Of a stretch of DNA of 55,165 bases, positions 1 to 55,165 are shown piece by piece (position 1 is the first letter of the stretch; each line of letters begins with the position of its first letter). The translations under genes and the position numbers were made by a program. The stretch is taken from assembly GCF_001194135.2 (NCBI RefSeq), contig NC_068984.1:121405465-121460629 (forward strand), in the 5' to 3' direction. The stretch comes from Octopus bimaculoides. Its lineage: Eukaryota. Under the pieces are notes generated by a model. The model worked only from the letters and a program-made list of their open reading frames with translations. It was not told the origin of the DNA and did no database searches.

Positions 1-540
1 CCCGAGAGCGGGGATGAAAGGCAAATCCGACCTCGGCAGGGTTTGAACTCGCGACGTAGGAGCCGGAACAAGTACTGCAAGGAATTTTGCTCGACATTCT
101 CAGTGCCAGTCCACCACTTTAAGCATTTCTATAGCGATATGGTCGCCAACAGGTTATTAAATACATTCATATAGTAGCAGGCGTGGCTGTGTGGTAAGAA
201 ATTTGCTTCCCAGCCACATCGTTCCAGGTTCAGCCCACTGCCTGGTATCTTGGACAAGTGTATTCTTTTATAGCCTTGGGCTGTTTAAAGCTTTGTGAAT
301 GGATTTGGTAGACAGAAACTGAAAGAAGACCGTCGTATACATACATGTGTGTGTGTACGCGTCCGTGTGTGTGTGTGTGTGAAAATAACATATTATATTA
401 TGCCTAAAATTGCAGGAGAGTCATTGACAAAACTTTTATAATTCAATGCATAAGAAATACACGATTATCTGATGACTATTGCTGTTTTTCAGACGAGATA
501 ATTTTGTAAAGCATAAATCAAATATAAATTCCGTTTTATT

Positions 541-690
541 GGATTTTCACTAAAGCGTGTTAGATTTTCACTAAAATGCGTTATATGTTCACTAAAATGC
601 GATAGATTTTCACTGAAACGTTAGACTTTCACTAAAATGCGTTAGATTTTCACTAAAACACATTAGATTCTCACAACAATGCGTTAGATA
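541..690 (+). repeat. ~21-bp minisatellite (gattttcactaaaatgcgtta), about 7 copies
   Basis: Directly visible tandem units. Confidence 0.85.
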
Positions 691-1170
691 TTTTCTAATA
701 GGTCAAGTACTATAGTACCTGGCCTTTCAGTCTTTATGACATAACAGAAGTAAAACAGAAAACTGAAAACGAAACTTTATTCTTTTATAAAATTCTTTTA
801 ATTGACTGACTACCTGACTGACTGACTGCAACATTATTCTAAACTACACGCATGCCGGGATATGTGAATGATAGTTCATGCTTTCATTCTGATAACATTA
901 TGATTAATAAGACGCACTCATTCATCATCATATGCAACCTATATAGATAACGATGGATATACATAACTGCCGCAAACTGGAATATTGGGAGAAATCATCT
1001 CATGGGAAAATGGCAATCTAGTGTTCTGCAATAACTCAAACAAAAACAATCGCTATTCGTATCAAAGAAATACTTTTGTAAAACACAATCGCCACCTTCG
1101 CATATACGGTACACTATTAAATCCTTCAAAATCGCTCCGAATATTAGACGTCACACTATCAGACGATCGT

Positions 1171-1430
1171 TTACATACATACATACATACATACATACAC
1201 AGATACATACATACATGTATACACACACACTGCATGCATGCATAATTACATGCATACATACATACACAGATACATACATACACACACACACACTACATGC
1301 ATAATTACATACATACATACATACATAGACAGACAGTCACACATACACACACACAGACATGCATACATACATACATACATACATACATACATACATACAT
1401 ACATACATACATACATACATACATACATAG
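1171..1430 (+). repeat. (TACA)n/(CA)n microsatellite. Many more simple repeats at e.g. 2895-3010, 3710-3936, 8890-8955, 12170-12280, 12738-12950, 18884-19030, 28520-28596, 31628-31680, 54015-54060
   Basis: Directly visible; these generate the spurious MYVC/HTYI ORFs. Confidence 0.95.
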
Positions 1431-1489
1431 TAACAGGAGATAGCTATTAAATTCCTGATAAACAAAAGTGACAAATATACCGCCAAACC

Positions 1490-2400
1490 TCCACGTTGTG
1501 ATAAAAAAAAATGTCGGCTCTGCTATGACTGTGGAAGATACCCACATCATCAGCAATTGCCCCAAAGTTTCTACAAGACACTACCTGGCCCTGAGGCATG
1601 ATATAGTTGCAAAGACTATTTACAATGCAATTCGTATGAAGGACTGCTTTGATGTATACATCAAAGATATGTCAGAACCAGAAGGTATTCAGACCTTTAG
1701 AAACAAGGAATACTGGCGAAACACCCCAATAAAAACCTCAATTTGGTGCAAACATAACAGTCCTGATATTGTCCTATGAGACAGAGAGCAAAAGTCATGC
1801 AGTGTTGTAGTGGTTAGTTGCTCAGCAGAAGTGAATATACAGGGTGTCCACAAAGTCTGGGTACATGGGGATTAACACATACTTAAAGAAATTGTGGGTG
1901 ACCAGTCTCATGGCTGGCCGTCCACACTTTTTTCTGCAAAATAGGGGTAGTTTATCTTGTTCGGGCTATATTATTAGCATTATCCTGCGTTTGAGAATTT
2001 AAAATCACTTCTTTAACTTTCTAAGACATCTCAACGCTTCTAAAAGCAAACTTCGTTTGTTTGTTTACGTTTATCGTAATTTGAATTGAAGAAATTATTA
2101 TTTCTTATATTTAATTATTTAAGTTATCATTTTATTTACACCATGTACCCACATGGGGATTAACACATACTTTAAGAAATTATTATTTCTTATATTTAAT
2201 TGTTTATGTTATGATTTTATATACTCCATGTAGCTAGACCTTGTGGACACCCTGTACAATCAAATGTCCTGGGAAAAGAGAACATTTATCGCGAATTAAT
2301 GCGAAACTTACTACTCTTGTACCCTGACTATAAATTGTCATTTGTACCTACCATCATAGGTGCATTAGATTATGTACCAATAAGATTACACAAAAACCTA
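1490..2400 (+). mobile_element. Decayed R4/Dong-like non-LTR retrotransposon, C-terminal zinc knuckle/RLE region, interrupted by a MITE
   Basis: HIISNCPK...RHDIVAK...KHNSPDIVL*DRE. After removing 1840-2254 the frame continues EVNIQSNVLGKENIYRELMRNL...VPTIIGAL. Confidence 0.75.
1840..2254. mobile_element. Tc1/mariner-type MITE
   Basis: TIRs cagggtgtccacaaagtctgggtacatgg / ccatgtagctagaccttgtggacaccctg; TA duplication at 1838-39 and 2255-56. Confidence 0.8.
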
Positions 2401-2653
2401 CTAGTGGCACGGTGAAGATTTGTAAGATATTCCAGAAATTCTCCATACGAGATTCTTATGTGAATTGATGCACATATCTGGATGTATGCATCGACAGTTC
2501 AACCAACATGCCAATTCAACCACACATTTACAAACACCGGGAACTCTCTTAACTCAAAAGGTCTTGTTGCTTTGCTATCAACAGGGTTGAACTCTCTCAA
2601 GAAGAACTTAGATTAAACTCAAAGAAAACGCATGCATACATACATACATACAT

Positions 2654-2830
2654 AGCTGGCCACCTACACAATTTTCTGCAAAATAGGGGTAGTTAATTCT
2701 GTTCAGGCTATATCATTAGCATTATCCTGCGTTTGAGAATTTAAAATCACTTCTTTAACTTTCTAAGACATCTCAACCTTTCTAAAAGCAAACTTCGTTT
2801 GTTTGTTTACGTTCATCATAATTTGAATTT
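2654..2830 (+). repeat. Second copy of the MITE-internal segment (direct repeat of ~1905-2080)
   Basis: Near-identical ttttctgcaaaataggggtag...gtttgtttgtttacg segment in both places. Confidence 0.75.
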
Positions 2831-2892
2831 AATATAAATATAAATTATATATATGCATGTATGAGTATACGCACATGCACATATAACTCACG

Positions 2893-2928
<36 letters not shown>

Positions 2929-3059
2929 TACATACATACATACATACATACATACATACAANNNNNNNNNNCACAAACATACATACATACATACATACAT
3001 ACATACATACAAAGTCCCACAACCACTCACAACAGTGAGTGCTTCTGTTACTCCCCTTT

Positions 3060-3700
3060 TTCCTTAGAAATGATAAGGAGCAAATTGAGTCGGATATCAT
3101 TCACTATCAAAAGTTATCTTTCAGGGAGATAGCCTGTCGGTGCTGCTCTTTGTCGTCTCATAAAACCCACTATCATAACTGTTCACAAAATATAGTATCT
3201 CCCATTTTTTCTTTGTCGACAACCTGAAATAGTATGAGCCAAATATCAATTACAAAAAAAAAGACAATTGCATCTTATAACCCAGTTTTCTACAGATATT
3301 GGGACGGAATGTGGTGAGTCCAAATGTACATTTTTAACAACAAAAGGTGGAGAAGTTGTGCCATCCTCTGAAAATCTAAGAATGAACGGTCAGGTGACAA
3401 TTATTGGAATCTTGGATAAGATGAGAATGTCTGATATGATGGACTCATAAATAAGGTGGGGACCAGGAATGAATACCTCAAGAGATTAATGAGAATACGG
3501 TAATCAGAACTCTCAGCTTACAACAAGCATATTGCTCACAACACCGTTGCAATGCATGTCCTCGCGCCTATGTTTGGCCTTCTGAACTGGTCACTGCAAG
3601 AACTCAATGCAATGGAGGTTCAAACTCGCTGCTTCACCAAAACCAACACAGAAAGAAAGCCCAAACACACTGAAAGGTGAAGCCAGTAAAGACAGATGTA
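3060..3700 (+). mobile_element. Decayed R4/Dong-like RT fragment
   Basis: Frameshifted FQGDSLSVLLFV, FFVDNLK, FSTDIGTECGESKC, VAMHVLAPMFGLLNWSLQEL. Confidence 0.65.
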
Positions 3701-3877
3701 AAGAAGGTATATATTTCTATAAATATATACATATACATATAAGTATGTATATATGTAAATATATATATAGGTGCGTGTATATATATTTATACACACACAC
3801 ACATATATACACACACACACACATACTTATATATATTTACATATACACATATAAATATGTAAATGAATATAAGTATA

Positions 3878-3936
<59 letters not shown>

Positions 3937-4040
3937 NNNNNNNNNNNNNNNNNNNNNNNNNNNNNNNNNNNNNNNNNNNNNNNNNNNNNNNNNNNNNNNN
4001 NNNNNNNNNNNNNNNNNNNNNNNNNNNNNNNNNNNNTATA

Positions 4041-4130
4041 TAGGCGCAGGAGTGGCTTCAGGCGCAGGAGTGGCTTCAGGCATAGGAGTGGCTTCAGGCG
4101 CTAGAGCGGCTTTAGGCACAGGAGTGGCTG
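4041..4130 (+). repeat. 18-bp tandem amplification of the SINE B head (ggcgcaggagtggcttca)
   Basis: About four units immediately precede the SINE body. Confidence 0.8.
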
Positions 4131-4495
4131 TGTGGTAAGTAACTTGCTTACCAACCATATGGTTCCGGGTTGAGTTCCACTGCGTTGCACCTTGGGCAAG
4201 TATCTTCTACTATAGCCTCGGGCCGACCAAAGCCTTGTGAGTGGATTTGGTAGACGGAAACTGAAAGAAGCCCGTCATGCGTGTGTGTTGATGTGTATGT
4301 GTTTGTCCCCCACCATCGCTTGACAACCGATACTGGTGTGTTTACGTCCCCGTAAGCTAGTGGTTCAGTAAAAGAGACCGATAGAATAAGTGCTAGACTT
4401 ACAAAGAATAAGTCCTGCTGTCGATTTGTTCGACTAAAGGCGGTGCTCCAGCATGGCCGCAGTCAAGTGATTGAAACAAATAATTGAATAAAAGA
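4112..4495 (+). mobile_element. tRNA-derived SINE family B (CORE-like). Other copies ~177-345(+), 7030-7290(+), 9670-10010(-), 19570-19955, 24480-24745(+), 30600-30735(-), 31960-32130(-), 38445-38835(-), 38865-39170(+), 39695-39815(+), 47850-48010(+)
   Basis: gtggctgtgtggtaag...ggttccgggtt(B box)...ccttgggcaagtgtcttc (CORE-like), microsatellite middle and conserved tail. Confidence 0.85.
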
Positions 4496-4759
4496 ATATA
4501 TATGTATATACATACATACATACATATATATAGACATACAGAACTGGAAAATGCGAGAAGATATTCGTTTTTGTCGTTCTCCTTCACTTCAAAGGTGGTT
4601 TCGTTTCGCCCATTTTTGAAGTATTCTATGCATTTTAACACTATACTTCTTTCAAAAAGGGATCTCCCTTTGACGCGACAAATTACAGATTCTAACGTTT
4701 AACAAATATGTGATACTGATAATGTCTACATCATTGAGCTGTTTCGAACACTACCAGAT

Positions 4760-4946
4760 TCGAACAGTCACGTGTGTAACTGCCCGAAACTGTAAGGGCC
4801 ATCTGGAAACTTGACTGATGAAAGAAGACCACGACTGACCCGTCCTTTTTTTTTTCCTGTCCCTCTATTTGTTGTTTATCCTGTCCGACTTTGTATCGTC
4901 AATCTGTTCTCTATTGCGTTTTTGTTCCATTTGTATATATGGATAT
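4760..4946 (+). repeat. Interspersed repeat, second copy at ~12550-12740
   Basis: Shared gtgtaactgccc..aa.tgtaagg...ctggaaacttgactgatgaaagaag...gacccgtcctttttt. Confidence 0.7.
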
Positions 4947-5478
4947 NNNNNNNNNNNNNNNNNNNNNNNNNNNNNNNNNNNNNNNNNNNNNNNNNNNNNN
5001 NNNNNNNNNNNNNNNNNNNNNNNNNNNNNNNNNNNNNNNNNNNNNNNNNNNNNNNNNNNNNNNNNNNNNNNNNNNNNNNNNNNNNNNNNNNNNNNNNNNN
5101 NNNNNNNNNNNNNNNNNNNNNNNNNNNNNNNNNNNNNNNNNNNNNNNNNNNNNNNNNNNNNNNNNNNNNNNNNNNNNNNNNNNNNNNNNNNNNNNNNNNN
5201 NNNNNNNNNNNNNNNNNNNNNNNNNNNNNNNNNNNNNNNNNNNNNNNNNNNNNNNNNNNNNNNNNNNNNNNNNNNNNNNNNNNNNNNNNNNNNNNNTCTC
5301 ACAAATATAAGGACACAGGAAATGTGTCAAGGCCGACAGGAAGCGGTCCAGCTTCCCAGGGCTAAATAGCAGCAGTATGATTGCCTTATTGGGACTGTCA
5401 CATTAAGTTGACAGTATACAACTGCTTTATCGTAACACTGCTGCTTAAGTCTCTCTATGAGATTTATAGCTAGATCAT

Positions 5479-5509
<31 letters not shown>

Positions 5510-6230
5510 TAATCATAAGGACACATAAAAGTGTCTACCCGCTAGAAATGAGAGTTAAAATCCTCATTTGGACCACCGAAAAAATTAACACTGAAAATAA
5601 CAGATTCAATAATATATGAACAAGCGGATCGAAAAAATTCTCTCACATACCTATATAGCATAAGGCTATATATTTAATGGTACAGGTATATATGTGGACC
5701 GATTTCTGGTTTGATATAAAAATCTTACCTTCTTCAGCACATCTTAACCTTTTGAAACGCCTTCTCAACCTGCCACATTCAAATTCTGATGGTGTCCAGA
5801 ATTGCTTAGCACCAAAATATAGCTATATAATGCTAATTTAGGTCTGCAACCATCTATATTAATATTGTTGTTACTATCAACTATTTGTGTTGCCTTCGAT
5901 AATAATGACAATTTTAATATCTATATAAATATTCGCTTCTGAATATTTTTGCTGCTGATATATAATTTGTGTGTGTGTGTATGAGTTCGTTAGAGTTTCA
6001 TAGGCTTCTATCGATCCAACGCTTCGCAAAAGTCTGATGGAATTCCATTGAGATAGATAATTTGACGCACACAAGGTTTCTCATCTAACAACCTAGCAAT
6101 TCCGCAAATCTACTACCGTCAGCAGCTATTCTGTTCTCCAACTCCGATGGAATGAATGACAAAGGTGGCTTCATAACCTCAGCGGTATTTGAACTCTGAA
6201 CGCTCTGAGCTGGAGCAAATATTTTCTTTT

Positions 6231-6438
6231 ATACTCTAGACACAAGGCCCGAAATTTTGGGGGAGGGGAGCCAGTCGATTAGATCGACCCCAGTACACAA
6301 CTGGCACTTAATTTATCGACCCCGAAAGGATGAAAGGCAAAGTTGATCTCGACGGAATTTGAACTCAGAACGTAAAGACAGACGAAATACCGCTAAGCAT
6401 TTCGCCCGGCGTGCTAACGTTTCTGCCAGCTTGCTGCC
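6231..6438 (-). mobile_element. tRNA-derived SINE family A. Other copies ~1-118(-), 7300-7448(-), 7490-7680(-), 8035-8237(-), 9301-9535(+), 30083-30298(+), 33244-33460(+), 37120-37332(-), 43660-44056(-, two), 48050-48265(+), 53820-54290(-, two), 54290-54455(+)
   Basis: Head ggcggcgagctggcag...gagttcaaattcc (B box), then ctttgcctttcatcctttcggggtcgataaa..aagtaccag; recurs throughout the window. Confidence 0.85.
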
Positions 6439-7696
6439 TTAGTATATGTACCTATATTGCCTGAATGCTTCCTATGGCTTACCAATCGAAGTCCATTCCA
6501 CAGAGAAGAAATCTTTCATCATCTTTGCTGACGAGCGAATTCAAACTACTAAATTAACCCCGCCATCAACAGTAAGCAAGTTACTGCAGCAACAGCTCAA
6601 ACATCCTTTCGTAACTTATAGCTGTTCTAGTACACCAGTATGAGATCATTATTAAAGGACATTCACTTTCACGCCAGTACAAGCGTTCTTTACATCTTAT
6701 GCCAAGCCCATACGCTAAACAGCAGCTTCTTGTACAAAGCCATGAATGAATATAACACCTTCAGGAAGTTGTATTTGAAATCATCTCAAATGACGGAATC
6801 GAAATACTTAGATGTCGAGCACAAACAACGTCACGTCCTTGCCTAATTGAAAATGTAGTAAAACCAACAAAATTAGGCGCAGTGAAACATAAGTGAATTG
6901 CAGCCATTCACTTATAATGTATTATATATAAGGACAAATATATGCGTATGTGTGTGCACATATACGTATGTATGTGTACATATACATACACACACGCGCG
7001 TTTGCACATACATATGCATATATGTCTATAATCGCTGTGTGGTAAGAAGCTTGCTTCCTAACCACATGGTTTCGGGTTCCGTCCCACTGCAGGGCTCCTT
7101 GGGCAAGTGTCTTCTTCTATAGCCTCGGGCCGACTAAAGCCTTGTGAGTGTATTTGGTAGGCGGAAACTAAAAGAAACCTGTGGTATGCGTGTGTGTGTG
7201 TGCGCGCGCGCGCCCGTCGCACCATCTCTTGACAACCGGTGTTGGTGTCTTTATGTCCCCGTAACTCAGCGATTCGGCATAAGGAAGTCAACTACATGGA
7301 CAACTGACACTTATTTTATCGATTCCAAAAAGGATGAAAGGCAAAAATCGACCTTGGTGGTATTTGAAATCAGAACGTAAGGAGCCGGAAGAAATTCAAC
7401 CAAGTAGTTTGTCCGGTGTGTTAACGACTCTGTCATTTCGCCGCCTTGAAGCTGTTCAAATGAAAGTTTCTCATTTAAAGTCATAACCACAAATTTGGGA
7501 AGAGGAATCATTCGATAACATCGACCTTATCATTTGACTGGTACCCTATTTTATCGACCCCAGGAGGATGAAAAACAAGGTTGACTTCAGTAGGATTTGA
7601 ATTCAGAATGTAACGAACCGAAACAACTATCGCATGGCATTTTTTTCGGACACTCTAACGATTCTGATTCCTCGCCGTCCTACACTCTATACTAAT

Positions 7697-8014
7697 TTAT
7701 TTTTATTTATGCGCCCTTTTAAATCCTAGTCAGGCTCATGGTCCCGGTTTCCCGGTTTCTATGGCGTATGTGTTCCCCCCAGCTGGACGGGACGCCAGTC
7801 CATCGCAGCGTTACTCAAGAAACAGGAAGAAAGAGTGAGTGAAAGCTGGGGCGAAAGAGTACAACAGGGGTCGCCACCCCACCCCCCTGCCGGAGCCTCG
7901 TGAAGCTTTAAGTGTTTTCGCTCAATAAACACACACAACGCCTGGTCTGGGAATCGAAACCGCGATCCTCCGACCGCGAGTCCGCTGCCCTAACCACTGG
8001 GCCATTGTGCCTCC
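7697..8014 (-). mobile_element. Young tRNA-derived SINE family C with a 15-bp target-site duplication
   Basis: A box TGGCCCAGTGG and B box GTTTCGATTCC on -; TSD acactctatactaat at 7682-7696 and 8015-8029. Confidence 0.85.
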
Positions 8015-8249
8015 ACACTCTATACTAATAATGGTTACAAATTTTGGAACAAAATCAGCAATTTTAGGGAAAAGATTGGTCGTTGACCCCAGTGTTCAAC
8101 TGGTACTTATTTTATTGACCCCGAAAGAATGAAAGGAAAAGCCACCCTCGGCCGAATTTGAGCTCAGCCTGTAATGCCTGAAGAAATACCGCTAAGAATT
8201 TTGTGCTGGGTTTGACGATTCTGCCAGCTCGTTGCCTTCACAATCTATA

Positions 8250-8600
8250 CTAAAAGTAACTATAGAATAAGCGAAACCAACACAGATAAACTGTGAGGCT
8301 ATGGATTTGCATACCATATGGGGCATATAATCTTACTATTGATGGAATTTCAATAAGGTGCTGAATTTCAGCTAGAGAAACAAAGAGCAGTAACAGGTAT
8401 TGCAAATTATCGTATTTGACACCCTTAACAATTCCGTCCAACGTAACACTACAACCTACGTGGGAGAAATGGTCCGCAGTGTAGGGGAGAAAACTGGAAG
8501 CTTTGTTGTGGTTACAATGAAAAAAGACTGGAACCTGTGCTCACTCCTCCCATCACTCCTCGAGACCCTGAGAAAGTCATAACCCCTTTCATGGAGGTAA
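8250..8600 (-). mobile_element. Highly decayed LINE RT fragment
   Basis: Antisense frame TADHFSHVGCSVTLDG resembles RTE-like (D)xFxYLGSxxTxDG. Confidence 0.3.
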
Positions 8601-8895
8601 GAATACAGTTTTAGCCGTTTGTGAAAAAAAAAAAAGAAGACCCTGAAACGAAATTCTTCGAAGCGAAAACCCCTTCTGGGTGTGATGGAATTATTACCCT
8701 TCCACATGTTCCAGTTGTGTCCGAAAATAGTTTTTACATACATAAGCTTTTACAAGGAAAAAGTTGACAGTAACTTCGAAGTTCAATAAACATATATCCT
8801 ACTAAAAATAATTTGAGTAACCCTTCAATTTGATGTTAAATTGTATCTATATGTTACTTGAAATAAAGCCAAACATTCATAAATGCATGTGTGTT

Positions 8896-8932
<37 letters not shown>

Positions 8933-10015
8933 ATGTATGTATGTATGTATGTATGTCTCACATGTAGTAGCATATAAGCGTGTCTGTATGTTGCATCGTT
9001 TCTGACAAGAAATAGAGAGGAGGATATTAGCGTCTAAGGGAGGTAAGTTTTATCTGTCTTTTATTTCATTCTTTCTTATTTGGTATTTTAGTGAGAAGTG
9101 AAATATTTTTGCATGTTTTATTATATATCTTGGTATCTGAAGCAGCTGGAGATACGATAGTTTGACCAAAAGAACCGGCTATTGCAAGCAAAAATAAATA
9201 TTGAAAAAAATGCATTTGCCCAAATTTGGACATACGATAGTTTAACATAATAGCAATGTAATAATTTGAGATCAAACTGTTTCAATATGACAATATCGAA
9301 GGACGGCGAGCTGGCAGAAACGATAGCACGTCGGGCGAAAAGCTTAGCGGTATTTCGTCTGTCGTTACGTTCTGAGTTCAAACTCCGTCGAGGTGGACTT
9401 TGCCTTTCATCCTTTCGGGGTCGATTAAATAAGTACCAGTTACGCACTGAGGTTCGATATGATCGACTTAAACCCTTTGTCTGTCCTTATTTGTCTCCTC
9501 TTTGTTTAACCCCCTGTGGGCAATAAAGAAATAAATATGACAATATCGAAGTGTGTTATGTTAATAAATGAGTTATCCCATCTTGGTTGTGGTTATCTCA
9601 CCTTGTTAGTGTAATCTCAGATAATCAGTCAAGCTGCGGTCTGTGGACTTTCTGGATTTATCTTCTGCCTTTTCAGTCATTTTACTGTGGCCATGCTGGA
9701 GCCCCGCCTTGAAGAACTTTTAGTCGAATAAAGCGACTCCAGTACTTATTTTTTGGTAAGCCTGGCACTTATTCTATCGGTGTCTCTTTGCCGGACCGCT
9801 AAGTTGCGTAGACGTAAACATGCCAACACCGGTTGTCCAGCGGTGGTGGAGAAATGAGACTTGTTTCAGCTTATAAAATCCACTCACAAGGCTTTGGTCA
9901 ACCCGAGGCTATAATAGAAGACACTTGCTCAAGCTGCCACGCAGTGCGACTGGACTTGAAACCATGTGATTGGGAAGAGAACTTCTTACCACACAGCCAC
10001 GCCTGCGTCTTTTAC

Positions 10016-10898
10016 NNNNNNNNNNNNNNNNNNNNNNNNNNNNNNNNNNNNNNNNNNNNNNNNNNNNNNNNNNNNNNNNNNNNNNNNNNNNNNNNNNNNN
10101 NNNNNNNNNNNNNNNNNNNNNNNNNNNNNNNNNNNNNNNNNNNNNNNNNNNNNNNNNNNNNNNNNNNNNNNNNNNNNNNNNNNNNNNNNNNNNNNNNNNN
10201 NNNNNNNNNNNNNNNNNNNNNNNNNNNNNNNNNNNNNNNNNNNNNNNNNNNNNNNNNNNNNNNNNNNNNNNNNNNNNNNNNNNNNNNNNNNNNNNNNNNN
10301 NNNNNNNNNNNNNNNNNNNNNNNNNNNNNNNNNNNNNNNNNNNNNNNNNNNNNNNNNNNNNNNNNNNNNNNNNNNNNNNNNNNNNNNNNNNNNNNNNNNN
10401 NNNNNNNNNNNNNNNNNNNNNNNNNNNNNNNNNNNNNNNNNNNNNNNNNNNNNNNNNNNNNNNNNNNNNNNNNNNNNNNNNNNNNNNNNNNNNNNNNNNN
10501 NNNNNNNNNNNNNNNNNNNNNNNNNNNNNNNNNNNNNNNNNNNNNNNNNNNNNNNNNNNNNNNNNNNNNNNNNNNNNNNNNNNNNNNNNNNNNNNNNNNN
10601 NNNNNNNNNNNNNNNNNNNNNNNNNNNNNNNNNNNNNNNNNNNNNNNNNNNNNNNNNNNNNNNNNNNNNNNNNNNNNNNNNNNNNNNNNNNNNNNNNNNN
10701 NNNNNNNNNNNNNNNNNNNNNNNNNNNNNNNNNNNNNNNNNNNNNNNNNNNNNNNNNNNNNNNNNNNNNNNNNNNNNNNNNNNNNNNNNNNNNNNNNNNN
10801 NNNNNNNNNNNNNNNNNNNNNNNNNNNNNNNNNNNNNNNNNNNNNNNNNNNNNNNNNNNNNNNNNNNNNNNNNNNNNNNNNNNNNNNNNNNNNNNNNN
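10016..10898. other. Assembly gap. Others at 2962-2971, 3937-4036, 4947-5295, 18590-18883, 21018-21077, 35575-36125
   Basis: Runs of N; long ORFs spanning them are artefacts. Confidence 0.98.
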
Positions 10899-11097
10899 CT
10901 CACAACCTCACGATTGTAGGCTCGGCGCTCTAACCACTGACCTATGCACCTTCACACATACACACATGTACCACACACACACACACACACACATAAGAAA
11001 TAATCAAGATTCAGTTGAATTAGGTACTTGAGTTGAGGCACCAAGTCAGTCCGGTATTGTGCGCACAGTTCAAACTTAGGTGAATAAAAGGCGATTA

Positions 11098-12157
11098 AGT
11101 AACAGGTATGTCCAAGTATTAGTGCATTACGGCCGTTTCAAGCGGCTCCGTTTAATCGATCAATGCAAGCATTACATCAATTTGAAATAAACCGCTCTCC
11201 TCGGACGCATAAGACCATATAGGGTTTCAACATACAGGATACTCCATCATAATTTTTAGCAAAATTTTCATCAGAACTAGAGAATAAAAGAATTACAATG
11301 CTTACTGCTATTGTTGTAGCAGAATGAATTTAGGGAGAAAATACTTAAAACCTACTATATTTTAAGTTGCAGAAGAAAATAACAAGGATGGGGTCAAGAA
11401 ATAGTAGTGGTGATATAACTACATTCATCTTTATCCTTATCATATTCAAAAGGATCAATGCACCAAGTATTCTACATCCCCTTAGAATTAAAAACCATTA
11501 GGAATTGACAGTTAAGTTCTTGCTACAGGTGATAAATTAATTAATGTCAGATACTCTTCGTTACCCTTATTTTACTGTGACTATAAATTCGCCATGTCTA
11601 CATAAAAGAACATGCCTCAAAAGATGCGAGCAAGATAATGGTATATGGATAATGACCAGAAAGAGGAAAGCAGGGGTGGCTATCAATTAAAAGGGGCCTA
11701 AAGTAGAAAATAAAGGAGGTCACAATGAGATATATGTGAATATTAAGGGTACAGGGTAGAAAAGTGTATTTCCAAATTTAGCAAAATTTGTATATTACTA
11801 TTAATATATTATTATATTTTGTATATTGAATAATAAAATTATATATATACGTATATAATAAAATCATATATATACGTATATATATATATATATATATAAA
11901 AGAAATATGTTATGATTATAAAATGTAAATACAAATATATAATTGTAAATAACATATTGTAATTCTTTTATTCTCTAGTTCTGATGAAAAATTTGCTAAA
12001 ATTTATAATGGAGTATCCTGTATGTTGAAAACTTATATAATCGCATGGGTCCGAGGAGAGCGGTTTATTTCAAACTGATGTAATGCTTGCATTGATCGAT
12101 TAAATGGAGCCGCTTGAAACGGCCGTAATGCACGAATACTTGGACATCCTTGTTACT
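11098..12157. mobile_element. Non-autonomous foldback DNA element with ~200-bp terminal inverted repeats
   Basis: 11098-~11300 is the reverse complement of ~11955-12157. TA on both flanks; AT-rich non-coding interior. Confidence 0.8.
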
Positions 12158-12251
12158 TATTTGCTTTATATGTGTGTGTATGTGCGTGTGTGTGTGTGTG
12201 TATAATATATATACGTACATACATACACATATACATACGTACGTACGTACA

Positions 12252-12282
<31 letters not shown>

Positions 12283-12736
12283 GTTCGGCCAGCGATGATC
12301 TTTCTTGGCTTGACATCTGTTATGCCCATCTCCTACGTTCCTGCCTCAAAGTTTTCACTCCATACACGCCAGCTCAATTTGATTCGTCCTAATTAGTCGA
12401 AAGACACTTGTCTGTATTTGTTATTTTGTAATATGTTCTCCGTTTTTTTATTTTTTTAACTTTTTTTGTCTTTGTTGTCGTACACATTCACTTGCTTTCT
12501 TACAAAAAATTTAATGCTCTTAGCTTAGACTTTTTGGGGACAACCAAATTTGAACAGTCTCAAGTGTAACTGCCCAAAATTGTAAGGACAATCTGGAAAC
12601 TTGACTGATGAAAGAAGGCCACGAATGACCCGTCCTTTTTTCCTGTCCCTCTTTTTGTTGTATTTTTTATCCACCTTTGTTACTGTCTATCTGTCCGGAT
12701 GTTTCATTGCACTCTAATGCGTCTTTGTTCCAATTT

Positions 12737-12802
<66 letters not shown>

Positions 12803-12879
12803 GGATGGACGGACGGACGGATGGATGAATGGATGGACGGACGGACGGATGAATGGATGAACGGACGGACGGACGAACG

Positions 12880-12933
<54 letters not shown>

Positions 12934-13569
12934 GATAGATAGATAGATAGCTATATTTCATTAACAAATTATATACGCTATCTCAAGAACAATAATATCC
13001 CTTATAATATTACTTGGTTCATTGTTAAAACTGGAAGACCATACCTGCAGTCACTGTTGTCTATCGAAACTTCAGAACAGAATAGTCATCATCATTTGAA
13101 CTGATAACAGGACGCGATCACCGTTTTCTGACTTCGATTTTTCAAAAATGCTTTCTTTTTACTATAGATCAATATGTTCTTTCCTGATTAGATAATGATT
13201 TACTTTTACTTCTCTCAAATTTTTCAATTTTATCCCTAGTTTGATATCGTACATTTTAATTACATGTGATATTTGAGTCCATAACACTCGTATTTTTAAT
13301 TAAATAATTGTTAAATAATAATATATTTGTAGCTCCCTCATTATATTTTCCTGACATGATCTTCCCTTAGCCCTTACTTTTATTTACTTACTTTTCTTAA
13401 TACAACCTTGTGACTTACACACACGCTTCGATGACTATTAAACATCCTAGCTGTCAAACATTTAGTCAGTCGAATAGGTATGAAACCTAGTCGATTTCCC
13501 TGACTCTTCCTTAATTTTTTCTTTTTGATATTCAACTCTACTACAAATTCTCGTAGCATGATTTAGGAT

Positions 13570-14530
13570 ATACTTTGCTGCGTCGCCTTAGGGTCCTCAT
13601 TTGAAACACCGTTCATCGCATTTCTGTTGTAAATACTCCTATCTCTCCACTCTTTTTTTTTCTCCACTCTTTTTTTTTCTCCATTCTCCCATAGTTCAGC
13701 AGTGTAGTGAAGAAGATTCTGAAAAGAGTGGGAGCGAGAACGCAATCTTGCTTCACACCGTTGCAGATGTCGAAGCATCTAGAAGCTGCCATTGAAATGC
13801 ATTATCCCTTTCATGACGTTGTGGAAAGGCTCTATCGCTCTCAACAGTTTTGGTGACGACTGATCTTTCTAAAGAACCTTGAAGGACCCTCTCTGACTTC
13901 TTGATTAGATCAATGAAAAAACAACACAAAGGCATTTGCTGTTTTAGGCGCTTCTCCTGCAATTGGTGGAAGAAGACATTATCTACAATTGACTTTTCAG
14001 TCCGCAAATCGAACTCTGGGAATACCCGCTACGCCTACCTCTTTAGGCGGATCAAGATGTCGTCCTCCACCAGTCTACATACAATGTCAAAAATGACGAA
14101 TTACGATGTCTGTGTCATAAGTAAACAACCGTATGGCAATGAGACATGGACCCCATATGCCAGACAGGCGAGAAGAGTGAACACCTACTTGAGAAGCATC
14201 CACCGTACCTTACTTCAATTTATCCTAGTAAAATAGAATTACCTGTGCAGCACTTCTGTCCCAATCTGAACTTCCCAGCATGTATACTCTGCTCTGGCAA
14301 CAAACACTGCGCTGACTGGGTCACGTCGATTGCATGGAGGGCAGCCGCATCTCAAGGGATATCCTTAATAAAGGGCTGGCATCCGGGTGGAGATCCACTA
14401 TCTTAAGCTATCCCAAGTTGTGCTACATAGATGTTTGCATGTCAGATATGAAGGTACTCGGTATTAATATAAATCCTGGGAGAGATTTGCGGATGACCGC
14501 GAGAGGTAGACAAGTATCCTGAGCTACGAT
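13570..14530 (-). mobile_element. Decayed RTE-clade LINE RT fragment
   Basis: RTEKSIVDNVFFHQLQEKRLKQQMPLCCFFIDL resembles the RTE motif RSTVDMIF.LRQLQEKCREQQMPLYIAFIDL. Confidence 0.7.
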
Positions 14531-15329
14531 CCAAAAGTTGAAAGAAAAGATGTTGGACGCTGCGGCGAAAAAACGAGTACGCAGAAGGAAGTATGGTAAT
14601 ACCAGTAAGTCAATGAACTCGTATAGATGTTATCCCTGAAACAGAGAATGTCATTCCAGTATTGATCACCGCTGCTTCTAAATGATAAGCACTAAATCAA
14701 GAAGATAGTTCATGTATGTATGTATGTATGTATGTATGCATGTGTTATGTCAGGTAATCACTCAGTGCTACTGGTAATACGTAATCCAGTACAATCTTAT
14801 ACAGAATCAGGTCGTTGGTCATTAAAAGGGCACAGCCTACCAGGACAACCAGCTATAAATCCAATGGAACAGAATCGAAACTTGTAAAAGAATGCATGTA
14901 AAAGAGCGGTCTTAGAAATATTTGACATGGCGAACGAACACGCTGAAAGTCCAATGATCGATAAATAGAACTTTAGCTATAGTGAAGGCAGCTTGTTTAG
15001 ATAAAAGTAACTCTGAATAAAAATCCTGTTGAGTGAAGGCAAAATAATCTTTAATTCTCAACAATTTGTAATACCATATGAAATATCCAACGCTTTGTTT
15101 TCTGTGATCTTTTACGTATAGCCAAGTAAGGCATTGTAGTACTATCCAAACTATATCTTTCTTTCATAATGGATGTCTTAGATTTTATCCATGTACACAT
15201 ATTGCTTGCTAATATAGATAGCCAATTACTTAACATCATCTGAGAAATGTATACTCACATATATATTGTATAGCTTGTAATGCAACTCTTGGATAATACA
15301 TTTTGGGTAATACACGGCTGGTACGGACA

Positions 15330-16620
15330 TACGAAGTAATTCTCGAGGCAATACTTTCTTCAGTATTGTAAGGGAGTTATTGAGCAGAATTAATTTTGAT
15401 GGACCCATTTGACATAATAGGACATCTCTTTTTCCCGAGACTCAATCGGGTTTTCGTGTAGAACGAGGAACCAATGACATGATATTTTCCTTACGCCAAC
15501 TACAAGAGAAATGCATTGAGCGAAGATTTGATTTTATCTTTGCTTGATTGACCGCATTAAGACCTTTGGCTCAGTTATCCGTGATGCATTGGCAATTCTT
15601 ACAAAAGTTCGTTGATCTGATAAACAAATCCTTTCATGATAATATGAGAGCATGTATTGTAGATGGTGGAGAATGTACAAACCACTATTTTTTCATTCAG
15701 TTGTGTTATAAAATAAGATGATATACAATTACTCCGACCATTTTTGCCACAGATTTCACAATTTTTTTTCTAGTCATTATCAAGACTGCTCTGAGATTAC
15801 TTATATACGCTACCGCATAACTACTGAGTTATCCACCCTCGAACGGCTTCATTCTAAATCACATATTTCTGCATCTGAAAAGAGAATTCTTGTACGTTGG
15901 TTACTGCCCTTCAATCACACACAGTGAAAAAAAATCTTCAAATTCTTATATATAATTCATTATATATAATTCATTCTATATAATTCATTATATATAATTC
16001 GTTATATATAATTCATTATATATAATTCATATATATAATTCAATGTTATTCCTAACATTAAAACTGTTATTCGTTACCAACCTTGCTCAGGAAAGGCTCG
16101 TATGGACCCTTAGATAATTGTGTATGGTACACATTTAAAAGTTCTATCTTCTTTGAACCATTTTGTTACCATGTTAAAGAGAGGTATAAATCTTGATGAA
16201 GAGGTCGCAAATAGAATTCAGAAGTCGTAGATATTTTTTTGGAAACAGTACAGTCTTTCTTATGGTCTCAACGATAATGGAAAATTATTCTAAAATACCG
16301 CTTATCAAAACATACATGTTATCTATTTTGTTACATGTCTATGAAACTTGGATAGTATATTCAAATCATGTTAACCATGAATCATTTACAGCAAAACTGT
16401 TTTCAACAAATTTCCTGTATGTCTTGGAGAGACTGTATGAATTATATTGAAGTCCTGAAGTTAACAAAAGAAAGCATGGAAATACTCTTGCAACGTAACG
16501 GAATAAGATGGACAGGGCATGTGGTTAGTATGAAGGATGAAAGAATTCCCGAGCGTCTGCTCTGGGGATAAATATGTTCTAGAAAAAGATCGCTTTATAA
16601 AACCAAAGTTAATATACTAG
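15330..16620 (+). mobile_element. Decayed RTE-clade LINE
   Basis: FPETQSGFRVERGTNDMIFSLRQLQEKCIE; later IRWTGHVVSMKDERIPERLLWG. Confidence 0.75.
15945..16045 (+). repeat. ~14-bp AT-rich minisatellite (tatataattcatta)
   Basis: About 7 tandem units. Confidence 0.8.
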
Positions 16621-17714
16621 GACTGCCCTAAATGTAATTTGAAATAAATATTCATGCGGAAAGTATCAAACTATTGCGATTGATATGACATCATAGAAAA
16701 AAATTAAATTAATGCACCCAGCGCGTTTTAAATAGTATTACATTAAACATGTAAAATTAAAATAGGTAACAGGAAAAGAAAATTTCTTTGTTATCAATAA
16801 TCTCTTCAAATGTTCATAATGTAACTGTATTTGTCTGAGGCTGTTCTTGTCAACAACTCAAAAAACATTAATGAATTTAAGCTAACAATAACAATCTCCA
16901 TTGAAAGAACAAATGTCCACCAATCAAGTAATAATTGCTGTCTTTTTATTGGTTGTCAGGAAATAGATATATCGGTACATAATGCCATATGTCATGATTC
17001 TCTATTACATTTAGAAGAGCCTTTTACGTAGTAGTTATAGTAAAAGTTTTAGATTATTTGCTGACTTTGAAGCGCTGTCTTCGTTTTGCAGCTCATTAAC
17101 AAGCACTGGTCCCAGTGGCGAAATGAATATCAATCCTAGTTACCAACTGTTTGCATAAAATCCACTGCGTTGTAAATAGAATACATAGTGGAATCAGTGA
17201 ATGACCGCCGGCGCAGGAGGTGCCCCGTCTAAGTTTCGTCGTAAAATACCAGTGGCAGTGTTATGATTATAAAATATTCGCGAGTGCGCGTTAAAATTCT
17301 TTTTTAACCCTTGGCACATCCCAACACCACCACACCACATCTTGCCCCACCACACCACACACCACCATACCACACCACCCCCAAGCACTGACCACTTCCC
17401 AGCACCCACACCATCATCCACGCACTTACACATGCACAGACGCACACGTCAAGGTTACCATCCTCTATCCACACACACATACACGCTCTCACATACACAC
17501 GCACGCGCACCTTCATTTTGAGATCACCACTACCTTTCTATCTCCCCTTCTTCCTAGCTCTCGTGTTTGACCACCTCTGTCCGGCATTCACCATGATTGA
17601 TCGCTAGCCACTCAACTTTTTTTTTATTTTCTCTCTCTCTGCTTATTTCTGTGTTCCTTTCTGTTGAAGAGCGTAGGCTCGAAACATCAAATACTCGAAA
17701 CATAAAAGTGCCAG

Positions 17715-18589
17715 TGGTTAAAAAAGAAGTGACAAAAAACTATATTCGGTATATTCAATAAAGGCAACAACGCAACGAAAAGCGTGACGAATATTAATGC
17801 AGTATATGGGGATCGGACAATAAGCGTAAGCCAATGTCAACGATGGTTCCAGAGATTCCGAGCTGGAAACTACAGCCTAGAAGACGAGCCTCGTCCTGGA
17901 AGATCTGTAGAACTCAACGAGGACGTCCTGTAAACCATGGTGGAACAAAATCCCATCGTAGCTGTTGAGGAACTAACAGAGAAGCTTGGATTTGGTTATT
18001 CCACCATTCATCGACACCTGCGTGCCATAGGAAAAGTCACCAAATTGGGTCATTGGGTTCCTCACAAACTTCCCGAGTTTAATTGCGCGCAGGGAGTGAA
18101 TGTGTGCTCTTCTTTGCTGTCACGTCTCACGAATGAAACTTTTTTGGACCGAAAAGCGACTGGTGGCGAGAAATGGGTTCTCTATAAACATGTCAAGCGC
18201 CGAAGACAGTGGTTAGGGAAAGGAGCAACACCGGCACCCCAGGCTAAAGAAGATCTTCACCCATGTAAGATGTTGTTATCTGTTTGGTGGGATATGAAAG
18301 GTTTAGTCCACTCTGAACTTTCAAACCCAAACCAAACGATAACAAAGGAGATCTACAGCAAGCATCTCGAGCGGCTTAAGTCAGCGCTAGAAAAAAACGA
18401 CCATCTTTGGTTTCAAGACGGAAGGTGTTCTTCCATCAGAATAATGCTCGGCCACGTACAGGGATTCCCCACCTTTCATATTCACCGGACATTGCCACAA
18501 CTGATTATCATTTATTCCGCAGGCTTCAAAATCATTTAGACGGAAAAAATATGAATTCTGAAGTCAGAACGGTACTGGAGGAGTATTTT
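17715..18589 (+). mobile_element. Mariner (DD34D) transposase pseudogene, truncated by an assembly gap
   Basis: QRWFQRFRAGNYSLEDEPRPGR, WVPHKL, TGGEKW, LLSVWWD, HQNNARP, YSPDIATTDYHLFR; contains stops and frameshifts. Confidence 0.9.
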
Positions 18590-19239
18590 NNNNNNNNNNN
18601 NNNNNNNNNNNNNNNNNNNNNNNNNNNNNNNNNNNNNNNNNNNNNNNNNNNNNNNNNNNNNNNNNNNNNNNNNNNNNNNNNNNNNNNNNNNNNNNNNNNN
18701 NNNNNNNNNNNNNNNNNNNNNNNNNNNNNNNNNNNNNNNNNNNNNNNNNNNNNNNNNNNNNNNNNNNNNNNNNNNNNNNNNNNNNNNNNNNNNNNNNNNN
18801 NNNNNNNNNNNNNNNNNNNNNNNNNNNNNNNNNNNNNNNNNNNNNNNNNNNNNNNNNNNNNNNNNNNNNNNNNNNNNNNNNNNNGAAGAAGAAGAAGAAG
18901 AAGAAGAAGAAGAAGAAGAAGAAGAAGAAGAAGAAGAAGAAGAAGAAGAAGAAGAAGAAGGAGGAGGAGGAGGGGGAGGAGGAGGAGGAGCGGTAGTAGT
19001 AAAAGAAGGAGAAGAAGAAAAAGAAAAAGACGGGAGTGGTATGACATATAGTAGACTGTTCATGGAATCTTCTTTAATGGTCCAGTGACCTAAAAGTTAC
19101 CTGTTGTGGTTGTAGCAGTAGTGGTAGGAACTGTTCTAAATAAATTCATGAGTAGCGACTGTTCTTGATATATCGTTTTTAATATTTGCGTGAGTATTAT
19201 TCTAAGATCCTTGTAGCAGTGTCATCTGTGGTGGAAGCA

Positions 19240-19440
19240 TTCAAAAGAGGTTTATATTTTGCGATGAAATATGACCTTTTGCTAATGCACTGATTATAGG
19301 TTGCATTGTCCCTGAATTTACAGAAGGGAAAATTTCTAAAGTTGGGTTGTTCGTTAGTGGCGCGAATGTTGATGTGTTCATTTAATGCTATTTTTCTGGG
19401 GTTTGTTTGTTTTTTTCTTGTTTTACTCTTAGTCGAAAAG
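19240..19440 (-). mobile_element. Penelope-like GIY-YIG C-terminal remnant
   Basis: EHINIRATNEQPNFRNFPFCK...SYFIAKYKPLLN. Confidence 0.5.
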
Positions 19441-19520
19441 GCTGAAACCGGTACTAACCTTTACAAAATATACTTCATGATAAAATCTTTCTAGGCTTTT
19501 CTGCCTTGTCTTATTTTCCT

Positions 19521-19563
<43 letters not shown>

Positions 19564-20128
19564 TTACGTGCGTGTGTCTGTGTTTGTCCCCCCTCCCCCA
19601 CCATCGCTTGGCAACAGTTGTTGGTGTGATTACGTCCCCGTAACTTAGTGGTTCGGCAAAAGTGAACGATAGAATAAGTACTAAGCTTACAAAGAATAAG
19701 TCCGGGGATCAACTTCTTCAGCAAAATCCCTTAAGGCGGTACTCCAGTATGGCTGCGGTCAAATGACTGAAACAAGTAAAAGAATAAAAGAAGAAAGAAC
19801 ATGTATATATACGACGAGCTTCTTCCAGTTTCCGTGTACCAAAGACACTCAGAAGACTTTGATCGGCCCGAGGCTATCATGGAAGACACTTGTTCAAGAT
19901 GTCACGCAGTGGGACTGAAACTGGAACCATGTGGTTGGTTAGCTAGCTACTTACCACTCAGCGACTCCTGCGCATGCACACACACACTCACAATTGCAGC
20001 GAGGAAGGTATTTGTAAGCCATTCAAGAACACACAAAAGCCGTTAGTTTCACTTCAACATTTAATTTTCATTTGTCAAAATATTTTCATCGCTTTGAAAC
20101 CATGACCTACTGACAAAACTTGGCGATA

Positions 20129-21330
20129 CAGACATAACAGAAGTAAATAGACACTCCATAAAACATCGTTTTATGTTAATTTTAACTTGAAATGGTTTAT
20201 ATTTTTTGTTAATTGACATTTCTATGTTTCGGGTTCTGTATGTGACTGTTTAATCATGCCACGTATAAAAGAAGCCTTGGAACTGTCTGACTTTCAAAGA
20301 GGGCATATTGTGGGTCAATCTGCAGGTGGACATGGGCATAAAATCGCATAAAACCATGGGATAACGCTTTCTACACTTTATTGAGTGATTATGCAATTCA
20401 CCAGAGAGGGTAAGGAGGAGCCCACAACACCTCACCCATGTTGGCCAGGGCCCTCTGACAGGATCCTTCAGTTTGTTAAGAGGAGTGTTGCTAGGCCTCT
20501 GACATAGCAGAGTAAGTTTATGTCAATACCAGAACAGCTATCAAGTATCTCCACAAACTTGGCTACTATGGCAGAGCAACAAGAAGGAAGCCACATCTCT
20601 GACCAGCCAATATCAAAAGGAGAAAAGATTGGACCAGTGAGATGATGGAGAAGTCACTAGCATTTTATGACACTGTCATATTCTATGATGAGTCCAGATT
20701 TGCTGTATTTTCTGACAGTGGTCGAGTATGGGTCAGGAGAATCTGTGATCAAGAATTTGACGTAAAAATATTGCAGCCGACAATGAAACACAGTGGCTAT
20801 TCTGTGATGGTCTGGGAAGCAATTTAGAGCAATGGTCAATCAGAGCTGGTGGAGTGCGAGGGAAACATAAATTCAGAAATATATGTGTGCATATTACAGA
20901 AAGGACTCCTTCCAATCTTCGCCAGTAGAGAAATGAGTAAAGAAGATTCTTTATTTATGAAAGATGGGGCTCCTTGTCATACGACTAAAAAGACTCAAGA
21001 TTGGTTGGAAGAGATTGNNNNNNNNNNNNNNNNNNNNNNNNNNNNNNNNNNNNNNNNNNNNNNNNNNNNNNNNNNNNGCCAAGCCAGTCACCAGATATGA
21101 ACCCTATTGAAAACCTCTTAGCCATAATGGACAAGATACTGTGTAAAAATAACAAGAAAGTATCCCCACAGCCAGATCTTTTGAGATTACTGCATAAAAC
21201 TTGGCAAGAAATTCCTCAAGAGAATATTCGTCATCTGATCAGTAGCATGCTTAATAGGGTTCTTGCATTGAAAAATGCAAAGGGCACTGACAGCTCATTT
21301 TAACAGATATATTTACCAAAATTACAAAAA
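20129..21330 (+). mobile_element. Tc1-like (DD34E) transposase pseudogene
   Basis: ATG at 20256; VIFYDESRF, VMVWEAI, FMKDGAPCH, PSQSPDMNPIENL. Possible left TIR TA|cagacataacag at 20129. Confidence 0.88.
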
Positions 21331-21354
21331 AGCATCTTGAAATACTAAAGAGTA

Positions 21355-21645
21355 AATTTATTCAATAAAATTGCCATTGGCTTCAACCACGGCCTCCACA
21401 TGACTTCGGAATATTCTGCAACTCTTCTGGGCGGTCTCTTTGCTTAAGTTGGTAAATGCTATCATAATCCTTGCCTTCAGTACACGTTTGGTGTTACAAG
21501 GAGTTAGTTTTGTTGGTCTTTTGCTCAACTGCGCCCCACACATAATAATCAAGGGGGCTGCAATTTGGTGAGTTAAGTGGCCAGATGTTAGGGGTGATGT
21601 GGTCGCAGGCAGAAATTGTCTGACCGCCATGACTGGGTTCTCCTG
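21355..21645 (-). mobile_element. maT/DD37D-like transposase C-terminal fragment
   Basis: NIWPLNSPNCSPLDYYVWGAVEQKTNKT...FRSHVEAVVEANGNFIE. Confidence 0.75.
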
Positions 21646-21784
21646 CTTGTATGACATTAGAAATAGGTAAAGACAGACAGGCCGACAGACAGACAGGCAG
21701 ACGGACGGACAGACAGACAGACACATAGATAGACTGATAGATGGAGAGAGAGAATGCATGTATGTACTTGTGCATATGAATTTA

Positions 21785-23063
21785 CAAGGGTGGGCTGAAA
21801 AGTTCATAGGCTGACTATAAAGCAGTGATGCGCGAGCTGTGAAATCTTACATACATTCATTTCAACTCTACTTATTAATAACTGCGTTGTTTCTTTCCAG
21901 ATGATCTGACATCTGGCTGTTCAAAGAAGACTTCAAAAGTAACTTGTAGCGACTTTACTTTCAAATGGGCAAAATTTGGCACGTAGTATTATTAAGTACC
22001 AGCAGAAAAATGGTTTAGCCCCCTACGACGTTCATGCTAACATGGTTGCTGAGTTAGGGGATGACGCTCCAGTTTTATCAACAGTGCAAAAGTGGGTAGC
22101 TGAATTTAAGACGAAGAGGGAAGGTCTTGAACATGATCCCTGCTACTGTCACCACTGAGAAAAACATTGATCGTGTTCACCACATGGTGATGAATGACAG
22201 ACGACTGACAGTAAATCACAATGCTATTAGCATAACGTGAGAGAGTTGAGAATATTCTGCACAATGAACTCGTCATGACCAAAGTTTCTGCTCCGTAGGT
22301 GCCACCTCTTCTGACACCTAATCAAAAGCGCACCAGGCTGATCACATTACAGGAAAATCTGACATTGTCTGGTGCAGATCCAGCTGGTTTCCTTAAACGA
22401 TTCCTAACCCATGATGAGTGTTGGCTTGATCCTTTTGAGCCACAGAAAAGAGATGATCGATGAGGTGGAAGCTTCCCTTCTAACCAGCTCCATAGAAGGC
22501 CAAGGTTGTTTCATCTGCAGGGAAGGTGATGGCCTCAGCTTTTGAGGATCAAAAAGCAATGTTTATTTGACTATCTTCAAAAGTTCAAAAGGGCTACACC
22601 ATCAATGGCAAGTACTATGCCAAATTGCTGAGGCAGTTACGAAAGGCTATCAAGACCAAACGCCCAGGAAAACTGACGAAATGGGTCTTGTTTCATCTGG
22701 AGAAGGTTCCCACACACAAGTTCTTGGTTTCAATGGCTGCTGTGCGTGAATATGGCTTTGAACTGGTTGATCATCGTACTTATTCTCCTTATTTGGCCCC
22801 ATCTGACTGTCATCTGTTCCCCAACATTAAAAAAAAAACCCTTTCGCTAGGAACCAGTATCGCAGTGATGATGACATCGTATCTACTGTTGATGACTTTT
22901 CTGAGTAACAGGATGAAAGCTTCTTCATCAATGGGATTCAAGCACTGCAACACCAATGGAAAAGTGTAAACCGCAAGCAGGACTATGTTGAAAAATAAAC
23001 CTCATTTGGTCAAATTCCATGAGAGTATTTTGGTCAGCCTATGAACTTTTCAGCCGATCTTCG
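21785..23063 (+). mobile_element. Full-length (1279 bp) decayed mariner element
   Basis: TIRs (ggctgaaaagttcataggctgac at both ends) and TA flanks at 21783-84 and 23064-65. Transposase remnants STVQKWVAEFK, THDE, YSPYLAPSDCHLFP. Confidence 0.92.
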
Positions 23064-23809
23064 TACGTCTGTGGTGGTGGGAATCTATATGAATATTTAC
23101 TCTCTATGCTTTCTATGAAAGCATTGAACTAAAAAACCAATGGTGTTGGCTTACATTATTTGTCAAAATATCATTCTCTTGCAATGGATTTTCAAAGATG
23201 AGGAGACTAAAACTTCTTTATTTAAAAAGTAGATAATGGTTTGTAACAAACAAGGGCACCTGTCTATATGTCAGTACCTTATTAATAAGTATTTGCTCAA
23301 CGTATTCTACATGGAAATGTGGACGTAAAAGGAAAGGAAGAAAGTGCGCGGGCGCGGGCGCGGACGGGCGTTCGTGTGTATGCGCGCACGCGTGTTATAC
23401 ATACATTTTATATATCTATCTTGTACGTATGTATGTATGTATGTATGGCTTAATGTTTATGGTAATCGGCTCACGATCGTAAGGTTGTGAGTTCAATACC
23501 CAGCGACGCATTGTGTCCTTGAATCAGATATTTTATTTCACGTTGCTCCAGTTCACTCAGCCTGTAAAAATGAGTTGTACCTGTATTTAAAAAGGGGGTC
23601 GACCTTGTTACATTCTGCGTCATGCTGAATTTCTGTGAGAACTATGTTAAGGATACGCGAATCTGTAGAGTACTCAGCCACTTGCACGTTAATTTCACAA
23701 GCAAGCTGTTCCGTTGCTCGGGTCAACTGAAACACTCGTCGTTACTCCGACGGAGTACCACGCTTGTCTGTCTGTCTGTCTGTATGTATGTATGTATGTA
23801 TGTATACAT

Positions 23810-24480
23810 ATATGGTGTCTCAAAAATAGTATATACACATGTTAACAGCCAATAACTCCGTTTCCATTTTTATTTAGATTTAAGACCTTTGAAATAATAA
23901 CGAGAGTCAGACTAAGCATTTAAGAACTGAAAATTGTCCTAATGTGCAACTGGAAGTTTGAAAACGCAGTCGAAGTGTAAAAACAGTTTAGGAGTGAGTC
24001 TCGAACGGATCCAACGGCGCGATTTACTATCACTAGAATTAGAGATAGGTTTGAAGCAGATAGAACACTCCAGAATGTTTACAAGAAACATCCCGAAAGC
24101 TTGCGAACATCGACGAGCCCCATTAATCAATAAAGGATACTAGAAACGTAATGCCAGAGTTTTAAAAAATCTGTACGACAAACAAGCTGTGAGATAGGAA
24201 TTTCAAAATCAAGAGTCCATCGCATTTTGAAGTGCTATCACTAGAAAAGTTACAATCCAAGAATAGTCTATGGACTCAATGATGATAATCCGGTCTGCAA
24301 AGTGAAGTTTTGTGAGTGTTACAAAGATGCCTTGAAGATGCACACTTTCCAATAAAGATAGTTTGGAGTGATGAGGTTGCATTAAAGTTAAATGGCTCAA
24401 TTAACTGTCGCTTTTTCACCTAGTGGGGACCTGGGAATCTGCATATTTCGAAGGAACATCATATTAATTTACCAGGAAGG
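23810..24480 (+). mobile_element. Decayed Tc1/mariner-superfamily fragment (maT/rosa-like)
   Basis: TIR-like TA|tatggtgtctcaaaa; PRIVYGLNDDNP...KFCE and [14 protein letters not shown] remnants. Confidence 0.5.
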
Positions 24481-25108
24481 TATCTTCTACCAAGGCCTCA
24501 GGGGCGACCAAAGCCTTTATCTCTGTGTGTAGGTTGAGTGTGTGTGTTGTTCCCCACCACCGCTTGATAACTGGTGTTGGTTTGTTTACGTCCCTGTAAC
24601 TTAGCGGTTTGGCATAAGGGAGTGGTAAAATATGTACCAGGCTTTAAATATATAAGTGCTAGGGTTGATTTGTTCAGCTAAAACCCTTTAAGACAGTGCC
24701 CTAGTATGGTTGCAATCCAATGACAGAAACATTAAAAGAATTAAAGATAATTATACTCTGAATTTCATTCATAAACTGGGCATTTATAGAATGAATCGGA
24801 AATGATTTCCTTTTTGATTTAGTAAGTTTTAGTTCGAGAAGACACGGTCTATTCTGGTGGCCCGTCCACGGTGTGTATTTGCATGTATGTAGAGGCAGTG
24901 TCAATAAAGAGTGGGACAAAAATAGAGCCTAATCCAAATTCAAACCTCAATTATTTTTTTCTTTTGTCTCTTTTCTTCTAAACTGCTTTGCCTTTATACT
25001 TTTATTTCGATCATATATAAATGTTTAGCAGTAAATTTCACTATTCTATTTATTTAGATCTTATAAATGCCTAAAGGTCTTTAAACTATATCTTCTTGTT
25101 TCCATCTT

Positions 25109-25173
25109 GTTTTTAAAGAAAGGTTAAGGTTTGTTTTTAAAGAAAGGTTAAGGTTTGTTTTTAAAGAAAGGTT
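25109..25173 (+). repeat. 24-bp tandem repeat (gtttttaaagaaaggttaaggttt), about 2.7 copies
   Basis: Directly visible. Confidence 0.8.
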
Positions 25174-25987
25174 GTCTGTTATCTTAAATTTTTCTAAGAA
25201 ATGTTGTATCTTCTCAATGTCATTTTGTTGTCGATTAATCCCCTAAGTTATGTATTTTAACAATGATCAGGTTCTATCTTTTCTTTTTTTTTTCTCAATT
25301 ATGTGGCACTGTATTATTGAACGTATCCTGACCTTTTTTAATCAGTGGGATGTAATTTGATGATTTTTTGACAGGCAGATCAAAATATGGTGACTCTGTA
25401 GTATTAATAGATAACCATGGAGTAAAAGTGTAAAAAATGAAAGGGACGATTTTTAAAAAAAATATTGGAGTGCAAGAAAGTTAAATCAATAGATGTCAAA
25501 CGAAAATCAAAACTGTTACATAAGTTACAAATGGACTAGAACTGTATCCAGATACGTCGCTTTACATTCTGATTTCAAATCCCCTTGGAGTAGATAATAA
25601 AAAGTAGCAGTCAATTACTGCCAGCTTTAATTAACTCTATTTTTCAAAAGAGTACAGTCCATATGCCTTTGTTAAAAATCATTTCTATTTGTGGGCGGTG
25701 GTTTCCGAATCGTACACTTAGTTACGTCCCTTTACAATCTGAGTTCAAATCCCACCGGGGTCGTCCTTCGCTTTCATCGTTCTGAGGTCAATAAATAAAT
25801 ATTAGTCAAGTGTTAGAATCGATTTAATTGACAAAAAGTCTCCCGTAAAATATTTCACTGAATGACTGCTCCAGAAATCCCCATTAATATTACTATTATT
25901 TAAATGGAACTAAATCAAATAGGGTTGCCTTTTTTGCTTATCACCGTAGAGGTAAGAGAAAGAGAGTGGTGGGGAGTACTTTAGAAT

Positions 25988-26002
25988 ATGGGAAATTCCC
26001 AT
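25988..26002. promoter_or_regulatory. Palindromic NF-kB-type site (GGGAAATTCCC)
   Basis: ATGGGAA-A-TTCCCAT matches the kB consensus GGGRNWYYCC. A second kB-like site AGAAATCCCC lies at 25873-25882. Confidence 0.4.
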
Positions 26003-28089
26003 GTTATTTGGTTTAGCTTTGGATAATGTAAATAAATTAGATGAAAATGATCAGTACATCTCTATATTTTCATTATGTACGACCAAGACCTTTATCAAAG
26101 TCTTATTTAAATATATTAAGATATCCACTGAAGCACACGTAAGTCACGTTACTTTATGCTTTGACCCTCTGTTCTTTTGTGATCGCTGTCTTTGCTTTAG
26201 ATTGTTGATACTAAATTTTCCCACTAATTAAAATATTTCGTATCCTTTTATGCTCTTATATTTATTTATTGTTTGTCTGTTATACTAATAAACAGTTTCG
26301 CTTGTTTGTTTCTTTATTAACTGTCCACTAACAAGCTTAGTTACGTTAACTATTTCATATTTTTCTTTTTTTAAGTGATATAAATGCACTGTTGGCGAAT
26401 TTTAATATAGCTAGATTCACGTTCAACTCGTGATATTATGATAAATAATAATAGTGATAAACTTTATTGATTGTCTTTTCACATTCGACACATTATTTAA
26501 TCATGAGAGTAAATTGATAAAATAATCTTGTGACTACATTGGAGCACATATTCGCATTAAATGGACTTGCATCATTTAATAGCAAACTACGTAGGTGTCT
26601 CTAATTATATATATATAAATATATATATATAGATATAGTTTGATACGAATGTATTAGATTTTTTTTCACCAACGTTAGTTTCATTTATATAATAATTGAA
26701 GATCTCTTCCATACAAATTTTGTTTTGTTTCTTATTCCTCTGTCCTCAACCCTATTTTCTTATCTGCAGATCATCATTCTGAAGAAAAATTTTAAGCTAA
26801 CACTTTTTCGTAGGCGGTAAAGTTTTAATGAAAAACATTCGCCTAAACTAAAATATGCGCAGTGGACATTGGTTTTCAAATTGTTTTTATTTTCATTTTT
26901 AATTACGCTAATAATAACACATTTTCCACAACATACATATATATATTTATTTATTTACATATATATGTAGCCGTAATTATTTTCTTTTGTTATTAAACTC
27001 GGTTTAAATCTTTTGACCCATCTTGTATCCATCTGAGTATTTGAGGAAACTACATTACGTTAAATGCGCCTCATTTCTGTTATTTAAGCAGTATTGTTTC
27101 CGTATGATTTTTTCTCTACATTAATAAATGGGAGATAATTTCTCCCTCTGTACTTTAGCATATTAGCTTAATGATTTCGATCATTTAAATAAATCACTTG
27201 TAACAATATTTCAAGCGATTCTTCAGAAGACATTCTCATGAATATAATCAATCCTTTCTCTCGTGATATCTTTTTCTTTCATTTTTTTTTAAATCATAAA
27301 ATTCCAAGTTATATTTACTAGTTTATATACTTTAACGCTAAAACAAATACGATTTTTCTTCGCAAAATCGCTGTTTACATATACATTATATATATTTTCT
27401 CCGAAATGTACTTGTTCATCATTTTCTACCTCTCCCCAGTAATCATTTCCTTTCGCTGATCACAAGACCTTTTTATATGAGGCGGGAAGGTGCTTCAAAT
27501 AGTTGAACTGAATTTGCTCTTCTGATATATTACCGATCCTTTTTTTTTTTTTTTTTTTTTTCCCTTTTCATTTCCTTTAAAAGTAAAAAAAGGAAAGTAA
27601 ACCTCATTTAGCTTAGAAACTTTATAATTGTTTCAGCTCACTACTGTCTATCCATATAAATTCTAATGCGAGGCGGGGGTAGGGACTTTATGTAAGCATA
27701 CTTTCTATTCAAATCTCCACATTTATTTTTAAAATGATGACCACATGTTTCAAGTCCAAATTCTTCGGACAACATGCTCTATCGTAAGAATGAATTACCT
27801 CAGCAAAGAAGTCTAATCTAAAGTAGCATATCAAATAACTCATGTTTACATGAGTGTAAAATAGGTGTAAACTAATTCATGTTTACATTGTATAGGTGTA
27901 CTTAAAAAAAATTCCCGCATAATAATTTTTTAAGAATGGTACTAACAATTTACTTTTTTCAAAAAAACAAAATTAGAATTTGTCGTTATTCTTCTCCTCT
28001 ATCGAACAACACACTGAAATACAAAATATTATTACGGACAACTGCCAAATCAATTCCTAATACTCTATCTCAGTCATAAAACCTCTTCA

Positions 28090-28501
28090 CCCGTCGCTTA
28101 ACTACCTTTGCCCGATGACGTTAATAAAAAATCTTCGGCGATTTACCAGCGAAGCTAGTCTCCAGCTCTACCCTGTTCGAAGATATATGCCTAGTAGCCA
28201 TACTGCATGCATCGCTTGCTTTCCTCGGTCCTCATTGCGGTACTCGACGGCTAGAATTCTGCCTCCCACTTTTAGTTGTCAGCGACTGCGGAGTACGAAA
28301 GCAGGTCATCCTGTGGGATTGTTTACCTTCACGGTGGTCCAATCTGGTGGGATCCAAGTCGGAAGGTAGCACCATTGTCTAGCTTAGCACCAGTCTGGGA
28401 ATGCCTAGAACAGTTGAAGGCCGTTGAGTCAGACATTGTTCCGTGAATCGCGTGGAGCAAGCCAACTGTGCACGACCGTGTTGATTTTGTGCAAATGCTC
28501 C
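28090..28501 (+). promoter_or_regulatory. CpG-rich candidate promoter / non-coding first exon of the adaptor gene
   Basis: About 25 CpG in ~420 bp of apparently non-repeat DNA. TGACGT near 28115, TGAGTCA at 28425-28431, GGGAATGCCT at 28397-28406, donor-like CC|GTATGT after 28501. CpG depletion starts just downstream. Confidence 0.4.
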
Positions 28502-28518
28502 GTATGTCAGTTTCCTTG

Positions 28519-28598
<80 letters not shown>

Positions 28599-29576
28599 GC
28601 GTTGGTATGGTTTGAAACATTTAACGTCCGTGTTCCACACTAGCATAAGTTGGACGATTTGACTGGATCCAGTGGCCCCAAGGACTGAATCATGTTCCTG
28701 TCTCTACTTTGGCACGGTTTCTTAGGCTGGATGCCCTTCCTAATACTAACCACTCTACAGTGTATACTGGTTGCTTTTCATGTGCAACCTTCATTAGTAA
28801 GACTGCCATGCAGTTTGCAAGATTATGAGCCCCGAGGAACGACTTTATGCAAGGAGATTGGTATTAATAAAAGTATACAGGAGCTGGTTGGGAAGAGAGA
28901 GACAGGTGTTGTGCATGCAAAAGGTAAGAGACGTGGTGGTGAAAAGGGAGATCAGTGGGGTGTGTGACCAATGAAAGTATGGGTGAAGAGAACAATATTG
29001 ATAGATGAAGAGTGGATAACAAGTGAATTGGTGCTGGGTAGTAAAAGAAGTAAGTGGTGTCAAGGAAGAGATGCTGTTAAAGGATGTAATGGGTGATGGG
29101 GATGTCTTGAAGAGAAGGAAATTGATGAAGGAAGGGCTCAGATGTGCATGCATATATTATATATATATATGTACACATACACATGCGCACAGCTCTACCA
29201 GAACTCAGTTTCACCTAGATGGGCATGTCTTCTTGAGAACCATTTATTGCTAGTCATCCTGGTCCTTTGTGATCACCTCCATGAGGTTCGTATGGTGCTT
29301 TTTACATGCCACCGGTGCAGGAGCCAGCATTGACCATGTTCGGATAGTGCTTTTTACATGCCATTGGCACAGGAGCCAGCTAGGGGTCACTGGCCCCAGC
29401 TACAGCAAATAAATTTGCATTTACCAGCAACATTTCTTCCATAGCTAAGTTTATTTGGGAGTATTTTACTTTCCCTATGGAAATTTGGAGAGCAATACAG
29501 AGAATGAAATTAAAGAAACGAACACATTTGGATCATCTTATTCCTGCCGATATAAAAAAGGATTTTATTATTATTA

Positions 29577-30047
29577 TAGGGTGAAAGAGCAGTGCATGCC
29601 ATCAAAGTGATACTGGGGTAAAATATATGAAGCCCATTATACCCATCGTGACTACCTGTCTGATCAGGGTATACCAGGCACATGCATCACAACCATATGT
29701 GCACGACATGGTGAGCTCATATCAAGATAAACAGCGCATGACCTTGCAGGTGGGGCCCAGTTAGAATTTTCTTCAGGTCGAGTAGCCCCATCCCACTCAA
29801 AAGGTCCCTGAATAATGTTTGTTTAAGGATGTTGAGCAAAACACCCATGTTTCCAAAGGTGAATTATCCAAACCCAAAGAATTCCTCTCAACACAGGCTT
29901 TGATGCTCCCCCAGTACTTCTACTCATGATCAGAGATGCACATATCGTCAGCCACCAAGGGACATGCTCAACTGGTTAAGGTCAAGCAACTGACAAGCAA
30001 ATCTGTGGTATTGAGCAGAATATTTGCTATAGCCCATCTTTTATACC

Positions 30048-30048
<1 letters not shown>
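29577..30048. mobile_element. ~470-bp interspersed repeat (second copy 33468-33898), probably a retroposon 3' end
   Basis: Two colinear similar copies, each abutting (TTA)n. Confidence 0.7.
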
Positions 30049-30081
<33 letters not shown>

Positions 30082-31625
30082 TGGCAGCAAGCTAGCAGAA
30101 TAGTTAGCACACCGGGCAAATGCTTAGCAGCATTTCACCCATCTTTAACATTCTGAGTTCAAATTCCACCAAGATTGACTTTGCCTTTCATCCTTTCAGG
30201 GTCGATAAAATAATTACCAGTTGAACACTGGAGTCAATGTAATTGACTCATCCCCTCCCACCAAAATTGCTGCCCTTGTGGCAAAATTTGAAACCATTAT
30301 TATTTTATTTGTTAGTTTGACATCTAGTCTTCCATGTTAGCATGGGTGAGGTGGTTATATGTTACTGAAGCATTGTTTTACAGCCATTTACCCTTCCCAT
30401 TGTTAACCCTTAGCCATCTTTCAAGTAAAGGAGTTTATGCCTATTTTTAGATGTGCAGAGCTACCAGATGATTTGTTGAAATGGAAATGTCCCAAATGTC
30501 ACCATACCTAACCCAGTAATCTTCGTCTGAAGCACAGAATGTAAAACATTTAAACAGACGTACATGCACAAGCATACATACACACACACACTCACACAAA
30601 TGCACACTGACACACAATAACATATATCTCTATGGACTTTTACAGTTTCCATCTACCAAATTCACTCACAAAGCATTGGGCAGCTTCAGACTATAGTAGA
30701 AAAGTGAACTTTTTAACCACATAGCCATGGCTGCATCTATAAGTTTTGAGTTGATCTTTATCTCATTACCACTGTTTTTATCTCTTTGCAGTACCATCCA
30801 ATCACTCCCACCCTCTAGTCTAAAAAATGACTAGTCATGTAACTCATCAACAGCAGGATCCCTATTCTACTCTGGTCTCTCCTCTCATGCTTTCACCATT
30901 CGATTCCTGGCATAAAGCCACTCCACTTGAGGCTCATAGTCTTGCAAGCTGCATGACAACCTTATGAAAAATGCATCCAGAACACACTGTAAAGTAGAAG
31001 GGCATCCAACCATTGAAATTATGTCAAAGCAGACACTGGAGCACAATCCAGCCCTTGGACCCCTTGGTTTCTATCAAACTGTCCAACCTATGCCAGCATG
31101 GAACATGGACATTAAAAGATGATGATAGTGATATAAGTTTGTATTTATTATGTGTTTTTTCAAGTGATGAGTGGCTAAAAACCAAGTCAGTTGTTTTTAT
31201 ATCCTGTTGTGAGTATTATTATATATCAGTGGTCAAAACTTTCAACAACCAGTCTGTCTAACTGTAAGTGGGGGACCATATGGGACTACAATTAACTGTT
31301 GAAACTATATGTAACACAGTAAAATTGATGAGCTTTTCATTTCCTTGAATTCTAAAATTAATACCTCCTGTAGGTGTAGTTTTGATAAAGATAGGTATTT
31401 TGAGGACTGATTTGCTGCAGATACATTCATTAAGTGAAGTCGCTTTCTTATTCAAGTGTTTTATATATATGTGTGTGTGTGTGTGTGTGTTTATCTCGTG
31501 TTCCTTTCTGTTGAAGAGTGTAGGCTCAAAACGTAAAAGACTTTCTCACCTTCCCGAGTGTTAAACTAATATTCCTGTTTGTTGTTTATACACCTGTCTT
31601 CGTCTTTTGTTTTTCTGTAAATTTC

Positions 31626-31682
<57 letters not shown>

Positions 31683-32829
31683 TGTAGTGTTTCTATAATC
31701 CAATCAATCATGAGATTCGTCATCATCATAAGTCCACATTTCTTTGCTTCATTGGTCCGACAGAATTTATTGTGGCAGATTTCCTTCCTATCACCAATCC
31801 TCACCTGTAAGGTAATATTTCCCCTTGGCCAAACATGCTTTGATGGAAGATTGGAAATGAAGGACACTGCTTTCTATGGTGGTGACATTCATTTACAACT
31901 ATCACATGATTTCAAGGCAAGAAGACAGTGACACACAGGAACACACACATACAATTGACTTCTTCCAGTTTCCATCTACCTATCTACTCACAAGGCTCAA
32001 CTATAACCCTCACTCACATAGCAAAGGGCTATAGTTGAAGACACTGGCCTAAGGTGTCACGCAATAGGACTGAACTAGAGACCATGTAGTTGGGAAGCAA
32101 TCTTCTTACCACACAGCCATGCTTGTGCTGTTTGACTGTCATTATTTCAAATGATACAAACTCATTAGTTTCACTGAGTCTTAATTTCAATTTAAGATAT
32201 TGCAGGCATGGTTAATAAGTTTGCTTCACAAATATGTGGTCCTGGGTTCAATCCCACTTCATTTTACTTTTGTCTTAATGTCTTCTAACAAAGATCTAGT
32301 AATAGCTTTAATGCATGAGATTTGAGTTTAGAAAGCTACAAAACTGTTGTGTTGACTTATATATAACATAATGAAGCTAAATATTTGATTACATTATATA
32401 CTATGTTGATTTGTATGCTGGAAAACACAGTGTCCAAATTTCAGACATAATCATAAGTATTCTTATTTTCAGACATGGTATATCTGGGATTACATTATCT
32501 GAAGCACCCATTCTTTCTATTTATTTATTTATTTATTTGATTACATGGTGTAACTTGATGAATATTTGGTTGTTATTTTTAGCAGATTTTTAGCAATTAT
32601 GTGGAGATTCCCTTGCTAGCCAAAACCATATAATATGAATGGATAATGTGTCTGAAAACCATGCCACAGAATGGTAATGAAAGATGCAATGGGCAAAGCT
32701 TAGACTAATGCGAAAAGAAAAAGTAGAAAATGGAAGAAAAGATAACAGAAAAAAGAGGGGGAAATAGAAAGAAAATTCACAGCAACAATGCTCTTCTCAG
32801 TACGTGTGATATACTAGTCAAAACAATCT

Positions 32830-33207
32830 TTTGCACTTCTTGCCTGGATGGTAAACCAGAGATCATTCTCAAATAATATTCAGTTCCTTTTTTTCATCAT
32901 TCCAAGTGCTCCCTACAATCACTGGTATTGTAATCATCTTGAGATACTCCACTTTTTCTGAGTACAATGAGCAAGTTTTTATATTTTCTGAACTTGTCAA
33001 ATTCTTTTGCTGAGATATTATAATCACAAGGAATGCTCATGTTGATCAATAAACAAACTTCATTGTTTTGGTCTTTCACAACAATGTCCAGTTTATTAGC
33101 TTTGATGGTCCAGTCTGTATGTACTGGAAAGCTTCAAAGAATCGTTACATTTTCTTCCTCAGTTACAGCTCCAGGATGGTGCTTATACCATTTGTCAGCA
33201 GTTTTGG

Positions 33208-33215
<8 letters not shown>
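32830..33215 (-). mobile_element. R4/Dong-like RLE fragment
   Basis: KDQNNEVCLLINMSIPCDYNISAKEFDKFRKYKNL. Confidence 0.65.
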
Positions 33216-33243
<28 letters not shown>

Positions 33244-33929
33244 GGCAGCAAGCTGGCAGAATCGTTAGAATGCCAGGCAGAGTGCTTAACGGTATTTTAT
33301 CCATCATCACATTCTGAGTTCAAATTCCGCCAAGGTCAACTTTGCCTTTCATCCTTACAGGGTTGATAAATTAAGTACCAATTGAGCACTGAGATCAATG
33401 TAATTGACCAGTCCCCTCCCCACAAATTTCAGACCCTGTACCTATAGCAGAAAGGATTATTATTATCGAGTGAGAGAGCAGCGCATACCACCAAAGTGAC
33501 ACTGGGGTGCAAATATACGAAGCTCAATATTACCATCATGAATACCCATCTGATAAGGGTACATCAAGCACATGCATCACAACCATATGTGCACGACATG
33601 GTGATCTCATGTCAAGATAAACAGTGCATGACCTTGCAGATGGGGCCCAGTTAGAATTTTCTTCAGGTTGAGTAGCCAATCCTGCTCAAAATGATGAACA
33701 AAACACCCATGCTTCCAGAGGTGAATTATTCAAACCCCAAATAATTCCTTTCAATACATGGTTATGATGTTCCCCAACTACTTCTGCTCATGATCAGAGA
33801 TGCACATATCATCAGCCACTAAGGGACATGTTCAACTAGTTAAGGTCAAGCAAATCTGGTATTGAGCAGAATATTTGCTGTAGCCCATCTTTTATACCAT
33901 TATCTCTTTATCACAGGTTTGGTTGGAAC

Positions 33930-34170
33930 TCCTGGAGTCTTGTATGTGTAGTGGGCTTACTACCTGCAACCTATGGTAAAATACCATTCATTCTTTTGAG
34001 CTAATACTTTCCTGATTATTCTGGCAGTGCCAAGAGGGAAACCCTTTTGTAACAGTTCTACTGGGCATTCTATTCCAATTTCCTTTATATTCCTCTTGAT
34101 GCCTTCTGATACTGTTACCAAGGACCCAACAATAATTGGCACTATCTTCACCTTCTTCATTTTCTATAGC
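33930..34170 (-). mobile_element. R4/Dong-like 3' ORF end
   Basis: VKIVPIIVGSLVTV...ELLQKGFPLGTARIIRKVL. Confidence 0.7.
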
Positions 34171-34354
34171 CAGGCTATTTTGTACTTAAGAAGGTTATAT
34201 GACTATTCGTGGGTCAAAGGGGCATGCAACGTCAACTATATAGCATATGTGGTGCACCTTGTCCACCACCACTAGGTCCATTATTATCATTATTATCACC
34301 ATCATCATCATCACCATTATTATTAATCTGATTATTTACATTGTTTATTTTCAG

Positions 34355-34403
34355 TTGTGCTATGGACTATAAAATACTGTTAGATTGCTGAAGTTTATTG
34401 AAG
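34355..34403 (+). other. Candidate 49-nt 5'UTR exon containing a uORF (MDYKILLDC*)
   Basis: Acceptor ttgtttattttcag| and donor AAG|GTAATG in non-repeat DNA inside the CpG-depleted domain. Confidence 0.3.
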
Positions 34404-35220
34404 GTAATGTATTAAAACTATTTCTTTTAATGCTTTAAAACTCACTAAATATCGTTTGAAATTATGTGTGTTTATCATAATTTAAATAGTCTGTTTGCAT
34501 ATCCTTTAATGAATGATTTCAACAAGTATGGAAGAAGAGTAGAGAGTGTAGGAAAGTGCTATTTCTAGATATGTTGCTAGAGGCAACAGGATGAGGTCAG
34601 AATAAATTGCTGCTGAAGAGGAAGTCCAATGTTTATGATGCTGTTATTTGTATTGTAATATGAGATCACCATAGGAGATCATCAGTGGTTATCATGCCTT
34701 ACATTTGTAGCAACTTTTAAGGTTGTAGTTGCATGTTGCCCTTGGCTAGAGTTTGAGGTATTTGACTGTTTCTTTGATGTGTACAATGGTTGTGTCTTAA
34801 TGTTGTGAGGTTTTTGTTCATGAAGGTTGTACAAGTATGGTTTAAGATATCCAGGTTACAGGCGGATGATGCTTCACGCTTGTGTACAGGGCATGAAGTG
34901 CTTGATGCTTGTGTGCAGGACATTAGGAATGGCATCATCTATGAATGAGTGGACAGTGCTGGAGATGATGGCCAGAAGATCATAATTGTCCCTGAGAAAG
35001 AGTGTAAAGAGCATAACTGATACTTGGTGTGCTCAAGAAATGGTTGAAAGCATCAGAGATAGTCCCATTAGCACATAATTATTTCAACTCTACAAAGAAC
35101 AGTCATGGACAAACTGCAGCCTGTAAGACTTTTTGAATAGCACACTTATTTTTTTTTTTAGTAGTATAGTATACCTGATGTAGTATACCTTTTAGTAGTA
35201 TAGTATACCTAGCTTCACTA

Positions 35221-36400
35221 TCAGAACTAGAGGAGAAGTTTCAGGTGTGGAAGCAAGGTCTAGAATTGAAGGGCCTTAGAGTCAACCTAGCTAAAACCAA
35301 AATCTTAATAAGTAGGAAGGTAGATAAAACACAAACCCCTTCAGGTAGATGGCCCTGCTCAGTATGTAGAAAAGGAGTAGGTAGTAACTCTATAAGATGT
35401 ACCCGGTGCAAGCTATGGACACATAAGAGGTGCAGCAACATCAAAGGCAGGTTAACTAGCAAGTTAGTTTTTGTTTGTGGCAGATGTTCAGGTGCAATAA
35501 AGACTGTAAACAAACAGGAAACAACTTCTATCTCATTCCAGGGTGAAAAACTAGAGGTAGTCGATAGCTTCCGCNNNNNNNNNNNNNNNNNNNNNNNNNN
35601 NNNNNNNNNNNNNNNNNNNNNNNNNNNNNNNNNNNNNNNNNNNNNNNNNNNNNNNNNNNNNNNNNNNNNNNNNNNNNNNNNNNNNNNNNNNNNNNNNNNN
35701 NNNNNNNNNNNNNNNNNNNNNNNNNNNNNNNNNNNNNNNNNNNNNNNNNNNNNNNNNNNNNNNNNNNNNNNNNNNNNNNNNNNNNNNNNNNNNNNNNNNN
35801 NNNNNNNNNNNNNNNNNNNNNNNNNNNNNNNNNNNNNNNNNNNNNNNNNNNNNNNNNNNNNNNNNNNNNNNNNNNNNNNNNNNNNNNNNNNNNNNNNNNN
35901 NNNNNNNNNNNNNNNNNNNNNNNNNNNNNNNNNNNNNNNNNNNNNNNNNNNNNNNNNNNNNNNNNNNNNNNNNNNNNNNNNNNNNNNNNNNNNNNNNNNN
36001 NNNNNNNNNNNNNNNNNNNNNNNNNNNNNNNNNNNNNNNNNNNNNNNNNNNNNNNNNNNNNNNNNNNNNNNNNNNNNNNNNNNNNNNNNNNNNNNNNNNN
36101 NNNNNNNNNNNNNNNNNNNNNNNNNGCAAGCCAAGTAAGATCGTTGCCAGTGCCCCTGGACTGGCCTGTGCGGGTGGCACATAAAAGACACCATTTCGAG
36201 CGTGGCCGTTTTCGTGCGGGGTGACACGTAAAAGCACCCACTACACTCTCTGAGTGGTTGGCGTTAGGAAGGGCATCCAGCTGTAGAAACTCTGCCAAAT
36301 TAGATTGGAGCCTGGTGTTGCCATCCGGTTTCACCAGTCCTCAGTCAAATCGTCCAACCCATGCTAGCATGGAAAGTGGACGTTAAACGATGATGATGAT
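35221..36400 (+). mobile_element. 5'-truncated RTE-clade LINE with a Cys-rich (PHD-like) insertion in the RT; relatively young
   Basis: GLRVNLAKTKIL...WPCSVCRKGVGSNSIRCTRCKLWTHKRCS...VCGRC...LEVVDSFR. Gap 35575-36125; 3'UTR ends in (GAT)n; CpGs retained. Confidence 0.85.
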
Positions 36401-39400
36401 GACAAGCCATGCTTCATGTGGTTCACTTCTTGAAAAAGGTTGGCCATGCCTAACCAAGAACTTGGCTCCAAAACATCAAACTTAAAGTGCCACCTACCGA
36501 ATCAACTGTCTTTCTTACCAAGAAACTTAGTATTTAAACAATACACTAGATTCATCATGGACTGTTGGTCCTGCCTGGACACCAAATCTATATAACAAAT
36601 TATAAAAAACACAACACTTCACTTCACATCATTATATGTTGCACGCAGCCCATATTCATAAACCACTTTTCATAACAAACACCTACTGTCATAGCTCTCT
36701 AAATAATGATTTGTTACTTGGACACACAGACTTGAGTGTTGGAAAAGGGAACAATTGATTATATCAACTCCAGTACTTGACTGGTAATTTATTTTATTAA
36801 TCCCAGAAAGGTTTGAACTCAGAACATAGAATACCATATCTAAATCCCACAAATCATTTGCCTGTTGTTCTAATGTTTCTGCCACTTTGCTTTGCTCATA
36901 ATGATTTCTAATTTGGGTGCAAGTTCAGCAATTTCATAGGGAATGGGTGTCAAATCAATCTCAGTACTTGACTGGTCTTCTGTTTTATTGGCTATAGAAG
37001 GATGGAAAGTAAACTTAACTTCAAGAGGTTTTAAACTCAGTATGTTGGGGCTGGACCAAACTTTTTGCCTGACACTTTAATGACTGCCTATCTACTGCCT
37101 TTGGTCTGTAAATAATTATTTCTACTCTAGGCACAAGGCCTTGAAAATTTGGTGGGCAGGGAGCTAGTCGATTATATCAACTCCAGTGCATAACTGGTAC
37201 TTATTTCATTGACCTCGAAAGGATGAAAGGCAAAGTCAACCTCGGCAGAATTTGAACTCAAAACATAGCGGCAGATGAAATACCACTAAGCATTTTGCCC
37301 AGTGTGCTAATGATTCTGCCAGCTTGCTGCCTTCCTTTGGTTTGTAAATAATAACTCTTCTTTATCAGGGCTGACATGGTGCCAAAATAATCCTATTGCC
37401 AAATTAAAGTAAAAGTCTCTACAAAGTTGATCAGCCTGTTAAAAATAGCAGCTAATTCTCTAGCAAATCACACCCCACTGTCTGAAACAAAAAAAAAATG
37501 AAGACAAGATGGTCATAGTTAGAATGCCTTTGGCCATATGTTTGCTCAGTTAGGGCTGACCTGTGGCTGAATGACAACATCATCATCATCATCACTTATT
37601 CTTTTTATGTTTAAACCAGCCATATCTGGCCCAAATATACTATATGTTTTACATTCCAACTGGCCACATCTAGCCTCTCACATCTAACCTACATTGACAT
37701 TCTAAAGATAAACAATCACATCATTGAAACCCCAAAGCTGTAAGATAATGCATAATTAATGCAAAACAATTTGAGTGAAAAAGCATTACATTTAACAGTA
37801 ACCTGAACACATAAGGGTTAATGTCTATGTCCCACACTGGCATGAGTTGGATAGTTGGACAAGATTCAATGCGTCCAATGACTGCTTCATGCTCCAGTGT
37901 CTGCTTTGACATGGTTTCTATGTCTGGGTGCTTTCCTCATGTCACCAGTAATAGCTAGGCCTATGAAACCTGAGCAGAAGGTTTCATAGCAGATAAAGGT
38001 TAAGGGGTGAGGCAGAGTAGTTTCTTGTAGGGGAGGTACAGGGCTACTCACATTTAGGAAAGAGAGAGAAATAAAATCATTAGTAGCTGTGAAGTGGTGA
38101 TGAGGTGTCCAGGTGGCACCTCAAGAAACAAGGTGAGCAGAAATGAGTGCAAACAGAGAAACTAGGAGTGGATGGGGGTTTGTGAGAGTATATGGGTAAG
38201 GGGAAGTAGGCAATGTCTAATAATTGGATAGGGTTGAAGAGCAGATGTAGGAGAGGTTGAGGAATGTAGTAAGAGAGTAACAGGACAGTGATGATTGTGT
38301 GGTTGACATGGGGAGGATAACAGAGAGAATCAGACAAAATGCATGATGATGGAGTTCAGTGACCCAGTTTTTGTTACGATGTAATTTTGAACAGAAATTC
38401 CTGTTAATCATAGTGTCATTAAGCAAAACTGAGAAAATAAACTTTTACTCTTTTACTTGTTTCAGTCATTTTTGACTGCGGCCATGCTGGAGCACCGCCT
38501 TTAGTCGAGAAAATCAACCCCAGGACTTATTCTTTGGAAGCCTAGTACTTATTCTATCGGTCTCATTTTGCCGAACCGCTAAGTTACGGGGACATAAACA
38601 CACCAGCATCGGTTGTCAAGTGATGGTGGGGGGACAAACACAGACACGTAAACACACACACACATATATACATATACACGACGGGCTTCTTTCAGTTTCC
38701 GTCTACCAAATCCACTCACAAGGCTTTGGTCGGCCCGAGGCTATAGTAGAAGACACTTGCCCAAGGTGCCATGCAGTGGGACTGAACCCGGAACCATGTG
38801 GTTGGTAAGCAAGCTACTTACCACACAGCCACTCCGGGTTTAATTAAACTCTGTTAAAAGATAGGTGCTGGCATGGCTGTGTGGTAAGAAATTTGCTTCC
38901 CAACCACATGATTCCAGTTTCAGTCCTTCTGTGTGGCACTTTGGGCAAGTGTCTTCAACTATAACCCTGGGCTGACCAAAGTCTTGTGAGTGGATTTTGG
39001 AGATGGAAAGTGAAAGAAGCCCATTGTATGTGTTCGTGTGTGTGTAACCCCACCACTGCTTGACAACTGATGGAATAAGTACCAAGCTTAATTAAAAAAC
39101 TGTACTGGAGTCAATTCATTCAACTGAAACTCTTCGAGGTAGTGCACAGCATGGCCTCAGTCCAGAGACTAAAAAATGCAATAGACAAAAGATAGTTGAT
39201 AGCAGGAGCATTGAAAAGATGGCTAGAAATATTTATGCAGCAAAGAAGAAAAAAAAATATGAGTCAAGTTAGTAATATTTAAATTTCAGCAAGTACAATA
39301 GACAACTCGTGTCATGACCTGTCTTTTTATGATCTAGGAAATATATTGTTAGTTTATAGCTATGATTGCTACATGCCACTCACTGGTGGTTGACTAAGGC

Positions 39401-39839
39401 CAGTTGGAGTGAGGTAATTATTGTTATGACAAATTTTTGTTTTTCAATGTTATGAAATGTTAGTTCTCGCTAAGCAAATTATGTAATCTCACTAACTGTT
39501 CAATGTTCATGACTAGCCCATAGTTGGTATTTGGTGAAATTGGTCTCCTGTTATGAGTATTATAAAAGAATGCTTAGCTAGCCCAAGTGTAAAACTGGGA
39601 AGTTTATTTGTGTGTGTATTAATATGCCAGCATGACTACAGCCAGATAAATGGGACCAGTAAAAGAATATATTTGTGTGTTTATGTAAACACATAGGTCT
39701 GGTTGTGTGGTTAAGAAGTGTGCTTCCCAACTACATGGTTTCAAGTTCAGTGCCTCTATGTGGCACCTTAGGCAAATGGGTTTGGTAAACAGAAACTGAA
39801 AGAAGCCCATTGTGTGTCTGTGTGTGTTATATATACATG

Positions 39840-40052
39840 TATCTGTAAATAATATGTGGCAGTTATTCGGTGGCCATGATAAAACTCCGAGTTTCGGATG
39901 CCAGGGCAGAATCCCATGCCGCCATCTCTTCAGTTATCTGGCTTCGATGGTCAGATAACTGAAGAGATGGCGGTGTGGGTTTCCACCCCGGCATCTGAAA
40001 CTTGGAGTTTTATCATGGCTACCGAATTATTGTCACATATTATTTACAGATA
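39840..40052. mobile_element. ~210-bp palindromic MITE / long hairpin
   Basis: ~100-bp arms (39841-39940 and 39952-40051) with an 11-nt loop; TA at both ends. Confidence 0.85.
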
Positions 40053-40149
40053 AATTCCTCTATTTACATAATATCGAGGTCTCTTTCTTTCTTTTGTTGT
40101 CTTACCTTTTCTATCAATATATATACATGTATGTATATCATCAAATGCC

Positions 40150-41070
40150 AGCAGGGAAAACTAGAAGCAGTTGATAGCTTCCATTACCTAGGTAACCAAG
40201 TCAGTAGTTGGGGTAGTTGCTCCAAGATCATATCTGCTAGAATAAGAATAGGCTGGGAAAAGTTCAGAAAGCTCCTACCTCTGTCGGTAATAAAGGCCTC
40301 TCTTACAGATGCAGATTGTATGATGCCTGTGTATGAACAGCCATGCTGCAGGCAGTGAAATATGTGCTGTGACCATCGAGGACGTGTGCAGGCTTGAAAG
40401 AAATGAAGCTAGCATGTCAGTGTGCATGCACAACAGAGTGTAAGCATCTCGAGAAAAAAGTTGGGCATTAGAGACATCAGATGTGGTGTGCAAGAGAGAC
40501 GACTGCACTGTATGATCATGTGATGTGTATGGACGAGGACTGCTGTGTGAAGAAGTGTCGCATTCTAACAGTGGAGAGAACCTGTGGAAGAGGTAGACCC
40601 AGGAAGACATGGGACAAGGTGGTGAAGCATGATCTTCGAATGTTGGGTGTCATGGAGGCAATGACAAGCGACTGAGACATTAGGCGATATGCCGTGCTTG
40701 AGAAGACCCATCAAGCCAAGTGAGATCGTAGTCATGGTCAATGTCAGTGTCATGTAACTGGCATGTCTAAAGTACCGTTTAAGCTTTGGGCCTCATGGAG
40801 GTAGTGACTGGTGACCAAGACCTTTGACAATATACTGTGCTTGAGGTGACCTGACAAACCAAGTGAGATCACAGTCGCAGCTGATGACGGTGTTACATAA
40901 CTGACACATGAAAAGCACCCACTACACTCTTGAAGTGGTGGGCATTAGAAAGGGCATCGAACCTAAGAAACCATGCCAAATCAGATTGGAACCTGGTGCA
41001 GCTTACCAGTTCTCAGTCAAACTATCCAACTCATGCCAGCATGGAAAACGGACGTTAAATGATGATAATG
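40150..41070 (+). mobile_element. 3' part of an RTE-clade LINE (older copy)
   Basis: LEAVDSFHYLG...ARIRIGWEKFRKLLP...GRGRPRKTWDKVVKHDL, followed by the same 3'UTR and (GAT)n tail. Confidence 0.85.
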
Positions 41071-41634
41071 GTGAATAGGGAGACACTCTCAATTCATACG
41101 CATGTATAGGCAGATAGGTATATATTTGAATTGAGTGCGATTCAATTCATTCATGCTTTCTTGATAGGGAATTAGAGACATTGGGGAGCCAACTATAAAT
41201 AGAAGATACTTATTGGATTTGAGAGTACATGTAGTAAAAATAGACCAAGTAATAACACTGAGCTTTGAAGAGATGATGATGCAGTATTAAAGAACAAAAA
41301 GATCTAACTTATAAATCTGTTGATCCCTTGTATGGAAAAACTGGTGTTAAGCTAACCAGCAAAACTTTTCTGACTTCTTACCCAATAAGCTCATGTTAAT
41401 TATTTTCTTGCCATTTTGTCTATTGTTTTTTTTCATTTTAATTTCGTGTAATGGTATTTATTTTAGATATTATGTGAAAGTTGATGTACATGTTTCTGTT
41501 ACGTTACTAATTTGTTCTCTTATTCACTATCAACTTTTTCTTTTTACCTATTCACAGTAATAAGAGATATCTGAGTAGTTCACAGCATTTATTGTTTTTT
41601 ACCTTTACTAAATATAATTGCACTTCATTTTTGA

Positions 41635-41715
41635 AGCTCTGATGAAACTATAGGATGATACACAAGCACTCATCTATAAATGCATTGCATCTTATAGCAG
41701 AAACAGCTATCAGCT
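41635..41715 (+). ncRNA. Degenerate type I hammerhead-ribozyme-like fold
   Basis: AGCT-CTGATGA-aa-ctataggatg...catcttatag-ca-GAAA-CAGCT-ATC-AGCT: core motifs present, with a 10-bp stem II and a 4-bp stem I. Confidence 0.5.
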
Positions 41716-42594
41716 AATGAAATTCATAACATAATTTCTTATTACTGCTCTCAACTTGAGGGATGCTTTGCTATGAACCATATATATATCGAGTTTTAAC
41801 ACCAAGTTCTTAGTATCACAATGCCTCAGCAAAATAATAAAATAATATACAGTATGTATTTCAAATTGAAGAAAACTGCATTAGCTTGTTTAATATATGA
41901 ATTAAAAGAAAATGTTTACTTTAATGTGAACATTATGTGAAAGAAGACCATTGTGTGTGTGTGTGTGTGTTTCCTTGTCTTAACATCACTTGATGGTTGT
42001 AAACAAGTGTCACCATCATACAATTGGTGTTGTTTATTAGCAATCTTCTATGGGAAAAAAGCCACATCTGATCATGGGGGAAAATTGGTTTCCTTGGAAA
42101 CAGGTGAGGTTAATGAGAATTTACAGGTTGTTATATATTGACAGTATTTTACATATATTTACAATTCAAACTAGTTATCCTTTGCTTTCACTATAGCGCT
42201 TAGTTCACTATACCAGCCATTTTCAATGCTGGACATTGATGTTTCAACATTGTCCATCACTCCTGAATGGGATAAGTTGTCACACCTGTCTATGTCTTTT
42301 AACACCCAGTGCTTTGAGAGAGTCATCTCCACCATGTCAAACTGCAGCCTACTGGCAAACAAGCTAAGCTCATACTTTGAGTATAAATGTTCAAAAATAT
42401 TTGCAACACTAGTGCTGATGGGAAAAAGTAGGGTTCTCGTACGCGTGGAATGAGAACCTTACATTTTTCCATCGAGATCTTATATTCTCCAATATTAAAC
42501 TCTTTTCTTTAGTCATTGCATGGTGATTGCTGATAAGCTTTAAGCTTATAAAATATTATATGTATGTATATATATTTTCTATTTTTACAGCATA

Positions 42595-43039
42595 ATGAGC
42601 AGTTACAATGTATGCCAAGATGATGATATTAGTATAATACCAAACGAAGATGATGTTTCTGATGTTGCTGCAGCAAGTCCAAATATCACCTTTACTCTGT
42701 CTGCATCACGACAAAACCTTCCTTCATCCATTGGTATAACCTCTATGTCTGCTCTAAAAGATGCATATGAAGAACTGAAAAAGAAGTATAACGAGCTCAA
42801 TACAAGATATCAAGATTTATTGAAGCTTGTCGATGAACGGGGTATGAAGCAAATGAAAGGTTTGCCATCTGATAATCCTGATGAAATGAAACGCAGAAGT
42901 GAAGTCGATACACTACATAAAGCAGTCAGTAAACTGAAAAAGGAATTAGCAGCTGAGAAAACAAAAAATCAGAAACTCAGATCACAACTGCAAAGCCATA
43001 GTGTGGAAACAACTCCTAATACTTCTCTTACTAGTAAAG
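42595..43039 (+). CDS. Coding exon 1 of a TANK/NAP1(AZI2)/SINTBAD-like TBK1 adaptor (N-terminal DDDISII motif and coiled coils)
   Basis: Acceptor ttttacag| at 42590, ATG at 42595, donor AAG|GTTAGT after 43039 (phase 1). MSSYNVCQDDDISII...SMSALKDAYEELKKKY resembles the recalled NAP1 (EDDICIL...SHFALVTAYEDIKKRL) and SINTBAD (EDDISIL) N-termini. Confidence 0.85.
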
Positions 43040-43209
43040 GTTAGTAGATATTACGTTTTTCACCTCTACATTGGACGGTCATTTTGCAAGTATTTTTCTA
43101 TCTAAGGGACATCAGATTTGGTTTTACTGACTGCAGAAGAACCACTCAAGACAAAGTAAAGTGGTTGTGTGTGTCTGTACGTATATATATGTGTGTGTGT
43201 GTATGTATG

Positions 43210-43247
<38 letters not shown>

Positions 43248-43279
43248 TCACAATCAAGGTGCAGAAAAGGCGTATTCCG

Positions 43280-43640
43280 AATAAACAAGTTTTATCTGCC
43301 TTCCTACTTATTAAGACTTTGGCTTTTGCTAGATTGACTCTAAGGCCCTTCGATTCTAGACCTTGCTTCCACACCTGAAACTTCTCTAGTTCTGATAGTG
43401 GCTCAGCTATTCGGGCAAGGTCATCAGCATAGAGAAGCTCCCAGGAGCATCTTGTCTTGAATTCCTCTGTTATTGCCTAAAGGACTATGATAAATAAGAG
43501 GGGGCTGAGGACTGATCCTTGGTGGAGCCCTACTCCTACCTGGAATTCTTCACTGTACTCGTTGCCAGCCCTCACTTTACTGACAGCATCCCTGTACGTG
43601 GCTCATACAGCTCTTACTAATCACTCATCTATAGCAGATG
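43280..43640 (-). mobile_element. RTE-clade LINE fragment, same family as 35221, opposite orientation
   Basis: MWKQGLESKGLRVNLAKAKVLISRKADK; upstream ELLYADDL motif. Confidence 0.85.
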
Positions 43641-44055
43641 AGAAGCACTTAGTAGCACTCAGGAGTGGCTGGAGGGGAGTAGTCGATTACATCGACCTCA
43701 ATGCTTGACTGGTTCTTAATTTATTGACCCCGAAAGGATGAAAGGCAAAGTCACCCTCAGCGGAATTTGAACTAAGAACATAGCAGCAGGCAAAATACCA
43801 GCATCCTAACGGTTCTGCCAGCTCACTAAATTAATAATAATAATCCTTTCTACTTAAAGCACAAGGCCTCATATTTGAGGGAAGGGATTAAGTTGATTAC
43901 ACCTACCCTAATGCTTAACTGGTACTTATTTAATTGACCTTAAAAGAATGAAAGGCAAAGTTGACCTCACTGGAATTTGAACTCAGAACAGTGACAGGTG
44001 AAATACCACTAAGAATTTCGCCCAGCATGCTAATGATTCTGCCAGCTTGAGGCCT

Positions 44056-44093
44056 TAATAATAATAATAATGATAATAATAATAATAATAATA

Positions 44094-44147
<54 letters not shown>
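44056..44147. repeat. Inverted microsatellite (TAA)n-(TTA)n
   Basis: ~13 TAA units abut ~18 TTA units, forming an AT-only palindrome. Confidence 0.85.
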
Positions 44148-44149
<2 letters not shown>

Positions 44150-44238
44150 AAAAAAAAGAGAGACATTAATATAAACATTTCTGGCTTGTTTTTCTGTTTG
44201 TATTTGTTTTTTCTTTTTCTTTTTCTTTCTCTTTACAG

Positions 44239-44331
44239 AAATTGGCAGCATGGAAAGTCTCGACAAGTTGATGGAAAACATTCAGTTTTTAGAGAAGATA
44301 GTTGAAATTCATCAAATGGAAGTTAGGAAAA
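44239..44331 (+). CDS. Coding exon 2 (93 nt) of the adaptor gene; TBK1-binding-domain-like helix
   Basis: Long polypyrimidine tract plus ttacag| acceptor; donor A|GTATGT; phase 1-1. Reads (E)IGSMESLDKLMENIQFLEKIVEIHQMEVRK in frame with both neighbouring exons. Confidence 0.8.
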
Positions 44332-44489
44332 GTATGTACTTACTTTCTTTCAATTAATTAAGATCTTCATAAAATTATAGGTGTGAGCAAAAGCAGCAGG
44401 TAGAATTTTGACAGGATTTATTTACCAAGAATGTGGCACAAAGGAATCCAAAGACTGTCTTCAATGAAAGATGATAATTCTTTTATTAA

Positions 44490-44775
44490 TCTTGTTCCTT
44501 AAATGTCAGCTTAAGTGTCCATGCAGCATCACATAAAAGCATCTGTGTGGCGCCTTGTAAAACCACCTGTATGGTGTTACATAAAAGTGCCCATGCAGTG
44601 CCATGGAAAAGCATCCAGCACACTCTGTAAAGTGGTTGGTGTTAGGAAGGACATCCAGCTGAAGAAACCATGCCAAATCAGACTGGAGTCTGGTGCAGCC
44701 CCCTGGCTCGCCAATTCTGGTCACACCATCCAACCCATGCTAGCATAGACAATGGATGTTAAATGATGATGATGA
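44490..44775 (+). mobile_element. RTE-family 3' tail. Similar tails at ~28590-28810(-), 30960-31125(+), 37830-37940(-), 48690-48820(+)
   Basis: Shared ggttggtgttaggaaggacatccagc...ccaacccatgctagcatgg...gttaaatgatgatgatg. Confidence 0.7.
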
Positions 44776-45908
44776 CTCCAGATCTTCTTGGGCTAACTGT
44801 CACTATCATGCTCATGATAAAAATATTTAATAGCTGTAGGAGTTTTCATAGTATATTAGCTGGAAAATAGCCATACTTTATTTTCATGAGGAAGCTAGCA
44901 GAGCTACATATTAAATATAATTACTAGAGCTTGAAAAAAATAGTGGAAAACTATGTCAAAAAGAGCTTAAGTAAAATATATGAGGTGATATTTTGCAGTA
45001 AGACAAGGAAATAGGAAAAAATTTAGAAACCTCTCATGGAAAATGAGAGAATACCAGATCAGTGTTATATAAGCAATATGCAAAATGTGTAATGGAAAAC
45101 TGTCAGTAAGAAATGTCAAAAGCAAAACACCAAGAACTGCCCTTGTGGTTTTCTTGGGATAGTTTATAAGTTTTGCTGTAATGGAACCTTCAGGAGCTTA
45201 GTACATAAAGTACATTACATATTTAAGATGCTTAGTTTTTATTGCCATTAGAGAATTTTTATCTCTATGCAAATAGTCATGTATTAGATATTCATACCAG
45301 GGTTGTGGTGCTGTCAAGATATGTTGCAACTACTTTGTTACCAAATCTGTTCATAAACAACTGAAGACTGGTGTTTCACAACAGCGAAAAATTTAATCAG
45401 GAGAAACAGTTGAAATGAAGTATACCATCTTTTACATGGGTTAGGCCTGCACATGAGATAATATTGTTGTTCAAACGTATTCAATTCATGACACATTGTC
45501 ACTATTCTTCCTAGTACTTGAATTCATGTATTAATAACTCTATTGTAGTCATAATTTCTTCTTATTTTCCTTAAATGGTTTAGTCAGGATAAAGGGCACA
45601 GTGCCCATGACCTTCACAGGCCATCTATCATCAATTGTCTGAGGTTTTTTGTTTTTGTACATCATCTTCTTCATACAGTACCTTTTCTCATCTACCAGTG
45701 CCTTTTCTACATTGTCATTTTCTTCAATTCATATTGCTTAACTTCTCCTGAATATCTCAGGAAAAACGTTTAGCCTAGTTTTTTTTCTAATTGCTTCATG
45801 TTATCTGTGAGAATTTGTTGTCTCTATATTTTACTTTTTTACTACATTTCTTTATCAATATTTCTAGGATGTAAATTAATTGTGATTTTTACTTTACTAA
45901 TCTTTCAG

Positions 45909-46528
45909 TCCGTCTGCATAGAAATCCTTCCAATGTGATTGCAACATTATCCACCTCATCACATCCAAGAAAACAACTAGAACATAATGAACTTGATATC
46001 TTAAACCCAAGTGAGCATTTTAAAACTTGTTATCCTTGTAATGTGGAGCCTTCAGCTGAAATAGTTCAGGATGAGGATGATGATGACGATGATAATGATC
46101 CTAGCTGGCAGGATTTCAAGAGAGACCCATTTCAAACTCTACATAATCCTCAAAAAGTGATTGACTTGCATCAGAAGCCAAAAATTGATAAACTTACAGA
46201 TTTAAACAAAACTTTTCTGTATGAATCTACAACTCTTTCTCCTCAAAATTCTTCTGTGGCAGAGGCAGCATATAACCTTCCTTTTCAAAACCCTACAAAG
46301 AGGACCGAAGATGAGAATATTATTTGTCCTTATTGTTCAAGAAGCTTTCTTTATTTAGAAATGGGTAAATTCCAAGAGCATATTGCTAACTGTTCCTCCC
46401 AAGGTGAAACAAGAGACTCACACCGTAAATGCCCTGTATGTGACAAAAACTTTCAACATGTATCTCAAAAGGATTTTGAAGTGCATGTTAACATGCATTT
46501 TGACCAAATGGATGGGCTGGATATCTGA
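45909..46528 (+). CDS. Terminal coding exon of the adaptor gene; acidic tract and two C-terminal zinc fingers (CCHC then CCHH, UBZ-like)
   Basis: Acceptor tactaatctttcag| at 45908, in frame with ORF 45935-46528. Contains CPYC..HIANC and CPVCDKNF...FEVHVNMHFDQ. Spliced CDS is 445+93+620=1158 nt, i.e. 385 aa plus stop. Confidence 0.88.
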
Positions 46529-46699
46529 GATACTGTTTAATATTTAAGATATTTGGTTGATTTTTTTATTTGCTATTATTTATTTATATTTTGTATTAAG
46601 TTATCTTCAAACATGTACAGCAATATATGCTGCTATAATTTATTCTCATTTATATTATAGAAATTATTAAATTGAGTACAAAATTATATTGTATATTAT

Positions 46700-46776
46700 A
46701 ATAAACATTTTGACTCTATTTAGAATCAATTTCATGCATCTTTTGTTGTAATTTGTTTTGTTTACTCTTTAATAAA
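46700..46776 (+). promoter_or_regulatory. Candidate polyadenylation signals of the adaptor gene
   Basis: AATAAA at 46700-46705 and 46771-46776, in an AT-rich tract 170-250 nt after the stop codon. Confidence 0.5.
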
Positions 46777-47167
46777 GAGTTTAAAACATCTAAACAATTT
46801 CTCTGAGGGTGAGGAATGGAAAATAACAGATGGTCTGAAGCCAAAAAAGTAAGAAAATCAGATTGTACTAAATGTTAATTATTTAGTTGAGTTGTCCACT
46901 GCATAATATCTCGCTCACTAACATTGTCAGTAGCACAATGATTCATTCAGTCATTTCTATAAAGGGATAGGTGATAAAATGGACATTCAGCTATAACAAT
47001 CATAACATGCACAACAACAAAGATTTGTCTGTTTTTTCTGTTGTTCTGTATATTAGATGACAAAGGACAACAAGTAGCAAAACATTGTGCTGGAACAGAT
47101 CTGTCCAATCTGTGCCTACATGGAAAAATGAAACAGTTCTATATTTGAGAGATGAGGAATTATGTAC

Positions 47168-47765
47168 ATTATTTACATTTGACATATTTTTCCTCATCCT
47201 GTTTGTTGTTAGCACAACGTTTCGGCTGATGTAGGTTATACAAAGGTAAAACATGCTGCCCCCTCAAAATAAGGGTAGAGGAACATCGCAGAGCTGTGAC
47301 ATGAGGAGACATTGATAAATCGGATATAGCTGATCATGTATGAAAAAACGGAGACTGGGATGAAGTTAAAATAATAGACAGAGAACACCACTGGAAAATA
47401 CGAAAACTAAAAGAGGCAGCACATATGCTAGGACACAGTAACCTCCTAAGCAAACCTAGTGCAGATATAAGTAGCATATGGGAACCAGTATTAAGGAAGA
47501 ATAGGAAAATATTAGATTTATAAACCCTAAAATTCACGCCATAATTGCCCACAGGAATATGGCATAGTGGTTAAGAGTGCGAAGTTTGATTCCAGGCAGT
47601 GACCTGAATAAGAATAATAATAATATCATAAAAATACCTTAGGAATGAGAACCCAGGTTCAAAATTCCTCCAGGACACCTGATGAAGGCTAGAGAGTACA
47701 TCAGCTGAAATATTGTGTTAACAACAAACAAGATGAGGATAAATATCTGTCAAATGTAAATAATG
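47168..47765 (+). mobile_element. Penelope-like element 3' end (GIY-YIG C-terminus and pLTR) with an inverted partial pLTR
   Basis: EEHRRAV..DIDKSDIADHV..WDEVKIIDREHHWKIRKLKEAAHM...SIWEPVL. 47168-47233 is the reverse complement of ~47696-47765. Confidence 0.8.
47675..47718 (+). ncRNA. Decayed minimal hammerhead ribozyme of the Penelope pLTR
   Basis: ACAC-CTGATGA-AGGCT...AGCT-GAAA-TATT-GTGT. The inverted copy at 47212-47230 preserves CAGCCGAAACGTTGTG. Confidence 0.6.
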
Positions 47766-49079
47766 GAAAAATGAACATAAAATACTGATGATGCTGATTA
47801 TGAAGATTTCTACAATCTGTAACTGCACCAAGGTAGAGTATTTTGTAAGATGCAGGTATGATTATGTGGTTAATGAGTTTGCTTCCCAGCCACATGGTTT
47901 TTGGGTTCAGTCCCACTATGTGACACCATGGGTAAGTATCTTCTGCTATAGCCCTGGACTAGTTAAAGCCTTGTGAGTAGATTTGGTAGACTGAAACTGA
48001 AACAAGCTCATTATATGTATATGTGTGTGTGTATGCATGTGTATATATCTTGGTGGTGAGCTGGCAAAATTGTTACTGCACTAGGTAAAATGCTTAGCAA
48101 TGTTTCATCCATCCCTATGTTCAGAGTTCAAATTCTACCAAAGTCGATTTTGCCTTTCATCCTTTCGGGGCCAATAAAATAAGTACCAACTGCATGTGGG
48201 GATCAATCTAATTGACTGATTTCTTTTGCCCAAAAGTTGCTGGCCATATGCCAAAATTTGAAACCAATACATATATACATATATATATATATATTGTATG
48301 TATTTTCTGATTTCACTTAGGCATAGTGATATCAATAACCAATTGTTAGAACTCAATACATACATTCTTGAGTTCACTGCTTCTTATAGCAGAAAAAGCT
48401 GCCAGCCAATGAAGTTGATTTTATGACTCTTGTTCTCTTGTCATTCATGAATTAATATATATGTTAATGTATTTGTTATTTGTTTCTGTGAATGAGTTTG
48501 TATTCCCTTTGACTGCTCATGTTTTGCTTACTAATTGTGAGCAATGGCTTTGCTAACAGTATGATTTGCTTGCATTTCACTATGAAAGCACATCCAGGCT
48601 TGATATGTTGTACAATTTTTGTAAAGCAAAAGGCTCATCCGTACTGTGTTGTTTGTTTCCTATTCTCTACATAAATATGTCTAAGCTGCTTGTTTGATAG
48701 ACTGGGAAACAAATGGGAAATGATGACGGGAAGGACATCCATATAAAGAAGCCTCTGCCCCCAAAATACTCCTGTCTGACCCATGCAATCATAGAAAAGA
48801 GTGCATTAAACTGATGATAACAATAATGTAACATTCTGGCTTTCATAAGAATGGTGATAGGAGAGCAACTGAAAAATGCTTGTTGTATTTAGTTAGAGTT
48901 CTTGATGTTTGGGATTTGATCCTTGTAGTCATTTCAGATGTTGCTGAAATTAGTACCAGTTAAGAACTAGATTTCATGTAATTGTTGCAACAAAATGGGT
49001 CTAAACTCCAAACCAACCTTCCAGTCTCCCCATATATGTGGGAAAGAAAAAGAAAAAAAATTCTTTTAATACTGAGTGC

Positions 49080-49085
49080 TTTATT
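49080..49085 (-). promoter_or_regulatory. Candidate polyadenylation signal of the TRP gene
   Basis: tttatt on + (AATAAA on -), about 200 nt downstream of the stop codon. Confidence 0.4.
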
Positions 49086-49285
49086 GATATCAGCCAGGAT
49101 CTTTTAATCCTTCTTTTCTTTTAACTGTGTGTGTGTGTGTGTACACATATATATTTTAATTTCATCTATTATGCTGATGAAGTATCTTTCGAATATTTTC
49201 CATTGATGTCTGCACTTTCTTTGGTTCTTTGATATCTAAACTAAAACTAGTGGATTCTGTAAGGATGTCTAACTTCTCATTTATT

Positions 49286-52200
49286 TCATTTTTGATTGTT
49301 TTTGTTTTTCTTTAGTGGTAAAATAGCGTAATATTTAATTGAATCGTCCTCATTATCAAGACATTTCATTCTTTCAATCTTTCCACGATAGAAGAGTAAT
49401 CTTACGCAAGGAAGAATCTTCTCAACTCGAATGGCTTGCTTAATTGAATCTATTTGCCAGTTAAGTTCGTTTTTTGATTTAATTACTGAATAAGTATCAT
49501 TTAACATTGCCGTCAGAAGATTTATAAAAATAATGATACCTATTAGAAAATATAAGCAATATAATGCTTTGTACATGTGAGTCAGTGAACTACCTTCATT
49601 CAAGGCATCTTGCAAACTAAAATCAAATATTTCTCCCATTCCTAACATTAAATTAAACAACGCAAAGATTGTTAACCAAGGGTTTTCGTCCTTAAGATTA
49701 CCGGAACCATTTAACCAGATATGAAATGAAAGCGAAAAAGCTAATAAAACGCACGTGTACATGCAAAAAAACCTCAAAATGTCCCTTTCTAACATTTCCG
49801 ATAGCACACGCCAAAAGTAATGCAATGGTTTCAAACCTCGTATAAAAGTTATGCCAAGAAGCCAACCATAGCATAAAACCACACCTAAACATATGTAGTA
49901 GTCTGGATTATTTGTACATCGCTGAATAATCCATGCGATAGAAAGTACTGAATAAATGGACATTATTATTGTTAATAGAAATTTTTTTCGTACATATTTT
50001 GTGAATTTTTTCAATTTATATTGACAAGAATTTTTATCAATGTCTGCACCTAAGTATAGTTTATTGTGTTGATGATGATTTTCATCATCCTCTTCAGGAT
50101 CCTCGTCACGTCCTTTATATCCTAAATAATTGCAGGTAGAACGGAACAAAGATATCAGACAGAAAATTAGGATTACAACTGGTTCACATAAGCTACAAAT
50201 AACTATTAGATTTAAGTTAATGTTCTTCACTTCATCTACTTTATATTTCACCAGCTGATTGGCATTGACAGTCAACAAGAGCATATGTGAAAAATGCACC
50301 AACATTGCCGCGGCACACAGAACCTGATTCATTTCTTTGTATACTACTGCGATATGTTTTAATGGTAAGATAGTGAAAAGTTCCCCAAGCGACGGCTTAG
50401 TTTCCATACTAAGAAATATTTCAAAGGCGCTGCTAGAAGGCATACTTGTATCAGAGTCTTTTTTAATGTTTTTGAAACGTATATCATTGTTTAACAGGAT
50501 TTGTGTCACATCAAAATACTTACAATCGTCTATATCAAACTGCGTTACATATTTTAGTGTCATCAGTTTATTTATAATGTCTTTAGCACATTTTATGAAA
50601 GCCAAACTAAACACACTTAACTGTTTTTTGTTCTTCACTTCAAAAATTAATTTTCGGAAGTCTTTGGAAGAAAATTTCAAGTTATTTTTAGAAGTAAAAT
50701 GATCATGTAGTATGTCGAAAAATTCGAGACATTCACTGTTTCTGATGCAAATTTTAACTAAATCATGGAGGACAGTATTTTCTTTCTCTTTGTACTTAAA
50801 TGTTAAATCAATATTGTGTTGAAGTAACCTTTTAAAGCAACATAAAAATCTTTTTTCAATGACTTTAAAAACTACAGTTTCTCCTTCTTTATTCCTTTTG
50901 TTGAGATCTGCTTTGTTCATTTTAAAGTCATAAATATCGAGCATCTTCTGAAATATTTCTGGTTGCCCGGCACGAATAGCTAAATGATATGGAGTATCAC
51001 CATTCATATCAGATGTATTACAGGTCAAACTACGGCATTCCCAAATAACGTCTGGTGAGCCATATAGTGCGGCCACATGAAGGGCATTTCTTCCTTCCTT
51101 ATCAATGTCATTTAAATTATCCCAAGAATGTCTGTTCATCATGTAATTAACTAAAAGCTTCATGACCTCGGCAGAAGTACTTTTAGATTTTGCAGCAATA
51201 TGCAAAATTGTTTCTCCATTGCAATTTTTAATATTAGCTTTTGCTCCTAATTTAAGAAACGCATTTATTGTTTCAAAATTTCCAGTCGAAGCAGCTAAAT
51301 GAAATGCGGTTTCCTCGTTATTATTTTGTTCATTAAGGAAATTTGGGTCCTTAAAACGCTCCACGATATCATGATGCTTACCTTGAGCGGCAATATGCAG
51401 TATTGTATTACCACCTTCATCTTTTATTTTCATATCTAATTTACGTTTTTCTAAAATCTCTAGTCCACTTAAATCTCCATTTTTTGCAATCTCAAACACA
51501 GGTGAGCGAGTGTTAAATAGCATCTTCATCTCGGTGCTTCCCTGAGTAATTTTTTCCGCAATAATATGTATGAGACCTTGAAAACAAGCTTTATTTCTCT
51601 TAAGTAGTGCAAAGGACCAAATATCCTTGCCTTCCATATTCTTGAGATAGACATTACAACCATATTCTATCAGCATCCGAACAATATGCACCTGATCATT
51701 TTGTATTGCCAAAAACAAAGCCGTATCTCCTTTTGCATTTGTTACATTAAGGTCTGCCTTATTCTGGATTAAAAGTCGTAAGACATCTTCGTGACCTTTA
51801 TTCGCTGCATAATGAATAGGATATAGCTGATAGCAGTCAGGGGTGTTCACATCAATCAGAGATGAGGCAATTATCGCTTCAACGATTTTACTGTAGCCGA
51901 AAGCTGATGCAAGATTAAGAGATGATATTAAATCTGATTGATGTTCATTTGTGAAATATTTTAAAAGAATGTTGACGCATTCGATGTGTCCATAACGTAC
52001 TGCCCAACGAAGTGCAGTACATCCATTAATGTTTTTTAAAAATGGGCAAGCACCCATACTTATAAGCTCTTCAATTAGTGACTTCTGATCACCCCGTGTC
52101 GCCCACATTAATGCGGTTTCTTCCATCAGAGTTTTACTATCTACGGTAATTCCCTGCGATTTATAGAAATTTGTTAATTCACTTAGGCCTAAATAAGCAG

Positions 52201-52639
52201 CTAAATGGTAACATGTTGTTGTTCGGAATAATTTCCCCGGAATATTCATAAGAACTTCTTGTAGAATAATTTCCGGACGATTTTCGTTTGGGAATTTGTC
52301 TAAGAAACATTTTGCCATTTCTTTATCGTTTGATTCAGTTATATATTGTAATAAACTTTTCTCAATAATTCCTTCATTTCTAACTAGATCATATTTCTTA
52401 AGCAAGATATATTCATCTAAATATTCAATTAGACACTTGACTGTTTCGATTTGGTTATCTTCCATAGCATATTGCAAGGCACGTTGTTTCAGAGAATCTG
52501 ATTTATTTTCCAGGTATTCTTTAAGAAGTTCTACTGAGTCATCTTTTACTTTACTTCGCAATTCATCAGGAGACGTAGCTGATTGTTCTGACCAGTCAAT
52601 GTCTTTGAATTGTGCAAAGTCATAATCTTCTAGGAGTCT
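49286..52639 (-). CDS. Ankyrin-repeat TRP cation channel with TRPV-type transmembrane/pore domain and ~16-18 ankyrin repeats; single large exon, 5' exon(s) not located
   Basis: 1119-aa open frame with many GxTALH-type ankyrin repeats. S4/linker GWLLGITFIRG...MLERDILRFF, pore MLGMGE, S6 INLLTAMLNDTY, TRP helix WQIDSIKQAIRVEK. The ORF's TTG-CAG start is really the acceptor tttttgcag|AGA. Confidence 0.92.
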   Translation of the reverse strand, partial: RLLEDYDFAQFKDIDWSEQSATSPDELRSKVKDDSVELLKEYLENKSDSLKQRALQYAMEDNQIETVKCLIEYLDEYILLKKYDLVRNEGIIEKSLLQYITESNDKEMAKCFLDKFPNENRPEIILQEVLMNIPGKLFRTTTCYHLAAYLGLSELTNFYKSQGITVDSKTLMEETALMWATRGDQKSLIEELISMGACPFLKNINGCTALRWAVRYGHIECVNILLKYFTNEHQSDLISSLNLASAFGYSKIVEAIIASSLIDVNTPDCYQLYPIHYAANKGHEDVLRLLIQNKADLNVTNAKGDTALFLAIQNDQVHIVRMLIEYGCNVYLKNMEGKDIWSFALLKRNKACFQGLIHIIAEKITQGSTEMKMLFNTRSPVFEIAKNGDLSGLEILEKRKLDMKIKDEGGNTILHIAAQGKHHDIVERFKDPNFLNEQNNNEETAFHLAASTGNFETINAFLKLGAKANIKNCNGETILHIAAKSKSTSAEVMKLLVNYMMNRHSWDNLNDIDKEGRNALHVAALYGSPDVIWECRSLTCNTSDMNGDTPYHLAIRAGQPEIFQKMLDIYDFKMNKADLNKRNKEGETVVFKVIEKRFLCCFKRLLQHNIDLTFKYKEKENTVLHDLVKICIRNSECLEFFDILHDHFTSKNNLKFSSKDFRKLIFEVKNKKQLSVFSLAFIKCAKDIINKLMTLKYVTQFDIDDCKYFDVTQILLNNDIRFKNIKKDSDTSMPSSSAFEIFLSMETKPSLGELFTILPLKHIAVVYKEMNQVLCAAAMLVHFSHMLLLTVNANQLVKYKVDEVKNINLNLIVICSLCEPVVILIFCLISLFRSTCNYLGYKGRDEDPEEDDENHHQHNKLYLGADIDKNSCQYKLKKFTKYVRKKFLLTIIMSIYSVLSIAWIIQRCTNNPDYYICLGVVLCYGWLLGITFIRGLKPLHYFWRVLSEMLERDILRFFCMYTCVLLAFSLSFHIWLNGSGNLKDENPWLTIFALFNLMLGMGEIFDFSLQDALNEGSSLTHMYKALYCLYFLIGIIIFINLLTAMLNDTYSVIKSKNELNWQIDSIKQAIRVEKILPCVRLLFYRGKIERMKCLDNEDDSIKYYAILPLKKNKNNQK

Positions 52640-54481
52640 CTGCAAAAAGTTTTATTTTAAAATTAACAAACAATATAAACAGTTGATGTCTGTATATAAT
52701 TATTAATTGTACTACAATGTTTAAGATAAGAATAAAATTTTGCACAATAAAACACAAATTATTTAACATTTAACTTTCCCAACTGGCATTTAAATTGAAA
52801 AATAAAATCTATAATAATAAAAGTGTAATTCTGTCTGTCCGTCTGGGACCCCTGTAGTTCAGTCTACATTTGCTCTGCAAAGACATATTTTTTTAAATCA
52901 GGATGATCCCGGAATTGAAACTCGGCCCTTCATTTGGTTCTTAAACATCTAGCATTGGGATCTGATTTAAAAGCATTTTGGTTGCTATTACTAGCAGGTA
53001 AAGCTTGGATGATCCACGCCAACTTCGTTGGCATTTGTCAAATGACGTCAGAGATCAAGGGGAAAATAAATGACACTTGCTTCGTTAATTTTACGTCGTA
53101 ATAAGAACTGGGATAAACTGACTAACAGTTGGAATTCATCTTGGGACTGGGAGAATAGAATGATTACATTACTGAATTAATTCTCATCTATCCATAACCT
53201 CTGATCAAACGCCACCATATAGTCATTATAGACGTATCATAGTGAATGTCATTTAGCTCTCTTTAGTTTTGGGCGGCAGGTCCAATTAGTTCTCTGCAAG
53301 AGCCAGCTTAAAAGTCTGCATGGAGTGTGGCTTTTTAGCTAGTTTAAAATAAATTAAAAGTTTCTTTTAGGACGGCTTAGAAAAACAACACTTTCTGGAA
53401 CGTCATAACAGATTGCAGAGAATTGGCAGTAATTCCATATAAACCTAAATCATTTCTAGGATTCTTGGAAAGGATATAACAAAACTGTTTGTAGTTGTCT
53501 TCTACAGATCGAGGAGAATCTGAGCACTAGTTCCTAAAAAGACACCAACTATACTGATTTTTTTTCTATTTGCATGAAATGATTAGCTGTGCATTCTCGT
53601 GTCATTTGGTTTGGTCAAAGCAGTGAGAGTTAGTTAAATATCTTGCTCAGGAAGAGTGATGAAATCTTGATATCCACACGAACCTCCGACTCTCCCACGA
53701 AAAAGGAATTAATACCAAACTTGGCATCCGATATTATTTAAATTTAAGGAACTTTAGGCATTTATTTCGACGCGCTATCATTTACTCACAACTGTTCACT
53801 CACGCCCGTCAATTATAATCCCTTCTATTATAGGCACAAAGTATGAAATTTGGGGTAAATGGGGGCGGAGACTAGTCGATTTCATCGACCCCAGTACTTG
53901 AGTGGTCCTTATTTCATCGACCTCGAAAGGTGGAATTTGAACTCAGAAGGAAAAGACAGACGAAACACCATTAAGCATTTTGTCCAGTACGCTAACAATT
54001 CTCCCAGTTCACTGCCTTAATAATAATAATAATAATAATAATGATGATGATGATGATGATGTGGATAATAATTTCAAAATTTGGTGCAGGGCCCGCAGTT
54101 TTTGAGGGGAGGGAAAAATCGATTACGTTGACACCAGTACGTGACTGATACTTATTTTATCGATCACAAAAGGATGAAAGACAAAATCGACCTCAACGGA
54201 ATTTGAACTCGGAACGTGAAGACGAGCGAAATGCTTTTTAAGCATTTTATCCGGCGTGCTAACGGTTCTGTCCGCTTGCCGTCTCAACTGTGATGATAAG
54301 GATTTCTTCCGACTATTTATTTTGAGTTCGAATTCTGCCACGGTTCACTTTGCTTTCATTATTTTAGGGTCGATGAAATAAAGTACCACTCAAGTACTGG
54401 GGTCAATATAATCGACTAGCTTCCTTCCGCCAAATTTCATACCTTGTGCCTATAATAGAAAGAAGAAAAAAAATAATCTTT

Positions 54482-54501
54482 CTAACCCTAACCCTAACCC
54501 C
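54482..54501 (+). repeat. Telomere-type motif (TAACCC)3
   Basis: ctaaccctaaccctaacccc. Confidence 0.8.
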
Positions 54502-54597
54502 GAAAAAGCTATTCCACTCCGCAACGACGTACCCGGCACCGCAACTACATATCCGGCGCCGTAAATACGTGCCAGGGCCCGTTTATACGAAACTACA

Positions 54598-55165
54598 GCA
54601 CGTTCTTGCGGCACTCGGCACGTTTTTCCGGCGCCGGGCACATTCTTGCGGTTCCAGGCACGCTATTGCGTCCCCAGACACGTTCTTGAGGCTTTGGGAA
54701 CGTTTTTACCGCGCAGGACACGTTCTTTCGGTGCCGGGCACGTGCTTGTGACGCCAGGTACGTTCTTGCGGACCCAGGCACCTTCTTCCAACCCTGGGCA
54801 CGTTCTTATGGTTACAGGCAAATTCTTACGGCACTGGGCACGTTCTTGCGGAACTAGAAGCGTTCCTTCGGCAACGGGAATGTTGTTGCGGCGCAGGTCA
54901 CGTTATTGCGACGCCGGGCACATACTTACGTTCCCGAGCCCGTTTTTGCCGCCCCAGTTACGTACTTACGGCCACAGGCTCGTTCTTGCGGCCTCATGCA
55001 CGTACATATGGCCCCAAGCAGATACATACGGCTCTAGACCCGTTCTTGCGGCCACAGGTTCGTTCTTTCGGGGTTGGGCACGTAATTATTGCCCCTCTCT
55101 CGTTCTTGTGGCCACAGGCACATACTTAAAGCCCAGGGCATGTACTTGCGGCCCAGGAGCGTACT
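54598..55165 (+). repeat. GC/CpG-rich 20-bp minisatellite (consensus ~gcacgttcttgcggcnccag), at least 28 units, running off the window
   Basis: Period 20 is held throughout; degenerate units extend back to ~54520. Confidence 0.9.

What the first reader, a model, noticed from the sequence alone, without database searches (positions are those of the whole stretch)
42595..46528. Candidate single ancestral TBK1 adaptor joining a NAP1/SINTBAD N-terminus, a TBD helix and TAX1BP1/NDP52-like zinc fingers
Seen: three exons splice in frame (phases 1/1) to 385 aa, which the ORF track shows only as fragments. Architecture: DDDISII motif, coiled coil (SALKDAYEELKKKY), second coiled coil, TBD-like helix, acidic tract, CCHC finger, CCHH finger ending HVNMHFDQ. 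Known (recalled sequences): NAP1/SINTBAD begin EDDI(C/S)IL...AYEDIKKR, and TAX1BP1 ends CPMC...FERHVQTHFDQ. Inference: one protein may combine the TBK1-recruiting adaptor role and the ubiquitin-reading autophagy-receptor role that vertebrates split between proteins, giving a compact innate-immune/xenophagy module in a cephalopod.
Basis: partly seen in the sequence, partly recalled or inferred. Interest (0 to 1): 0.8.

Follow-up and report, generated by a model that had tools for sequence, protein, structure and literature searches.

The report
Octopus SINTBAD/NAP1-like adaptor with ubiquitin fingers
This is a real three-exon octopus gene, listed in public databases only as "uncharacterized", that encodes a relative of the vertebrate TBK1-kinase adaptors SINTBAD and NAP1 ending in two ubiquitin-binding-type zinc fingers; human SINTBAD has essentially this layout already, so it is not a new fusion of functions.

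Summary
Exons 42595-43039, 44239-44331 and 45909-46528 (+) splice with GT/AG sites in phase 1/1 to 385 aa. The product is 100% identical to RefSeq XP_014768742.1, "uncharacterized LOC106868125" of Octopus bimaculoides.

The protein belongs to an unnamed lophotrochozoan family (cephalopods, gastropods, an annelid).
- N-terminus: the DDDISII motif plus first coiled coil is homologous to AZI2/NAP1 (hhalign 97.1%, E 7e-11). The best PDB hit is NAP1 residues 33-75.
- Last finger: it passes Pfam UBZ1 (PF18112).
- First finger (CCHC): at family level it matches TAX1BP1, Pol kappa and NDP52 UBZ fingers.
- TBD-like helix (exon 2): not demonstrably a TBD. There is no Pfam hit and profile-profile P is only 0.01-0.03. 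The annelid relative does carry a recognisable TBD at that position.

Human SINTBAD/TBKBP1 already combines this N-terminus, a TBD and a C-terminal UBZ1-like finger, and TANK combines a TBD with such a finger. So vertebrates do not simply split these roles.

It is best read as the octopus SINTBAD/NAP1-family adaptor with a doubled UBZ. It is a new member of a known kind, and modestly interesting because a published Aplysia immune-gene survey reported not finding these adaptors.

The parts
42595..43039 (+). Coding exon 1 (ATG to donor, 445 nt, residues 1-148 plus 1 nt). An AG acceptor at 42589-42590 just before the ATG suggests an upstream non-coding exon (inferred).
   Evidence: Identical to XP_014768742.1.
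44239..44331 (+). Coding exon 2: a symmetric phase 1/1 exon of 93 nt. It encodes EIGSMESLDKLMENIQFLEKIVEIHQMEVRK, the core of the third helix (residues 148-183). This is the candidate TBK1-binding (TBD-like) helix.
   Evidence: helix 148-183, block-mean pLDDT 75-92 over residues 151-180. TBD homology is weak.
45909..46528 (+). Coding exon 3 (620 nt, residues 180-385 plus the stop codon at 46526-46528).
42619..42639 (+). DDDISII (residues 9-15): an acidic run followed by a di-aliphatic pair. It is the counterpart of the FIP200-interacting motif EDDI(C/S)IL of NAP1/SINTBAD.
   Evidence: Aligned to AZI2 VEDDICFL by hhalign and to TBKBP1 EDDISIL. The function of the vertebrate motif is from PMC6477152.
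42742..42837 (+). First coiled-coil helix (residues 50-81, SALKDAYEELKKKYNELNTRYQDLLKLV). It is homologous to NAP1 33-75, the segment that binds the NDP52/TAX1BP1 SKICH domain.
   Evidence: The NAP1 33-75/NDP52 assignment is from PMC11490886.
42877..43005 (+). Second long helix / coiled coil (residues 95-137).
   Evidence: block-mean pLDDT above 90 for residues 101-130, lower at the ends. Conserved in the family alignment.
45962..45997 (+). HPRKQLEHNELD (residues 198-209): a small conserved motif after the third helix. It aligns with Capitella SIPLQCTDMEMD and, weakly, with the P(V/I)QC(x)ED end of the vertebrate TBD.
   Evidence: This is a positional argument only.
46067..46099 (+). Acidic tract QDEDDDDDDND (residues 233-243), inside a long predicted-disordered linker (184-314).
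46325..46393 (+). Zinc finger 1, CCHC (C319, C322, H337, C341), predicted beta-beta-alpha fold. UBZ-like.
   Evidence: The family profile of this finger hits TAX1BP1 UBZ (E 5e-10), Pol kappa UBZ (1.5e-5), NDP52 (4e-4) and FAAP20 UBZ (6e-3). Fold. It matches no Pfam family above the cut-off.
46430..46498 (+). Zinc finger 2, CCHH (C354, C357, H372, H376), UBZ1-type, followed by FDQ.
   Evidence: PF18112 at 24.6-30.8 bits against a cut-off of 23.2. TAX1BP1 UBZ2 alignment. hhalign to the TBKBP1 finger at 92.8% and to TANK at 79%. Foldseek.
46666..46776 (+). Candidate polyadenylation signals (ATTAAA at 46666; AATAAA at 46700 and 46771), 140-250 nt after the stop codon.
   Evidence: Sequence motif only; usage was not tested.

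Best explanation
The locus is the Octopus bimaculoides gene LOC106868125. It encodes a 385-aa member of an unnamed lophotrochozoan protein family that is homologous to the vertebrate TBK1 adaptors SINTBAD (TBKBP1) and NAP1 (AZI2).

Shown here: the module order is the same as in human SINTBAD.
- An N-terminal acidic/di-aliphatic motif, DDDISII.
- Directly after it, a coiled coil homologous to NAP1 33-75.
- Further helices.
- A long disordered, partly acidic linker.
- A C-terminal UBZ1-type zinc finger. In this family the finger is doubled: a CCHC finger followed by a CCHH finger.

Inferred mechanism:
- The coiled coils dimerise the protein.
- The DDDISII motif binds the FIP200/ATG11-type claw.
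- The first coiled coil may bind a SKICH-domain receptor.
- The third helix (exon 2) docks the C-terminal coiled coil of the octopus TBK1/IKK-epsilon kinase.
- The two UBZ fingers bind ubiquitin.

Together these would bring the kinase, and possibly the autophagy-initiation complex, to ubiquitin-marked cargo or signalling complexes.
For: Gene model:
-.

Family:
- A full HMMER scan finds full-architecture relatives in a squid-like transcriptome, Capitella, Pomacea, Gigantopelta and Haliotis. All are 'uncharacterized' or 'UBZ1-type domain-containing'.

N-terminus:
- The lophotrochozoan-only profile against the vertebrate AZI2-only profile gives 97.1%, E 7.4e-11.
- Against TBKBP1, the coiled coil gives E 1.1e-4 and the EDDISIL stretch gives E 0.023, both collinear.
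- The best PDB hit of the N-block profile is NAP1 33-75 (5z7g_C), E 2.5e-4.

Fingers:
- PF18112 is above its cut-off in octopus and in 8 of 10 family members, best E 4.6e-11.
- The finger-1 profile matches UBZ fingers.
- AlphaFold2 gives two beta-beta-alpha fingers with block-mean pLDDT about 59-83, and Foldseek's top PDB hit is the TAX1BP1 UBZ1+2 tandem (prob 0.97).

Same architecture in vertebrates:
- Human TBKBP1 has a TBD plus PF18112 at 22.1 bits at residues 584-609, and hhalign of the fingers gives 92.8%, E 3.9e-7.

TBD:
- The annelid member has a TBD hit at the equivalent position (Pfam E 1e-4; own HMM 15.4 bits, P 4.7e-8).
- The octopus/mollusc helix aligns to the TBD in one consistent register with P 0.014-0.025.
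- The mollusc-helix HMM's best domain lands on the TBD in 5 of the 6 vertebrate AZI2 sequences tested, which are close orthologues and so not independent.

Functions of the vertebrate modules:
- PMC6477152 for the FIP200 motif (SINTBAD residues 5-15, IL11-12).
- PMC11490886 for NDP52 binding at AZI2 33-75 and TBK1 binding at AZI2 215-255.
Against: - The octopus protein gives no PF12845 hit, even when the segment is scanned alone at E<=10.
- The short helix block against AZI2 is not significant (E 0.26).
- A reversed-sequence control reaches the same hhalign score as the real block.
- Vertebrate TBD HMMs prefer the N-terminal ALxxAYxELKK motif in mollusc proteins, not the third helix.
- No binding of TBK1, FIP200, a SKICH domain or ubiquitin was or could be tested.
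- The finger-1 assignment rests on a family profile, not on a curated model.
- The structure model is poor overall (pTM 0.20, mean pLDDT 57.6), so only local elements can be used.
Confidence: 0.6

Rival explanations
1. It is a SINTBAD/NAP1 homologue that has lost kinase docking in molluscs. It would then act as a ubiquitin-binding coiled-coil scaffold that links ubiquitinated cargo to FIP200 and/or SKICH receptors without recruiting TBK1. The third helix would be just another coiled-coil or oligomerisation segment.
For: - No TBD profile hit in any mollusc member.
- The reversed control equals the real hhalign score.
- The N-terminal and finger modules are the only ones with significant homology.
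Against: - The third helix is conserved across cephalopods and gastropods at the position where the annelid relative has a recognisable TBD.
- The register of its weak TBD alignment is the same in four independent comparisons.
Confidence: 0.25
2. It is a TAX1BP1/NDP52 (CALCOCO-family) autophagy receptor that has lost or never had the SKICH domain. NCBI's name for the Haliotis relative ('tax1-binding protein 1 homolog') implies this reading.
For: - The tandem C-terminal UBZ fingers find TAX1BP1 UBZ1+2 as their best sequence and fold match.
- Long coiled coils are present.
Against: - No SKICH/CALCOCO Pfam hit among those listed for the octopus protein (best 25 families, E<=10) or for five relatives scanned at E<=0.01.
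- The N-terminus is homologous to the SKICH ligand (NAP1 33-75), not to SKICH.
- The finger also aligns to TBKBP1 and TANK.
Confidence: 0.05
3. It is the octopus orthologue of TANK rather than of SINTBAD/NAP1.
For: - TANK has a TBD plus a C-terminal C2H2 finger that aligns to octopus finger 2 (E 1.6e-5).
- The annelid relative carries SIPLQCTD, nearly identical to TANK SVPIQCTD.
Against: - Only the finger aligns to TANK. The N-terminal module matches AZI2/TBKBP1 instead.
- The octopus protein has no PxQx(T/S) or PxQxxD motif.
- TANK did not bind FIP200, whereas SINTBAD/NAP1 did so through the N-terminal motif that octopus conserves (PMC6477152).
Confidence: 0.05

Closest known systems
SINTBAD / TBKBP1 (vertebrate TBK1 adaptor)
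   Same: The order of modules is the same: the N-terminal EDDISIL-type motif, an adjacent coiled coil, further coiled coils, a mid-protein helix at the TBD position, a long disordered region, and a UBZ1-like C2H2 finger at the very C-terminus.
   Different: - The octopus protein is shorter (385 against 615 aa).
- It lacks the proline-rich SP repeats.
- It has an extra CCHC UBZ-like finger in front of the last finger.
- Its TBD is not recognisable by Pfam.
- Its terminal finger fits the UBZ1 model better than SINTBAD's own does (24.6-30.8 against 22.1 bits).
NAP1 / AZI2
   Same: This is the strongest sequence relationship: the DDDISII motif plus the first coiled coil match AZI2 residues about 5-71 (97.1%, E 7.4e-11; PDB 5z7g NAP1 33-75, E 2.5e-4). 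The overall size is also similar.
   Different: AZI2 has no zinc finger and a clear TBD (72-75 bits). Octopus has two fingers and no detectable TBD.
TANK (I-TRAF)
   Same: A C-terminal C2H2 finger that aligns to octopus finger 2, and an adaptor-type coiled-coil protein.
   Different: TANK lacks the FIP200-binding N-terminal motif, and it carries the PIQCTD TRAF-binding motif inside its TBD. Octopus has the former and not the latter.
TAX1BP1 / NDP52 (CALCOCO2) autophagy receptors
   Same: Tandem C-terminal UBZ fingers. Octopus finger 2 keeps CP.C...F......FE.HV..HFDQ of TAX1BP1 UBZ2. The best fold match is the UBZ1+2 tandem 4bmj.
   Different: Octopus has no SKICH domain. The fingers are separated by a 12-residue linker rather than abutting. 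Finger 1 is CCHC. The N-terminus resembles the partner of SKICH rather than SKICH itself.
Optineurin / NEMO (CCHC zinc finger, TBK1- or IKK-binding coiled-coil adaptors)
   Same: A coiled-coil adaptor with a C-terminal CCHC ubiquitin-binding-type finger. By eye, family finger 1 (MEDFQTHVFEC) resembles the NEMO/optineurin finger; that comparison sequence is recalled from memory.
   Different: The match is only weak (optineurin finger E 0.26). There is no UBAN domain hit.

Membership tests
NAP1/SINTBAD (AZI2/TBKBP1) TBK1-adaptor family | An N-terminal acidic run followed by a di-aliphatic pair (EDDI[CS]IL) within the first ~15 residues. This is the FIP200-interacting motif. | tested here: met
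   DDDISII at residues 9-15. It is conserved in cephalopod and gastropod members and aligned to the AZI2 and TBKBP1 motif. Definition from PMC6477152.
NAP1/SINTBAD (AZI2/TBKBP1) TBK1-adaptor family | A coiled coil homologous to NAP1 33-75 (the NDP52/TAX1BP1 SKICH-binding segment). | tested here: met
   hmmsearch of the lophotrochozoan N-block against PDB: top hit 5z7g_C, E 2.5e-4. hhalign against AZI2 E 7.4e-11, against TBKBP1 E 1.1e-4.
NAP1/SINTBAD (AZI2/TBKBP1) TBK1-adaptor family | A TBK1-binding domain (Pfam PF12845 TBD). | tested here: inconclusive
   - No Pfam hit in octopus at E<=10.
- hhalign P 0.014-0.025 in a consistent register, but the reversed control scores the same.
- The annelid member is sub-threshold at 22.5 bits against a cut-off of 27, and P 4.7e-8 with my own HMM.
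NAP1/SINTBAD (AZI2/TBKBP1) TBK1-adaptor family | [quoted passage not shown] | not testable with these tools
   No complex prediction or experiment is available here.
UBZ1-type zinc finger (Pfam PF18112 Zn-C2H2_12) | Profile score above the curated cut-off, with four CCHH zinc ligands. | tested here: met
   Finger 2 (354-376): 24.6 bits in the whole protein and 30.8 bits as a fragment, against a cut-off of 23.2. The ligands are C354, C357, H372 and H376.
UBZ1-type zinc finger (Pfam PF18112 Zn-C2H2_12) | The same, for finger 1 (319-341). | tested here: not met
   No PF18112 hit for finger 1, and it is CCHC. However, the family profile of this finger hits TAX1BP1 UBZ at E 5e-10 and Pol kappa UBZ at 1.5e-5. 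It is therefore UBZ-like, but not a curated UBZ1 member.
UBZ1-type zinc finger (Pfam PF18112 Zn-C2H2_12) | Ubiquitin binding. | not testable with these tools
   The only evidence is conservation of the FE.HV..HFDQ helix of TAX1BP1 UBZ2 and the fold match to UBZ-ubiquitin complexes 4xkl, 5yt6 and 3wwq.
TAX1BP1/NDP52 (CALCOCO) autophagy receptors | An N-terminal SKICH domain. | tested here: not met
   No SKICH/CALCOCO family appears among the Pfam hits listed for the octopus protein (best 25 families at E<=10) or for five relatives at E<=0.01. The N-terminus matches NAP1 instead.
TAX1BP1/NDP52 (CALCOCO) autophagy receptors | Tandem C-terminal ubiquitin-binding zinc fingers. | tested here: met
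TANK | A TRAF-binding PxQx(T/S) motif within or next to the TBD. | tested here: not met
   There is no PxQx[TS] or PxQxxD in the 385-aa protein. The Capitella relative has SIPLQCTD.
TANK | A C-terminal C2H2 finger homologous to that of TANK. | tested here: met
   hhalign 79%, E 1.6e-5, for octopus 345-380 against TANK 273-310.

The most novel reading that the evidence does not exclude
The lophotrochozoan SINTBAD/NAP1-like proteins, with a FIP200 motif, a kinase-docking helix and two good UBZ fingers in one chain, act as self-sufficient cargo receptors. They would read ubiquitin directly and bring both TBK1/IKK-epsilon and the ULK/FIP200 complex to the cargo. This would be the ancestral state. 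Vertebrate NAP1 would then have lost the finger, and SINTBAD kept only a degenerate one, after handing ubiquitin reading to SKICH receptors and optineurin.
Probability: 0.25. Interest if true: 0.6.

Novelty: new member of a known kind. Interest (0 to 1): 0.4.

Why it matters
It gives a name and a testable function to a gene family that public databases list only as 'uncharacterized' or 'UBZ1-type domain-containing'. One gastropod copy is even mis-named 'tax1-binding protein 1 homolog' or 'cytospin-A-like'.

A published survey of the Aplysia immune gene set reported that SINTBAD and TANK orthologues 'were not identified'. The 'NAP1' it listed was Nck-associated protein 1, a different protein (PMC9334734). 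This family is therefore a candidate for the missing TBK1/IKK-epsilon adaptor of molluscs and annelids.

It also shows that the SINTBAD layout (FIP200 motif, coiled coil, C-terminal UBZ finger) is shared by vertebrates and lophotrochozoans, so on the usual view of animal relationships it predates the protostome-deuterostome split. That bears on a statement in the current literature that NAP1/SINTBAD lack the ubiquitin-binding capability of cargo receptors (PMC11564117). The terminal finger of SINTBAD deserves a direct ubiquitin-binding test.

Tried and rejected
1. Word-indexed protein searches with the single protein and with the full family alignment found only Octopus and Argonauta. The second search was probably swamped by low-complexity words. 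The exhaustive HMMER scan was what revealed the family.

2. A mixed block alignment that included recalled human sequences was used only to retrieve database proteins. Its E-values are circular and are not used as evidence. The list was dominated by AZI2 and gave no TBKBP1.

3. The recalled human TBKBP1, TANK and AZI2 sequences were then verified by exact look-up, and only the database copies were used.

4. TBD tests that did not reach significance:
- Pfam on the whole protein and on the isolated segment.
- phmmer and hmmsearch of the helix against PDB, which appears to hold no TBD chain.
- hhalign of the short block.
- Vertebrate TBD HMMs against mollusc proteins.
- The column-shuffle test gave 3 of 300 shuffles reaching the observed score. 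I discount it because the reversed alignment scored identically through an 8-column match.

5. P0015, a 2,875-aa repetitive protein, was rejected as a chance coiled-coil hit.

6. A search for the alternative O. vulgaris N-terminal extension (MIRNSRFN) found nothing in the window.

7. Literature searches found no paper describing the SINTBAD finger or an invertebrate SINTBAD/NAP1 homologue. Ryzhakov and Randow 2007 is not held.

8. The Pfam scan of the LINE-like fragment in intron 1 failed because of stop codons.

Full report
**The observation**

The region 42595-46528 on the + strand holds three coding exons: 42595-43039, 44239-44331 and 45909-46528. Each internal boundary has a polypyrimidine tract and AG before the exon, and GT after it (gttagt, gtatgt). 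The lengths are 445, 93 and 620 nt, which gives intron phases 1 and 1 and a 1158-nt reading frame of 385 codons.

The spliced product is 100% identical to XP_014768742.1/XP_014768743.1, 'uncharacterized protein LOC106868125' of Octopus bimaculoides. It is 96% identical to the O. vulgaris/O. sinensis protein.

A partial Argonauta model reads straight through both junctions. A 423-aa relative occurs as one uninterrupted ORF on the three 1.7-1.9 kb run-assembly contigs shown, of nine contigs (all under 2 kb) that carry it, which is what mRNA looks like. The exon chain is therefore real, and it was already modelled by RefSeq.

**The family**

An exhaustive HMMER scan of 1.84 billion representative proteins gave only 20 hits. 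Those with the full layout come from these sources:
- a squid-like transcriptome (P0007)
- the annelid Capitella teleta (P0012)
- the gastropods Pomacea, Gigantopelta and Haliotis (P0016/P0025, P0019, P0024/P0034)

Their public names are 'uncharacterized', 'UBZ1-type domain-containing protein', and for Haliotis 'tax1-binding protein 1 homolog' or 'cytospin-A-like'.

The alignment of ten members (A2) has four conserved blocks separated by variable, often low-complexity sequence:
- DDDI(S/Y)I(L/I) near the N-terminus
- AL..AY.(E/D)LKK(K/R)(Y/F)NE
- a helix of the form EL..L..VI..L...V..Q...L.K
- two zinc fingers: CP.C...F.......FQ.HV..C and CP.C...F.......FE.HV..HF

**The N-terminus**

A profile of the lophotrochozoan N-terminal block alone, searched against all PDB chain sequences, has as its best hit the NAP1/AZI2 fragment 33-75 crystallised with the NDP52 SKICH domain (5z7g_C, E 2.5e-4).

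Profile-profile comparison of the lophotrochozoan alignment with an alignment of nine vertebrate AZI2 proteins aligns 70 columns, from DDDISII/EDDICIL to the end of the first helix. The probability is 97.1% and E is 7.4e-11. The two profiles share no sequences, so this is not circular.

Against mammalian TBKBP1, the coiled coil gives E 1.1e-4 and the EDDISIL stretch gives a separate collinear hit at E 0.023.

In vertebrates, SINTBAD residues 5-15 and the Ile-Leu pair are required for FIP200 binding (PMC6477152). AZI2 33-75 binds NDP52 (PMC11490886).

**The fingers**

Finger 2 (C354, C357, H372, H376) passes the curated Pfam model for the autophagy-receptor UBZ1 finger, PF18112. It scores 24.6 bits in the whole protein and 30.8 bits as a fragment, against a cut-off of 23.2. 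Eight of ten family members match, with best E 4.6e-11. The best PDB sequence hits are the TAX1BP1 UBZ chains, with CP.C...F......FE.HV..HFDQ shared with UBZ2.

Finger 1 (C319, C322, H337, C341) matches no curated model. A profile of this finger from twelve relatives does hit the following:
- TAX1BP1 UBZ1 and UBZ2, E 5e-10
- the DNA polymerase kappa UBZ, E 1.5e-5
- NDP52, E 4e-4
- FAAP20, E 6e-3

AlphaFold2 with the family alignment gives three long helices (50-81, 95-137, 148-183), two beta-beta-alpha fingers (317-343, 353-379; block-mean pLDDT about 59-83), and disorder elsewhere. Foldseek's best PDB match is the TAX1BP1 UBZ1+2 tandem (4bmj, probability 0.97, E 0.04). Single-finger superpositions on NDP52 ZF2-ubiquitin and FAAP20 UBZ-diubiquitin have rmsd 1.3-1.5 Å. 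The Foldseek E-values are not significant by themselves, but they agree with the sequence result.

**The TBD-like helix**

This is the weak point.
- The octopus protein gives no PF12845 hit, either whole or as the isolated segment at E<=10.
- A TBD HMM built from database AZI2, TANK and TBKBP1 sequences does not find the third helix in any mollusc. It prefers the N-terminal AL..AY.ELKK motif, which resembles the AYWELKRE start of the TBD.
- Profile-profile comparison of an extended block (helix plus the following HPRKQLEHNELD motif) with the vertebrate TBD gives P 0.014. The expected register appears: KLMENIQFLEKIVEIHQMEVRKI over ELKREMSNLHLVTQVQAELLRKL. Only 3 of 300 column shuffles reach this score.
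- However, the reversed alignment reaches the same score through a short match.
- A mollusc-only block against TBD plus Capitella gives P 0.025 in the same register.
- The mollusc-helix HMM's best domain falls on the TBD in 5 of the 6 vertebrate AZI2 proteins tested, but these are close orthologues and not independent.

What lifts the case above chance is the annelid member. Capitella residues 190-232 (AEMSALRKLAEHQKSAIQQLLLSPSNRDSPMLSIPLQCTDMEM) match Pfam TBD positions 16-55 at E 1e-4 and 22.5 bits, below the cut-off of 27. They match my own HMM at 15.4 bits, P 4.7e-8. This segment sits between the coiled coils and the fingers, overlapping the block that aligns with the mollusc helix.

My reading is that the family ancestrally had a TBD, and that the mollusc helix is probably its diverged descendant (about two chances in three). 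This is not demonstrated. Exon 2 encodes exactly this helix and is symmetric (93 nt, phase 1/1), so skipping it would remove the helix without breaking the frame. That last point is an inference only.

**Comparison with vertebrates**

By exact look-up I confirmed the human TBKBP1, TANK and AZI2 sequences in the database and scanned them against Pfam:
- TBKBP1/SINTBAD has the TBD (288-342, 70 bits) and, at its very C-terminus (584-609), a finger scoring 22.1 bits on PF18112, just under the cut-off. One TBKBP1 cluster member is even titled 'UBZ1-type domain-containing protein' by UniRef.
- TANK has the TBD at 92 bits and no PF18112 hit.
- AZI2 has the TBD at 75 bits and no finger.

The octopus family's last finger aligns to the SINTBAD finger with 92.8% probability, E 3.9e-7. 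It aligns to the TANK finger CEFCQAVFPPSITSRGDFLRHLNSHF with 79%, E 1.6e-5.

So the combination 'NAP1/SINTBAD N-terminus + TBD position + C-terminal UBZ1-type finger' is the SINTBAD layout. It is not a union of roles that vertebrates keep in separate proteins. What is particular to the lophotrochozoan family is a second CCHC UBZ-like finger, a better-preserved terminal finger, and in molluscs a TBD that has drifted out of profile range.

**Likely mechanism** (inferred from the homologous modules; nothing was tested for binding)

A coiled-coil dimer would present four elements:
- an N-terminal FIP200-claw ligand
- a possible SKICH-binding coiled coil
- a kinase-docking helix for TBK1/IKK-epsilon
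- after a flexible acidic linker, two ubiquitin-binding fingers that target the complex to ubiquitin-marked cargo or receptor complexes

The main rival is that kinase docking has been lost and the protein is a ubiquitin/FIP200 scaffold only. Readings as a SKICH-less TAX1BP1 or as a TANK orthologue fit the evidence poorly. There is no SKICH hit and the N-terminus is that of the SKICH ligand. There is no TRAF motif, and there is a FIP200 motif that TANK lacks.

**Novelty**

The gene model is public, so the sequence itself is not new. I found no paper that describes an invertebrate SINTBAD/NAP1 homologue.

The Aplysia immunome survey states that SINTBAD and TANK orthologues were not identified, and the 'NAP1' it reports is Nck-associated protein 1 (IPR019137), a name collision (PMC9334734). 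A recent mechanistic paper describes NAP1/SINTBAD as lacking the ubiquitin-binding capability of cargo receptors (PMC11564117). I found no test of the SINTBAD finger in the papers I could search.

I therefore class the finding as a new, unannotated member of a known kind. It is useful for comparative innate immunity and selective autophagy, but not surprising in kind.

**Limits**

- 'Single ancestral adaptor' was not tested, because I did not survey the octopus proteome for other TBK1 adaptors.
- Orthology (as opposed to homology) to SINTBAD against NAP1 is unresolved. The TBKBP1 alignment available was mammal-only and of low diversity.
- The organism of the squid-like transcript contigs was not identified.

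Noticed in passing
window 49286-52645 (-): A single uninterrupted 1,119-aa ORF on the opposite strand, 2.8 kb downstream. It has many ankyrin repeats (Ank_2, E 4e-64) followed by an Ion_trans domain (25.5 bits, at its cut-off). This is a TRPA-like cation channel gene that appears largely intronless. The public gene call is 1,150 aa.
   Followed up: partly
window 17937-18539 (+) and 22625-22969 (+): Mariner-type transposase remnants. The first ORF hits PF01359 Transposase_1 at E 1.8e-21. The second looks like the C-terminal end of the same kind of transposase, by eye only.
   Followed up: partly
window 43102-43575 (-) in intron 1; also 35245-36138 (+): LINE-like fragments. A reverse-transcriptase-type motif (GLHQGSVLSPLLF) and a shared 3' ORF end (MWKQGLE.KGLRVNLAK.K.LISRK) occur inside intron 1 on the minus strand and again at about 35.2 kb. 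This was seen by eye in the ORF translations. The Pfam scan failed because of stop codons.
   Followed up: partly
window 43681-43780 and 43891-43990; 44049-44147 (intron 1): Two 100-nt direct copies (81% identical, 210 nt apart) of a SINE-like element, followed by an (AAT)n/(ATT)n microsatellite that runs up to the polypyrimidine tract of exon 2.
   Followed up: partly
window 2962-2971, 3937-4036, 4947-5296, 10016-10898, 18590-18884, 21018-21077, 35575-36125: Runs of N (assembly gaps). None falls inside the gene studied.
   Followed up: yes
octopus residues 52-63 (window 42748-42783); AZI2 about 40-52 and about 209-220: TBD HMMs built from vertebrate sequences cross-hit the N-terminal AL..AY.ELKK motif in all mollusc members. 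The start of the first coiled coil (ALVTAYEDIKKR) and the start of the TBD (QHAYWELKRE) resemble each other within vertebrate AZI2 too. This could be an old internal duplication or a shared helix-capping motif.
   Followed up: no
Capitella P0012 residues 220-227: SIPLQCTD in the annelid relative is almost the TANK sequence SVPIQCTD. From memory, this TANK sequence is the TRAF-binding PxQxT motif. The octopus protein has no such motif. TRAF binding may therefore be ancestral and lost in cephalopods.
   Followed up: partly
proteins P0010, P0013, P0018, P0021 (226-309 aa, ENA assemblies): Shorter proteins of unknown organisms end in the same CCHC + CCHH finger pair but lack the NAP1-like N-terminus. 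P0009, P0011 and P0014 are arrays of three or four such fingers. They could be partial models or separate UBZ-tandem families.
   Followed up: no
octopus residues 233-249 (window 46067-46117): The acidic tract is followed by SWQDF, an aromatic motif after an acidic run that recalls LIR/FIR-type motifs. It is not canonical (it ends in F) and is not conserved in the squid-like relative.
   Followed up: no
literature: PMC9334734: In the Aplysia immunome survey the TBK1 adaptor 'NAP1' was identified through IPR019137 and is expanded as 'Nck-associated protein 1'. That is a different protein from NAK-associated protein 1 (AZI2), so the paper's one reported non-canonical IKK adaptor is a name collision.
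   Followed up: yes

What the first reader, a model, noticed from the sequence alone, without database searches (positions are those of the whole stretch)
49286..52639. TRPV-type channel carrying a TRPA-sized ankyrin array (~16-18 repeats)
Seen: by eye, about 18 ankyrin-like units (~50560-52480), the first two and last two degenerate. They lead into a membrane domain with TRPV hallmarks: NTVLHDLV and SVFSLA as the last repeats, GWLLGITFIRG (S4), MLERDILRFF (S4-S5 linker), NLLTAMLNDTY (S6), W...A..EK TRP helix and a short C-tail. Known: canonical TRPVs (vertebrate TRPV1-6, Nanchung/Inactive, OSM-9/OCR) have about 6 ankyrin repeats, whereas TRPA1 has ~14-18 and NOMPC ~29. Inference: a poorly characterised lophotrochozoan or cephalopod TRPV-like lineage with an expanded array, possibly a mechano-, thermo- or chemosensor.
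Basis: partly seen in the sequence, partly recalled or inferred. Interest (0 to 1): 0.85.

Follow-up and report, generated by a model that had tools for sequence, protein, structure and literature searches.

The report
Octopus ankyrin-rich TRP channel gene
This is the main coding exon of a real, already catalogued octopus ion-channel gene (LOC106868134, named "gamma-TRPA" in a 2026 survey); it has the overall build of a TRPA channel but keeps old-fashioned, TRPV-looking pore motifs, and its function is untested.

Summary
Window 49286-52639 (-) is one uninterrupted 3.35-kb exon, from splice acceptor to stop. It encodes 1117 of the 1150 residues of Octopus bimaculoides LOC106868134. An AlphaFold model shows 16 canonical ankyrin repeats plus 3 degenerate N-terminal hairpins, then a six-helix TRP channel domain.

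By raw sequence similarity the membrane domain is closest to TRPV channels. However, most of the cited "TRPV hallmarks" (S6 NLLxAM, the TRP-box W) also occur in NOMPC. The outer pore has TRPA1 length, not TRPV length. The best whole-chain structural match is Drosophila TRPA1 with 17 repeats. Non-cephalopod relatives carry a C-terminal coiled-coil-like heptad segment. My membrane-domain-only distance analyses do not resolve the placement, and TRPV never came out as the favoured partner.

The gene is not unknown. Molina-Carrillo et al. 2026 list this locus as "gamma-TRPA". Full-length relatives occur in gastropods, bivalves, a chiton and annelids.

What I add: octopods lost the coiled-coil-like tail, and their channel half evolves near-neutrally (dN/dS about 0.8-0.9, against about 0.4 for the ankyrin half) while the reading frame stays intact. 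Function is untested.

The parts
49286..52639 (-). Large terminal coding exon of O. bimaculoides LOC106868134. It encodes residues 34-1150 of the 1150-aa product and includes the TGA stop at 49286-49288.
   Evidence: ORF. 100% identity to P0001. Exon limits read directly. The gene range of 13 kb includes an upstream 33-aa exon outside the window.
52640..52655 (-). 3' splice acceptor: a polypyrimidine/AT-rich tract ending in tttttgcag, with the AG at 52641-52640.
   Evidence: Sequence read. P0001 reads ...NIPQ|RLLEDY across this junction.
52229..52585 (-). Three degenerate N-terminal ankyrin-like helical hairpins (U1-U3, residues 52-170). Beta-hairpin insertions follow U2 and U3.
   Evidence: AlphaFold2 DSSP elements. 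Unit table.
50549..52228 (-). Sixteen ankyrin repeats (U4-U19, residues 171-730), each 22-53 aa as cut. U17-U19 are less canonical and contain NTVLHDLV and SVFSLA.
   Evidence: Pfam Ank families. AF2 model with pLDDT 85-92. Unit table. Foldseek match to 17-repeat Drosophila TRPA1.
50369..50542 (-). Linker domain (residues 733-790): a beta hairpin at 733-743 containing the YFDV motif, then short helices.
   Evidence: AF2 DSSP. YDVT-type motif conserved in relatives. Weak alignment to the TRPV1 linker.
50123..50368 (-). Pre-S1 helix, S1 and S2 (residues 791-872).
   Evidence: AF2 helices 791-831 and 844-878.
50012..50122 (-). Acidic insertion in the cytosolic S2-S3 loop (GYKGRDEDPEEDDENHHQHN..., residues 873-909), present only in the octopod sequences.
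   Evidence: Alignment columns about 1045-1095 show it only in octopod sequences. pLDDT below 50.
49706..50011 (-). S3, S4 (GWLLGITFIRG), S4-S5 linker (LHYFWRVLSEMLER) and S5 (residues 910-1011).
   Evidence: AF2 helices. Pfam Ion_trans. H/N at the position of hTRPA1 G857 is a family signature.
49502..49681 (-). Pore region (residues 1020-1079): pore helix, GMGE filter, a possible second short helix at 1041-1048, and S6 (INLLTAML). The filter-G to S6-N spacing is 39 residues.
   Evidence: AF2 model, low confidence for the second helix. Spacing and fingerprint comparison.
49415..49495 (-). TRP helix (residues 1082-1108), containing the invariant W1094 and ending in ...VEK.
   Evidence: W1094 is invariant in the 13-sequence alignment. 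AF2 helix. Aligns to the TRP boxes of TRPV5 and TRPV1.
49289..49378 (-). C-terminal beta strands (KYYAILP, matching the RWYxxV motif of relatives and RWCFRV of TRPV1) and a short tail. No coiled coil.
   Evidence: AF2 strands 1121-1141. Alignment. Heptad scan.

Best explanation
The region is the body of a functional gene for a group-1 TRP channel subunit. The gene belongs to a lophotrochozoan-wide lineage that a 2026 cephalopod survey named gamma-TRPA.

The family's build is TRPA-like, in this order:
- about 16 canonical ankyrin repeats;
- a beta-hairpin linker;
- S1-S6 with a TRPA-length outer pore;
- a TRP helix;
- a C-terminal beta strand;
- in non-cephalopod members, a coiled-coil-like tail.

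The pore and TRP helix keep the ancestral group-1 motifs (N-L-I-A in S6, W in the TRP box). TRPV, TRPN and TRPC also keep these motifs, and TRPA1 has lost them. That, together with slow evolution on both sides, is why the membrane domain looks 'TRPV-type' to similarity searches.

Inferred, not shown: four subunits form a non-selective, Ca2+-permeable cation channel with a GMGE filter. The ankyrin array acts as the cytoplasmic regulatory or docking scaffold. The activating stimulus is unknown.

In octopods the lineage is derived. The coiled-coil-like tail is lost, an acidic S2-S3 loop has been gained, the S6 residue corresponding to hTRPA1 I957 is Thr, and the channel half evolves much faster than the ankyrin half. 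This suggests a changed or relaxed gating or pore function while the protein is retained.
For: **Identity and published name**
- 100% identity to LOC106868134.
- Table S1 of PMC13402157 lists LOC106868134/chr4, 1150 aa, as gamma-TRPA.

**Architecture**
- AF2 model and repeat table.
- Foldseek best channel hit is 7ykr, Drosophila TRPA1 with 17 ankyrin repeats: 1121 aligned columns, E 6e-22. NOMPC scores 5.6e-19 and TRPV5/6 about 1e-12.
- Heptad tail in 14 non-cephalopod relatives: a/d positions 70-100% hydrophobic (80-100% in 13 of them). It is absent in the two octopod sequences.
- Filter-G to S6-N spacing is 39 in 27 of 34 family members. hTRPA1 has 39, TRPVs 32, NOMPC 37.
- Fingerprint: family H-F-F-Y-N-L-I-A-W; NOMPC G-F-F-Y-N-L-I-A-W; TRPV G/S-F-F-F/Y-N-L-I-A-W; hTRPA1 G-F-F-F-N-L-I-G-R.

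**Distribution**
- Full-length relatives in Patella, Lymnaea, Littorina, Pomacea, Physella, Pecten, Solemya, Dreissena, Liolophura, Batillaria, Dimorphilus and Paralvinella.
- 114 representative clusters at E<=1e-10 for the membrane domain alone.
- The same two-coding-exon gene structure in Patella.

**Retention in octopods**
- The ORF is intact in O. bimaculoides, O. vulgaris and a third octopod.
- Under neutrality about 19 nonsense substitutions are expected in the channel half alone, giving P about 4e-9 of none.
- dN/dS is 0.35-0.42 for the ankyrin half and 0.78-0.95 for the channel half.
Against: - Raw similarity of the membrane domain is clearly higher to TRPV than to TRPA1.
- The family lacks TRPA1's derived S6/TRP-helix residues. 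Whether other TRPA clades share those residues could not be checked here.
- My tests used a single verified TRPA sequence (human TRPA1). They gave contradictory preferred topologies under two alignments.
- The published TRPA placement used untrimmed full-length Clustal alignments with no TRPVL references. Ankyrin repeats may therefore have driven that placement.
- The second pore helix is predicted only at low confidence.
- There are no expression or functional data.
- dN/dS near 1 in the channel half could mean that channel function is being lost in octopods.
Confidence: 0.5

Rival explanations
1. One reading: this is a TRPV-lineage channel (sister to, or within, TRPV/TRPVL) whose ankyrin domain expanded from about 6 to about 16-18 repeats.
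For: - Only TRPV chains appear among the best 60 PDB hits of the membrane half.
- The family profile scores TRPV5 at 106 bits and TRPV1 at 91 bits, against hTRPA1 at 49.
- Mean Scoredist from the family to TRPV1 is 1.88, no greater than TRPV1 to TRPV5/6 at 2.02.
- There is weak similarity to the TRPV1 linker, and the RWY / RWCF C-terminal strand motifs match.
- The GMGE filter resembles GMGD of TRPV1.
- The abalone study reports unclassified TRPs near TRPV/TRPVL.
Against: - The S6 and TRP-box fingerprint is identical in NOMPC, so it looks ancestral rather than TRPV-specific.
- The family lacks the 7-residue-shorter outer pore of TRPVs.
- It has a 16-repeat array whose best structural match is Drosophila TRPA1, and relatives have a coiled-coil-like tail.
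- Family+TRPV is favoured in only 6% and 24% of quartets.
- It does not match the TRPVL fingerprint published in eLife 2022, which has F at 956, A at the TRP-box W and W at 944.
Confidence: 0.15
2. This is a separate, ancient group-1 TRP family, neither TRPA nor TRPV. It branches near the TRPA/TRPV/TRPN split, evolves conservatively, and is retained in Lophotrochozoa and possibly other eukaryotes.
For: - Its characters are mosaic.
- All deep nodes are unresolved, at 17-34% bootstrap.
- The preferred quartet partner flips between TRPA1 and NOMPC depending on the alignment.
- The family is among the best non-TRPA hits of hTRPA1, at up to 45 bits against 36.8 for TRPV3. It also scores 57-73 bits with a TRPV5 fragment.
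- H/N replaces the near-universal S4-S5 glycine, a family-specific feature.
- Related long-array sequences with the same signature occur as intronless ORFs on metagenome contigs of unknown organisms.
Against: - A published ML+Bayesian tree puts the cephalopod members inside TRPA.
- My analyses are distance-based, use few reference sequences and are too weak to establish a new family.
Confidence: 0.25
3. In octopods the gene is losing channel function, either becoming a pseudogene or being retained mainly as an ankyrin scaffold.
For: - dN/dS is 0.78-0.95 over the whole membrane half, including the pore and S6/TRP helix, against 0.35-0.42 in the ankyrin half.
- The coiled-coil-like tail is lost.
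- Pfam Ion_trans is barely above its cut-off, at 25.5 bits against 42.8 in Patella.
- Octopus is the long branch, with 31-37% identity to other molluscs where gastropods and bivalves share about 50%.
Against: - The reading frame is intact in three octopod genomes. P is about 4e-9 for the channel half under neutrality.
- The invariant W1094 is kept, as are the S6 asparagine and the filter glycine positions.
- The pairwise Nei-Gojobori estimates rest on small counts.
Confidence: 0.1

Closest known systems
gamma-TRPA clade of Molina-Carrillo et al. 2026 (Front Physiol 17:1851308; PMC13402157)
   Same: It is the same gene. Their Table S1 lists LOC106868134/chr4, PV783903, 1150 aa, 'non-annotated', proposed name gamma-TRPA. 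The clade has BS 100 / PP 1.00 and is found in octopods, decapodiforms and Nautilus.
   Different: - They describe the clade from cephalopods only and say that wider sampling is needed. Here, full-length relatives are found across molluscs and annelids.
- They do not report the TRPV-like similarity of the membrane domain, the retained TRP-box W, the loss of the coiled-coil-like tail in octopods, or the fast-evolving channel half.
TRPA1 (human 6V9V/6WJ5; Drosophila 7YKR)
   Same: - A long N-terminal array of 16-17 ankyrin repeats, and the best whole-chain Foldseek channel match.
- The order of linker, membrane domain, TRP(-like) helix, beta strand and coiled coil, as seen in non-cephalopod relatives.
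- Identical filter-to-S6 spacing of 39 residues.
   Different: - hTRPA1 has G958 and R975 where the family has A and W.
- The membrane-domain profile scores it at only 49 bits.
- The octopus protein has no coiled-coil tail.
TRPV channels (TRPV5/6, TRPV1-4, Inactive, OSM-9-like)
   Same: - Highest sequence similarity of S3 through the TRP helix.
- A TRP box of the form W..Q/E...EK followed by P.
- A GMG(D/E) filter, as in TRPV1.
- C-terminal strand motif RW(Y/C)F.
   Different: - TRPVs have about 6 ankyrin repeats (established knowledge), against 16 plus 3 here.
- Their outer pore is 7 residues shorter.
- They have no coiled coil (established knowledge).
- There is no tree or quartet support for a specific grouping.
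TRPVL (Peng et al. 2015; Nematostella, Hydra, Capitella)
   Same: It is described as a TRPV-like sister family retained in cnidarians and annelids, and in molluscs according to the abalone paper. That distribution overlaps with this family's.
   Different: The published TRPVL fingerprint (W at 944, F at 956, A at the TRP-box W) does not match the family's Y, L and W. No TRPVL sequence was available for a direct comparison.
Unclassified Hdh-TRP_21/22 of Pacific abalone (PMC12980990)
   Same: These are molluscan TRPs that cluster near TRPV and TRPVL without belonging to either. They may belong to the same lineage.
   Different: Their identity cannot be checked, because no sequences or accessions were held.

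Membership tests
TRP channel superfamily, group 1 | Six-helix membrane domain with a pore loop between S5 and S6, followed by a TRP helix | tested here: met
   Pfam Ion_trans. AF2 model shows S1-S6, a pore helix and a TRP helix. PDB hits to the TRPV S3-TRP region at 1e-13.
TRPV | N-terminal domain of about 6 ankyrin repeats | tested here: not met
   16 canonical repeats plus 3 degenerate helical hairpins.
TRPV | Membrane domain most similar in sequence to TRPVs | tested here: met
   TRPV5 106 bits, TRPV1 91, hTRPA1 49, NOMPC 43-62.
TRPV | Short outer pore (filter G to S6 N about 32 residues) | tested here: not met
   39 residues in the octopus protein and in 27 of 34 family members. TRPV1, TRPV5/6 and 10 of 17 TRPV-like hits have 32.
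TRPV | Membrane domain groups with TRPV in phylogeny | tested here: inconclusive
   Deep NJ nodes have 17-34% support. Family+TRPV is favoured in 6% and 24% of quartets, and was never the preferred topology.
TRPA | Long N-terminal array of about 14-18 ankyrin repeats | tested here: met
   Best structural channel match is Drosophila TRPA1 with 17 repeats.
TRPA | C-terminal coiled coil after the TRP-like helix | tested here: not met
   Absent in the octopod proteins, which have a tail of about 40 aa. A heptad segment is present in 14 non-cephalopod relatives.
TRPA | TRPA1-type S6/TRP-like helix (L-I-G in S6; no TRP-box W) | tested here: not met
   The family has L-I-A (L-T-A in octopus) and an invariant W. 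Only human TRPA1 was available as a reference.
TRPA | Outer pore of TRPA1 length with a second pore helix | tested here: inconclusive
   The length matches exactly, 39 against 39. A second helix at 1041-1048 is predicted, but with pLDDT about 50.
TRPA | Groups with TRPA in phylogeny | tested here: inconclusive
   A published full-length tree says yes, as gamma-TRPA. My membrane-only quartets favour family+TRPA1 in 75% with one alignment and 18% with another.
TRPVL | Published fingerprint (eLife 2022, Table 1): W at 944, F at 956, A at the TRP-box W position | tested here: not met
   The family has Y, L and W at these positions.
TRPVL | Direct homology to Nematostella or Capitella TRPVL sequences | not testable with these tools
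   No TRPVL sequence could be retrieved. The named look-ups returned none.
TRPN (NOMPC) | About 29 ankyrin repeats, with a NOMPC-type membrane domain | tested here: not met
   16 plus 3 repeats. NOMPC membrane domains score 43-62 bits. NOMPC separates from the rest at 100% bootstrap in the NJ tree.

The most novel reading that the evidence does not exclude
The lineage (cephalopod 'gamma-TRPA' plus the mollusc and annelid relatives found here, and possibly the intronless metagenomic homologues) is a distinct, ancient group-1 TRP family that branched near the TRPA/TRPV split. It would preserve the ancestral combination of a long ankyrin array, a coiled coil, and a canonical TRP box and pore. In octopods its channel half would be undergoing adaptive or relaxed evolution.
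Probability: 0.25. Interest if true: 0.6.

Novelty: already known. Interest (0 to 1): 0.33.

Why it matters
The gene itself is annotated, and a 2026 paper already names it, so it is not a discovery.

What could matter is evolutionary. The lineage combines TRPA architecture with ancestral, TRPV-like pore and TRP-box motifs, and it evolves slowly outside cephalopods. It is therefore a useful anchor for resolving how TRPA and TRPV, two major thermo- and chemosensory channel families, relate to each other. It could also help reconstruct their common ancestor.

Three observations are testable and not in the literature I could read:
- the family extends well beyond cephalopods;
- octopods lost the coiled-coil-like tail;
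- the octopod channel half evolves nearly neutrally while the reading frame is preserved.

No member of the lineage has been characterised functionally.

Tried and rejected
1. A protein database search with the membrane half alone returned nothing, not even the self-hit. This is a limit of the word index, not biology.
2. A profile search with the 13-sequence full-length alignment was swamped by generic ankyrin proteins and added only one family member.
3. Cluster-name look-ups for mid-scoring and TRPV-like representative hits returned almost no organism names. I could therefore not say which other phyla carry the related long-array homologues, nor label Nanchung/Inactive-type references.
4. 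I could obtain only one verified TRPA reference, human TRPA1. Searches of paper texts and supplements for printed TRPA sequences found none.
5. An NJ tree of 165 sequences that included fragments and a curated 78-sequence tree both left the deep nodes unresolved.
6. Quartet tests gave alignment-dependent answers. I do not claim a placement from them.
7. A recent retrogene origin for the single giant exon is rejected. Patella has the same structure of a small exon plus a giant exon.
8. A chance ORF or a chimeric gene model is rejected, because the full architecture is conserved across phyla.
9. A pseudogene is rejected on ORF retention.
10. Himmel & Cox 2020 was not held in the library.


Full report
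**What is in the sequence**

Window 49286-52645 on the minus strand holds one uninterrupted 1119-codon ORF. It is by far the longest real ORF in the window; every other ORF free of N runs is 200 aa or shorter.

The ORF is 100% identical to Octopus bimaculoides 'uncharacterized protein LOC106868134', P0001, 1150 aa. The protein's first 33 residues are not in the window. The ORF is preceded by a tttttgcag acceptor, so the exon begins at 52639. It ends at the TGA at 49288-49286.

In the chromosome assembly the gene spans 13 kb, with the small first coding exon about 9.6 kb upstream. The Patella vulgata relative has the same structure, with 1227 of 1256 residues in one ORF. The giant exon is therefore old and does not mark a recent retrogene.

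**Anatomy**

Pfam gives strong ankyrin matches and an Ion_trans match just above its cut-off. I built an AlphaFold2 model on an alignment of 13 relatives. Mean pLDDT is 73, and the ankyrin region reaches 85-92.

The model shows 19 helix pairs between residues 57 and 726. Sixteen of them (U4-U19) have ankyrin periodicity and the G-x-T-x-L-H-x-A motif. The three N-terminal pairs are degenerate.

After the array come:
- a beta hairpin;
- short linker helices;
- pre-S1 and S1-S6;
- a pore helix and a GMGE filter;
- a TRP helix with the invariant W1094;
- two C-terminal strands.

**Relatives**

Full-length relatives of 1180-1320 aa, with 26-31% identity over 88-98% of the query, occur in three groups:
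- gastropods: Patella, Lymnaea, Littorina, Pomacea, Physella, Plakobranchus and Batillaria;
- bivalves and a chiton: Pecten (two loci), Solemya, Dreissena (several loci), and the chiton Liolophura;
- annelids: Dimorphilus and Paralvinella.

Their database names are 'uncharacterized', 'hypothetical', 'ankyrin-3-like' or 'TRPA1(-like)'.

An exhaustive HMMER search with the membrane half alone found 436 representative clusters at E<=1e-3 and 114 at E<=1e-10. Many have the membrane domain starting near residue 700-830, which is the same long-array architecture.

**What is already published**

Molina-Carrillo et al. (Front Physiol, July 2026; PMC13402157) list this exact locus in their Table S1: LOC106868134/chr4, PV783903, 1150 aa, previously non-annotated. 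They name it gamma-TRPA.

They describe gamma-TRPA as a new TRPA clade with BS 100 / PP 1.00, found in octopods, decapodiforms and Nautilus. They note that wider sampling is needed to learn whether it exists outside cephalopods. Their trees used full-length Clustal Omega alignments and included no TRPVL references.

The abalone TRP survey (PMC12980990) reports one TRPVL-like gene and two unclassified TRPs near TRPV/TRPVL. I could not link these to this family because no sequences were held.

**TRPV or TRPA? Evidence for a TRPV resemblance**

- The membrane half alone hits only TRPV chains among its best 60 PDB matches, with TRPV5/6 at about 1e-13.
- A profile of the family's membrane domain scores a rabbit TRPV5 S3-TRP fragment at 106 bits, rat TRPV1 at 91, human TRPA1 at 49 and NOMPC proteins at 43-62.
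- The TRPA1 and TRPV1 reference sequences were written from memory and then verified against PDB chains. TRPA1 differed at one residue, and I used the PDB residue. TRPV1 was identical.

**Evidence that this resemblance is not specific**

I read the family's residues at nine of the positions (hTRPA1 numbering) of the published group-1 TRP fingerprint.

| Group | Residues at hTRPA1 positions 857, 884, 909, 944, 954, 956, 957, 958, 975 | Filter G to S6 N |
|---|---|---|
| Family | H-F-F-Y-N-L-I-A-W | 39 (27 of 34 members) |
| NOMPC | G-F-F-Y-N-L-I-A-W | 37 |
| TRPV | G/S-F-F-F/Y-N-L-I-A-W | 32 (TRPV1, TRPV5/6, most TRPV-like hits) |
| Human TRPA1 | G-F-F-F-N-L-I-G-R | 39 |

The S6 and TRP-box 'hallmarks' are therefore shared ancestral characters. 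They show only that the family lacks TRPA1's derived states. They also do not match the published TRPVL fingerprint.

The outer-pore spacing matches TRPA1 and not TRPV. The model also places a second short helix in that segment, at low confidence.

The best whole-chain structural match among channels is Drosophila TRPA1 'with 17 ankyrin repeats', at 1121 aligned columns. This is ahead of NOMPC and far ahead of TRPV5/6.

All 14 non-cephalopod relatives I examined carry a C-terminal heptad segment typical of a coiled coil. From general knowledge, TRPA1 has such a segment and TRPVs do not.

**Tree-like tests on the membrane domain alone**

An NJ/Scoredist tree of 78 sequences separates NOMPC at 100% bootstrap. 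It leaves TRPV, TRPA1 and the family unresolved at 17-34%.

Four-point quartet tests gave different answers under two alignments.

| Alignment | Family+TRPA1 | Family+NOMPC | Family+TRPV |
|---|---|---|---|
| 275-column MAFFT | 75% (plurality in 47 of 50 bootstraps) | 19% | 6% |
| 198-column HMM-aligned core | 18% | 58% | 24% |

The placement is unresolved with these tools and with a single TRPA reference. The one consistent outcome is that family+TRPV is never the preferred topology. The high raw similarity to TRPV is best explained by short branches on both sides.

**New observations on the octopod gene**

- *Lost tail.* The octopod proteins have lost the coiled-coil-like tail.
- *Loop insertion and S6 change.* They gained an acidic insertion in the S2-S3 loop. 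They carry Thr at the S6 position corresponding to hTRPA1 I957.
- *Long branch.* They share 31-37% identity with other molluscs, where gastropods and bivalves share about 50%.
- *Truncated RefSeq model.* The O. vulgaris genome contains an intact full-length ORF, although its RefSeq model stops at 796 aa.
- *Selection.* I compared O. bimaculoides, O. vulgaris and a third octopod assembled from run SRR11869385.
  - Nei-Gojobori dN/dS is 0.57 overall.
  - It is 0.35-0.42 in the ankyrin half and 0.78-0.95 in the membrane half, including the pore and S6/TRP helix.
  - Neutral decay is excluded: about 19 nonsense substitutions would be expected in the channel half alone, giving P about 4e-9 of seeing none.
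  - The protein is therefore retained, while its channel half is under relaxed or diversifying selection. That is unusual for an ion channel and has not been tested further.

**Mechanism: shown and inferred**

Shown: the domain architecture, the conservation of the family, and retention of the reading frame.

Inferred from homology to solved TRP channels:
- assembly as a tetramer;
- a non-selective cation pore with an acidic GMGE filter;
- the ankyrin array acting as a cytoplasmic scaffold coupled to the TRP helix through the linker beta sheet.

The stimulus is unknown. Nothing here supports a thermal, chemical or mechanical role over the others. I found no expression data for gamma-TRPA in the parts of the 2026 paper that I read. 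Its primer table covers beta-TRPA, not gamma-TRPA.

**Verdict**

The feature is real and was described accurately. The 'TRPV-type' label reflects similarity rather than demonstrated ancestry. The overall build is TRPA-like, the gene is already catalogued as gamma-TRPA, and relatives are widespread in Lophotrochozoa.

Interest is moderate to low. It would rise if a proper membrane-domain phylogeny showed a separate ancient family, or if the fast-evolving octopod channel half proved to be adaptive.

Noticed in passing
window 42595-46528 (+): The convergent neighbouring gene encodes a 385-aa product in the public annotation. Two of its exon ORFs encode a coiled-coil segment and two C-terminal C2H2 zinc fingers. 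The second finger matches Pfam Zn-C2H2_12, the autophagy-receptor zinc finger found in TAX1BP1/CALCOCO-type proteins.
   Followed up: partly
window 17937-19051 (+): A mariner-type transposase remnant (Pfam Transposase_1, 76 bits), interrupted by an assembly gap and followed by low-complexity sequence.
   Followed up: partly
window 35245-36138 (+): An ORF fragment with a PHD-type zinc finger. Its sequence context looks like a retroelement and it is interrupted by an N gap.
   Followed up: partly
window ~3940-4050, 4950-5290, 10020-10890, 18590-18880, 35570-36120: Runs of N (assembly gaps), seen as X runs in ORF translations. The 10001-12000 block shows GC 0.18 for this reason. Coordinates are approximate.
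   Followed up: no
L005 8858-12211 (O. vulgaris OX597817.1): The O. vulgaris orthologue has an intact full-length reading frame, 86% identical over 1120 aa. Its RefSeq protein, named 'TRPA1-like' (P0003), stops at 796 aa with a divergent end. This looks like a gene-model error rather than a truncation.
   Followed up: yes
L003 1001-5377 (ENA metagenome assembly ERZ25069296): A 1458-aa intronless homologue with a long ankyrin array, the same H-F-F-Y-N-L-I-A-W signature and the 39-residue outer pore lies on an environmental contig of unknown organism. Several similar 'mid-scoring' proteins come from JGI, ENA or Logan metagenomes.
   Followed up: partly
Pecten maximus P0010 (LOC117321715) and P0128 (LOC117321665); Dreissena P0143, P0269-P0271: Bivalves carry several paralogues of this family. 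The two Pecten loci are on the same chromosome-scale contig. The Dreissena copies lie on three different contigs.
   Followed up: no
window 49130-49150 (-) and 49276-49285 (-): An AATAAA hexamer directly follows the stop codon, and a second AATAAA lies about 200 nt downstream near 49085. There is also a short (CA)n microsatellite in the presumed 3' UTR.
   Followed up: no
window 50337-50702 (+) and 52296-52625 (+): Two antisense ORFs of 121 and 109 aa lie inside the exon. They are low-complexity, AT-rich translations and I found no evidence that they are genes.
   Followed up: no
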